A stretch of DNA of 64,000 nucleotides from Calcarisporiella thermophila CBS 279.70 (GCF_041956535.1 NW_027192215.1:298421-362420), one strand, 5' to 3'. Shown: positions 1 to 64,000, counted from the stretch's first letter. Notes: generated by a model from the letters alone, not told the origin. Numbers and translations are program-made.

Positions 1-675
1 GCATCCGAAAATGATTATAGCAAATTCAATTTGAAAAATTCGGTGTAGTCATCATCTTCTTACTACTAAATATACCCATTTTATTGTCTTCTTTTTCATA
101 TTATTGTCAGATCTCTATGGCCTTCTTTGGCCTTCGTCCTTTTTGTAGACTATGCTAAGATGCGTTTAACCTTGAAGCAATACACACTTAGGTTTCTAAT
201 ACCATGGAATAACAGTCATTCTGATAAGATCAACCGGAATGTTGCTTTCTTCGTAGGCTAGTTCAACAGAATCTATCGAGTATACATGCTCAAAAAAAAA
301 GTGCTAGAGCTCAAATCTCCTCCATAATAGAACGATAATAATGGCAGGAGACATGGCTCTTGAATATATTCATCCTAAGAATAAAGCTTTCTTGGAACTT
401 ACCTCACTTAATCGCAGCCCAAAGACACTGTCATTAGCTCGCCAAACCACAGTAAGCATCTAGCCGCAAATGTGATGCTAGTTTGAGGGAGCGAAAATCT
501 CTTACTTCAATCTGGTTTTCATCTTTCAATCATTCTGGATGACATCTGCTGGTTTTCAAAATTACAAGGCTAGATATTTATTGAAATAGGCGTTAAATTA
601 TAGAGTTAACAAAAAGTAATACTAAAGAGCAGGAGTGCATTATCCACAGGGAAAAAAAAACAAGAGGTATTATTA

Positions 676-2566
676 TTATGAGAGTTCAGTCTTTTCGTCT
701 AGGTGTTCATCCGACCCGTCGACCATTTTAGCCATGTCTTGCTCATGCTCGCTCTTGTATTTGTAGAAATAGGCCTGGATCGTGAACCACAGCCAGCCAC
801 CTTTTCAAGAGAAATCCCACGGTAAGTAAAACGGAGAAGCAAAATGCGCTTAAAACAGTAATATTTACCCAAACCAATTCCCATATACATAAAGTATTTG
901 GATGGGCCGGTGACGGTCTTTTCCGCAGTGCCGGCAATGGCGGTGTTGACAATGTTGCCGAACGCAGTCATCAAAAGCCAGATGGACGACGTCTGGGCCT
1001 TGAGTGCCTTACCGGATTCCTGGTAGCAGAACAGGAGACCCGTCGGGGAGAGGAGGGCTTCGGCGAGAGAGAGGACAAAGAACTGGGGCACCTGCCACAA
1101 GGCGGGCACGCAAGTGGGGCAAGCGACGACCTTGCCATTCTCCTTGATGGGATTGTAGTTCGCCTCGACGCTGATATGCAGCAACCCAGAAATTAAGAAG
1201 GCCATGCACACGAGGAAGAAGCCCAACGAGATACGTCGCAGGGTGGTGCAGCGGATGCCAAGGCCCTTCTCAATGACGGGATACAAAAAGCCCAAGCTTG
1301 GCACCATGATGATGATGAGCAGCGAGTTGATCACTCCGAAGGATTCCGGCGAGACCTTGATGCTTCCGATTTGCTGGTTCATCATCCTGTATTGGGCTAG
1401 GACGGGTGGATGGAGGTTAGCTCGTTTTCGACGCGAGTGAAAAGCTCATAATAAGCAACTTACCTTGCCACTCGGTGGATTTCTGGTCGTAAATCATCCA
1501 GAAGAACAGAGTGGGCAGGATCATGTAGATGATGCGGCCCAAGAGACGGGTTTCCTCCACGAACGGAGCGCCCACATCGGCTAGCGCAAAGTTTAGGATC
1601 CCACCTTTGTGCTGGCGCTCCTCTCTGGATGCGAACAGCCAGCGGCCAAAAGCCAGCACCGCGACCTTGGCGGCCTTGAACGGCAAGAACTCGCCCACCG
1701 GCGGAACAATGCGGTAGTAGCGCACACCAAAGATAAATGCAAGCAAAGCCACTAAAAACATTGCGCTAGGCAGGATATACGAGCCGAAGTAGCAGGGCGC
1801 CCCGAAGCACTGGATGTTGTTTTTGATGTGCGGGGTGATGTTCTGGGCAAGCAGCGAGCCGACATTGATGGTGGTGTAGAACACCGTGAAGAACCAGTCG
1901 ATGCCGGTCTTCTGGTGTGGGAGAAACTGGTCACCTCCGTGGGTGGACACGCAGGGTTTGATGCCGCCGGTGCCGATGGCCATGAGCACGAGGGCTGCAT
2001 AGGGCCCGGCAATGGGGATGTTGGGGAAGTCGCCCATGACGTGATTGATCGAGAAAATGGTGAGCAATGCGGTTCCGATGAAGTAGATGACGGAGAGATA
2101 GACGATGGTGCGGTATTTGCCCAGATACGAGTCGGAGATGGCGGCCCCGAGCAACGGGCAGAAGTACGAGATCACGATGAAGGAGTGGGTCAGCATCTTG
2201 CTGTACTCTGGGGTCGTGCTGCACATGTCGATGAAGTACAGGTACAGTAGCGGCTTGATACCGTAGAAGCAGAACCGTTCGCCGAACTCATTCGGGATGA
2301 TGAAGAAGATGGACATGGGGATGCGGCTCGGGCTGGCCATCAGCTTTGTGTCGACGCGCTCATTCAGCCGGATCTCGAGCTCGAGCAGCTCGCGGTCGCG
2401 CTCCGTCAGCTCCTGGCCCTGGAAGCGGTCCTATGGGTCAAATCGGGAATACCAGCCCGCGCCTGCATTAGACACTTGGGGAGGCGCGAGGGAAGCGGGC
2501 GCGGCCGCGCACACTCACCTTAACCAGGATCTCGTAGACTGGATTGTTTTTCACGTCGTCCCCCAT
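676..2566 (-). CDS. PTR2: POT/PTR2-family proton-dependent oligopeptide transporter (4 exons: 2566-2519, 2430-1464, 1396-869, 800-676)
   Basis: ExxERFxFYG motif (NEFGERFCFYG), GAAISDSYLGKYRTI, GTGGIKPCVSTHGGDQF, FYTTINVGSL and WQVPQF..AEAL motifs. Spliced model is in frame through GT-AG introns and ends ...DEKTELS*. Confidence 0.93.
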
Positions 2567-4712
2567 GGTGGAAAAGAGCAAACCGTGTGAAAAACGGCGA
2601 GTCCCACTTCAAATATCAACCTTTTTTGTTTAGCTTATGCGCAGGATTTCGGGCTCCGTCCACTTGTGCCGGGGTCTTATTGGTGATGGGAACCTTAATT
2701 TTACAAACAGAGTAGTATGCAGCACACGAGGTTCCAAGGGAGTACAGCCGCAGCTAGTATGGTCACCACCGGTGTGCAACGCTTCATCCAAGCAAATGGG
2801 CGCTCTGCTCTATTCTGCCAGCAGTCCTCCTCTCGCTCTGCGCCTCAGTATTCCCCGCCAAGACTCAGCCGCTTCTATTGGAACAACTCAAACCCTGGTA
2901 TTAGCTCCGCCCGGGCAAGATTTGGGATGATTTCTGCTGAGTCACAGGCTATGAGTGAAAGGGCACGAGAGAACTCTGGCTAGCTCTGCTTGTGTAATTC
3001 TGAGTGCGACTGGGAGAGGCCAGTCTCGCCGCTTGTTGGTCGACCGCGGTCCCCTCTGTGTGAATTCTATCCTTAAATAACTATGCTACGGGAGCTAAGA
3101 CTGAAATGTCCAAAAATTTAATATTGCAAACATGTCGCCGCGTGGGGGCCTTTGAAACCTCACGTTTCTGCACCCTGTCCGTAAATAGAATCGTGAATGC
3201 GCGATGTCGGAATGCTTAGCGATCGCCTCTCTCAAGCGTGCCACTAGGCCCGAAATTCGGAAATTCACTGGTTGGGGCGAGAACTTGTCCGGCGGACTAC
3301 GGAGCCGAGAGGAAGAAGCGGTGGCTGAGTCCGGCTATAGGACTCTCTCGACTTCAAAAAGGACCCAACACGATGGAAAATTGTTCAGACTCCCCATAGA
3401 GATTGTGCCCCAATTCTAACTCTACCGGTGGTTGTTCTGGATATCCACGAGAGTTCTTTCCATCACGCCCACATGGTTGCGTGCTTCATGGTACACTCAA
3501 GACAATGGATATTCCACGGTTGTACCCTAGGAGTGTTACGGCCAAATAAGCCTGTGACTGTGTAAAGTGTTGCTGTGCACTCTCGCTGTGAATACACAGC
3601 AGCACTTTTCCTTAGCACGACTAGTCGGGCTTTGAATGGAATCAACTGGAGAGGCACAAGTTGGTTGCAGGGTAGATTTTCAATTGCTCGCATTCCCAAT
3701 AATGGGCCGTGCGCCTCAAATTGGTGCCATTGTGTGGCTTAGGAAGCTCTTTAGCCACCAATAGCTACGGTGACATAACAAGTTTGGATTTTTGGGCCGT
3801 CATTTGGGATACGTCTCTCGGTCAACAGGTGATCACGCCCAAATGGTTACCGACTTCGGTCACTCTATTATGCACCCAATGAAACGTGTGCACACTCTCA
3901 TTAGGCTGAACTCTTGGCGGTTTTTGTGCTGGTGTCAATAATTAGCAGTGTGTAATATGCGGGTTCATAGAGAGTCTCAGTAATGTAGCGGCATGAGGAT
4001 CATTCAAATCTACAATGACTCCCAGCCCAGAAATGGACGAGAATAATTGGGGGTAGGTGGGAGTTTCGTCTGCCGATAGGTGATGATGTGCTATGCGGGT
4101 ATTTAGAACTCCCGCCTCTGCTCTACTACTTGGAGAGCTGTATCATATCAGCTTTGCCTATTCATATGGCTCGCCAGTTTTAGGGAGTTTGGGAATACGT
4201 ATGAGCGAAATTCGCGATAAACTTGTGGACTGATAAGACAAAAACTCCATTTAAGCTAGCTCGCGAACTTGGCCTAGAAGGGCCGTGCTCGCCCTTTCCG
4301 GCATCACGGGACAGCCGACCGGCCCAATCAGTTGAATTTCCTCTTGATTGCATGTTTCTGGAATGGCACGGTATATGAGCTGCAGATTCGGATAGTGCCC
4401 ACTGGTCGGGGTCTGAGCCCCCTCTAAGTAGCCTAATTAAATTTTGTGCCGATAGAAATATGAAAGAGGAGCAATGAAAAGACTCGATAAAACTATCGCG
4501 CTGGTCTTATCTCTGGCTTAGTTGTTGGGCCCAGGTGGTCTTACTCAGTTCAGTTCCCCATTAATGGAGTGTCCAAACCGGTAGCCCTCCCCCCTTTCGT
4601 ATTTATTATGTTACCCTCTTCGTACTGTCGCTACCCTTGCCCTCATACTCTCTCCATTGCCGATGCTGCGCGCGTCCATTTGGTCGACTTGAGGTTCATG
4701 TGCTGATTTATC

Positions 4713-6714
4713 ATGAGCACGAACACCGACATGGCCAAGGTCGTGAAACGGCTTGCCGACAAATCTCAAAACGCTGACATTCCCGATCTCTCCATCTCGG
4801 ATCCTTACTACAATGAGCTATTTTTCGAGTTTAGCGGTAAAGCATGGACATCGGATTTTAGCCGTCCTTTATGCATTGCTCAACATAATGTTTGATTCTA
4901 GTTTATTGCACCATCCTGAGCATTATTGGAGGATGCCTCGTGGTAATGATAACATTTTTACTCTGGCTTTACGACCGCAAGTTTGTCGACCGCATCAGCT
5001 TGCGTTTGAACTTGGCTATATCTATATGTGATGTACTCCGGTCATCCATGTATTTTATTGCCTTCTACTTCAATGCTTCAGGTGATTTCCTCCTTTTATT
5101 CCTCCCAGCAAACTACAGCCTAGACGCCAACTTGACATTGCTCTCCTCTATTATAATTTTGCGAACTCTTTTGACACGCTGTTCCGCTTTTAGCTGGGTT
5201 CGAATGCAATATCACCATCACTTTCTTCATATTCTTCACCCACATGTATCTTTTCCTAAGCGTGGCGATTGCTCTCAACCTGCACTGGATTGTTCTAATG
5301 GAGCGACGGTTTAAGCCATGGATGGAAGTGTGGATATACTACGGCGGGTCGGTCGCGTTCGCACTATTGCTCAGCTTCACACCGCTCGCAGCAGGGCGAT
5401 TCGGCTATGATCAATCTCAAGGGATTTGCTGGTACCGGGAGAGCTATTTGCTGACAAGCAAACTCTGGGAGTTGGTAGGCCTGGTTTCTCGGCGTTTTCG
5501 CTCACTCGAACTTTAACCCGACAATTCTTTTTTCTTTTCTCTCTCTCTTTCTATTTAAGCTAACCTTTATCATCCCGATCCTCATCTGCATTCTATATTG
5601 TAACGTGGTGATTGGATTTGTCGTCGCCAAAATCGTCAAAGAGAACCACTTTATCAAACGCCAAATTACCTCTGCAGGCAAGCACAACCCGATATTCTCC
5701 CAACAGCAATACACCCAGCTAGCCATCAATCGCATCATCATCCGCATTCTATCCTATCCCCTCATCCCTTTCTTGACGCAATCCATTCTAATGGTGAACG
5801 AGATCTACTTGCAGACGAATGGGCGCATTGTATATGTCTTAGCTATCGCTGCGAACACAAGCGCTGGTTTGCCCGGTAATCCTTTTAGTGAAACCACTCT
5901 TTTTTTTTTCAGAGATCTGGGATTGAATGCCTTGGGTTGCTTTTTAGGGGTCTTTAACTGTCTTGCCTTCCTCTTTGATCCCGCGGTTGTCAAATCACTC
6001 CAAAAGATTCAGTTGGATCTTATCGAGCGCTATGCGGACGACAACCAGCATAGAGTCAAACGCTGGCTTGTGCGCAAGCTTCTTTTACCCCTGTTCCCAA
6101 GCCCTACGTTGAATCCGGAAGCTTCGAGGCAGGAGGCGGAGTGTGTGAGTAAATCGGTGCCGAAGGAAATTGAGGAGGCTAGGCAAGATGAGATTGCCGT
6201 CGAAAGCTTATCATTTGACTGTTCACCTATGTCAGATGCGACGTGTGTAGAGCCGCGTCATCTCGGAGCATGGCCAAATCATTTGGAAATAGATATTGAC
6301 ACGAGAGAATATAAGGAAAAACTTGGAGACCTGGTCGGCAGGGCCCAGTGTGGACGGGAGGGTACAAGATGGATGGGTTTGGAGGGCAACGAGGATATGC
6401 ATCATAAGCAACAGAGAACAATGGACTTCAATACAGGACATGAGATCGAGCACAATGGAAAGGGAAGCAGCGGCGCAAAAGGATTAGGGGGGGATGAGGC
6501 CACAGACTTGCGAGCGGCTGGGAGAGTCGATTTCTCCCTCCCCATAGAAGAAAATTTGCCCTCGCATACGAACACCGAGGCTGTGGCAGAGAGGCTGCCA
6601 CAACCGCGACGCGGTTCGTGGCAACTCCGAGTCTCGTATTGGAAAGAGTCGGATGAGTTAGAGAATGACAGCGAATGGGCGAATTATGCGAAGGAATTCA
6701 TTGGCCATCTTTGA
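4713..6714 (+). CDS. cAMP-receptor-like/Git3-type 7TM GPCR with long C-terminal tail, ~555 aa (exons 4713-4836, 4902-5081, 5194-5474, 5560-5875, 5948-6714)
   Basis: Seven hydrophobic segments. TM2 SLRLNLAISICD, TM3 with Cys and IALNL, ECL2 GYD...CWY, TM6 RILSYPLIP, TM7 GVFNCLAFLFDP. All splice junctions keep frame. Confidence 0.82.
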
Positions 6715-7237
6715 GGGTGGATGTACAGAGTCGCTCTGGGCTATCCATGATATCTTTTTTATCCTATTTATTCGGGTATAACCTGCTTTCAGTATCTTTC
6801 ACTTACATTGGTTCAGTATATGATTCTGGTTTATTATGCATTTTTTAATTTTCTCTAAAAGAAGGGACTCCATGTCGTTGCTTTGCAATTTCTACACAAC
6901 TCAAGCCTGTTTTCTACCTCGAGGCTAATAGAGTTGGAGAAAAGATTCAGTATGTTACAGGCGTGTTATACCAGAGCGCCCACCCCTTTTCAAACACGGA
7001 CTCATAGTAGGGGAGCATAGAGAGTCCAAGTGTAAAGTATGTGCCGTTTGGCCAAGATTGCTCAATTCTTTGCTCGGCATGCATTTCGAACTGTATGCTA
7101 CAGCCCCAGACATGGCTGAGTTGCTTAAATCCTATAAGGATGTCAGGTGTTGATCGGGGTCAACATGGTATGTATGCAAATAGACTCCCGCTCTAATAAA
7201 GCATATGTTCGGATATCTCTCTTCGAATCCATCCAGC

Positions 7238-8359
7238 CTAAGGATCCCTTGACATTGTATCATACGGGAACTCGTCGGTGGCTTCGGAGGATCCTGAGGC
7301 ACTCTTGAGTATTTTAAAGAGCTTGTAGCGCGAGAGGGCACGAACAACCGCAGGATTGAGAAGGAAGACGATCAGATTAAGAAGACCCTGCATTCCGGTC
7401 GTGATAGCTTCTGCTCTCTGTGTCCTCAGCCCCAGCTCGGTTAACGGCTGATTGGTCAGAAAGAGCCAGTTGAGGACAAGAGAGGCAGGCTGGCAGACGA
7501 CGAGCACGGTGGGATATAGGAGAATCCGCAGAACCGAGAGAATCAATTGCTTCTCTCGATCCTCCATTTCGGCCGAGATGGATCGGAGATTTTCGCGGAC
7601 CACGCGCAGTGAGGTCAACACACGACAGATCACCGCGAGAATGATGCCAAACGAATAAAGGATAGAGGAGATCATCCAGATGTCGAAGCAGAAGATCTCA
7701 ATCAAATACGAGGTCGTTGCATCCACATAAGTGAATATCGCGTGCTATGCATCCCATATTTTGTCAAGAGGGCTCTGGCTTTGTGTAGAGCAAAACAAAC
7801 TTCAAAGCTTTACCGAATTCTTGTCCCAGAATGAATCCCCTACAAACGGGATTGGCAAGGCTAGAGAAAAGCTGGCCAGCGTGGCCACAGGGAAATACCA
7901 GCTCTGGATTTTCTTCATGTTTTTGCGACGGCACAGGAAGGAGAGGTGTAGGTCGAAAGCAATGGAGACGGTGAGGAATGCAAACCAAATCGGAAAGGCA
8001 TAAACTGTATAAAGGAGGAGTCGTGCCAGCCAGGGACGCGATGGTGTAATGGCGTCCATGACGTGGTAACTGATCCGAAGCAGGAAGAGCGCCTGTTTGA
8101 GGGGTGAATAGGTTTAGGATGGATGCTTCATTTCCAAGAAGTGGATAAAATAATCAAGCAATGGAGAAAGTAGATCACATGAAGACTTTACCCGAGACAA
8201 GGCATCCACAAGCCCAATCCATAGGGAAAGTTTGAGCGATATTGTGTTTGCAACAGAGGGCTGGCTATATCGGAGAAAGAGAACCATGGCCATCATGATA
8301 ATAGCACAAACCAGAGATGTGATGTTTAACCAGTAGAACTCATTTTGCACATCTCCCAT
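7238..8359 (-). CDS. 7TM GPCR, subfamily A, 317 aa (exons 8359-8192, 8092-7814, 7744-7238)
   Basis: TISLKLSLWIGLVD, WFAFLTVSIAFDLHLSF, RILLYP and GMQGLLNLIVFLLNP motifs. 279-nt middle exon with GT-AG introns in frame. Confidence 0.85.
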
Positions 8360-10167
8360 ATTTTGTTTTTCTCCCCTCGGCCGATGCTGGCTGCAGAGAC
8401 GGATCAATGGCGGGAGAAAGATGGACAGCTTTGGCCATGGCCCGAGAAGCCTAATTTATGGGCAATAGGGTAATTTGTGATTTTTAGGAAATCATGTTTC
8501 AGATAAGGGGCTATGGTCACAAATGGCACTGACAGATCTGAAACCAAGAGAGTATCTCTAGCCAACACTAAATATCCATATGAATGTGGGAAGAAATGGG
8601 GAGGCGTGAAAGGAAAGCCGGCTAACTTTAAACACTCTCCAGATGCCGAGTATCCATTCGTTACGGCCAGCATCCGGGGCGGCGAGAAACTTGTGTGAGA
8701 AAAAGGCTTCTTGCTCTCACACCTTCAGCGAGGAGCCGCCCCTCGGAGCAATCGAGGTTGGAGATCGCCGTAAAAGGCCCAGAACACCCCGCGCTCTTCG
8801 GTGGGAGCATCGCGGTAAAAATTATCATTGCTCCATTTAACAGCTTCCTTCGGGGATGGCGTGCCGATGGATCCATATACTAATACCACAAAAGGCCCTT
8901 CAAATGATGTCAGATTTATTCGAGTGATTTAGCAATAGACCACTAGAGCTTTTCATCGAGTGAAATGCTTTGGAGAAAGTTTCCCCACCTTTGGTTTTTC
9001 ACTTAAACATTGTATTACTTGCGTTATTAAGAGGGAACGGACATCCTCTTACCGCACACTTAGAGTCTATTAAAAAAATAGCGCACATTTCATGAGCATC
9101 AAAGAATATAATAGAATCATATTCGCCTTGGGATGGAATAGAGTAATCCCGGAATCAGAAAATTATAGCATCCTTGTGTTCCTCTCCAAATATCCGTCAC
9201 CAGAACACTATATCAAAAATATGAGACGGCTCAAACTGGCCTTTGTTCTGCCGTATAAATCTCAATGACGGCGTGAAATGATAGGGCATCCTTGCACCTG
9301 TGGTTAAAATTGAGCCTATTGATATCAACAGAAAGAATTGCTGTAGAAGAAATCATCCTAACGAAAATGAAACTTTTAGTCAAATGATTCAAAAAGCTCG
9401 CATGATTATTCAGGCTCGAGGTTTGACTTTTTTTTCATATGATCAATGTGGAGATAATATAGAACGAAAAATGGGCGCCTGGGGAGTTGTTTTCAGTCAG
9501 TGTCGAAGCGCAACCCTTTTCGTTATCACCTTATTTCCTGACTCTATTACAGGGCAAAATGAAACGCGTTCAAATTTGGCCAATACAAAAGTTATTATTA
9601 ATATTATAAACTCTGTCCAACATGGCGGCAATGCCAGCAGCTTGAAACTGAAGCTAACACAATGACACTTCATTAAAGAGGCAAAGAGTGATTTACCCCG
9701 CGCTAGAATACCCACAGACCAATTTTGGGGCAGAGTATGTGAAATTAATTTCGAATCTGCACTAGTGATGCGTTGGGAAGCAGTAATTCTATACCTCACA
9801 TCACATCTGCTTGGTATGAAGGCGAGTTGCCATCTCTAGTACTTGAACTAAGAGCGGTGAATATGATATACGATCTCAACATGGTATTATCTCAATCGCC
9901 TTGTATCGAAGGTGATTAGCTCTGTTGTCAACTAATAATACAGAGGGAACATCTGCCTTCATATCCGATTTTATTGCTCAAAATTGGGGTATCCATGCTG
10001 TTATCTTACAATAAATTATCCATAACAGAACATTTATCACAACCTACATTGCATCCTATTTTACAGTGATCCATTAAAGAATAAAGTACCATGAGTTTTA
10101 AATTTTGAGTGTGCTCCATCTTTAGCGACTTCTCCAATCCATCTCTTAAACTTCTCCCACGCTCAAA

Positions 10168-11283
10168 TTATGCTTGCTGACTTCCTGTGAGATTAGGAGA
10201 GGGTGGGCTGCCTCCCGAGGTATTGAAAATCCTGTAGGGCGAGAGAGATCGCCCAACGGCAGGGTTGAGGAGGAATACGAGCAAATTTAGGATACCTTGC
10301 AATCCGGTCGTGATAGCTTCGGCCTGCAATACCATCAATGTGTATGGCGTCGTCTTGAGCCTCAAAAGGAAGGCCCAACTGAGAAGAATATCCGCTGGAC
10401 AGCATACCATAAGCACCATGGGGTAGAGTAGAATCCATAACACCGAATGGGTATATTGACGTCCTCTATCTTGCATGTCCACCGGCATGGACTCAATATT
10501 CTCTTGGATAAAATGCAGGGATATGAAAACATGAATGGCCACGGCAAGCATAATGGCAACCGAGTAAAGAATAGAGGACAGAACCCACAAGTCAAAACAG
10601 AGAATCTCGAGCGAAAGAGCAATGATAGGATCAATAGATACGGTGATAGTTTGCTACATGGATGCAAGCCCAACATTATTATCTCATTCAGATACTGCAG
10701 CGCGTGAGACATTTCTTACTGTTTCCACGTTCCACTGTATGTTGGTGATCACAACAAACGGCGAGCTCAATAATAAGCTCGCCAACATGGTTAGCGGACA
10801 GTACAATCTCTGGATAAACTTTATGTTATTGCGTCGGCAGAGAAAGGATAGATGCAGGTCGAATGCGATGGCGGCATTAAGGAAGACAAACCACATTGTG
10901 GAAAAATACTTCATGTAGACTAGCAAATGAGGAGCCCACGGCATTGACGAGACAATAGAGTTCAATACAGAGGGATTGACACGAATTAAAAAGACAATCT
11001 ACGCGGACAGAAAACAGAAGCTCAGCTCCTCTCATGGCACAAAATACAACAAGGGAAACTTTACGCGGGATAATATGTCGACCAGTCCAATCCAAAGCGT
11101 GAGCTTGAGTGCGATAGTATTCGCGACGTCCGGCTGCTTACACCGAAGGTATAAGACCATCCCCATCATAACAAGGGCACATACAATAGATGCAATATGG
11201 ATCCAGTTGTATTGAGTTTGGGCTGCGTGGATTATATCATGTGGAGAATTTAATGTGCTGTTTTGATTTTGCACAGAGTCCAT
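10168..11283 (-). CDS. 7TM GPCR, subfamily A, 327 aa (exons 11283-11065, 10998-10720, 10653-10168)
   Basis: Paralog of 7238-8359 with the same motifs, intron positions and 279-nt middle exon. Confidence 0.85.
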
Positions 11284-11597
11284 AGTATATTTTATCTATT
11301 ATATCAATTTGCTCTGTGAAGAAGGGATGGAGAGGAGGGAACAATGGAACCCCTCTTTAAAAGCTTCCAAATGTGGGTTTATATCTACAGCTACGATGTA
11401 GAGAGCGTGTCTCAGTGCTATCAGAAAGTTTTAATGATAGTTAATAATCCTTGGCAATTGCTTAATAATGCTTAAGGGCCGTTAACGGAGGTGTCCCATT
11501 TTTAATGCACGTTTTGACTTTGACATTGTAACTATTGCACTAATATTCATAGTTTTCGGTGGGAAAATCCCCCCAATAGTAATTCACTTTACTCCAA

Positions 11598-11652
11598 AGT
11601 TAGACAAGTGTAGTTTAGACAAGTTTAGTTTAGACTAGTTTAGACAAGTTTT
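11598..11652. repeat. Short tandem repeat of (T)TTAGAC(A/T)AGT units
   Basis: ttagacaagtgtagtttagacaagtttagtttagactagtttagacaagtt read directly. Confidence 0.7.
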
Positions 11653-12610
11653 ACGAGCTTGGACAACGGCTCTCTCCATAAAGTTACCAATACTAAGCAC
11701 GGTTTCTAATGGGCGAAAAGTAATTTTAATATACAAAGCAGGGAAGCATTAATTTCGGGGTAATGAAAGACCCAAGTGCAAGCAAAAAAGGTAGAGGTAG
11801 ATTTGCTATGATCTGGAAATGGCACAATGGGATAAAATTCCCAAGAGTGGCAGGTCTCAAGTTTGTGTTCTATTGATACTTCCATTATCATTTGAGTTTT
11901 CCCAGGTACGAAATGGACGGCTAGTTTGAGCCGGTGAATACTTGAAACTTGGGGGAGGAGGAGGTAAGTCACGAGTAGAAGAATCGTGGGCATATTATTA
12001 TTTTTATGGTGAATATGAGTATACTAAACATGAAAGGGGAATAAGATGACAGCTTTCTACGCTATGAGTTAACTACTGGGGCGATTTGGTTCATTACATC
12101 TCGGGCAGAGCCAATATATTCATCCTCCCCTGATTATAATACGAAGGGTTGACAAATATTAGATAGTACAGCCAAGATTATATTACGAACACATGGAGCA
12201 AGCTACAGGGCTGCAGTAATGGCATCCAATATCACCTAGCTCTGCTATGGCAGCAAGCTTTCGACGCTATAGAATTGAAAGTAGTGAAATCTGGCCAATT
12301 AGATCCGCATTTTTCTGACGCAATTTAATAGCAACCAGGGACTGTATTCCAGGTTGTAGCAACGCCGACCGTTTTATCTAAAACCAATGCTGTACTACAA
12401 AAGCGCTTATAATCTGAAAATGATCTTTTCGTGAAGCCATTTTGTCGATCAATCATGGATGTATATGAAGGTATCATTCAATCGATTCCATAATATGATA
12501 CTGGCACTTAATTCCCTATTTTACAATGCCTCTTTTTGCAGTATTATGTACCGGAAGTTTTCGGTTTATATCAACTCCAGCGTTCAACTTGAATCCTCGT
12601 TCACCCGTGT

Positions 12611-13729
12611 TCATACAATTGGGTTGGCTTCCGGCGTGTCTTCGGAAGAAGGCTGGTTTTTCACGCAAGTGCTGAAAATCTTGTAGCGAGAGATCGCCCG
12701 CACAACCGCAGGATTAAGAAGGAATACAAGCAAATTTAGGGCAACTTGTAGACCGGATGTTATTGCTTCGGCATGCATTAAGACGAGGAGGGTATGCGTG
12801 ATCTCTTGATGCAAAAAGAAAACCCAGCCAAGAAAATTGAGAACAGGGCAGCATACCACTAGCACCAAAGGGTAGAGTAGGATGCGGAGCAATGAATAGA
12901 TAAACTGGCGCTCTCTTTTTTGCGTTTCCGCCGACATGCTTCCAAGGTTTTTTCGGATGGCGCTTAGAGATTTGAGAGCATGAAATACTACGGTGAGAAT
13001 AACGGCAAATGAATACAAAATGGTCGACATCATCCAGACATCAAAACAGAGAATTTCAACAGCAAGGGCTGGTGCGAGTTCAACCGAATTAAAAATTGAA
13101 TGCTATCAATGTTTAAACACATCATTAGTATTCCAGGTGGACGATGCAGTACCTGAGTCTCTCTTTACAATTTCTGCATCCCAGTATATATTCCCGACGA
13201 AAGCGAATGGTAAGTTTATTATCAAACCCGCAAGCGTTGCCACAGGACAGTACAGCCTTTGCATTGGCCCAATATTATTGCGACGGCAAAGAACAGTGAG
13301 ATGCAGATCGAGTGCAATTGCGGCACTGAGAAATGCAAACCACATTGGGAAAAAATGGGACGTGTATGAAAAGAGGCGAGGGGCCCAAGACACCTGGGAG
13401 ACGATGAAGTTCATTGCAGCTGGATTGACTCGGATCAAAAAGTTTACCTAAAAGAACAGAAGATAAGCGTCCAGTTTGCCGCAACGCATGCGATGCCACA
13501 AATAGGTTTTTACTCGGGACAATACGTCGGCCAATCCAATCCAGAGTGAGAGCTTTAATGATATTGTGTTCGCGATGGTAGGTTGCTTACAGCGAAGAAA
13601 TAGGGCTATCACCATCATCACCAGGGCACAAGCGATAGATGTGATCTGCAGCCAGTTGTAGTGATTTTGAACAGCTCGAATTACGTGTGTAGACTCCAGT
13701 GTGCTGTTCTGATTTTGCATGGAGTCCAT
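12611..13729 (-). CDS. 7TM GPCR, subfamily A, 328 aa (exons 13729-13514, 13447-13169, 13102-12611)
   Basis: Same motifs and intron positions as its neighbours. Frame is intact. Confidence 0.85.
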
Positions 13730-13849
13730 GTTGTAGCTGTTAAAAACCGCAGGAAGTCAGCTAGCATCTTGGAGGAGGCATGAGATTAGGGAGAGAAAAG
13801 CTGCCTCCACAGTCTCAGGAACCAGGTCCAAATTAACAAGTTTAGCGAA

Positions 13850-13898
13850 ATTAACGAAAATTCCGAGTTTCAGTTCTAAACTCGAAATTTTCGTTAAT
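13850..13898. repeat. Inverted repeat, 21-bp arms with 1 mismatch, 7-nt loop
   Basis: attaacgaaaattccgagttt-cagttct-aaactcgaaattttcgttaat. Confidence 0.8.
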
Positions 13899-15017
13899 GA
13901 TTCACCCTTGTGTAAAAGTTTCAAACGATTGTGCCTTTTTCAATGCCAAATTACAATTTCTGAGAGCTACCGGTGATATAGTAGAAACGATATGTTGACG
14001 ATATATTGGGACATTGAGATAGTGTACCGACCTTTACATTCGTAGTGTTTACATAGCAATTTCATTTCGTCCACTTATTTAAAATAAAAGAATAGAGTTT
14101 AATAGACTTTTTTGAGCTATCTAAAAATTCAAATGGCAGGCCAGGTTTCTAGTGGGCGAATGCTATTAGAATCCGCGGAAAGTATCAATTAAATCAGATT
14201 AAAAAGAAACATAAAAAACAAGCAAAAAGAGAACACTCCTGCTTTGATTTGGATAATTTAGAATAAATGTTTTTTCCTAGTGGAGTAATGGACAAAAAAT
14301 TCGCTAATCTAGTATTCTTCGTCGGGCAGTTCGCATTATCAGTATCCATTGATTAGGCGGTTGAATGTGTTTTATAATAAATGAGGAATACCTAGGTATT
14401 TTTACGTTAAACCAAAAGCAAGGCAACCGTACAATTCTACATAAGTCAGAGGTTAAGCAATTTAAGAAAGCAACATTTGACAGCCGCTATAAACTTGTTG
14501 CCGTGAGTCAGCTGTCAGTAGAAAAATCGAATTAATTACATGTTAAACAATATGGTCATGCGATCGCTTAAACGATCCCTGTAGAATTTCTGATCGAAGG
14601 CTAAGAAACATCTGCTTCTCAACCACACTCTAAGATTAGATCAAAGTTTGTAGTGATAGTTTATAGTTAAAGAGTTGAGAAAATCTCCAAATATTTGACG
14701 ATCCTGTTAACCTCCATCTACTGTCATTAGATAGGAATATGAATGTCACCTAGGAGCTTGCATTACAAGAATATGACATCATTCCTTCTTGGAGCGATTG
14801 ATTAATCTAGAAACTATGCCAATAGCTATGATTATTAAGTAATTAAAATAGCTATTGTTACTGAGTAGTTGCTTATTTATCCTACATATTTATCCTCAGT
14901 ATATTAGAAAGATCTGAACTACTGCAGTGACTTGGGATTTAATATTGGATCCGCACGTTTATTTTTATAATAACTCCACTTGTATGCTATCTCATCCTAG
15001 CTGGAGCTTTTGAGTGG

Positions 15018-15067
15018 CAATATAAAAATCTGTATAATGTTTGATCATTATACAGATTTTTATATTG
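15018..15067. repeat. Perfect inverted repeat, 22-bp arms, 6-nt loop
   Basis: caatataaaaatctgtataatg-tttgat-cattatacagatttttatattg. Confidence 0.9.
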
Positions 15068-15365
15068 TCTTCTCACGTCTGCATCCATACGAATATATCA
15101 TTAAGCCAATACATTAGCGTAGAATACATGTCTCTGTAACTATTAATTGAAGGATCATTCAAAAGCTCATGATAGCATTCTATTATAGGCAATTAGGTGA
15201 TCAAACGCGGGTATATGCGTCAATATCTTACAATGAATCCTATTAAAAGATACAGTAAACACGGGTTCTCCTACGTCTCCTATTTTACATTTGATATATT
15301 TACAAGATTTTACATTATCCAACATGAATATGCCTAATTTCCAGTTTTCCTCCACATCCATCTCC

Positions 15366-16492
15366 CTACCACTGCTCCGTATTCATGATATTTTGGTTGC
15401 CTTCATGTTCATCAGCAGAAAATAATGAATTGCTGAAGATCTTGTAATGCGAGAGGGCCCGCACGACGGCAGGATTGAGAAGAAACACGAGCAAATTTAA
15501 GATACCTTGCAATCCAGAAGTTATTGCATCAGCGCGCATTGCTGCCATGACAGAAGGTGAAATCTCCGGATTCATATAGTAAATCCAGTCGAGAATAATG
15601 CCCGCAGGACAACATATCAAGAGCACCATAGGATAGAGCAGTATTCGTAATACGGAATAGGTAAACTGCCGCTCTCTGGCTTGCATGTCCACCGACGTGG
15701 ATTCGAAATTCTCTCGGATGATGTGGAGGGATTTGAAAACGCGAAACACTACGGCGAGAATTACAGCAAATGAGTATAATATGGCGGAAGCCATCCATAA
15801 GTCGTAGCAGAAGGTTTCAAGAATAATGGCCTGTGTACGCTCTAGAGATATATAAACTATTTGCTAAAAAGGTAAAAACACATCATTAGGATTCCAGATG
15901 GTAGCTCTATCAGCTGAATCCCTCATTACAAATTCTGGATTCCAATATATATTGCCAACGAATAGGAAGGGCAGAGGGATTATTGAGCTAACTAGCGCCG
16001 CTAAGGGAGAGTAGAACCTCTGAATTATCTTGATATTAACGCGACGACAGAGGAAGGAGAGGTGTAGATCGAGCGCAATTGCGGCACTTAGAAATGCAAA
16101 CCACATTAAAAAAAAGAAGGATGTGTATACTAATAGCCGCGGAAACCAAGGTATCGTGGACACAGTAATGTTCATCAAGGAAGGATTGACGCGGATCAAA
16201 AAGTTGGCCTAGCAATACAGAAGACAAAAGCTTAGTTCTGTAATATTGGAAGATGCCCAGTTGAACCTCTTACGCGGGATAATACATCGACTAACCCAAT
16301 CCAAAGCGAGAGTTTAAGTGATATTGTGTTGGAGATGGTAGGCCGCTTACACCGAAGATAGATAGTTATCGCCATCATTATAAGGGCACATATGATGGAT
16401 ATGATATGTAGCCAGCTGTATTGACTCTGTACTGTGTATGAGTAATTATGCGTAGACTCCGAGGTACGGTTTTGATTCTGCTCGATGTTCAT
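15366..16492 (-). CDS. 7TM GPCR, subfamily A, 331 aa (exons 16492-16274, 16208-15930, 15863-15366)
   Basis: Same motifs and intron positions as its neighbours. Frame is intact. Confidence 0.85.
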
Positions 16493-17964
16493 ATTATGCT
16501 TGTCGTTTTAAGCACAGGATAAAGTTTACAAGCGGTGTGAAGGAAGAATTGACAGTAATTAAGTGGCTAAATTTTCCTTTCAAAAAATTCTGAAACTATT
16601 TTCACAATATAACATGTCTCAGTTGGAATTTCCATTAATAATTTGATTTTGAATTATAGTTTATACGGTTATTTGGATCCCGATTGATAAGAGGAGGATC
16701 ATATCTAAGCACACAATTGAAAATATGAAACGATTATGTTTGTAATGGATAAGGATACTGAAGTTTCTGGACCGAAAATCACTGTGCATATATGGAAGTA
16801 TCATGTCGATGAGAGGCGTACTAAATAACAGGTTTATTTTTCAAATACCGGCAATAAAATCTTGGACAAAGAACATCCGAAATGCATAAATGTCTGCAAG
16901 GTTATTTTACCTCACCGGCAAAGTATTAAGACAAAAAAGAGAGCAAATAACCTTTGGTCACATGGGGAACAAGGCGACCATGGATGGTTAATAGTCAATA
17001 GCCTATAAATATGGAGTTAGAAAGACATTGTGCATGCTATAACTACATAAAATTTTACACGTGGCAAAAATTTTATAGTGAAATTTATACTATTTATGTG
17101 AAAAAAAAATAACCCTTTGATAATATTTGTACATCCTGCATTTAGTTTGGCTAGACACTCATTGTCCTGCACCAATCAAGCTGGTCATAGTTGGCACTCT
17201 AGAGAGGTTTTCAGACAACAATTATCCTCTCCGACAATTGAAAAGGTGAGGGTCTTTTGCAATGATAATGAGGGGGAGCCTGCACAACAACTGAATTAAG
17301 AAGGAATATGTGCAATTTTAAGATGTATTGCAATCTGAATATTATGGTACCGAATGCAAAAGCAGCAATAAAAAATGCAGATAATATGGAAAAATAGGTT
17401 CTTGCGGATTACAAATCCGAGAGACGACGAAATTCAACACAGGGTGTTGGAAAAGTATTTGTGAGAACGAGGGAATAGTTAGAGAGACTGCTGACCCTGA
17501 CTTATTAATTTCGCTTGAGTCTAGCGATGTGAGGCTTAAGTAGGTATTATCACGAAATCCAACCTATCTTAAAATGTGCCTGTTGCACCTATAAATCTAG
17601 ATAGAATAGAAATATCTCCAACGTGACCCTCTTTATTCATATGTAAACCCCTATTAGCCCTTATAGTCCTCCAAGATATTATCGTAAATGCGTAAATATC
17701 TTTTACATGCTTTTCCTAGTTTCAGATGTATACTGTTAGTTATGTCTACAGCATTTAATTATTGAACGTTTTTTTTTTTTGCCATAATGGATATTTTGTT
17801 GAGTTTCATTTTTACATATATAAAAACACATTTTATTTAGGTAAATGTCTAGGTAATCGTACTTCAAAAGTATAAATTCATTAAGCTAAAAGAATCCATG
17901 AGACATCAAAAAACACTAGGAAAACAATACAACATACGATCAAGCTTCGGCTGTACACATTGTT

Positions 17965-17979
17965 TTGTCCTTGAGAAAA
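17965..17979 (+). promoter_or_regulatory. Conserved upstream motif TTGTCCTTGAGAAAA (subfamily B GPCR genes)
   Basis: Begins 189 bp upstream of ATG 18154 and recurs 174-189 bp upstream of the other subfamily B starts. Confidence 0.65.
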
Positions 17980-18153
17980 TAAAACTTTAATTCAGCTTCA
18001 AACTTTAAAATCGATATAAACGAGGATGAGAGGATGAGTTTTTGTTACGAGGCTAAAGCCTACACTACATTCATTACGTGAGTAAATCAAGTTATCCAGA
18101 TTGAAAAGAAAACATTGCACTGATAATATTATACTGATTGCAGATTTTCGAAA

Positions 18154-20611
18154 ATGAAATTCGCTATTTCAGATGGTGAATTAGCGATTAATTTCGCGTC
18201 GGTTGTGTGCGGTACACCCATAATGATACTAGTCGTTTTACTTCGGTACACACAGCCTCAGGCCACGCGTAGCATTTCTTTCAAACTAAGCTTTTGGATT
18301 GGTCTTTCCGATGCTCTCTATCGTAGTTTCTATATTATTTACGTGGCAAGTGACTTCTTAGATGAGGTCATTCCAAACAATCTCTGGCTGGGCCGAATTA
18401 TTTTTTGGTCTTTTCATTTCTTTCCTATATGGTTTTCGCTACTCACCGTGAGCATTGCTTTTGACTTGCAACTCTCGGCATTCCATAACAAGCTCACCGT
18501 ACAAAGGTATCAAAAGTGGTATCTCCCTGTATCCACCTTAGTTGCATTCGGCTTATGCTCTCCTGTGCTATTCTATGCGAGCATGGGATATGATCCAAAA
18601 CAAGTAAGCTCTTGATATTAGTTTGCACCTTATAATTACTTACCCGCTAATTCATTTATTTATTGCAGCATAGAGTCATTTATGAGTGGCCTTATGAAGC
18701 CAATCTTATCAGAGTAGTAGTTTTTATTACTGTTATCTCTCTCTGCCTCTTGTATTCCTTCACGATCATTTTCTTCTGCGCGATTAAGGTTTTCTCTACG
18801 GTATTCCGCGTAAGAAGAGAAAAGGACCATCATGGAGAGAAGAATCGCCAAAGAGAACGCCTTTTGATAATGTCTGTTCTTCGACTACTAGGATATCCGA
18901 CTGTATTTATTTTATACATGCCTGCTGAGTGTATAATGCATTATATAATTATCACTAAGACTCGCGACACACCTTTCTGAGACTTCACAGGAAAAGCAAA
19001 GGCAATCTTGACTGGAATGATCGGTATATTCAACTTCATCATATTTTTATTTAATCCGCCTTTCTCAAATGCAGTCAGCAAATTTTTTAAGAAAACACAA
19101 TGTCCACAATCCAAATCGCGAAGCATCTCATATGCATCCACTAAAATGGATGGAGGAGACAACGCGCCGCAATTTGAATCTTTTATATGGAAAAATCCAA
19201 TTAACAAGCCAGCTCTGGTAGAAGAGCAGCCTGCAACTCTTTTCAAAAAGGTTAGGTTTGTGCAGAGTTGTCCGAGAATGAAAGAGGAGTTGTTACCAAA
19301 AACCGGTGCTCAGTTGAAGGGAAATACTGCAACAAGTGCATTTGCTCTGCATCAAGTTGCATTTTCTCCATCAGATATACCAGAATCGCGTACAAGTGAA
19401 ACTGGATACAGATATATAATGGGAAGGTGTTTTTGTGCAATTACAGGTTAATATTCTCATTCGCTATTGCTAAGAGCACTTAATCTCTAATATTATCTTC
19501 ATAGGAATCCACTACATTCTACCAAATGATGAGGAGAGATAGAGAGGCTAATCAACCAACATTACTTCTTTCGGTACATTATTTTATACTTGCGAAAATC
19601 TTGAAGCATTTGTTTAAAATTCCAAACTATTAGATCATTCTTCTCCAATCGCAACTTCCAATCTCCGGTTAAAGAAAGCTTGCTGGATGGTGCAATAGTG
19701 CTAGATGTAGGGTAAATATTGCTTATTACGACGTATATTAAACATTTTTTTCTCAACTACCTTTTGTTGTGGTTAGGTGTGGACCAGGTATATGGACCAT
19801 GGAGATGGCCACAGAATACCCGAGAAGCCAGTTTCATGGCATCGACATATGCGATATGTTCCCGCAGCAAATCAGACCAGCCAACTGCCATTTTCAGATT
19901 GCGGATATCCTCAAGAGGCTACCATTTGAGGACGCGCAGTTTGACTTCATATACATTCGATGTATGAGTCTAGCAGTATTCCAGAGTGAATGGCCGGATG
20001 TGATCTCTGAGATATTCCGAATCATAAAGCCTGGAGGTTATTTGGAATTTGTCGAAGCGGGTAAGAAGAGACCGGAAGATGATTCTTTACACATAATGGC
20101 TTACATATATCACTGTAGATTATGCGATTCAATGTGACGGAAAAGCACTCCGAAAAATCACGGAAGGGAGTCAGTATATGAAATTTTGCCACAGCTTGTT
20201 TGAATATTACTAATAAGTTCTTCTCTCATGATTTTTATCGTAGTTTACAATACATTACGTGCACGAGACACTCACCCATCATGGGCGTGTAGAATCGGCG
20301 AATATTTGAGGTTCATTGGTACTGAAGATGTAAATTCCTTCTCCCATCCAATTACAGTCAGTAGTCAATCTGGTGAAGATGTGAGTTGCGGGAAAGATTA
20401 TTGGATGCACTTTCTTCGTGCAATTAAGCCGCATCTTGCTCAGGTGATGTACATCAGCCCTGAGGAATATGACGAGCTGCAGCAATGCGTTTATCGAGAA
20501 TTAAGTGCTGATAATATCCGCATTGATGTAGTGAGTACATATGGGTGGAAGCCATTTAAGATAATCCAGGTACGGGAGGATGACGAGCAGATAGATACGT
20601 TTTCAGGATAA
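18154..20611 (+). pseudogene. Disrupted 7TM GPCR-methyltransferase fusion gene
   Basis: Same 7-exon layout as 24699-27168 and 31730-34193. It has an in-frame TGA at 18978-18980 where paralogs have a Gly codon. Exon 3 (19505-19573) is 69 nt rather than 70, giving GAG GAG AGA TAG (frameshift and stop). Confidence 0.8.
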
Positions 20612-21004
20612 TCTAGGATTTGCCTGTTGGGCTTGAAATGGAAGAATTGTGTGATATGTACTTAAAAAAATTTTTTTATTTATCATCTCAAATGTATAAT
20701 ATTTACAGTTTATTCCATTTTACGATTTTAATATTTAATTTTAATATCAAGCGAAATCTAAACATTAGATCCCATTATATCATATAAATTATCTTTTACA
20801 AGTTAATTAGCCACAAATTTAATGTAGTATCCACTTTTTTTTTAGCAACTGAGCTGAATTAAAGATGCTTGGTAAGTTACTCTTAGACACTTTGTTTTTA
20901 AGGGGCAGAGTATTCTACTAGAAAACACTATAAAGTTAATACAGAGTTTGGGACTTATTTAGTATATTTTCTGTGAACGAAAATATTCCTTGTATTACAG
21001 GATT

Positions 21005-21019
21005 TTGTCCTTGAGAAAA
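21005..21019 (+). promoter_or_regulatory. TTGTCCTTGAGAAAA motif upstream of a decayed GPCR copy
   Basis: Exact match beginning 176 bp upstream of the relic ATG at 21181. Confidence 0.6.
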
Positions 21020-21180
21020 GTAAACATGATAAAAATAAAATAACGAGGGTGATATTAGCGTGCCTTAGCAAGTAGAAGATTTCCATTCGCTTTTACTTAA
21101 TAATAGCAAGCATCGTACTTTAAAAATTGAATTGATGAGAATGTAAACAGAGACATTCTTTTTATCTCAGGTGTTTGGAG

Positions 21181-21715
21181 ATGAAATTTGGATATCTGAA
21201 GAAGAATTGGCAAATAAGTTCGCTTTAATTGTATGCACTGCGCTCATTCTGTGTTAGTTTCCTCGCTACATTCAGCCTCAGGCTAGGTGTAGTACCAAAC
21301 TTAGTTTTTGGACTGGCCTTTTTGATACTTTCTACCGATACATCATTTATGCGGCAGATGATTTCCACGATGAAATCATGCCAAACAACAACCGGCTCGG
21401 TCGGATTATTGCGTAGTCTTTTTTATTATTCATGTAGTTTCCATTGCTCACTGTGATTATTATTTTCAACTTATAGATTTCAGCTTCCGCATGAAGTTCA
21501 GCTAACCTTATGGAGTATCACACAAAAATAGGAAAAGGCATAAAAGGAGAGAAGAATAGGGAGGGTCTTGTTATGAAGGCTGTGCTCCGATTCCTGGGAT
21601 ATCCGCTGGTACTCTATTTGCTTGCCAGCAGAATGCATGATACATTATTTAATCTTAACTATTTCTCGTAGCAAATTTTGGCGATGCCACAGGAAATGCG
21701 AAGACAATAATACTA
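21181..21715 (+). pseudogene. Heavily decayed subfamily B GPCR
   Basis: Nucleotide remnants of MKF.ISE.ELA, RYIQPQA, LSFWTG, GEKNR, VLRFLGYPLV, PAECMIHY and TGNAK, with many indels and internal deletions. Confidence 0.75.
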
Positions 21716-22367
21716 CACGCGATGTAGAATGATGAGAAAATAGGCAGTGTGCTTTGATGATTAAGGCATGATTGGTATCAATCTAGATGAGTTCCATTTT
21801 CAAAAAAAACATATTCCTGATATTGCTTAATATCATCTGAGATTTTCGCAAATACGATTTTTTTAGCCTGTATGTAGAATTTTTATATACTAGATTCGTT
21901 ATCTCCTGTGTTAATTATTTTCTATTAATGTAAGACACAATATAACAGGAACAAAGCTAGATGCCCAACCTCACGATCTCTCCCAAATCTGAAGAATATG
22001 GATATTTAAGTGCCATCATATACTGAATATTTTTCTTAATACTATATCTAAAACAATAATAGATCTTTGAACGACCTTATAATTAGCTTATCTTGTAAAT
22101 ATTCTGTACATTTTAACGATAATTTTGTTCTATTAGCTATGTATACAGAGTATATTCCATGAAATTTTTATTATTATACCAGCAATTAGATTAAATTCAT
22201 TTTTATATTTATAGGAAGTATATCTAAAGAAGATATACTTAAAATTTTCAAGCAATTGTACTTCAAAATATACTCTTTAAAGCTATTTAGGATCCAGAAA
22301 ATAAAACTTCAAAGAATGTAGATAAGACTATGTACAATATGATCAAGCTTCCGCGGTATCCAATGCT

Positions 22368-22382
22368 TTGTCCTTGAGAAAA
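22368..22382 (+). promoter_or_regulatory. TTGTCCTTGAGAAAA motif
   Basis: Begins 189 bp upstream of ATG 22557. Confidence 0.65.
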
Positions 22383-22556
22383 GACAACTTTAAATCACCA
22401 TCAAACTTTAAAATTTATATATAAGAAGATTAGATGGATTTGTGTTTGCGAAATCAAAACCTATCCAGTATACGTTAAAAAAGTAATCAAATATTATCAA
22501 GATGAATATATAGCATCTATTCGGAAAAATAATGTACTAATTGAATGTATTCACAG

Positions 22557-23785
22557 ATGAACTTTGCCATTACAGATGGAGAATTGGCGATTAATTTCGC
22601 GTCAGTATTTTGTGGTGCACTCATAATGATACTCGTCGTTTTCCTTCGGTACACACAGCCTCAGGCCACGCGTAGCATTTCTTTCAAACTAAGCTTTTGG
22701 ATTGGTCTTTCCGATGCTCTCTACCGCAGCTTCTATATTATATACGTGGCAAATGATTTTGTCGATGCTGTTATGCCAAACAATCTCTGGCTGGGTCGAA
22801 TTATTTTTTGGTCTTTTCATTTCTTTCCTATATGGTTTTCACTACTCACCGTGAGCATTGCTTTTGACTTGCAACTCTCCACATTCCAAAACAAACTCAC
22901 CGTACAAAGGTATCAAAAGTGGTATCTCCCTGTATCCACCTTAGTTGCATTCGGACTATGCTCCCCAACGTTATTCTATGGAGGTATGGGATATGATCCA
23001 AAGCAGGTAAGTTTTATCTTTTTATAATAGTTTGCAATTTTCGGCAATTTACTCGCTATTTTATATATTTATTGCAGCATAGAGGTATCCTTGATTGGCC
23101 TTATGAAGCCAATCTTATCAGAGTAGTAGTTTTTATTACTGTTATCTCTCTCTGCCTCTTGTATTCCTTCACGATCATTTTCTTCTGCGCGATTAAGGTT
23201 TTCTCTATGGTATTCCGCGTAAGAAGGGAAAAGGACCTCCACGGAGAGAAGAATCGTCTAAGAGAGCGCCTTATGATAATGTCTGTTCTACGACTACTAG
23301 GATATCCGGCTGTACTTATTTTATGCATGCCTGCTGAGTGTATAATGCATTATTTGATAATTACCAACACTCGCAATACATCTTTCGGAGACTCCACAGG
23401 AAAAGCGAAGGCAATTCTGACCGGAATGATCGGCATCCTCAATCTGATCATATTTTTATTCAACCCAGCTTTCTCAGGAGCCCTTAGTAATTTCAAAATA
23501 TTCAAAGATGTTGAATATATGAAATATTGGAATCGGACCGCTGCCTACACAGATTATGCCAAGAAGTATCCGCATTTGCAACAAATTGCTGAAAATGCAC
23601 AGGCAGATGCCAAAGCGAGTGCAAATATAAACAAATTGGACACTGGGAAATCGGATGAGCCAGAGATTTCTCGAGTGCAAGAACAAAAGATCCTACCAAA
23701 TCAACACTTACTTGACGCAAAAAGAAAAGAAGATCGTATTCTTATACCCTTTTCGAGCGGGATTAGCGACTTTTCTACTCGTTAA
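22557..23785 (+). CDS. 7TM GPCR, subfamily B, receptor only with an unrelated C-tail, 385 aa (exons 22557-23006, 23078-23785)
   Basis: 7TM region closely matches the 18154 copy. Sequence after FNPAFS is unrelated to the fusion linker and no methyltransferase exons follow. Confidence 0.85.
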
Positions 23786-24524
23786 TATACCTTACATGCT
23801 TTAATGCTTTCTTTTCCTCATCTTAAATGTATCTTCTTGATTTTGATTATTAATTGTTTTTTATAATTGAGTTAATGCTTAAGGAACTACTACATATTTG
23901 TCAACGATATTAATCAATATACTTCACTATTTAGTCGTTTTTAATTTATGGTTAGCAACTAGGAATTAATTAGTCTAACAATTTCTTAATCAGAATTATA
24001 CACAGATACTAAACATTTATTTAAATGGGTAGTAACAAATGGGCGAAGATTAGTAAGTAAATGGATCTTTTATAGATATCTGTAAGCACTTTCTTTGCAT
24101 ATGCCCATCTAAGCTAGTTTTCGTCTATCATTTTCTGATTTCTTGATTTTATACTTCTATTTATATATTTATTCTCGTGATATTCTGAAATGATATTTAT
24201 TTCACTAAAGACATATTTCGATTAATGTTGATTTATAACAGAGCTATTTTTCGTAACTAAAGTTTTTCTGTGTAATAATATGGTAAAAAAAATATTTAAA
24301 TTAGAAATGGTAGTATTTCTCATCATTTACGGATATCATAACTATTTCGTGGTGGTTTAGCAATATTTGAAAATATTATTAACCCTCACTGGTACTTGGC
24401 CTAGTTCATGCGATTTATTTTATATCATTCTAAATAATTTAACAAATGTAGTTTGGTGCATTTGTGGCTAAATGAGGTATTTGGAAAACTACCGTAACCC
24501 AAAACCTTGTGCGGTTTATAGAGC

Positions 24525-24539
24525 TTGTCCTTGCGAATT
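24525..24539 (+). promoter_or_regulatory. Variant motif TTGTCCTTGCGAATT
   Basis: Begins 174 bp upstream of ATG 24699, with flanks (atagagc...aactttgtaatggc) shared with other copies. Confidence 0.55.
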
Positions 24540-24698
24540 ATAACTTTGTAATGGCAATATATAAGAGATCAAATGCATCTGCTTGCGTTGACAAGCACAA
24601 GATCTCCTATCACTTTTACTCCACTAGTAAGCAAAAATATTTTACAGGTTAATTTAAAAATATAGTCCGAGTAAACTCTGATTTGCAGCAGCTAAAAG

Positions 24699-27168
24699 AT
24701 GAAATTTGCAATATCGAAAGGAGAGCTTGCCATTAATTTTGCCTCGATCGTATGTGCTACACTCATTATGGGACTTGTAGTTTTCCTTCGGTACACTCAA
24801 CCACAGGCTACACGCAGTATTTCTTTCCGACTTAGTTTCTGGATTGGACTTGCTGATGCTCTCTACAGAAGTTTTTATATCATATATGTGGCAAGCGAAT
24901 TTATCGACTCTGTCATACCCACCAATATCTGGCTCGGTCGGATTACTGCTTGGTCATTTTATTTTTTTCCTATGTGGTTCTCTTTGCTTACAATGAGTAT
25001 TGCATTTGATCTGCAACTTTCCGTATTTCACAAACACCTCAAAATACAGAGTTTTCAAAAGTGGTATTTAGCATTTGCAACTTCAGTCGCCTTCGGCTTA
25101 TCCTCACCTGTGCTATTCTATGGGTCCATGACATACGATCCGAACCTGGTCAGCTTACTTCTGATATCACTCCGCTGTTTCGAAATATTAACTTCATATA
25201 ATTTCAAATAGAAAAGAGTAATTTACGAGTGGCCATATGAAGCCAATCTTGCCAGAGTAGCGGTATTCATCGCTGTCGTCTCTATCTGCATATTGTATTC
25301 CTTTTCGATCATTTTTGCATTTGTGCTTAAGGTTTTCATCATGGTATATCGCTCAAGGAGAGAAAAAGACCAACAAAGAGAGCGAGACCGAATCAGAGAA
25401 CGCCTTGTTATGATGTCTGTGCTGCGACTCCTAGGATACCCAGTAGTACTCATCTTGTGTTTGCCAGCTGAATGTATAATGCAATATTTGATCTTTACCA
25501 ATTCTCGCAACACACCATTTGGCGATACCACAGGAAGAGTGAAGGCAATCCTGACTGGAATGATCGGTATCTTCAACCTGATCATATTTTTCTTTAACCC
25601 TTCTTTTTCAAGTGCCATCAGCGAACTTTTCAAGAAATCAACATGTCCGCAGTCTAAATCGCGAAGCATCTCATATGCATCTACTAAGTTGGATGGAGGA
25701 GACACCATTTTGCCTCATTTTGAATCCTGGATATGGAAAAATTCAAATAGAAATTCGACACCATCAGATGCAGTACTGTCTGCAGCTCGCTTCAAAAAAG
25801 TTAAATTTGCACAGGATTTGCGAGAGATAAAAGGCCAGATAGAACAAGTTACTAGCGCCCAATTGCAGCGAAATTCTACCTCAGCAAGCACAAATGCTCA
25901 GTGTCGACTAGTGTTTTCACCATCAGAGGTACCAGGATCGCACATAAATGACAATGGATACAATTGGGTAATGAGAAGGCGATTCTGTGCTGACTCAGGT
26001 TTTTATACCTATTCACATCGTCTTAGAAAATGCAATCACTGACTTGTACATCTCACAGAGATTCACTATATTTTACCAAACGATGAGGAGGAGATGAATC
26101 GGTTAATCAGTCAGCACTATTTCTTCCGGTATAGTATTTTGTAATAGTGCATATCATGAAGCATTTACTTGATATGCTTCACTATTAGATCTCTATTTTC
26201 CAATCGCAATTTCCTCTCTCCGGTTCAGGATGTCCTGAGAGATGGAGCAATGGTTCTGGATATAGGGTAAGTGTGCATTTTTAGGTGTACTTTAGTTATT
26301 TCTCCTCAGCATTCCTCTGATGTGGAAAGGTGTGGGCCAGGTACTTGGACTATGGAAATGGCTACAGAATACCCGAGAAGCCAGTTTCATGGCATCGACA
26401 TATGTGATATGTTCCCACAACAAATCAAACCAGTTAACTGCCACTTTCAGATTGCGAACATACTAAAGAAGCTTTCATTTGATGATGCATCGTTTGACTT
26501 TATATACATCCGATGTATGAGCTTAGGAGTATTCCAGAGCGAATGGGTGGAGGTGATTGCAGACGTGCTCCGAATCATAAAACCTGGAGGATACATAGAA
26601 TTTGTCGAAGCAGGTATTAATGCCCTAGATAATTGCAAATCGAATGAAAACCTTACTAATATATCACTTCGATTAATGTAGATTATGCGATCAAATGTGA
26701 CGGTAAAGCACTCCGAAAAATCACGGATGGAAGTAAGTATATAGGTTTCCTTTTGGCTCAGCTTATTTGAATGATACTAAGGGTTTCTTAATTTTCATCA
26801 CAGTTTACAACACATTACGTGCACGAGACATTCACCCGTCATGGACGCGTAGAATTGGCGAATACCTGAAATACATTGGTGTTGAAGATGTAAATGCTTT
26901 GTCCCTGCAATTTCCAGTTAGTAGGCTATCAAGAGAAGATGGGGGCAGTGGAGTGGAATATTGGATGCAATTCCTGAGTGCAATGAGGCCACATCTTGCT
27001 CAAGTGATGTATATTAGTCCCGAAGAATACGACGATCTACAACAAAACGTCTATCAGGAATTGAGTGCAGAGCGCTTTAACATTGATGTAGTTTGTACAT
27101 ATGGTCGAAAACCATTTAATATAACCCATGAAGTGGAGGATAGGCAAGTCGAAGTGCATCATAAATGA
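24699..27168 (+). CDS. 7TM GPCR-LaeA-like SAM-dependent methyltransferase fusion, 694 aa (exons 24699-25148, 25212-25998, 26059-26128, 26189-26266, 26330-26613, 26682-26732, 26804-27168)
   Basis: Exons sum to 2085 nt with an open frame. 7TM followed by RRFCADS|EIHYILPNDEEEMNRL, VLDIGCGPGTW, FHGIDI, FDFIYIR and RIIKPGGYIEFVE. Confidence 0.85.
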
Positions 27169-27312
27169 TTAATCGTGAGTTAAATCAGATAGATACCATT
27201 TGAAAAAAAAAGGATGTGTAATATCAGACTTATATTACCCGTGTATAAGGCAAAAGTCGTAGGATTTTAAAAGAAACGTTCTTTTTTTATTTGGTACAGT
27301 AATTCCATCAAG

Positions 27313-27700
27313 TTATATTTTGATTAATATTATAGTTTTGACATAAAGTGCGTTCTGGCTCAAAATGTCGGAAAAAAAGTCATAACATTCCTTCTTTTTG
27401 CTTTCGACGCATACCTCACACATATCGGTATTCTTGCACGCTTTCTTAAAGTTTTTCGGAATTATAGAATAAAATTTTTGATATGGAGATCTTGAAATCA
27501 AATTAGAAATTTTAAATCATTTGAATTTTCAGCTTTGTATCGTTCATATACCGAACCTGGATATATCTCTCACCATCATACCCTTTGTCAGTTTCTTCTT
27601 CTATTACATCACCTCTTTTCCTTTTCAAAACTTTATCTGTTGCAATCCGAGATGACTCCATAAGAAAATCCAAAACAGCTTTGGGCATTAAAAAGCCAGG
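27313..27700 (-). mobile_element. Possible decayed DNA-transposon fragment (Sola-like Cys motif)
   Basis: Broken frame reading RYMNDTKLKI...ISRS..KFYSIIPKNFKKACKNTDMCEVC resembles the F..P....TDxCxxC segment of some DNA transposases. No TIRs or catalytic core seen. Confidence 0.3.
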
Positions 27701-28620
27701 TACAATTAAGAATAAGCAAAGGTTCTAATAGGAATTTTTTGAAGGAATATTCACCTGGTTCACGCTTCATTGCTCAGTTTGTTTCTAGAGAGGGAGTTGT
27801 ACCATTCTGTTTATTCGACTGTCCCCCATTCAATCGTGTGCCGTCTATATTTAATATATAATAGCAAATTAGTAGAAAGTAAATAATGGTTTGTAACTAG
27901 ACATTAGCTTATGAGGTAAGCGATACATATTTCGATTTAACTACTCGAGCAGTACGTGATTTGTTATTATCAAACCTAAAGCCCAGCCGCCTTAGAAATT
28001 CCCGTGGAAACCCCTCAGAAACTAAGAAAACAGCTGTTTCTTTGCTCATGTCTTTCACCTCTCTGTAGGACGGTAAGTTGACTTAGGGTATGAAGATAAG
28101 AATTATCTGTATGTTTTAGCAAATGAGCATATAATGCATCCCATCTCTGAAATGAAAAGTGAATTGAGTAATGCTGTCCAATTGCTCTTTGTAAGCAAGA
28201 AAAGATAAAGCATCTTTTAAAATCGCCTTGCCATTTTTCCGTTTAACATTTGGCAAGAAATGGGTCCCTAACTATGAAATAAAACGGGAAATGGAAGTCG
28301 AAAGAGTTGCAATAATTTGATGACGAGAAGTTGAAGAACGCAAAACAAAAGTATTCTAGAATTATTTCTCTAGTAATCAAATTTATAAAAGATATATCAA
28401 CAGTTGCAGATACTTCTGATACACTGATTTTTCTATTTCTAAATCCAGTATATCTGCTCAGACTTGGAGTCACCTTTTAAATTTCAAAAGGGTGAATATT
28501 TTGTTAGCAAGCATTTCAAAAATCGAACCTGAATAGCCCAAATTAAATTTGACTCGGAGTACTTGTGACTAAAATATCTATGACTTTTATTACCCTTAAG
28601 CTTTCACGGTATATAGAGCT

Positions 28621-28635
28621 TTGTCCTTGAGAAAA
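28621..28635 (+). promoter_or_regulatory. Orphan TTGTCCTTGAGAAAA motif with no + strand gene behind it
   Basis: Exact match with conserved flanks (aagctttcacggtatatagagc...aactctataatggc). It faces the 3' end of the inverted GPCR copy. Confidence 0.6.
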
Positions 28636-28714
28636 GTTAACTCTATAATGGCAGTAAAAAAGAGGATCAGAACACCCCCATTAACATTTTAATATTTTCT
28701 AATAGGACACTGCC

Positions 28715-29884
28715 TCATAAAAACTTTAAGTTGTATCCGTCTGAGTAACAAGTATTGGGGGTGTTCACGCTTCCGCTGACCCTTCTAACTCGAGCTGTAG
28801 ACAGCACATTATCTGTTAGAGCCGACTTGCTCTTTAAATTATTCCATATCCATGGTTTTGTCTGAAGTATGGTATCTCCTTCATCCAACCTGGTGGATGC
28901 ATATGAGATACTTCGCGATTTTGACTGCGAATATGTTGTTTTCTTTAAAAACTCGCTGATAGCATTTGAAAAAGACGGATTAAACAAAAATATGATGAAA
29001 TTGAAGACGCCTAACATTCCAGTCAAGATTGCCTTCACTTTCCCAGTAGCATTGCCCAAAGGTGTATTACGAGTGATGGTGAAATTTACATAATGAATTA
29101 TGCACTCGGCTGGCATACACAATATGAGCACTACTGGATATCCTAGTAGTCGCAGCACGGACATTATCATAAGCCGTTCTCTGAGGCGGTTCTTTTCTCC
29201 GTGGATATCTTTTTCTTTCTTCACGCGAAATACCATACTAAAAACCTTAATCACGCAAGCAAAAATGATCGTGAAGGAGTATAAAACACATCCAGAGATT
29301 ACGCCAATGAACACCACCACTCTGGCAAGATTGGCTTCATATGGCCATTCATACGTGACTCTTTGCTATTATGTTAATAGTGTTGCTGGAATTAATATAC
29401 AGAATATTAAATTTTATATCTAAGGAAAACTCGCATGTTTCGAATCGTATATCATAGTCGCATAGAAAAGAATAGGGGACGACAAACCGAATGAGACCGT
29501 TGTTGCAAATAAAAGGTACCATTTCTGGTACTTTTGTATAGTGATTTTATGGTGAAAGACAGAAAGTTGCAGGTCAAAAGCAATGCTCACTGTAAGCAGC
29601 GAGAACCACATTGGGAAAAAGTAAAATGACCATACAAGAATTCGACCTAGCCAAATGTTATTAGGAATGACTGCATCCAGAAAATCTAGCTCTGTGTACA
29701 TGATATAAAAACTCCGGTACAGAACATCAGAGAGACCAATCCAGAAGCTGAGTCTAAAGGAAACACTACGTGTGGCCTGAGGCTGTGTGAAGCGAAGAAA
29801 AGCCACAAGGATCATTATGAGAGTAGCGCAAACAATCGAGGCAAAGTTAATGGCTAGTTCACCATCGGGAATGTCGAATTTCAT
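28715..29884 (-). CDS. 7TM GPCR, subfamily B, inverted and truncated within the fusion linker, 366 aa (exons 29884-29435, 29365-28715; GC-AG intron)
   Basis: 7TM intact. The tail matches the fusion linker (SKSRSISYASTRLDEGD...WIW...VLSTARV) and then diverges abruptly to a stop. The donor at the conserved intron position reads GCGAGT. Confidence 0.75.
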
Positions 29885-30047
29885 TTCCAAATACCTGTTA
29901 ATAATACTTTACAAAATAATTGGTTTCATTGTTTCATGTTCTAATAATTTTGGGCTTACTTGTTTAATGAATGCAAAGATTGAAAATGTTCTAAGCAGTT
30001 AAACTGATCAGCCTGTCTAGTTTTATACAGGCATTATTAAGGTTTAT

Positions 30048-30062
30048 TTTTCTCAAGGACAA
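30048..30062 (-). promoter_or_regulatory. TTGTCCTTGAGAAAA motif of the inverted GPCR copy
   Basis: Reverse complement ttttctcaaggacaa, beginning 178 bp upstream of ATG 29884. Confidence 0.65.
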
Positions 30063-30804
30063 AATACTTTATACCACTGAATCTTGTAGGTTTAATAAGG
30101 TTACCAAATTAAGCAAAGTATTGATTTGAAAATGGACAGTTTTGGTCTATATATTGTAAAGACGAATCATATATATTTAACATATCTTCAGAGAAACTAT
30201 CTAAATTTTATTATTCTAATGAGTAGATATAGGATAATAATTTAAATATTTTTCAAATTATCCACTACATAATAAATAAGGGCCTTCATCCTCAACCATT
30301 TGACCATTGTTAAACAGTAATCAGTCAGATGTACAAACTAATCTACGTGGGTTCAAATCCTACTTTCCCTATCAACGCTCACTCCTCAGTTATGGCCACT
30401 GCTCACTTAATCATTTGTGAGATTTTATTACTGGAAAGATTGCTCCTACATTGATTACATCGATTTCACCTACACGTTATTCACGGGCAACATCGATACT
30501 TATCAATCAAGATCTAGTGCCTTAAGAATTTGTTTATTATTACAATTAAGTGCTGAAATTATAAAATAAAATTAAAAAGTAAACATTATACATTGAAGGT
30601 GATTAATAAAATTGTTAGTTATATAACATTCACATATGTTCTACTTTGAACCCAACCGGCATATCCTATTCTATCCCGATTATACTCTATCTGCTCATTG
30701 CCTTCCCTTACCAGGTTTATCTTAAATGGTTTCCGGCCATAGGTACTCACTACATCAATGCGGATACTCTCAGTACTTTATTCTCAATAAATATAAATTT
30801 TTCC

Positions 30805-31133
30805 ACCAAATTACTGATGGAAGTCGGTATATGACCTTTTCCACCACTTGTTTGAATGTTACCAAGAGGGTCTTATTTTTCATCACAGTTCACAACACAT
30901 TACATGCACGTGACATTAACCCATCATGGACGTGTAGAATTGGCGAATATCTGAGGTTCATCGGTGCTGAAGATGTAAATTCTCTCTCCCTGACATTTCC
31001 GTTTAATGGGCTATCTGGAGAAGATGAGAAGCTTGGAATGGATTATTGGATGCAATTTCTGAGTGCAATGAGGCCGCATCTTACTCAAGTGATGTATATC
31101 CGTCCCGAAGAATATGACTATCCTATTAATTAG
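30805..31133 (+). pseudogene. Orphan 3' fragment of the methyltransferase module (end of exon 6, intron, most of exon 7)
   Basis: ITDG|gt...ag|HNTLHARDINPSWTCRIGEYLRF...YWMQFLSAMRPHLTQVMYIRPEEYD, then a premature end. Upstream exons are absent. Confidence 0.85.
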
Positions 31134-31541
31134 AGCCTATGTTGGCTCTAGGGGGTTCAAGAGCTGTAGAAAAAGGCCACCAACATAACCTGGTGTACTT
31201 TAAGATAGGTTAGCAACTCTATATTACACTATTGGGAGAAGGGAAAATTTTGCATTGGGCTTCCTTTTGGAAGCCTCAAGAATAAAAAAGGAGTATTCAT
31301 TGCATCAAAAATGAATGTATAGAATGTATATTGGTAGAGTTATTAGCTCTCAAAAAAAAAAAGGACATATTATACTACCTATTTTTCTGGACCAATCAAA
31401 CTTCGTAATCCTTATTTCCGGATATATTACTGTATGTCTGATTCATCTTGGAATCTCCCAAATTATAATCAAGTATCTAGTACATATAAAGGAAGTGTGA
31501 CTTTAAAGTCTAAGTGTAACGAAGTTTTGAGATACAGAGCT

Positions 31542-31556
31542 TTGTCCCTGAGAAAA
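31542..31556 (+). promoter_or_regulatory. Variant motif TTGTCCCTGAGAAAA
   Basis: Begins 188 bp upstream of ATG 31730. Confidence 0.6.
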
Positions 31557-31729
31557 GAGAACTCAATAATGGCGAAATAAAAGTAGAGAAATGCGCAGAT
31601 GGATGCAGGTAAGCCCACACACCCTAACTCTCCTTCATTTTATTAGTAAGACTATCCAATAATACTAATTAAAAAAAATATTGTAATTAATACATTTTAA
31701 AATTTTCGATAATTTACAGGAATCTGGAG

Positions 31730-34193
31730 ATGAGGTTCGATATATCAGATGGGGAACTAGCGATCAATTTCGCGTCAATAATATGTGCTACATTTATTAT
31801 GGTTCTTGTCATATTTCTTCAATATACTCAGCCCCAGGCCACACGCAGTGTCTCTTTTAGACTCAGTTTTTGGATTGGTCTCGCGGATGCTCTCTACCGA
31901 AGTTCTTACATCATATATACCGAACTAGATTTCTTAGATGCAATCATGCCAAACCACATCTGGTTAGGTCGAGTTATTTTATGGTCTTTTCATTTCTTTC
32001 CAATGTGGTTCTCACTACTTACAGTGAGCATTGCCTTCGACCTGCAATTTTCCGTATTCCACCAGCACATACCCATACAGAGATTTCAAAGATGGTATCT
32101 CTTATTTGCAACCTTGGTCGCATTTGGCCTATCTTCTCCAGTTTTATTCTATGCAAGTATGAGATATGACGCGAATACTGTGAGTCTACCTCACATATCA
32201 ACTAATGCTCTCCAGACATGTTCCCACTAACCTTGTTCTCTATGGATTAGAAAAGAGTCATTTATGAATGGTCTTATGAGGCCAATCTTATCAGAGTAGT
32301 GGTGTTCATTATTGTTGTGTCCCTCTGCGTATTATACTCCTTCTCCATCATATTTGCCTGCGTGTTAAAAGTTTTTTTATTGATAATTCGCGAGAGACGA
32401 GAAAAAAATCTCCACGGAGACAAGAATCGTGGTAGGGAATGGCTTGTAATGATGTCAGCTCTTCGGCTCCTTGGATATCCTCTGGTACTCATAATATGTT
32501 TGCCACCTGAATGCATAATGCATTATATCATCATTTCCAAGACTCGCAATACAGTATTTGGTGATTTCACGGGGAGAGCGAAAGCGATCTTAACAGGAAT
32601 TCAGGGAATTCTCAATCTAATCATCTTTTTGTTCAACCCAACTTTTACAAGTGCACTGAAGGAGTTCTTCATTAACAAACCGGTGGGATTTCCGTCAAAA
32701 TCACAAAGTGTCTCCTACGCCTCGACAAGGATGAATGGGGTAGACACGATACCGCATTTTGGATCCTGGATATGGAAGCAATCTGCTAGCAAATTGGATC
32801 CCATATGTGAAAATATGTCTCCTACTTCTAAAAGGGTTAAATTTGCAAATGTACCAGAGATGAAGAAAGGAAAGATGTCAAATATTGGAGATGCATTGCA
32901 ATCCAACCCCTCAATAACAGTCACATCAGATCAGAAACAGTTTGTATTTTCACCAACAGATATACCGGAATCCCAACCTAATGACCGAAACAAATGGATA
33001 ATGGGACGACGGTTTTGTGCCGATTTGGGTATCTTTCATTTCATAGTGTTGCTGTGAGCATGTGATCACTGACTTTTACTATGCAGGGATACATTACATC
33101 TTGCCAAATGACGAGGAAGAGATAGACCGATTGATTAGCCAGCACTTTTTCTTTCGGTATGAATTTCATACGCATATATTAACTGAAGCATCTGCTTTAA
33201 GATTTTCCATTATTAGATCACTATTCTCCAATCGCAATTTTCTCTCTCCAGTTCAAGATATCCTGAGAGATGGAGCAATGGTTTTGGATTTAGGGTAAGT
33301 GTGCATATACAGATGCTTTTAGATATTCTTTCTCAGCGTTTCCTATCGTTGCTAGGTGTGGACCTGGCACATGGATCATGGAGATGGCTACCGAATTCCC
33401 GAGAAGCCAGTTTCACGGCATCGACATATGTGACTTGTTCCCTCAGCAAATCAGACCGGACAATTGTCATTTCCAAGTTGCGAACATCCTTAAGGGACTG
33501 CCGTTTGAAAACGCGCTGTTTGATTTTATATACATCCGATGCGTGAGTCTAGCAGTGTTCCAGAGCGAATGGGCTGGTGTGATTACAGAGATACTCCGAG
33601 TCCTGAAACCTGGAGGCTATTTAGAATTTGTAGAAGCGGGTAAGAGACTACCAAGAGCTAACGCGTCGCTCACAAAACTGACATATTTCACCTAACTTCT
33701 GTAGATTATGCGATTCAGTGTGAGGGGAAATCTCTCCAGAAGATTGCAGATGGAAGTCAGTTTAAAAACTTTTACCGTAGCTTATTTGAATGAGACTAAG
33801 AGGCAATTATTATTCATCATAGTTTACAACTCATTACGTGCACGAGATATTCATCCATCGTGGACACGTAGAATAGGCGAATATCTAAGGTCGATTAGCG
33901 TTGAAGATATAAGTTCTCTATCTCAGCCCTTTCTCGCTAGCATTTTCTCTGGAAAAGATGGGGAGCGTGGGGTGGTTTACTGGATGCAGTTTCTAAGTGC
34001 ATTGAAGCCGCATCTTGCTCAAGTGATGTACATCAGCTCTGAAGAGTACGACGAACTACAACAATGTATCTGTCGGGAACTGAGCACAGAGCGTATCCAA
34101 ATTGATGTAGTATGTACATACGGCCGAAAATCAGGTTACATTGACCAGGCAGAGGAGAATGAAGATCAAATAGAAATATACTCGGATGGATAA
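31730..34193 (+). CDS. 7TM GPCR-LaeA-like SAM-dependent methyltransferase fusion, 693 aa (exons 31730-32179, 32251-33028, 33087-33156, 33217-33294, 33356-33639, 33705-33755, 33823-34193)
   Basis: Exons sum to 2082 nt with an open frame. GRRFCADLG|IHYILPNDEEEIDRLISQH, VLDLGCGPGTW, FHGIDI, LPFENALFDFIYIR and RVLKPGGYLEFVE. Confidence 0.88.
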
Positions 34194-34549
34194 GGTCGGC
34201 AGAGTCAGCTAGGCTTAATGTAGAATGTATCGAAGCTGTCATTGCATTCCAAAATATTTCTAATGTAAATGCATGAATTGGCTGGCAGTATTAGTGGAAA
34301 ACCTGGAGCTGATTGATATGATATTTATTTTAACTTAATGTACTTTAAATCCTTTCTTATTCTGTATATTTTCAACTTAGCTCTAGAATTAATGCCCATT
34401 AATATACCCAGCTAAAATGCGACCTAACGAACTATTACAAGTTTGCTGGATTTGAAGGAAAGTGTGACCGAATATTGAGAATAAAACTAGCAAGTTTTTA
34501 TATTCCCAATCTTAGAAGAGATTTCTCCCTTAAGATTATCTTGAAAAAA

Positions 34550-35050
34550 ACATCCGTGGTATGGAGTGTTTTATCACTGGGATAATTTTAGGCCTCAACG
34601 CTGGATAACAAAATATAAATTTATTCAAGCTTACAATATATATTTTATATTCAATGGGATATATCCAAAATGAAATCATATTATAGCACTGGCAACATAA
34701 GATGTGCAATGTTATTCTTAACCTCATCCTTTACTCCTCGATTACCTTTTTATCCCAGCGTGGCTATTGCTTTAGTAAAGGTGCTTCGAATATGCAGTGA
34801 AAAAGCTCCACGTAGAGCGATGAATCATAATAGGGAACGACTTGTAATATATTCTACTTTGAATATCATGTTTTTCCTAGTTGCCATCAAATGTCTTCCA
34901 GCCGAATTACTTATTACACATGCTAATTATTATACATTCATGCAACATTCCCCTGTGGCTATTCTATTGCACGAGCTAACATTGTCTTGATTAGGAAACA
35001 AAGTATTGTCTAATCCTCTTTTTGCTCAAGCAACCGATGTTCTCTAATAC
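34550..35050 (+). pseudogene. Decayed GPCR fragment (TM5-TM6 region)
   Basis: ALVKVLRICSEK...NHNRERLVIYSTL...CLPAELLITH resembles subfamily B KVF...REK...NRERL.MMS.LR...CLPAECIMHY. Confidence 0.55.
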
Positions 35051-37554
35051 GCTCTTCTGGGATGAGACAACTAAGAATGATTTTTTTCTATAATATTCGG
35101 ATCAGACTGCCGTAAATAACAATTATACCAAGATGTATCCGCTTACACTACTATACGATAATTTTATATCTTATAAAATTCGCCTATTAACTTCCTAGTA
35201 CGAAGATTTGAGTTTAGATTGAATTATGGAGTTTTTTTTTGTGCCAAATTGATACCAGCAATTATTCAAAAACTTTGACAAAATCGAGTATATTTATTCT
35301 TTTGAAATTAGTCTAAGTTGTAATTAGGTATACAAGAAGACTCTCTCTCGTTAATTTTCTCTTGGATCTAACTGCACCACCTGAAAGTACAGGATGGATT
35401 AGATGGGCGATTATATTCTGAAAATTTTTTAAAGAAACTAGAGTGATCCAAGCTACTCAAATATTTAAGGTAACCCGACACCAGAGATTCGAAATATTTT
35501 TTTCTTTCTCTTTTAAAAGAATGTATAGGCAAAAAAAAATTGGAGGCCGCAAAAAAAATCTCATCGCGAGAATCCAGCAATACGGCGCTGTGCGAAACTC
35601 GCATTTGATTTACGTAAGAAGAAAGGACTTAGTGCGTTAGATGTAAATACATTATCTGCAACCGAGAAATGGCGATTTGAAATGGAAGTCAATCGACTGT
35701 TTAGGAAGTGGGCACATAGGCAACATGCGCGAGGGGCTTTAAAAATTGATGAAGATGGCGTAATACGCGATGCAACACCTGACGAGGTATTTCGGCGAGC
35801 TGAGATTACAAGCGATTCATGTCTTTCTCCAAATCCAAAAGCAACTTTTAGTCCTTCATCCACTCCCCCTCCAGAAGGACTCGATAACTTTCAGAAGCAA
35901 TATGTAACGGCACCCCTTACTTGAGCTTTACTTTTCCGGCTGGAGAGAGATTCACATTCTACGATATTTACGAGAAGAGAAAGGCGAGTCTCGGGAAAGG
36001 AACAAACGTTCAAATTGAAACGAATTATCCGACAAATTTTCGCAAAGGAATGCAGGATATTATATGGAAATATTAAGTTTGTTGCTTCGACTAATAATGC
36101 ATGAGATAGCTCCTGGCACAAGCTTAGATGTAATTGATTTAGTAATAACACCTTGAATTACGCGGCGATATATCCCAGAGGACTTGGAGTGCAACTCAGA
36201 GAGAGTGGAAACAATGCTGGACGAGTTCAATACTATGAATTATGGAATGGACTTTGATTAAAACCAAGTATTGCGTCTTACCGAAAACTTTCTCTCACGC
36301 TGGCAAACCCGTAACAGAGACCCAGCATCCGACATAGAATATACGACTGAAGCAACTCATATACTTGACAAACTTGTTTAAAATTTTGAAAAAAAAAAAA
36401 AGCTTATTTCATCTCAGCCCATCTTCCGATTTTGGCCCTATGCTTCCCGTTACATCTCATTGCTCAGTAATACAATTATATTCTATCTGCTTATAGATAG
36501 AATTGATCCAGAATTGCAGTAGTATTTTTCTCATCAAATTACCTAGCTCAAACCCCCAAAACATCTGTGAGAACTTTGTAAGAATCCTGTATTGACCCTA
36601 AATAGACACAGTACGCTGAAATGGAGTAACACTTTAATCAAAGGCTAAATGCTAAAAGACTCTGGTGCAGTAGCTTACATCAAACATATCATTAAAGCTT
36701 CGTAGCAACGGCATCAATTCTTGATATTACTCTAAGAAAAGCAATCCGCAGGTAAACAGAAATATATGCCAAATAAAATTTGGTTAACTGCTATTTGTCC
36801 CTTTAGAACAACCCTTTGAAGTACAGCACACAATTATTATTCGAATCGACCTGCAGAAATCGGGTTATTACGCTCTGGGACAAGTTTCGGTAATCCAAGC
36901 AGCTTATTCACCCTGGCTTGAGAACAAGGATCATAAGTGCAGAGGCTTGAAAGTCGGTGAGTTTCTGTTGACGTGATGCATGTATTATTATTCTCAGAGC
37001 AAAAATTGGTTGTAGTTTAACGTGGTCTTTGCTAAACATTTGATGGTAAAGGAGGAGCTCACACAAGAAAAAAAGAGTGTTTCAAACCAACCTGCTTGGC
37101 TGGGATTAGAGTTAATTTGTTTTATACCTATTTATACATTCGGTTTGTCTTCAATAGGATAATGGGCAATTAGTGTGAGGTGATTTGTTTTTTTTTATGC
37201 CAAGTGTCTGCTGACCCGACTCCATGGTAAAACTCTGGAAACCGGCCAGGTCAATGCTGTGCTGTACTGCTAACGCAATACTAGAGTAGACAGGTGTGAA
37301 ATTTCAGATAAGATAGGGTATCTGTCCTTTAAACCGAGAGCTCAAAATTTGTGCCTCCAGATATTAATTTGATGGGTTTTGGGAATCGCCAATAGCGTGC
37401 TTTCCCCACCCAATGGGCCACAATTTAAAATTGACCCTTATTTCAAGGATTACATTTTGCATGCTGATCAGATATATATACTTCTGTCAAAGTGGCAAGC
37501 ATGCATCTCCGAACGACTCTCCGTTCACTCGGCCTTTTCTCGGTTTAGGCCAGC

Positions 37555-38726
37555 ATGGATGATGTACAGCAAGAGTATTTTGCGTTAAATTTAGCATCCA
37601 TAGTGTGTGCATTTTCGATCATGGCCATGGTCGTATGGCTAAGATGGACACAGGTAGACATTGCCAGCACTATTTCATTCAGGCTGTCATTTTGGATAGG
37701 TTTTGTGGATGTGCTCTATCGTGTATGTATAGCCTCTTATTGATCCCCTCTTCTGCCTTCAATCGGTTCCGGGGCACTTACCATGCATCTCCATTCGTTT
37801 GACTCAGGGCATATTTCTCTTTCGCACCAACTACTCTCTCATGGACACTCTGCTCCCCTCCCAGCCCCTGATCGTGCGTCTTCTTCTGGGATCAATCTAT
37901 ATCTTCCCACTTTGGTTTGCATTCCTTAATGTGACCATAGCCCTCGACTTGCACCTCTCCTTTCTCTGTCGACAATCCAATATGAAGAGGTTCCAACGTT
38001 GGTATCTTCCAGCGTCTTTCTTCGCAGCAATAGTCCTCGGAATCCCGATTATGCTAGTTGGGACACCTTACTGGGACAAGGAGCTTGTGAGTGAAGTGGC
38101 TAAAAATGTTCCCCCACCCACATCTTAGAGCTAATGTTTCGTTGTGCGTGTAATAGCACTCTGTCATGTTCGACTGGAACTTCTCTACGTCCATCGCAAT
38201 CGAGCTTCTTTGTTCAGATATATGGATGGCATTTGCGATTGTGTATGCCTTCTTCATTATTCTCGCGGTGCTCTTTCAAATCCTAAAGGATCTCAAGGCT
38301 ATAAAAGTACGCACCCAAACTATTCAGTACGAATTTCGAGAGAAGGAGGGGCAACTTGTCTGCTCAGTTCTGCGAATCTTACTCTATCCATGCGTGCTAG
38401 TCATCTGCCAGCCTGCGACCATTGTGGTTAGCTGGCTTTTCGTCACCGACACCGCGTTTACTAAGCTCGGTTCGGCAATAAGACGCATAGAGGCGATTAC
38501 GAATGGGTTGCAAGGAATTCTTAATCTCATTGTCTTTCTCATCAATCCTGCAGTTGCACGAGCACTCTGTCGTGTACCATGGATCAAAAGATTTTTAAAT
38601 CGCATATTTCCAAGCAATAACCAGATCCACATGGTTGAAAACGGTGCGGCGATTGACATCATGGTTGCTCGTCTGGACAATCAAGGTGCCATGAATTCCA
38701 GCTCAAATATACCCCCTAGTGCATAA
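37555..38726 (+). CDS. 7TM GPCR with subfamily A exon structure, 338 aa (exons 37555-37722, 37808-38086, 38157-38726)
   Basis: TISFRLSFWIGFVD, WFAFLNVTIALDLHLSF, RILLYP and GLQGILNLIVFLINP motifs. 279-nt middle exon. Confidence 0.87.
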
Positions 38727-39293
38727 ACCGAATTATCATCAAATGCTCAGTTATTATTTAATATTCTGTATGATTGCTATAAGCCTATTATGTGCATTAG
38801 AAATGTGTTTTTAGCTTCATGCTGGCCCTATATTTTCTTTAGCTTTTCTTTGAAATGGAGAGTGGGAAAAATATCCTCCTGGTGTCAAATTTGAATCTGA
38901 ATATGAAATTTTCATATTGTATCCCCGTTTCTAAGTTTTCCCAAGTCAAGAGAGCTCGCAAGTCTAATAGTATGAGTTAGGGGTCTGCTAGCAGAGAGGG
39001 TCTATTGCAGTTTTAGTATTGTTGAAAAGTCGCATTCTTCGTCCTCTGATAATCCCTTTGCTACACTATACAAGGTGTGAATGATCAATTTTAATACCAT
39101 GATTGCGTCCGTGTCCACAAATCACATGCGGCGCAGCGTCATGTCTTGTGACCGTCAACCCAAGGGTGGGGATTAAAATGATAGCCAAGATTCTTGAGCT
39201 CCTTTTCTTTTCCTTGCTACTTTGCTTCTAATCACCATCGATCATTATTAATCGGTTACCACACGAATAAGCATCATTGAATATACTCAGAAC

Positions 39294-39837
39294 ATGCGTT
39301 CTAAATTTAAAGACGAGCATCCATTCGGTAAGATTAACTTTCCGTTACTTTTAATTTTATATTGGTGGGGAACCATAAGTGGGATACGCATGAAGAATGA
39401 AAGCATAATGTGCATTTTTCACTAATTCGCTCTGATATTTAGAGAAGAGAAAGGCGGAGGCGGACCGCATTCGCCAAAAGTATCCTGACCGTATTCCTGT
39501 AAGTGCTCTACCCCGTGCCACCAGCCTTGTTCTTTAACCAGGTATTAACTCGTTTTATTGAACGCCATTTTAGGTAATCTGTGAGAAGGCAGACCGCTCT
39601 GACATCCCCGACATTGATAAGAAGAAATACCTTGTACCTGCGGACTTAACTGTGGGTCAATTTGTATATGTGATTAGAAAGCGAGTGCAGCTGCAAGCCG
39701 AGAAGGCCATATTCTTGTTCGTGGATGACATGCTCCCTCCGACAGCAGCCCTCATGTCTGCAATCTACGACGAGCACAAGGATGAGGACGGTTTCCTGTA
39801 TATTACTTACTCTGGCGAGAATACTTTTGGGAATTGA
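39294..39837 (+). CDS. ATG8: Autophagy ubiquitin-like protein Atg8 (2 introns)
   Basis: [36 protein letters not shown]...[15 protein letters not shown]...YSGENTFGN*. Confidence 0.98.
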
Positions 39838-40156
39838 GATGTAATTTTTTTTCTATGTGTAGATTTTTCTTTTTCTCCTAGCGTTTATTTAGTGAAATAT
39901 CTTTCCTATTTTTTGCACTTTTTTCCCTTTCTGACGGAGTGTATTTCTCTCGTTTATCACTTTCGCAGTAACCTTCTCTCTTGATTAATTTCTATTATTC
40001 CAATCATTTTTCTCGCTCTTTTTCTTTTTGTTAATTTCCAAAGGTTAAATGATATAAACAATGCGTATTTCATTGAGATCTTGAAGGAAAAATAAAACAT
40101 TGGAGAACAATCCGCTTTCATACTCTAAAAATACAAAATAACATCCTATATTATTT

Positions 40157-40896
40157 CTACACGTCCAGCTCCTCCTCAGTGTCCCTGCCCAGCGAGAGCC
40201 GTAGTCGCTTCCTCTCCCCTCCACTCCCAACGACGACCCTAGTTTTTTTCTTCTTCAATACACCTCTCGATGCGATACTGGAGCGATCATCGCTCGAGTC
40301 ATCATCATCACGCTCACGCAGGGCGATAGCCTAGTAGGGTCAAAGCCAAATAGATAGCACATTAGTTATCCGGGAGGGCAACAAAGTAGAAGATTAATGC
40401 GCTTGTTGGGGGAAGAGGGATAGTAGGAGATCAAATAAAAAGGGAGCTAGAGCGATGGATTACCTTTGCAAAAGTGGTCGAACTCATGGAAAAGAGCCGA
40501 TCGGCATCGGTTATCCTTCGCCTTCTCTCTCCAGCAATGGCTCGCCCGCCCAAATAACCCTCGAATCCCCGTATAATATTTCCATATTGCTGGGTGTCCT
40601 CAAGGTAGTTGCCCTCATACATGTAGATCGATTGCTCAAGCTTAGTCTATTAAAAAGGTTGATATCAGAGATCAGGTGATAGAGAATAGATGATGTGCGG
40701 GATGAGGCAATATACCAGGTTCTGATCAACTTGTTTCTTGCGCGAGAGTAGTTCCTGGAGCTCATGCTTCACCTCCTCGTACTGCTCCATGGTTGGTTTC
40801 TGTAAGATCGACCCAATTAGCAGGGGTCTACCTAGCATATTCAATAGTAGGAATTCTCACCTCGGTATTAGCGCTCGTATTACTGATGTCCGGCAT
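40157..40896 (-). CDS. EAF6: NuA4 histone acetyltransferase subunit Eaf6 (multi-exon)
   Basis: [47 protein letters not shown]...DRLFSMSS. Confidence 0.9.
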
Positions 40897-41463
40897 GGTC
40901 TATCTATAAATATGATGTGAAATGATTCTTTCGACCACAATTGTGGATCGCTTTGATTAAAGCTCTTCAGAGGGTCAAGCTAACAGGCTGCGCCGCAATT
41001 CACATCAAATTTAAGCCCTCGTGATCAGGAAATTTGATTAGAGCACTCAGGATTGAAATATCGAAGCAGGCAAATTTTCGGAATACAGCAAGAACATACT
41101 TCGTGTATTATTATCGAAAATTCATGGAGATCTGTCGTCTTTTGCCATGAGAATCTTTCATTCTAATATTGGGAGTAGGTTTTGTTTCTTTTTTAAAAGA
41201 AACCACTGAACTGTCTGAGGATGATGCAGATAATATTTTGAAAAATAAAATAGTGGAAGACATTGATTTAAAGCCGAGGCTGGTCTAAAAAGCATTTTCA
41301 ATTATGATACTAAATGGTAGAGTGTCCTTCAATCCGAGCGTTGAGTATAGAAAAAGAGAAGAGATCAGACAAAAAGAGATGAAATAACATGGCCTAAAAA
41401 GACAGTTGTAAAGAATAATTACACCTTTTACAATAAAGCAACCGCCAGAGAGCACACATGGCA

Positions 41464-42232
41464 CTAATGCAACCTCCGAAAGCTCTCTGATACCCTGTTG
41501 ACCGACCCACTTGTTCCAATGCCCGGCTTTCGCTTTAGCTTGTTGACCTCTTGGACCGCAGACACGATCTCGGAGATATTCGTCTCAAGCACCTAGTGTA
41601 ATTCGCGTGGTTAGCGATATGAGCTTGCAAAAAAGGAACTTATAGGGCCTTACCATTCCGCCAGAAATGACTTCGGAGAGGATGTGATGCACCTATATTC
41701 AGCAATGAAAATATATTAGCGAACACCGCTCCACCACCGGTAAGAAAAACGCGAACATTACCTCTTCAAAATGGAATATCAGATCCAGCTCACATACATT
41801 TTCAAAGCATCTATCCAGACTCTCCACGAACACCTATTCGCATCCCATTGATTGTTAGCGACATTCTGGTATTGCACTCAACATCAAATTGCCCCACCTG
41901 TATCAAGTCTAGAATTCCGAGCTCACTTTCACAGTCATCTACCACAAAGACAAAATAGAGTGTTGCATAATGACGATAAATCACACGTGTGTCTTTCCCT
42001 CCGAGCATCTGACTCCCCTCCAGGAAATTGCACACGGTATCCGGGCGCTTTGACACTAGCGTATAGATCTCTTGGAGAAGGGCTTGTTGCGTTGCAATGT
42101 CCTATACAAGCCAAACATTGGTTGGTATGGAAAAACACATTAAGAAAAAAGCAAAATGATTACAATCTGCTGGTAGAATTTAGTTAATCGGGGCTTCCCA
42201 TGGTTATTAAATATAAGGACCGATTTGATCAT
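41464..42232 (-). CDS. APS3: AP-3 adaptor complex sigma subunit (5 exons)
   Basis: MIKSVLIFNNHGKPRLTKFY...VCNFLEG...IYRHYATLYFVFVVD..ESELGILDLIQVFVESLDRCFENVCELDLIFH...GGMVLETN. Confidence 0.95.
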
Positions 42233-42371
42233 GGTTATACGTTAAAAAGATAGCCTTCAGCCGAAAAATAACCTAAAGACACCTTTTAGAGAATTGTGGC
42301 GCATTTTTTCCATAATCATCCACTGTAATTTCTGCCTGGCTCTCGCAAACATTTCGATCGATTCCATCGCC

Positions 42372-42996
42372 ATGGCAGAAAACGACCCGCCTCGCTCTGC
42401 CGATGCATCCACATCGGGTCAGAACAAACCCTCCTCGTTGACCGATGCTGTCAAAGTAACTACCGATTGAGATTGGCGCTGCACCTGTTCCACTGACGCT
42501 AATGCATTACACTTTAATGGATAGACCATTTCCTTGTCTGATTTCCAAAACATTGGTCGAATGCCGTGTGCACGCTCCAGTCTTCTCTATGGAATTGGCA
42601 GTGGCTTCGGCGTCGGTGGTATCCACTACCTCCTTCGAGGTAGTACTGAATTCTATCCGCTTTTCGTGCATTCTAAGGCTGGTTGCTAATGGGTTTTTTT
42701 GGGTGGAGGATAGGCAATCTAAGAAGGGCATGCAACTGGAGCGTGGGTGCTTTCTGTCTTGTGTCGATTGCTTCCTGGTAACTGTCCTTTTCTCCCAGCT
42801 GACTCGAGAGGGGACTGGAGAGACGGATGCTAACGGGTTTGGATGGGATAGGGAGCTCTGCCAGAGCAAGCGTAGAGCGGCCGCGCAGCGGATACAGACC
42901 ATCATCCAGCAGGCCGAAGAGACACGGCGGAGGAAGCTCGAGAGGAAGGCCGCTGTAGAGCAAGCACAGGACAAGCCGGAGGTAGACGGCGTCTAG
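42372..42996 (+). CDS. COX20: Cytochrome c oxidase assembly protein Cox20 (4 exons)
   Basis: Spliced frame reads MPCARSSLLYGIGSGFGVGGIHYL...RACNWSVGAFCLVSIASWELCQSKRR, which is the Cox20 pattern. Confidence 0.85.
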
Positions 42997-43783
42997 TTTG
43001 CCGGGTGGGGGAAGAAAATTTGGAGCCGTCTTGCCGAATTCTTGGAGGAGGAGAGTGACTGTTAGACTCAATGTGATGATAAAAATTTTCTGTTATTTTT
43101 TCTCTTTTCTTCGTTGTTGCATTGCACCTTCACCCCCTTCATTGTTGCTGTTTTTGTCTCATTGGCAACTATATCAGAGTCCTATTTATTTATCCTCGAT
43201 ATCCCACCCTACGTCTGCATTGCTGGTAAAAATCGTCTTTTGCGTAGCGCTGGCTATAGACAAGAGAAGCTCCGTGGCCGATATTAACCCTGATCTCCCC
43301 ATTGCAGCCACGATTACGTCTCTTTTCCTTCTCCACACGAACTGACGTAGTCCTGTATATAAGGGGTTGCAAGAATCTAGCCATTCCATCTAGCATTGCC
43401 AATAGGCTATTTATCATTCCAGCTTCCGCCCTTTTTTATTGGATCACCACGCCCTTGCGCAATCAAGTATTCAAGGTAGGCTATCTCTTCCCTGATCTAT
43501 TACGTGTACTTTGGGGGTGTAGGCTAATGCCATGATCTCTAGTTTTGGATTCAACCAGAATCTCCGAATTGATTGGTGGGGGGGAATTCTCCGGGGATTA
43601 CACAGCCGGTAGGGCATCGCCTCGCTATCTCTCACATTTGCTGGGCATTAACCCTCCTCCCTTTTGCCATTAGACCCCCCAACCAGCACACAAGAGCCAC
43701 TCACATCGTCAAGACCACCCACCCACAACCTCCCCTCTGACAACGAGGACGAAAGCGCGCACCCTCGCAAGCGCGCACGCACC

Positions 43784-46118
43784 ATGTCTAAATCTCTTCC
43801 CTCCGCCCTTAACGGCACTCCCTCCCTCTCAACGGCCACCCCCTCCAAATCGCTAGCCTCCACGCCGACGCCGACATCCGCAGGCCTGCTGACGAAGCTG
43901 GGGCGTGCTGGCGAGCTCTTCAAGACGGAGGAAATGGTGAGGCTAATGGTCCAGGCCCTGCGGGATCTGGGGCTCAACCAGTCCGCCACCCAGTTGGAGG
44001 CGGAGAGTGGGGTCAGCCTTGAAACGCCGGCTGTCTCCACGTTCAAGCGCTTTGTCCTCTCCGGAGACTGGGACGACGTGGAGACCGCTGTGCTTGAGTT
44101 TGTCGACTCGACCGATGCGCCGCAAGTCCAGCTCCTCATACGACGGCAAAAGTACCTCGAGCTGCTGGAACGGCGGCAGCTGAAGTCAGCGCTCGGCGTG
44201 CTGCAAGGGGAGCTGACCCCGTTGTTGAGCCTAAACGTGGAGGCCAAGGAGGGCATCGAAAAGGGGAGCAACAGGGGCTTGGGGCAGGAGACTTTGCACA
44301 CGCTGGCGAGCTATATGATGTGCGGCAGTGGCGACGAGTTGAGGCGACGGGCGGCATGGGATGGAGCGAAGGGGAAATCACGAAAAGCATTACTTGTCGA
44401 GTTGCAGAGTAGGTGTTTCAGCATCCTTTGTTCTTTGGTTTTGTCACCTTGCCTCCCGTCTGCTTACTTGATTTATCGACTCCTTTCCAACTTACACACA
44501 CCCACCCCTTCAATGGTCATCCCATTATTTTCTCGTCCCGTCTCTTGTTCCATGGCCAATTCCATTGACAGATTTTAGAGTGCTCCACTAACCCATATGC
44601 TCTCCCTCCCTTAGAATACATCTCCCCGACGATCATGGTGCCCGACCGGCGGTTGGAGCAACTGCTGCTGCAGGCAACCGAGCACCAGCGGGCCCAGTGT
44701 TTGTACCATAATGCAGGGGATGAAGAGGAGGACGAGGACGAGGAGGAAGAAGTCTCCTTGTTAACCGACCACAAATGCGACAAGTAAGCTGATGGGCGAT
44801 GGGTCCTCTTGACGGCTCACTGTGATTAACCCCCTCCCCCATCTCCTCTAACTGGCAGGGCTAGATTCCCGTGCACCACTCTGCACGTGCTAGAGCACCA
44901 CACCGACGAGGTCTGGTACATAGCCTTCTCCCACGACGGCCGGCAGCTCGCGTCTGCCTCCAAGGACCAGAGCATCGTCATTTGGAGCGTCGACGACGGA
45001 TACCTCTTGCGGGAGTTGATAGGGCACACCCACGAGGTGTCCTTTGTGGCCTGGTCGCCCAACGACGAGATGATTCTGAGCTGCGCCAACGACGGGGTCC
45101 GGTTATGGAAGCTCCCGGTGAGTAGGCTTTTCTCTCTCCCCTCGCCCCTTCATTTTCAGCAGCCCAATTCTATTACTGGACATGCTGCGCCACGTTTCCT
45201 AAGTATCTATAACCTAACCCTTTCCTCCATCCCCCTCTACCCTCCCCCCTACAGGAGGCGGAGTGCATCCGGACCATTCAACGGCACACCGATCAGGTCA
45301 CCTCGTGCGCGTGGCTGCCCGACGGCCAGCGCTTTGTCACCGCGGGCATGGACAAGAACCTCTATCTGTGGAGTATCGACGGCACCATGCTGCACCGGTG
45401 GACCACGGGGCGCATCATCTCGCTGGCCATGGACCCGCGGGGAGAATTCGTGGTGGGGGTGTGCTACGATCGGCGGATTAGGCGATATAACCTGATTGAC
45501 CGGGTGGAGGAAAAGTAAGCTTTCTCTCTCTCTCTCTCTTTACTCCACCGACGCGACGAGTCTAACCTGTATTGCCCTGTGGCTTGCAGCTATATCCAGG
45601 AGAGCGAGCCAATCACGTCTCTGAGCTTGGCGGCGGATGGGCGCCACGTGCTGGTGAATCTGAAGAGTTCGGTGAGTAGCCGCCCGCCGGGTCCCTCCCA
45701 GCTCTGGGCGGGCCCGCGGACGATGAGAAGGAGTCGCCTCCCGTGCGGTACTAATGTGTGTTTGTGTTCTGCGCAGGAGCTCCACCTCTGGGACATCCAG
45801 GACCGGCTTCTCCTCCGCACCTACACGGGGCACCGCCAGGGCGAGTTTGAGATCCGGTCGTGCTTTGGCGGCCACTCGCAGCGCATCATTGCGTCCGGGT
45901 CCGAGGACGGGGCGGTGTACTTGTGGAGCCGGGAGCGCGGAGCGCTCATGGAGGTGCTGGTGGGGCACGGCGGGGTGGTCAACGGGGTGGCGTGGAATCC
46001 GCGCGATGCGCGGATGTTTGCGAGCGCGTCGGACGACAAGAGCGTGCGGGTGTGGGTGGGCGAGCGCCAGCGGCCCGAGGGCAAGGGCAAGGGCAAGCGG
46101 AAGGGCGGCCCTGTGTGA
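43784..46118 (+). CDS. LisH/CTLH + WD40 protein, WDR26/Gid7-like CTLH E3 ligase subunit (start uncertain; frame open from about 43650)
   Basis: EMVRLMVQALRDLG..QSATQLEAESG (LisH), LIRRQKYLELLE (CTLH), WDGAKGKSRKALLVELQ, MVPDRRLEQLL, HTDEVWYIAFSHDG, IRSCFGG...IASGSED and NGVAWNP...FASASDD. Confidence 0.88.
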
Positions 46119-47854
46119 ACCGGCCAATCCCATGCAGTCTCGTTACCACGCCCCCTCCCCCCCCGCGCTCTACTCTCTACTGCGCCGTGCGGTTCTCCTA
46201 CTCCCTGTGCATTGTCTCGGTTCTCTTTGTTGCTATCTCCATCGGGGGACGGCTTTGGTTTTCCTGGTTATTCTTTTTCCGTGTCTTTTGTCTCCGTTTC
46301 TCGCCATGTGACTGGTTTTCTCATTCCCTGCTTGTTTCCGCCCTTCTTCCACATCTCAATCCATTACAATACAATATACTAAACAGGAAGCTGAGATTTT
46401 TTGGGTTTTTCCAAATTTTCCCGGCGCCTGCCATTGGGGTTTTCTCGCGTGGATAAAAATCGTTCCATGTGGCCCAGTCGCACTTTATCGCTTCTGGCCC
46501 AGCGTCGGCCTTTGAAAGTGGGATTCTCCATTACTAACCGCCTCGGCGTGTGGCAACGCGCGAGTCAGGCGGATTTGGGTTAGGCGCGGGAGGCGGTGAC
46601 GTTCGCGGGGAGCCATCCCCGGCGGAGGGGCGGCGGGGGCGGCGGGGGCGGCGGCTAGGAGGCCCCCGGCGGGGTAGGTTAGGTTAGCTCGGGCGATCTG
46701 GCGAGAAAAGGGGGGAAGATGGGCGGAGGAGGCGATTGGGCGGGGGGAAGGGTTTGTTCCACGGGATTGGTTGGTGGGAAAGATTTGTTTTTGAGTTGCG
46801 TTTGGGCTGAACAATCCAAGAGGAGGTAGGTTGTTCAGCAGTGCGACTGTGCTGGGGGGGGGGGGGTGGGGTCCGCCGCGGCCAGAGGGGCGGTAGGGGA
46901 TCCGGCCGTGCGATGATCTGGTTTCTCCGGCTTGGTGCGCAATATAATTTTTTTTTTTTCCACCGGCACGGAGCCGGCAGGGTGGGCGGGCGGGCTTGGC
47001 CCAAGATTGGTGAATTCTAACCTCGTCTTGTGTAAACGTGGACAGATTGGCTTTTTTTAATTTCTGATTTCCTGAGGGAACAATGCGGGCGGCGGGCATG
47101 AATCACGGCGGCGCCGGCGCGGGCTGCGGCATGCGCATCGGCGGGGGGCAGATCGCAGGCGAGGCCCAGGAGCGCGGGAATGTCTCGTTTGTCAGGCGGT
47201 GCTTATGCGATCGGAGGGCGATTGGATGCGCGCAGAATTGCAGCATTGAATTGGACAAAAGAAGAAGGGGTGAAACGCGGTGATTTGCATTTTTTTTTTC
47301 CCTCTTCCAATGCCCCTGACATGACCACCCGGAGCCCACACACAAATCACCGCCAGCCGCATCAGCCCGGATCGAACCGCCAACAGGCGGGCTTCTTTTC
47401 CGGCTGCGGGGCTCTGGCCCAGGCCGCGAAGGGAAAGCATAAGCAAAATTCCAGTGTCCGCATCGCGCATTTTTCTTTTTAGAGTTCTCAGACGGGCTGG
47501 CCCAAGGACTGGTTGCGGACGAGTCGGCCGGGTGGTGTGTTGGTTTTACACGCACGCCCGCCCCCTCTTTTCTCATCGCCCTCTTGAACTCAAATTGGTT
47601 TGCCTCCCTCAACTCTACTTTTGTTGGCCTCTTCTGCCCACGGCCTCATCCGCATCCGCCCTCTCTCCCGCTCTCTCTCTCTCCCTCCCGCGTCTGGAAA
47701 ATGACCAGGCCCCTCCCGCGTGCACTTGCTCTTGCCTCTTGCTGAATTGCGCGCTAATTGCCTCCTCGCCTGCTCGCCATCTACCCGTCCCCATCCCCCG
47801 CATCCCTCCTCTCTCTCCCAATCCATCCGCTGCCGCTCATCCCCGCGCCTGACA

Positions 47855-49180
47855 ATGACGGCTCATCCGGCCTCGTCGGCCGCCCCATGGTACCCCCTCG
47901 CCATGATGGACATCCTCCGCCCCCCACGCGTCATCCCCGCCTCCGCACAGCCCGCGCTCTCCCTCGCACCCGCCGCGCCCGCCCCCCCGCCCGCCGCCCA
48001 GCCGCTCATATACCTCCCGCAGCCCTCCACGCTCCTCCCGCATCCATCGCATCTGCCCCTCCCGCTCCCCAAGACCGTGTACGCCGCGCCGGCGTCGTGC
48101 GTCCCCGCCTACCGCCTGCCGCCGCTCGTCTTCCACCGCCCCATCGCCTTCCCGCCGCTGCGGCAGCTGCAGCCAATGATGGAGGTGCATCCGTCGCCGC
48201 CCGCTTCGCCGCCGCGCACCGTGCCTGAGCCGCGGCAGGAGGAATGCCTGGCGGACATGACGGCCCGCATGGCATGCTTCTTGTGGTACGGCCGGCCCAG
48301 CCCTCCCCCCGCATGCTCCCTGGCCGGCGGGAGAGGCGGCGGAGCGGACGGAGACAGTCGCATGCTGTTCGCCCGCTTTTGCCGCCGGCTCTTCGAGGCC
48401 ACGCGGGTCACGTCCGCCAACTGCCTCCTCGCCCTCCTCTACATCTACCGATACCGACGCGCCCAGCCCAACGTGCGCGGCTCGCCTGGCTGCGAGTACC
48501 GCCTCTTGACCGTCGCGCTGCTGCTGGCGAACAAATTCCTCGACGACAGCACCTACACCGCGCGGACGTGGGCGGACGTGAGCGGGATCCCCGTGCGCGA
48601 GGTGGTGGTGATGGAGGTGGAGTTCCTGGCCGCTCTCGACTACAAGCTCTGGGTCGACCCCCACGAGTTTGCCGGCTGGAAGGAGCGCGTGGAGCAGTGG
48701 ACCGGCATGGGCGATGGGCTCCTGGTGTCCCTGGCGTCCAACTTCGGGTCGCCGGCGCTGCGCACCCCCCTGAGGCTGGTTGCGGTGCCGTGCGAGGACT
48801 CGCCGCTGATGACGCCGGGGTACGGCTCGCCGACCCTCAACCTATTGCACCAGCAGCAGCACCAGCACATTTGCTACCATAAGCAGCATCAGCAACCCCA
48901 ACCGCTCCAGCACCCGCAGCCTCTTCAGCGCCAGCAGCCATACCACTACCATCAAATCACGCCCGTCACAAGCCCCACCCGCCGGAGGCGGAGGCGCCAG
49001 CAACAACAGCAGCACTACCAGCAGCTTTTGTCCGCCCAGCAGCAGCAGCAGATCCAGGTGGTGCCCGAGTGGACCGAGGACCGCGCGTGCGGTCTGAAAC
49101 GGCGTAGTGATGAGGATATGGAGGAGCGAACGAAGCGGCTGGCAACGGAACGGGCATGGTATGGGGTTATCCATGTCTGA
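47855..49180 (+). CDS. Pho85-type cyclin (PCL/Clg1-like), intronless, Pro-rich N-terminus and Gln-rich C-terminus
   Basis: FCRRLFEATRVT...LLALLYIYR...EYRLLTVALLLANKFLDDSTYTARTWADVSG....VMEVEFLAALDYKL cyclin box. First ATG is at 47855. Confidence 0.88.
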   Translation: MTAHPASSAAPWYPLAMMDILRPPRVIPASAQPALSLAPAAPAPPPAAQPLIYLPQPSTLLPHPSHLPLPLPKTVYAAPASCVPAYRLPPLVFHRPIAFPPLRQLQPMMEVHPSPPASPPRTVPEPRQEECLADMTARMACFLWYGRPSPPPACSLAGGRGGGADGDSRMLFARFCRRLFEATRVTSANCLLALLYIYRYRRAQPNVRGSPGCEYRLLTVALLLANKFLDDSTYTARTWADVSGIPVREVVVMEVEFLAALDYKLWVDPHEFAGWKERVEQWTGMGDGLLVSLASNFGSPALRTPLRLVAVPCEDSPLMTPGYGSPTLNLLHQQQHQHICYHKQHQQPQPLQHPQPLQRQQPYHYHQITPVTSPTRRRRRRQQQQQHYQQLLSAQQQQQIQVVPEWTEDRACGLKRRSDEDMEERTKRLATERAWYGVIHV

Positions 49181-52100
49181 AGGTGGTATCCGCTAGCTTA
49201 TCCAAGCCTTGGAATATATAGTATTGTCTTTTGTGTGTGTGTTTTTCTTTCTGTAAATAGCACATCTTATTATGAGAATCTCCCCTCCTCCTACTGCTAC
49301 GTTATCTTTTTCTTTATTTTTCCTTACAAGCTACTTTGTTGCTTTCTCTTTTATTATTCTTGCGTTTGTATATGTCATTCATTTGCTCCTGGAGCTGTGG
49401 CAAAAAAAAAAGAAAGAGACGGAATTATATTATACTATAGGTATTGGAATTTCTTTTTTTTATTCTCATAATTATATAATATCGTCTACTATTTTTTTTT
49501 CCCCTCCCTTTATTACCTACCCAATGGAAGTTTCCTTCTAAATAGATGCATTTTTTCCCCCCCTTTCCTATCTCTATAAATTCGCTTTCTTTCCCATTAC
49601 TCAAATACTGAATTCCCCCCCCCCCCCCCTTTCTTGTCTGTTTGAAGTCACTCCTTTGAATACAATTGTAGCAAACCGATGTGGCCAAATAAAGTACTAA
49701 GAGTCTGAAAGAACATAACGCGGCGCTGACAATTGATATGCCTATGCAGTCCAGCTTGGTGCTTGATTTCAGGGCTTAATGAGTCGAACATGGCTTGGTT
49801 ATTGCTTTTTTTTTTCGTCTCTTCAGGATAAGAGGCCCCGAAACAAATGGTTCCCCCTTTTCCTCTCCCATCTTTGGGGCGTTAGAAATGTGTTTAGCCA
49901 CCAAGCATGAAAGGCTTTATTAAAAATAGATGACTAAACAACGTCGCCTCGTCAGCCGTCACGTCGTGTCCTCCTTGGGGGTCCGAGGATCCTCACCCTG
50001 GCTTTGAGGAAATGACAAACATGCGCCTCCATTGGCTCTCCTCTTGAGACAAAATGTGGGGGGAATGGGGTTTTCCCGCAACCGACATTGCATGACGAGA
50101 CAAGTGGCTGACCCATGGAGGATGAGAGTCATTGAGGAGTCTGTACGCGGGGCCTCAGGCTGCCATTCACTCGCCAAAGTTTGATCGAGATTGAGGATGA
50201 AGTTCCAAGAGAGAGAGAAGGAGAATGGGAATATCCGATGGCATAATAATTATGGCGTGTGGTAATGGAGGTATCTACACACAAGCGATCCTGGCATTCT
50301 GAGGCGATTACATTGATTGATCTTGTCGAAAAGCTAAAAAGCTCCTAGCCAAAGACGGACTCCAGCGCCAACGATGGCTGTGATTGACAAAGTGGTTGGA
50401 TAGTAATAAATAAAAATGGAGTTAAAGATATGCCGTGAAACCAGAGGTCAGAGCCGCTAGTGTATTTGGGGAAACAGAGTCAAGCTGCCAAAATGAATGA
50501 ATACGATGTTCAACAGGAAAGGCATCCAAGAACCAAATGATCTCGTTTACGCTCGAAAGATTGCAAAACATCCTTTAGAAATACTCGAGATTCACCGCGA
50601 AAGGACGGGCGAGGGCTAGTGCTATTGATGGGTGTTCTCCTCAGGAGGGTGCATTGTATATCCCACTGGATCCGTATGCGCTTGTGTCTTGACTTTTACC
50701 GGATTGTGTGACGATGCAGCTCGCCTCTCTCCCTCTCCCTCTCATCCGTGCCAGTGATCCATTTTCTTTTGTGAACACGGACACGCCCATGGTCAGTAGA
50801 GTTAAAGTCCAACTCTAGGCCATATGATTCATAATACGGCTAACTCTCTGGGGATAGCGGGTAAAATGTAACTCTATGGACGCAATCCTCTTGACTCGTC
50901 GGAGCACATCCATTGCATGAGCCAACATAATCCTAAAGTCTGTGGTATGCTTTGTGGCTCCCAACCACCAAGTGGTGGCTTGCTTGCTTGTAAATCAGCG
51001 GAGAAAGAGTCAAGGATGTTTAATATACCCCAATATGGAATAGCTTACCAGCCATACTTTGTGGTCATTAGGGCAGAAATATCAGATGACGTATGGAAAA
51101 TTGGAAATGAGGCGGGGGGTGGTGATTCCTAAAGATGAAAAAGGATGTGAGAAGACCAGAGGTTTCTCTCATTGGCCCTTTGTAGCTAATCTAAATAAAG
51201 AGTTCCTGGCGGTTGCAATTTTGAATATTACTAATAGAATAGAGTGGATGGTCCGACAAGAGCGCAGGGGCTTGTTTTGGGAGAACCGTGCGGCTGGATC
51301 ACAAACTCTATGCACCTCATGTGCCACAGGCTGGAAGAGAGCAAGGAATGCTCGCCAGGGTCATTGGGAAGCTGTGTTTTATTAGTGGCCTGGGTGGATA
51401 CATACTGTGGAGGTGGTGCAAGTCTAAAGTCTTGGGAGGAGTTGTTTCCCTCGGCACAACCGGTAAATTACAAGATCTGGTTCCCCGTGAGTCCCCCAAA
51501 TTTCCCACCTAATAATTCTATAATTTCGTGCTCGCTGGCTGATGCTTACAAGCTTATTAGGTGGTCGGTAGAAGCAGCCGCAAGCATGAGATCATCAGCA
51601 CCAGTCAAATATTGCGTTAGCTCCATAGATGGCGCCGGCCTAGCTGAAAAATACTAGTTATTTATGCAGCCTCCATAGTGCAATGATACCCTACTAAACA
51701 TGAGAGCATTAACTGGGATCCTTTCAACGTTGCTCAAGGAGCATAACCCGCCCGCTATAAACAAACGCATTTTACAACAGTTAGGGGCAGTGGATAAGTC
51801 GGGATTCCGCAGCAGGCGTTTTCAAAAATGGGTTGGCGTTGGAGCGCCCAGGAGGTTTCCTGAGCTCCAACTCTATTCTAACAATTACTCATCAAACATG
51901 TATGAAAAAGGAATTAAGGACCTTGCCACACATCAAATGCACTAATTATCTGGCACTATTGATCTTCCTAGAGCCATCATCTTACAAATGTCGCTCTTGC
52001 TTTTAACCATACAAGAAACGATCTGACTCAAAAGTATAGTACTCAATCGAAATGCAACTGCAATGTATTAAATTGTTGTCGGTTATAATGCATACGATGT

Positions 52101-53202
52101 GAAAAGAGTTAAAAGCCGTAACTGGATCTAACTCATCTAGATTGCTACCACTGCTGTTCTTTGGGTTACTAGATGATCACAAAGGCATTTCTTGCGTTTG
52201 AATTGTTAAACACCGGGCGGCCAATGTATCAGCCGATCCAATTGCATTTTCACATCGTAGCTCGTTAAACTCTCGGATGATCTCGTGTTATTTTTTTTTA
52301 TTTAACGCGAGATCATCTGCACTAATGCTGATGGATGTTCTCTACTGGCTAATGGCCAACGTTTGTAATACTAAGCTCTAGGCTATTGTATCCTGAGCGT
52401 CATAGAGAAATGAACAAAATACTGTCTTTATGATATATGTCACGAGGTTCTTCGGGAAAAGCAATCTGGTACGGCAATGGATTACAATTGAGTGTTTAGT
52501 GCATCTACAGATTTGTCGGGGTAAAATGGGGTTTGCTGTGCACTTGCAGGTGCAAGCTGAAAGGTTAGAATTAAAGCGATGCCATAACCAATGCTATCCA
52601 ATACAAGTGATTATTGGAGATCTTCTTAAGATTTACCACACCTTGTTTTAATAGCACATAATACACCTCACGAGTCGAACTGAGAACGATTCTGATCCAT
52701 CAGAAGAATAGCTTCTCTCGCTTTTCATATTTAATATTCTCGAGGTCAAGCTCTATCTTTAAAGCACTCTTCCCCCTACAGTGTCCCATTATTTAAAAGC
52801 AACGTAGGGCGAGAATTCCGACTGAGTAGCTTAAAACGGCCCTAAAGCATTGAGAGAGTCGGTATTCGATGCTAGAGTAGACGAGAAAGTATATTTTAGT
52901 CCTACTAGTTAGTGTTGCTATTGCCATGCATTTTGTGATTAACAGGAATAAGCAGTTATGAAAAATGGTAATAAGAGATGACCAGTGAAAACAGGTTTAT
53001 TGCTTACTATTGATATAAATGAAGTCCATCCACTTCATATACGATAAAAATTTGAAGTTTGTGGCTGTGCTCACGTCCTTGTTCCCCGCCGGCTGCTGTC
53101 CACGTATACTTTGTGTCACCCGAAGGTTTTCCTAGTACCCAAGAAATGTAACATATCTGCTCGGAATTATATTGCCTCCAATTTTCTTACTATCAACCCG
53201 TA

Positions 53203-54231
53203 ATGGACCTCAATTCCGCACATTTCCCGGCCCCTGGTATGTGTGAACCATTCACAATGCTTATCTCTCTCACTCTCTATAGCATTTATTATTAACGCAT
53301 TATCGTTCTAGACATAGACAAAAGCCTTATTTCTCACAAGAATGAGACTCATTCTCCTGGGGCGGTGACAACAAGAATTTTGGATGGACATTCAGAAAGT
53401 GTTTACTGCGTTCAATTTGATGAGGAGAAAATAGTAACTGGTTCCAAGGATCAGACCATCAAAATCTGGTGTGCCAAGACTCTACGATGCCTGAGAACGC
53501 TAAGTGGTCACAAAGGGTCTGTAGTGAGTTTACAGTATGATTCGCGTTGGTTGGCAAGTGGGTCAGTCGACTCAACAATAGTACTTTGGAATATGAACAC
53601 CTATTTGCCGGTACGCACGCTGACCAACAACACATCGAGCGTACTAGGTTTGAGCTTGGGTGAAAATATAATTGCGGGCAGCTTCAAGGATTCCACCATT
53701 AAGCTCTGGCAAATCGAAACAGGATTGCTATTGCATACTCTTACGGGCCACATCGGCCCATTATCCGCGTTGAAACTTCATGGAAGTCAAATTGCTTCAG
53801 GGTCTGCCGACCGACTTGTAAAACTTTGGGACGTAGAGACGGGAGTTTGCCTACGCGACTTTTCAGGGCATACGCGAGGCATCTGCTGCCTACAATTCGA
53901 CGGGCGTGTTATTGTTAGTGGAGCAAACGATTGTAGCATTAAGATATGGGATGTGGCGACAGGCGACTGTATTCGTACACTTGAGGGTCATACAGATTTA
54001 GTCAGGTCGATGCATCTCCGAGATGCAATCCTTGTCACGGGGTCCTACGACCGGAGTATTCGAGTCTGGGATTTGACCACAGGCGAATGTTTGTCGCACC
54101 ATCCAGATTGTCACGATGGCTGGGTGTACGGTGTTATATTTACTGAATCGCGCATTGTTAGCGTTGGCCAAGACGGCAAGGTTGTAGTGATGGATTTTGA
54201 AGAGGGCATAGTTCCCCGTGGCAGCGCTTGA
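53203..54231 (+). CDS. 7-blade WD40 protein resembling the beta-TrCP/FWD-1 propeller, no F-box, 317 aa (exons 53203-53236, 53312-54231)
   Basis: VYCVQFDEEKIVTGSKDQTIKIW, GHKGSVVSLQYD, GHTRGICCLQFD and GHTDLVR repeats follow the beta-TrCP repeat pattern. Confidence 0.8.
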
Positions 54232-55633
54232 ATGCTTATTACCTAATTTTTAATGTTGATTGAGCTCTATTCTTCCACTATTTATATTTAAATTATACAT
54301 ATATCCTTGTGTTTCTTTTTTGTATATTGATCGCTGCTTTAGACATTTAACTATTCTCATTGGAAATTTTTACAGATGCAGAAGTACTGTTTCAAGATTG
54401 ACAATGTCTATTTGTAACAGCTCTTTCAAAACAGCTACACTCTATTGATACTAATACTCCTAAAGTAAGACCACTACTTGAGTAATTCACGTGCTGGGCT
54501 TAAGTTTTTATAACTATTTAAATTCAAAAATACGAGATAGAAAAGATCATACCGTGGTCTGTTTTAGAAATTACGCCGCTCCAACCATTTCTTGGTTCCA
54601 TAACTCTTGTTCTCCTGGGGTTTCGATATATAGCCTCTTTTGTCCCTTGTTCAAGTAAATAGGCGGGTAATGAATAGTGAAGCGAGGTAAGCAAATACCT
54701 TTAATTGATCAAGTAGAGCGGGATTTCGTGAATCATTTTGAGCGAACCAAATCAATATATCCAAATATGGTATAATCTACGTCAACCGCACCCTTTTCTC
54801 CAGCAAAGATTCGGAATCATACAACAAAGTGTATATTTCATAGTAACCAGATTTTGCCTGGGTAGCCTTTGATTGGGAAAAATAATTATTTATAAGTTAT
54901 ACACAATATTGGCCATGGACGCAGCCGTCGATTTCAGACTGAAACCTCGAAACGTGTTGTTGTCCAGTGTTTATAGTTAGACCAGCTCCGGTAGAAATAT
55001 GCAAACGGCCCTATATCAATTCTTCCTGACCAATGCATGGTTCTGATGTACGGTTACTTAACAATACCTGCCAATCAACAGACTATAATAAAACCTTCAT
55101 TTTTGTAGCTATTTATAAAGATTGTGACTGCTATAGCAAGGAGTGGTCAGGTTAGGTAGGACATGCGATTGAGGCTTCTAAGAATCGATTCTTTCAGCCA
55201 ATCTAGAGTTCAAAGTCCTGTTTCTCACCACTCGGCTTTCTTATAATTTCTGCAGTCCTGCCATACCTGCATGTTTGCAAAATTTGACAGCAAGGGTGGT
55301 GCTTAACCCAACAAATTCAATTTTTGAAACGCACTGATGCAATCAAAAATACTGATATTGCATTCTGTCTACACGCTATTTTACATTAATGCAACTGGGT
55401 AATCTATGATAATAAAAGAACAGGTGTTGGTTTTCTTAGGTTGCAAAGCGAAAACGATCAATATATAAAGGCCTATTTAAAACGACATACTGTTAAAACA
55501 CACCTCCTAGTGTTGTCCAATATTGTGACTGCGTGTCCGCAGCCCCATGTGAATAAGTAACGCCCCCAACTCCTTTGGATCGCTTACCCAACTCTAAGAA
55601 TCTTCGAATACTACTTCTGGCATTGTCCTCGCA

Positions 55634-56562
55634 ATGGATCTCAATAAAGCACAGCAGCAGATCCCAGGTATTTTACCTTCCAAAATCCCTTCGCTTTATC
55701 AATTTTGTTCCCTATATCGATTATGGAGGTTAATACGAATTTTTGTCCTAGAAATCATCAAAGGCATTCTCACCTACAATGACGAGTTTCATGCCCACAT
55801 TCTCGAAAAATATTTCCGCCCCGATGCCATCTTCTCGAATCCACTTCTCTCCACCCAAGGAGTGGCCAATATCCGCCAGGTGTTCCGCGTGTGGACCATG
55901 GTGAACAAGGATGCACCCTCGTTCAAATCCACTGTATTCGAGTAATTATAAGCATACAGTTGGTTTAGTGCAGGCGTCTTGCTTACCTGTTTACTCTCTC
56001 TTTTCTGCCAATATCGGGCTATAGTGGTACCTCCGCCGTCATCCACAGCCAGCAAAACTTTCGCCCTCGTATCTTCCCTCTATTGCACTTGCACGTCCCC
56101 GCGATCACAACTCTGCGCTTCGAGAAGAACGAAGAGAATGGGCTCTACTACGTGGTCTCGCAGGAAGACAGCTGGACGGTGGACGGGCTCATCCAATCGG
56201 TTCCTCTCGTGCACTGGTGGTACAATGAGGTGTTGAGGGTCATACTAGGACGAGTCATCTCTGCAACCGGAAAGTAAGTAGTAGAAATAGAAAGGGTGAA
56301 GTTCGCCGGGTATTGACTGGTAACATTTTCCCGCCTTAGCTTCCTGTTGTCGGCACAGCACACCGGTCAGCAGGCCTCGACGCGTGCAGCTGAATTACAA
56401 CAGCTGGCACGACAAACGGTGAACGAGCAGTGGGCACAGATCCAGGCGCGTGGCAAAGAGTACACAGAGCTTCTCCAAGAATACTATCGCTCCTCTCAAG
56501 CATCTAGGACTGAGAAGGAGAGCGAAGTCGCCCAGGCTAATGAGAAGACTGGTGGAAATTAA
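55634..56562 (+). CDS. NTF2/SnoaL-like fold fungal protein with helical C-terminus (about 4 exons)
   Basis: LEKYFRPDAIFSNPL...G..NIRQVF...TTLRF...YYVVSQEDSW pattern. GT-AG introns link the ORF pieces. Confidence 0.65.
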
Positions 56563-56882
56563 GCAAGTAATCCAACCGTGGAACGGACACAATTTGTTAC
56601 ACCTTTTTATGTTAATGATTCAGCTGTCTAACGATTGAAATTTTTGTAAATATTCCCTATTTTATTCATATACTCCAGAACTTATATACATTCTCCTTAT
56701 CTAATAAAAAAGCAAACGCATCATATATATCCCTTTACTACCTGTGCTTTTAGAAGTGGTAGCACTATGATGAGAAGGGGAGGGTATTAAAGGAAAAATT
56801 AATAATAACACCACGATAAATAGGTTATGTTCAGAGTAAATCGTATGCAAAACTAAAAATAGATGGAGTGACTACATTTGCG

Positions 56883-59800
56883 CTACTGCTTGCGATCCAT
56901 TAGGAGGTCCTTCATTTGATCCAGGAGCTCCTCGATCCGTTTCAGTCGGTCATCCGATGAGAGTTGTATCGTTTCAAGCCGGTCGATTCTCGCTTCTATA
57001 CTTCGCAAACGCTCGGTCGTGTTGTTGGTGGAAGCCAAGGACCCTTTGTCTTTAGTCTGTTGAACCACCGATGATAGCGGCGCCTCCTTCTGCCATTTCT
57101 GAATGTCCTCTGCATAGGCGTTATAGAATATGAGCTCGGGGAAGAGAGCATCCTTGAGACGCAGATGGGGAGGCAGAAAGTAAAATTCCATCTCGGCAAG
57201 CCAACGGGCGATATCGTTCAAGAGAGAATTTTCTGCCTAAATACAATGGCATCATATTTCCAAAATTAAATATTAAAGAGTTGGACAGCATAGAGAGCAT
57301 TCGAGAAGAACTCGTACCTGTTTGTAGCTCTCCTTATACACGTTATTAAGCAAAGCAATGAGCATGTTTAGAAGGACAACAGTGGTGATCAGATAGAAGA
57401 GATATTTAAGGACCACAGCCAGCACTATACTGTCGAAGGGATCCATCGTATCGTATTGGCCCATTAGAAATTCGTACACGGCACTCAGAGCTGACAACCA
57501 GGTAGCAAAATGGTGCTCTCCTGTTGCAGAGTCCGTTGTTTGGGTGATGGTGCCAGTGATGTCTCCTTGCATAGCCTGGTCGAGGGTGACGATGCTACGA
57601 GTCGGGCTGGGCTCCTCACCTCGGAGCAAGAGGAAAAAGGTCTCGGCAAACGCCGCAATGATAATAAGCATGGTCATGATAAACGGCGTGATCCTAATAA
57701 AGATCTGGAGAATAACCCCGAAGAACACGCCAAAGGGTTGGAATATTCGCAGGTGTAGCATGGCATGCACGCACAATAACAAAATCGCGATTCCTGAAAG
57801 TTTATCATTGGACTTATCGCTCAGTTCCAGCCAGCAGGAACCCAGCACCAGGGAGTAGGCAAATAAACTCAAGAGATTGTAAAAACTGGTGAACCATTTC
57901 CATCTCTCAAAATCCAATTTTCTCAGTTCAAACACCAGAAAAATGGCTGACATGGCCAAGGTGAGAGCGCCAAATACCGACCGCAAATAGGCGTCATTTA
58001 GGGGTAAATGGAGTAGAAGAAGAAAAGAGACCAGATACATCAGCTCCAATGTGAGAAAGATGAAGTAGACTCGCCATCCAAACGCCTGTAGCTTCTGGTT
58101 GACAATGGGGTACATGATGCGCGGGTCTTTCGAGAGATTCACGCGGGTTTGCAGCATCATTGAAACGAATACACTCGCATGTCGAGGGAAAGCCCACTCG
58201 CGCAGCCTGCCTCTGAATGTGGCTATATGCGTCGTTTCGGCCTGTTTCAGAGAAGTGTATGAGCAAAGTCCTGGGAGGGGTAATACGCATATCTGTGCCG
58301 ATCGTGCTTCAGGTTCACCAAGGATAAAGGAAAAATAATTCCGCATTTTCCACGAGGAGAAGAGGTTGGAGCTACGTGAAAGTCTCGTAGCATCGAGAGG
58401 CTTCTCAACCTGACACACCGTTCTGTACCAGTAGTACTGTGGAGCAGCCGATTTATACATTTCCTTGGAGGCAAAATGCTCACCCGCACTATATTCCTCT
58501 GGGCAATACGGCAGGGCGAACGGGGTGTTCGAGCTCGTGCAGAAAAAGGTCAACCCAAAAAGAAATTCCCTCACAACATCAGGGTAATATCGACACAGTT
58601 CAGGGAGCAACCGCAAGAAAAATAGGCAATCGTAGAGATTTTGTTCCCGTTGTATTTGCTGCCCAGCCGCATCGACAACTCGCTTAATGATGCTATAGTT
58701 GGATTGCTCAATAGCTAATGACAACAGAGTTGACCCGCCGTGCGGGTTGCGAAGGGGAAAATTACCTTCTTCTATTAATTCCAAGAGAATGTCGCGGTAT
58801 TCCTCCGACTGGTAGAGGATCTCGATTGTATTTCCGTTGTATATGGTAAGTGGATTATGCTGAACGCAAGTTTTTAGCCACGCACTGAACTCAGAAGGCG
58901 TGCCCGTTACAGCCAACCTATGCGGTGCTCCGTAGGCTTTCATGGAGCTTAAATCAATTGTCTCCACGTTTTCAAGCGTCAATAGATTGATTTCCTTGTA
59001 TTGTTCTTTCCCGGATACTAGAAGACAAGGATGAATATGTTCTATGCGCTCGATTTCACCAAGTAAGTAATAGCCCTTTAAATAGAGGTCAAGTCCGATC
59101 ACCCTGTATACTTGTAGAATATCCTTCATATAAAGGATAACCCATTCTTCATTCACCCACGTGAAACTGTAGCTATCCACCAGCATTTTAAGCCAACTGC
59201 CTTCTTGGCCATTGCGTCTAAGATTTAACCCAGACACGTATATTTCAGCTACTGTATCCGAGTCGGGTGTGACTTTTTTCTCATCTGTACGTGTTACAGG
59301 TTCAAGTCTAATTTCTCTTGGGGTTTGACTATCTCGAAAAATATGCACAAGCAATAATGAATGCACCGGCATGTCAAAACTTAATGCATATGGAGCCGTC
59401 GGGTGGAAGATCATTTGATTGTTTGGAGAACAGAGCCGCTTGGTTATGAGCGAGCCCGAGAGAGCATCGTATATGAAGTAGTAAGCATTCGCTTCTTCTT
59501 TACGTAGAACAATGAAGTACTTGTCAGCAACAGCAAAAATGATGTCGATAAAATCGGTGACATTGAGCTTCAACTCAAATAATAGTTGTGGAGATGGGTT
59601 AGTAAACACTTTGACGGATAGCTTCTCAACTGAACGAGATAAAAATGCAACTATCTTTCCTTGAGGCGAAGGAATTCCCACAGACCAATGTACTCTTGAA
59701 ACATGCTCGGTTTTCGGTCCCATCCACCATTTACAATCGGGAAGGGAAACAATCGCAAACGGGATAAATGGGTTGTGTAATAGAAGTCGAGGGAAGAAAT

Positions 59801-60617
59801 CGATATCCCCTTGTAGCCAGGCTAAATCACAGTTAAATACAAACTGCCTGACCAATTGACTTTTAAGTGGATTGTAGGAGTAAAGTGTGCACTGATTCTT
59901 GTCTCGCGTGATGAGATAGTCTCCGAAGAAATAAATAAAGTCGTAAGATCTGTAGTCGGGGATCTCCACAGCACTGCCTTTGCTATCGAGGATGATGAAC
60001 TCTTTGTCGAAACACTCCATGTTGCTGAGCTGCACCACAAAGAGCGAAATACACTCACCATTATTGGAAATCGATAATACAGACTGAAATATTCTGGTCA
60101 AACTCTCCTCCAAAACGAATTTTGGGTAGCTTCCAATCGTACGTGCAGAATTAAAGCTGTCAAGCTCTGATGAGAGAGAGAATAGCACGAGATTGCCATC
60201 AGACCACAAAGCAACTGCAAATTTACCGTTTTGCGAAAAAACAAATTGATGCAATTTTACTTGTGTGTTGATATTCGTGTTTGCATCGTCTTCAATTTGA
60301 TCAGTTGACACCCGAAAACTACAAGTTGAATCAAGTCGAGGTGAATCTGGATGTGCATGTATCTTATCTTCGCAAATTTTAATATTTATCTCTCCATCAT
60401 CATCGGAATCAGAGGCGAGGATAAATTCTTGCACTTGATTTTTTTCAATTCCCTCTTCATCAGGTTCAGAGGCAAACTCTTTCGTTACTTCATAAGGCGA
60501 ATCGAAAATGGGACTCTCTTCCACTACTGGGTTGGACACATTGTTAGACTGCAAGTGGGATGTGCACATATCGCTTCGAGATGCGAGTTCATCTTTCGAT
60601 GAGGAGGATGTGAGCAT
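56883..60617 (-). CDS. TRP-like cation channel, ~1217 aa (exons 60617-57318, 57236-56883)
   Basis: Six TM segments, LRIFQPFG, pore helix FATWLSALSAVYEFLMG, S6 VVLLNMLIALLNNVY and a C-terminal coiled coil. The N-terminal region is beta-rich with one ankyrin-like segment. Confidence 0.8.
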
Positions 60618-61369
60618 AATTCAGATGCATAGATTTTTCTTGTGGAGAAGTAAAAACAGTTAGAATCGATATGGATAGGTAATTCCGAAGCTTCTCTGGT
60701 CATAAAGGATAATACTTTCTATTAGCCAGAATTGTTTCTGGTGTTCTCGATTAGAAATAGTTATTATATATGAAAGAAATATCTAAATTATCATTTTCGC
60801 ATTCAAATAGCGCGACCCAGGCAGCATCCGGAAATCAAGACAAAACATGTCTACATGACTTAAATTTTAACTGACATTAATTGTGGCTTACACTATTGTG
60901 GCAAAATTGGAAAATGTGTTCCACCCTTTAAGCGATTTTGTATAATACTATTATAGAATAATAAAATATTAACATCTAGACATAAATTTGGCTATTGCTG
61001 AAACTCTGAATTACATTTTCTTTCGCTTGTCGTTGAGCAAATCTTTAATTTTATAACCATTCTCTGGCACACTTTTGCTCAAAAGATGTTTAGATAATAT
61101 TGTCAGTGGCGACAAAAATATTTTAATCCAAAGCTTAGCTCTATGGTTTCTGATTTGACCAAATTTTTTGGCGAATTTTTTCGTAGACGAGACCCATAGT
61201 TCAAAACAGTCCTCATGTTCCTCTCGAGTTGGTATTGTAAAATGAAGCAATTATTAACTAAATATTATTGCGAGCAGATTTTAATAAGCGGAGTTAAGAA
61301 CAAGATTGAAATAAATAATACAAAACATTTCAAGAAATGTTTACAGGGGTCGAGGTCAGTCTATTTTTT

Positions 61370-63235
61370 TTATCTATTGAAAAATTCGATAGGATGGCTT
61401 GAAAGTGAACGAGCTATATTCTATCGTTCAGCAAGCCAATTCAAGCTCGTTAGCACAGAGGCGTCATTCATTTTTAAATTTAGAGTTTCGTTTTAATATT
61501 CTATACATACCCCAAGACTACCAACAATTAGATCAAATGAAGGCCGGTCAGTTGATTTAGGAGCCCAGCATTTTCTGATTAGGTCGATATATTGCAGAAA
61601 ATGATAACTTTGTGAGAAACTTGGCTCTATAGGTGGCCGGAGTGAATGATTGACAATATCATGGATTAATTTAGAGCGCGAAATACTATCCGCATCGTAT
61701 GGAATATCTGAGTAGGGTATCCTGAAGGCTAGAATCTCCCACCTGAAGAAACCAATTGTTATCAGTTAAGATATATAAGCACGATTGAACTCAAATTAAA
61801 GGCAAATTTACATTATAATGCTGAAAGCATATATGTCTGTTTCCTTATTCTCTCCCGAATTAATTTTATCATCAATAATCTCGGGAGCCAGGTATGGTAG
61901 CGGAGAGTTTTCAACCAGCATGGAGTTATTGTAAGGGGGTACGATAATTTCACCTATTCGTGTTAGTCCAAAATTTGACACTCGCAATTTCCAAAAATGA
62001 TCAATCTTATTTACAGTCCAAGTTAGCATCTTTCCTAATGATGTATTTAGCAAAGCAAACTTACAGCAATGTTCTGACTGGAGAGGCTTCGATGCACCAC
62101 ATTATTATGGTGAAGATATTGCATCCCGTAAGCGATAGTCATTGCCCAGCCAACTCGTGTGATCCATGGAGTTCTTTTGCTATCAGGGTGCAATATCCAT
62201 TGGGAAAGGCTTAAGTTGATTACTGGAGTAACTATCAAGTAAACATCTTCATTATCAAGAGCCGGTGCTGCCGAGAAAATTGGAAAAAGATATTCCGAAC
62301 GGAGTGATCTATTCAAAACAGCGGCAAAATTAATATAAACGAGATGGCAGTATGAATCCAATGGGTTAGGTTACCGAAGGCTGTTCAGCTCTTGTCGGAG
62401 GAGATCCATGTTAGTTTTCCGTGTATCAACGGGGTATCGCTTTACAATTACATCCCATCCTTTCAGTTTACCATGGAAAGTGTGTGCAAGAGCACCATCA
62501 TTTCTTGATTCCACAGGCTTTATTGTCGTATTCCCCACGGCTATACTGTGATCTTTGGGAACTGGCACCATAGTAGAACCAGTAGGACCATGGCCAAGTG
62601 GGCGTGGACAAGCCTTAAATCCACCTGGCAACATGGAAGGGCCAGTAGGATCAGGGCCAAGCGGTCGTGGAGAACCCACCCCAAATCCACTCCCGGGATA
62701 TGGTAAAGAGTATGGACGGTACTGTGCATCTAATTAGGCAACATCGAAGATTATTAAATTTGTAGTAGCGCTAACCATCCCGTACCAACTCACTTGATAT
62801 CCCTGAGTGTGAGAGTATTTGGTGGATTTGCTCTTGAATGGCTTGAAGTTCTACGAGGCGTTGATTGAGCGATGCTTTTAGAAACTGGAATATTGAGATT
62901 GGAGGAGAAGTGGGGTGAAGGAGTAATTGCATCTCTGAAGTATAGCTTTCATTGCCCTCGGCAGCATATCTGCAAGCTTGATATATATCATGCTCGAATT
63001 TATACAGAATTGACTGGTAATCCAGAGATGTGAAAAAATTGCATCTCTCCCACAAAATGACGTTATAAATGTTGAGGCTAAAATGAAATTCGAGCTCATC
63101 CAATATCAAGCATATCTTGAGAGCGAGATGTTCACACTCTGTTTTGCGATAACGCGTATTGCGCGTTATTTCTTGAAAATAATGATAGAGTGGATAGAAT
63201 TTGGAAAGCGCGAAATTGGAGTGCTGAAATTCCAT
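61370..63235 (-). CDS. MLKL-like N-terminal four-helix bundle + TKL-type pseudokinase (multi-exon; 3' end 61493 or 61370)
   Basis: Kinase subdomains VIVK, GMQYLH, HRSLSSQN, VSNFGL, YLAPE, DIYAF...WE, CW...RPSF. N-terminal YRKTECEHLALKI...SIFQFLKAS resembles the MLKL 4HB and brace. Confidence 0.72.
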
Positions 63236-64000
63236 TATGGAATCTGAGGTTTTGGCTCTCAACTAAAAAGATCTATAACAGCCTAGATTTTCATGGAGCT
63301 CAATAAGGTTTAATACGTCATTTTGAACCGAAAAAACAGTGATGATATGAAATAACACAAAGGATCAGATAGTTGGGCAGAGGACTCAATCCAATACAAA
63401 TATCGCACTAATATAAAAAGTGATCATAACCTTTACCCTTGTAAAGGGTAGAACTAGATAGAACTCCTGAGTTTTGTGAAGTTGTAGTAGATTGAAAACC
63501 GAATTGAATATCACACAATGAAACGTATACATGCATAATTGTGAATTTCAAGATATGCTAGTCAAAATTAACCAAAATGGCAGTCACAGTATGGTACTCA
63601 GATACAGAGAGTATTTTTCACTCTAAGATGAGACGAGAATCCTCGGTCAAGTTCTTTTTAGTTGAAATTTCCATTCAACCAGGAACCTCACCCGATCGGG
63701 CGCAGAGAAATGTCTGATTTGGCGAGGAGGAGGCACGGAAGAAGGGAGGGGGGTTATACGAGTATCCCAAATTAAGCTTCACATTCGGACAATGCTCTTG
63801 CATTGAGGTAACGCCGTCATGCTGGATTGCCGGCTAATCTTCTAATATTTAAAAGAATTTTGTATAAGGCATGTAAAACAAGAGAGGTCCAGGATTAGGA
63901 GGGAGAGGGAGGAAAACAGGGAGCTGGAGGGATGCGGACGGAGTAAACATATCTGAACCTTAATATCGAATATCGGAATATAAATGGGAGATTCCAAGCT

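Follow-up and report, generated by a model that had tools for sequence, protein, structure and literature searches.

The question raised by this locus is whether a GPCR and a methyltransferase encoded side by side belong to one protein and, if they do, what such a protein could be for. The window is a stretch of 64,000 nucleotides from Calcarisporiella thermophila (Mucoromycota), a heat-loving soil fungus. An earlier note on it had described two intact seven-exon genes, here called A and B, in which a 7TM receptor runs on into a LaeA/Llm-type SAM methyltransferase. Their parts are these.

24699 to 27168, plus strand: gene A, GPCR-methyltransferase fusion; 7 exons (24699-25148, 25212-25998, 26059-26128, 26189-26266, 26330-26613, 26682-26732, 26804-27168), open, 694 aa
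24699 to 25148, plus strand: gene A exon 1, TM1 to TM4 and the first part of the ECL2 hairpin, assigned by aligning it with the modelled paralog P0001
25212 to 25998, plus strand: gene A exon 2, TM5 to TM7, helix 8, linker and first methyltransferase motif (WVMRRRF) in a single stop-free frame
25638 to 25955, plus strand: gene A linker, residues 293-398, rich in Ser/Thr (24%) and predicted to be disordered; dN/dS is 0.3-0.45 in comparison with gene B and the contig-4 paralog
25999 to 26058, plus strand: gene A junction intron, 60 nt, phase 1, CTGAC branch-like site, within the methyltransferase N-terminal motif
26059 to 27168, plus strand: gene A exons 3 to 7, class I SAM methyltransferase (YILPNDEEE, DIGCGPGTW, GID, FDFIYIR, IKPGG)
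31730 to 34193, plus strand: gene B, GPCR-methyltransferase fusion; 7 exons (31730-32179, 32251-33028, 33087-33156, 33217-33294, 33356-33639, 33705-33755, 33823-34193), open, 693 aa
33029 to 33086, plus strand: gene B junction intron, 58 nt, phase 1, CTGAC branch-like site

At the DNA level both genes are as the earlier note had them, with no internal stops, GT-AG boundaries at every intron, including the short phase 1 junction introns, and exons 3 to 6 of the same length in each (70/78/284/51 nt). The linker is a matter of definition. The length of about 120 aa first given to it holds if one counts from the TM7 NP motif (at about 25596-25601 in gene A), but it is 103-106 aa if measured between the point where helix 8 ends and that where the methyltransferase begins. 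The public models agree on the junction. That of gene A (VTP21DRAFT_6134) contains it and lacks TM1-4 and part of TM5, while that of gene B (VTP21DRAFT_6135) begins in TM6 and has the same junction as ours. Given this N-terminal truncation, both look like ab initio calls and not RNA support. Four public models join the two domains, each labelled merely 'uncharacterized'. We built joined (spliced) models for the frame checks, dN/dS and trees, and ran the homology searches with single exons or public proteins.

The fusion architecture occurs at no fewer than 12 loci on 7 contigs of this genome, 8 of them open (one interrupted by an assembly gap) and 4 broken, and their comparison argues for one gene rather than two. 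The first enzyme motif lies on the receptor exon, shared with TM7, in 12 of 12 fused loci. The junction intron keeps its position and phase in all of these and in the stand-alone donor gene, where it splits the same motif. The contig-17 copy goes further, having the start codon, seven helices, linker and GRRF motif within one 1240-nt exon. Across the linker the receptor frame is free of stops in the eight open copies, and each alternative frame has 1-8; the composition-based chance of a stop-free linker is 0.001-0.025 per copy, and the product over copies, 1e-21, is overstated since the copies are related. The linker has stayed open in all eight although synonymous sites are near saturation (dS above 1 in the three closest pairs), with a dN/dS of 0.29-0.45 in those pairs. 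GPCR domain and catalytic accessory domain thus share one open reading frame, as known here from the genomic sequence alone.

The fusion could still be an artefact of gene prediction if these were two adjacent genes, or if the receptor transcript mostly retained the junction intron. The junction donors are weak (GTTTTT in gene A, GTATCT in gene B) and the retained introns hold the stops the earlier note named (26042 and 33057), so that intron retention could yield a receptor-only protein, a point that counts against our best explanation. An in-frame Met stands directly before RRF in genes A and B and two other copies, and public model P0040 begins inside the linker of a broken copy. Against this, a Met near the enzyme start is absent from 4 of the 8 open copies, the space for a terminator and promoter is lacking, and the linker is both open and under selection. 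The exon-3 frame is closed upstream when unspliced. Together with the position of the first motif in the fused loci and in the donor, these features make an artefact very improbable.

The N-terminal half is a GPCR fold by structure modelling, with putative ligand binding and G-protein coupling. The model, made on paralog P0001 (67% identical to gene A over the 7TM), has an AlphaFold pLDDT of 87.8 and a pTM of 0.85; seven helices, helix 8 and an ECL2 hairpin are all present in it. Foldseek's top 50 matches in the PDB are without exception GPCRs (TM up to 0.73), and Atlas matches reach a TM of 0.82. The cAMP-receptor-like/Git3 kind may be the nearest: language-model neighbours at 0.94-0.95 belong mostly to Dicty_CAR/Git3/7tm_2 clusters, but the structure matches are class A. 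Searches of Pfam, PDB sequences and NCBIfam did not recognise the 7TM domain, and in Pfam none of PF05462, PF11710 and PF11970 rises above its cut-off in any family member; the best is PF11970 in the unfused P0022, with 20 bits against a cut-off of 21 (E 7e-4). Weak COX1, VirB3 and ParM matches of the 7TM were rejected as hydrophobic noise.

The C-terminal half is, by its motifs, an intact LaeA/Llm-type class I SAM methyltransferase with predicted catalysis, in line with the first description. PF13649 and PF08241 are above cut-off, PDB matches are class I enzymes, motif I, the acidic residue after strand 2 and motifs IV and V are intact, and the SAM motifs are conserved across fused copies. 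The N-terminal motif GRR..Y.LPND.E..RL..QH is the LaeA/Llm-like signature, and all open fused copies carry it. Pairwise, the enzyme is 37% identical to the Fusarium member P0031 over 158 aa (E 3e-31). In the tree the fused enzymes form a clade among uncharacterised Mucoromycota proteins. One of the stand-alone proteins, P0039, has the exon lengths of the fusions (70/78/284/51 nt), is 58% identical to the contig-15 fusion over 349 aa, C-tail included, and is nested within the fused clade with support 99/99. It begins with MGNVKST, a predicted N-myristoylation motif, and 12 of 51 stand-alone relatives begin with MGxxxS/T. The description of these enzymes as normally soluble does not fit this donor and the many Mucoromycota relatives that start with the same consensus, which suggest that the enzyme was probably membrane-bound before fusion. 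A new point is that the fused enzyme apparently derives from a stand-alone paralog and that the receptor replaced a lipid anchor; we found no description of a LaeA-like enzyme together with myristoylation in the literature searched.

The surroundings of genes A and B indicate how the family may have spread.

7241 to 16492, minus strand: tandem array of four unfused receptors, more distant members of the 7TM family (8673-7241, 11283-10171, 13729-12614, 16492-15396)
18154 to about 20611, plus strand: copy C, broken fusion gene, TGA at 18978, 69-nt exon 3
21168 to 21708, plus strand: degraded receptor fragment
22557 to 23785, plus strand: unfused receptor of the same subfamily, VTP21DRAFT_6133, 385 aa
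28718 to 29884, minus strand: inverted, truncated fusion copy, complete 7TM and about 55 linker residues, methyltransferase absent in frame
30511 to 31122, both strands: rearranged remnants of methyltransferase exons 6-7
37555 to 38726, plus strand: unfused receptor of the same family, VTP21DRAFT_6136

Copy C is the third, pseudogenised copy of like layout that the earlier note had reported. Over the receptor part it shares 89-90% DNA identity with the unfused receptor at 22557, whereas the linker resembles that of gene A. Fused and unfused receptors stand in tandem, with receptor domains exchanged between them. The remnants at 30511-31122 are probably the missing half of the inverted copy. 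That every unfused neighbour is a truncated fusion was rejected for most, as their tails form a related set of their own, distinct from the linkers; the tail type of VTP21DRAFT_6133 is common only to unfused partners. Long 'open frames' at some contig-10 loci were rejected as runs of N. Both halves are under purifying selection, judging from dN/dS in the three closest pairs (7TM 0.09-0.12, enzyme 0.07-0.09, at dS above 1). The distances of the two halves correlate (Mantel rho 0.86), and eight receptor domains 29-72% identical to one another are paired with a conserved enzyme. The fused 7TMs do not form one clade (AU p 7e-8 on 29 rows, broken copies and fragments left out), a result confounded by domain exchange, and the fusion may have arisen once or up to three times. 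A profile built on the linker detects the contig-17 copy, which at 12.3 bits scores above 600 shuffles, but misses the contig-15 copy. Since 4 of 12 loci are broken, single copies appear dispensable, which counts against our best explanation.

Beyond this genome no fusion was found in any other species among 1.84 billion representatives, length-limited searches, metagenome contigs and Atlas clusters, where limits of length, word and cluster size leave absence unproven. Sequence relatives of the 7TM are almost all Calcarisporiella proteins; the metagenome relatives are two unfused intronless contigs with their own stops, from one metagenome-collection sample. Long methyltransferase matches in Nowakowskiella, Bifiguratus and Actinomortierella have no 7TM and were rejected as fusions. 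As far as searched the fusion is confined to one species, which also counts against our best explanation. No GPCR-methyltransferase fusion is described in the literature searched, in agreement with the earlier note, which knew of none.

What the joined protein does is the harder question. The reading we favour, and think probably, if narrowly, correct as a whole, is that of a receptor-tethered enzyme whose position is conditional on the receptor. Comparison of the genes shows that a copy of the fungus's own methyltransferase gene, whose product is predicted to be membrane-targeted, gave up the myristoylation end and became attached after helix 8 of a cAMP-receptor-like 7TM, by what is predicted to be a flexible tether of about 105 residues. 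It likewise shows that the fusion then spread by tandem duplication, with purifying selection acting on both halves, and that it exchanges its receptor domain with adjoining unfused receptors. The receptor would take the role of the lipid anchor and make the enzyme's position conditional, so that ligand binding would determine the place and time at which the tethered enzyme and its partner come together. The ligand would probably be read out via ordinary G proteins, linker phosphorylation, clustering or internalisation, and the partner would most likely be a membrane signalling protein, or a protein reached after enzyme release. A bolder extension, which we hold only tentatively, is a ligand-controlled methyltransferase receptor family. 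Each paralog would sense a different extracellular molecule and thereby control how active its LaeA-type enzyme is or whether it is released, methylation would be the immediate GPCR output, and the paired unfused receptors would form a G-protein branch for the same ligands.

Three other readings of the joined protein have to be weighed against the receptor-tethered enzyme. In direct one-component allostery the ligand would switch the attached methyltransferase within the molecule or a dimer, without a G protein, as in rhodopsin-guanylyl cyclase. In favour of this, the two halves are intact and co-diverge, short linker motifs (ISYAST, W-x-W-K, KVKF, VFSP) are retained among the six closest copies, and the arrangement matches Model A for GPCR-bigrams (PMC6033456). 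However, the linker is long and divergent (21-44% identity between copies), and neither a coiled coil nor an interface is predicted. Its predicted disorder (pLDDT about 21) favours tethering or release over rigid one-component allostery. Receptor domains are also swapped with unfused receptors that must signal otherwise. The genome has about 15 G-alpha loci and the receptor retains its full cytoplasmic face with helix 8, which lends no support to the earlier suggestion of signalling possibly without G proteins. The allosteric reading is unlikely on these grounds, and of the one-component receptor first proposed, the GPCR fold, the intact enzyme and the single gene stand, the freedom from G proteins gains no support, and the soluble enzyme needs correction. 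No contact between receptor and enzyme is predicted (pTM 0.39), which counts against the tethered enzyme too.

The 7TM might instead be a mere membrane anchor for a constitutive methyltransferase acting, for example, on lipids or incoming small molecules, with the ligand irrelevant to the enzyme. An anchor swap from a donor with a myristoylation motif suffices to explain the fusion, and among solved structures the closest are methyltransferases for small molecules and phosphoethanolamine, at just 13-19% identity. An anchor would not, however, need a dN/dS near 0.1 across all seven helices or the eight diverged receptor domains on a conserved enzyme, and we find this reading rather unlikely. 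We are somewhat more doubtful still that the protein is an ordinary G-protein-coupled receptor whose methyltransferase serves as scaffold or feedback (SAM-dependent binding, automethylation, or methylation of receptor or G protein for adaptation) and not as output. LaeA and LlmF require the SAM site, show only automethylation and act by protein binding (PMC4299510), and tandem fused and unfused pairs with similar receptor domains would fit heterodimers, but this reading partly overlaps with the tethered enzyme that we prefer.

The fusion suggests that outside signals could control methylation at the membrane, and methylation would then join the few enzymatic outputs known to be coupled directly to a GPCR. 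LaeA-type methyltransferases control fungal development and secondary metabolism, with neither upstream signal nor substrate established (for the substrate, PMC13006574), so that a methylation output is itself an assumption. The fusion and its myristoylation-motif donor would place the enzyme family at the cytoplasmic membrane face, beside GPCRs and G proteins. A natural fusion offers a handle for proximity labelling and substrate trapping, thermophile proteins suit cryo-EM well, and a ligand-controlled methyltransferase, if true, would be a new part for synthetic signalling.

The closest known architecture is that of the GPCR-bigrams of oomycetes and protists, GPCR-PIPK (e.g. Dictyostelium RpkA), GPCR-INPP, -AC, -PDE and -TKL (PMC5784254, PMC6033456). 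Like the fusions, these have a 7TM GPCR at the N-terminus and a catalytic domain at the cytoplasmic C-terminus, and form a small gene family. They differ in that the fusions carry a SAM methyltransferase as accessory domain, which does not occur in PMC5784254 (0 occurrences) or PMC6033456, and not PIPK, INPP, AC, PDE, TKL or aspartic protease, which puts it outside the described types. GPCR-PIPKs are reported to be absent from fungi, to which the present host belongs, and the fusion looks lineage-restricted rather than ancient. As far as our searches reach it is the first catalytic GPCR-bigram with a GPCR fold in a fungus. The receptor half is like cAMP-receptor-like (Dicty_CAR) and Git3-Gpr1 proteins in its fold, the D at the end of TM3, YP in TM6, NP in TM7 and language-model neighbours with PF05462/PF11710/PF11970, but all family members fall below the Pfam GPCR cut-offs. 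The enzyme half shares GRRF..Y.LPND..E.DRL..QH, D.GCG.G.W, GID, FD and KPGG with LaeA/Llm-type enzymes and differs in being membrane-integral through the receptor; it is far closer to MG-starting Mucoromycota proteins (P0039, P0041-P0047) than to ascomycete Llm, and the likeness does not by itself make it a LaeA ortholog. Enzyme rhodopsins (fungal rhodopsin-guanylyl cyclase, Rh-PDE; PMC5967339, PMC7644710) and 7TM-RGS proteins also fuse a membrane sensor to a cytoplasmic effector. In the fungal rhodopsin-guanylyl cyclase direct control is proven, but enzyme rhodopsins have a microbial rhodopsin and a short structured linker where the fusions have a GPCR fold, a long disordered linker and a methyltransferase, and the RGS domain is non-catalytic. 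The receptor-tethered enzyme most resembles Aspergillus nidulans VapA-VipC(LlmB)-VapB (PMC4299510), in which LaeA-like methyltransferases are kept at the plasma membrane and release on a signal is thought to occur, VapA holding VipC-VapB there until the signal frees them.

The fusion genes in the window and their closest relatives there are as follows.

24699-27168: gene A, predicted spliced product of 694 aa
31730-34193: gene B, predicted spliced product of 693 aa
from 18154: copy C, laid out like A and B, with a TGA at 18978 and an exon 3 of 69 nt
22557-23785: an unfused close relative of the fused receptors
29884-28718, receptor half on the minus strand: an inverted, truncated fusion copy

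The two gene models and the pseudogenised third copy of the earlier note were recovered as proposed, with open frames in A and B, six GT-AG introns apiece that match in position and phase, and exons 3-6 of 70/78/284/51 nt. In exon 2 a single frame runs through TM5-TM7 and helix 8 and across the linker to W-x-M-x-RRF, where the enzyme starts. Public annotation joins A and B at the same junction, in models that are truncated N-terminally; these are a second prediction rather than transcript support.

The argument for one gene rather than two comes from the rest of the genome. Homology searches were run with single exons or public protein ids. The exon searches matched the genome at 62 places with exon 1, at 46 with TM5-7 and at 36 with the enzyme core, and spliced alignment yielded 12 receptor-then-enzyme loci across 7 contigs. 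Eight of these are open, one of them missing its first 21 codons to an assembly gap; the other four are broken by stops or frameshifts. The junction intron, which splits the N-terminal motif of the enzyme, keeps its position and phase through 12/12 loci, at lengths of 56-66 nt. The linker of 100-112 codons is free of stops in the receptor frame in all eight open copies, with 1-8 stops in each of the other frames, and in the contig-17 gene a single exon of 1240 nt takes in everything from the start codon to GRRF, with the seven helices and the linker between them. In the three closest pairs, measured at dS above 1, dN/dS is 0.09-0.12 for the 7TM, 0.07-0.09 for the enzyme and 0.29-0.45 for the linker. 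A methionine beside RRF occurs in A, B and two more open copies and is absent from the other four; with the junction intron left unspliced, the exon-3 frame is closed 2-22 codons upstream. From these gene structures we infer that the junction intron is spliced, and the fusion is very probably made as one protein. The donor sites of this intron are weak in A and B, so a receptor-only isoform is possible. That the fusion is an artefact appears very improbable; it is a real, selected, multi-copy architecture. Four public models contain it in full, VTP21DRAFT_8596 (704 aa), 3239 (764), 2653 (743) and 1079 (674), and all are named uncharacterized with Pfam matches to the methyltransferase only. Public annotation hides the architecture, because Pfam misses the receptor.

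The receptor half matches no Pfam family above cut-off, and its GPCR fold was borne out by structure prediction. The AlphaFold model of residues 1-290 of P0001, a paralog 67% identical to A in the 7TM, has a pLDDT of 87.8 and a pTM of 0.85, with seven helices, helix 8 and a beta-hairpin in extracellular loop 2. The top 50 Foldseek matches in the PDB are all GPCRs, Atlas structure matches reach a TM of 0.82, and the language-model neighbours are mostly Dicty_CAR, Git3 and 7tm_2 clusters (0.94-0.95). The enzyme half would be cytoplasmic, since GPCR topology puts the N-terminus outside.

For the other half, PF13649 and PF08241 are above cut-offs, the SAM motifs are conserved, and the enzyme aligns at 37% over 158 aa with a Fusarium protein carrying the LaeA/Llm-type motif, in keeping with the type suggested earlier, here a type by motif. 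The full-length model likewise matches class I methyltransferases in one half and GPCRs in the other. The fused enzymes are presumably active methyltransferases. Two stand-alone enzymes of the LaeA type bear on their origin.

contig 9, ~267500-269500 (L012:1476-2990), minus strand: VTP21DRAFT_11468
contig 5 (L013): VTP21DRAFT_9374, the next paralog, starting MGHVKST

VTP21DRAFT_11468 is the nearest stand-alone relative, being 58% identical to the contig-15 fusion over 349 aa, C-tail included, and having the 70/78/284/51 nt exons and the junction intron of the fusions. It and the eight fused enzymes form one group at 99/99, a value that supports membership of the group and not position inside it. 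Its N-terminus reads MGNVKST followed by basic residues, which we take to be an N-myristoylation consensus, and the donor enzyme may well have been myristoylated. This kind of end would be ancestral because the next paralog shares it; an MGxxxS/T start occurs in 12/51 relatives, about a quarter of the retrieved Mucoromycota and chytrid ones. Given this likeness and the putative myristoylation end, the enzyme was probably anchored to the membrane before the fusion, and the receptor took the place of its lipid anchor. A phrase search of the literature found no report of LaeA-like enzymes that are myristoylated. At 1.5 kb from VTP21DRAFT_11468 there is another methyltransferase gene, and a Nowakowskiella (chytrid) protein of 992 aa, starting MGNKLT, has three tandem methyltransferase domains of the same family.

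Pairwise distances of 7TM and enzyme correlate (Mantel rho 0.86), which shows joint inheritance and not functional coupling, because related copies have a common history. In the 7TM tree of 29 rows fused and unfused genes are interspersed, with six changes, and a single clade of fused 7TMs was rejected (p 7e-8). The unfused neighbours have tails that are akin to one another and unrelated to the linkers, while their 7TM domains cluster with the adjacent fused gene. Across the 7TM exons copy C and the 22557 gene share 89-90% identity, which drops just after them to the background of 55%, where copy C follows gene A (70%); the fused/unfused pair on contig 4 has 81% protein identity, against 65-70% across contigs. 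The simplest reading of these sequences is that tandem cassettes swap the receptor domain, which would keep the sensors alike across two tail types. The fusion may have had one origin or up to three.

Tandem alternation of fused and unfused receptors, with homogenised 7TM exons and distinct tails, is seen on four contigs, 18154-23785 of the window included. One subfamily has an intronless 7TM (the fused contig-17 gene, which retains all five enzyme introns, and unfused genes on contigs 2, 4, 16, 21, 32 and 38); the others have one to three 7TM introns. At 28718-31122 lies the inversion-broken copy, its receptor half adjoined by what is left, on both strands, of methyltransferase exons 6-7. With one receptor fragment and five unfused receptors that are more distant, the cluster at 7241-38726 comprises at least 11 genes or fragments of one 7TM family missed by Pfam, which has ~45 loci genome-wide and close relatives nearly confined to C. 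thermophila. The window (GC-rich at 44-50 kb, 56-61%) also contains:

699-2340, minus: POT-family peptide transporter, an ordinary neighbour
5605-6714, plus: open frame of 369 aa without Pfam match
43664-46456, plus: WDR26-like LisH/CTLH/WD40 gene, an ordinary neighbour
47720-49180, plus: PF08613 cyclin, an ordinary neighbour
53365-54231, plus: WD40 protein, an ordinary neighbour
57273-60617, minus: open frame of 1114 aa that matches Ion_trans towards its end (E 7e-7) and probably belongs to a gene for a large cation channel

We lean towards conditional tethering, in which an activated receptor would alter where the enzyme sits, which partners it has or whether it is released, because the linker is long and predicted to be disordered, the donor was probably membrane-targeted and G proteins are many: the 28-Mb genome has ~15 G-alpha loci, many for a fungus, as ascomycetes have 2-4. 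The enzyme would in this way be under ligand control. A 7TM serving as a passive membrane anchor is unlikely, and so, to much the same degree, are direct allostery of the receptor on the attached methyltransferase and a scaffold or feedback role of the methyltransferase domain. The full-length model has a disordered linker and no predicted receptor-enzyme interface. For LaeA the only substrate known is LaeA itself (PMC13006574).

Searches of proteins, metagenome contigs and Atlas clusters found the fusion in no organism other than C. thermophila. Two receptor relatives from one metagenome-collection assembly are intronless, unfused and 27-29% identical to the 7TM family; their contigs, L019 and L020, are probably transcripts. 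The genome paper (PMC11393059) does not mention GPCRs, surveys of GPCRs in amoebozoans and choanoflagellates do not mention methyltransferases, and phrase searches for the fused architecture were blank in a literature that leaves out most subscription journals. The earlier statement that no such fusion is known therefore stands for these sources and for the papers on GPCR-bigrams, proteins that join a GPCR to an accessory catalytic domain: the domains described are PIPK, INPP, AC, PDE, TKL and protease, a methyltransferase type is absent, and GPCR-PIPKs are absent from fungi (PMC5784254, PMC6033456). The fusions resemble the described bigrams in pairing a GPCR with a catalytic domain, and differ in a new catalytic output, the methyltransferase, and a new kingdom. 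The nearest working analogy is Aspergillus VapA, which retains VipC-VapB at the membrane and lets them go upon a signal (PMC4299510).
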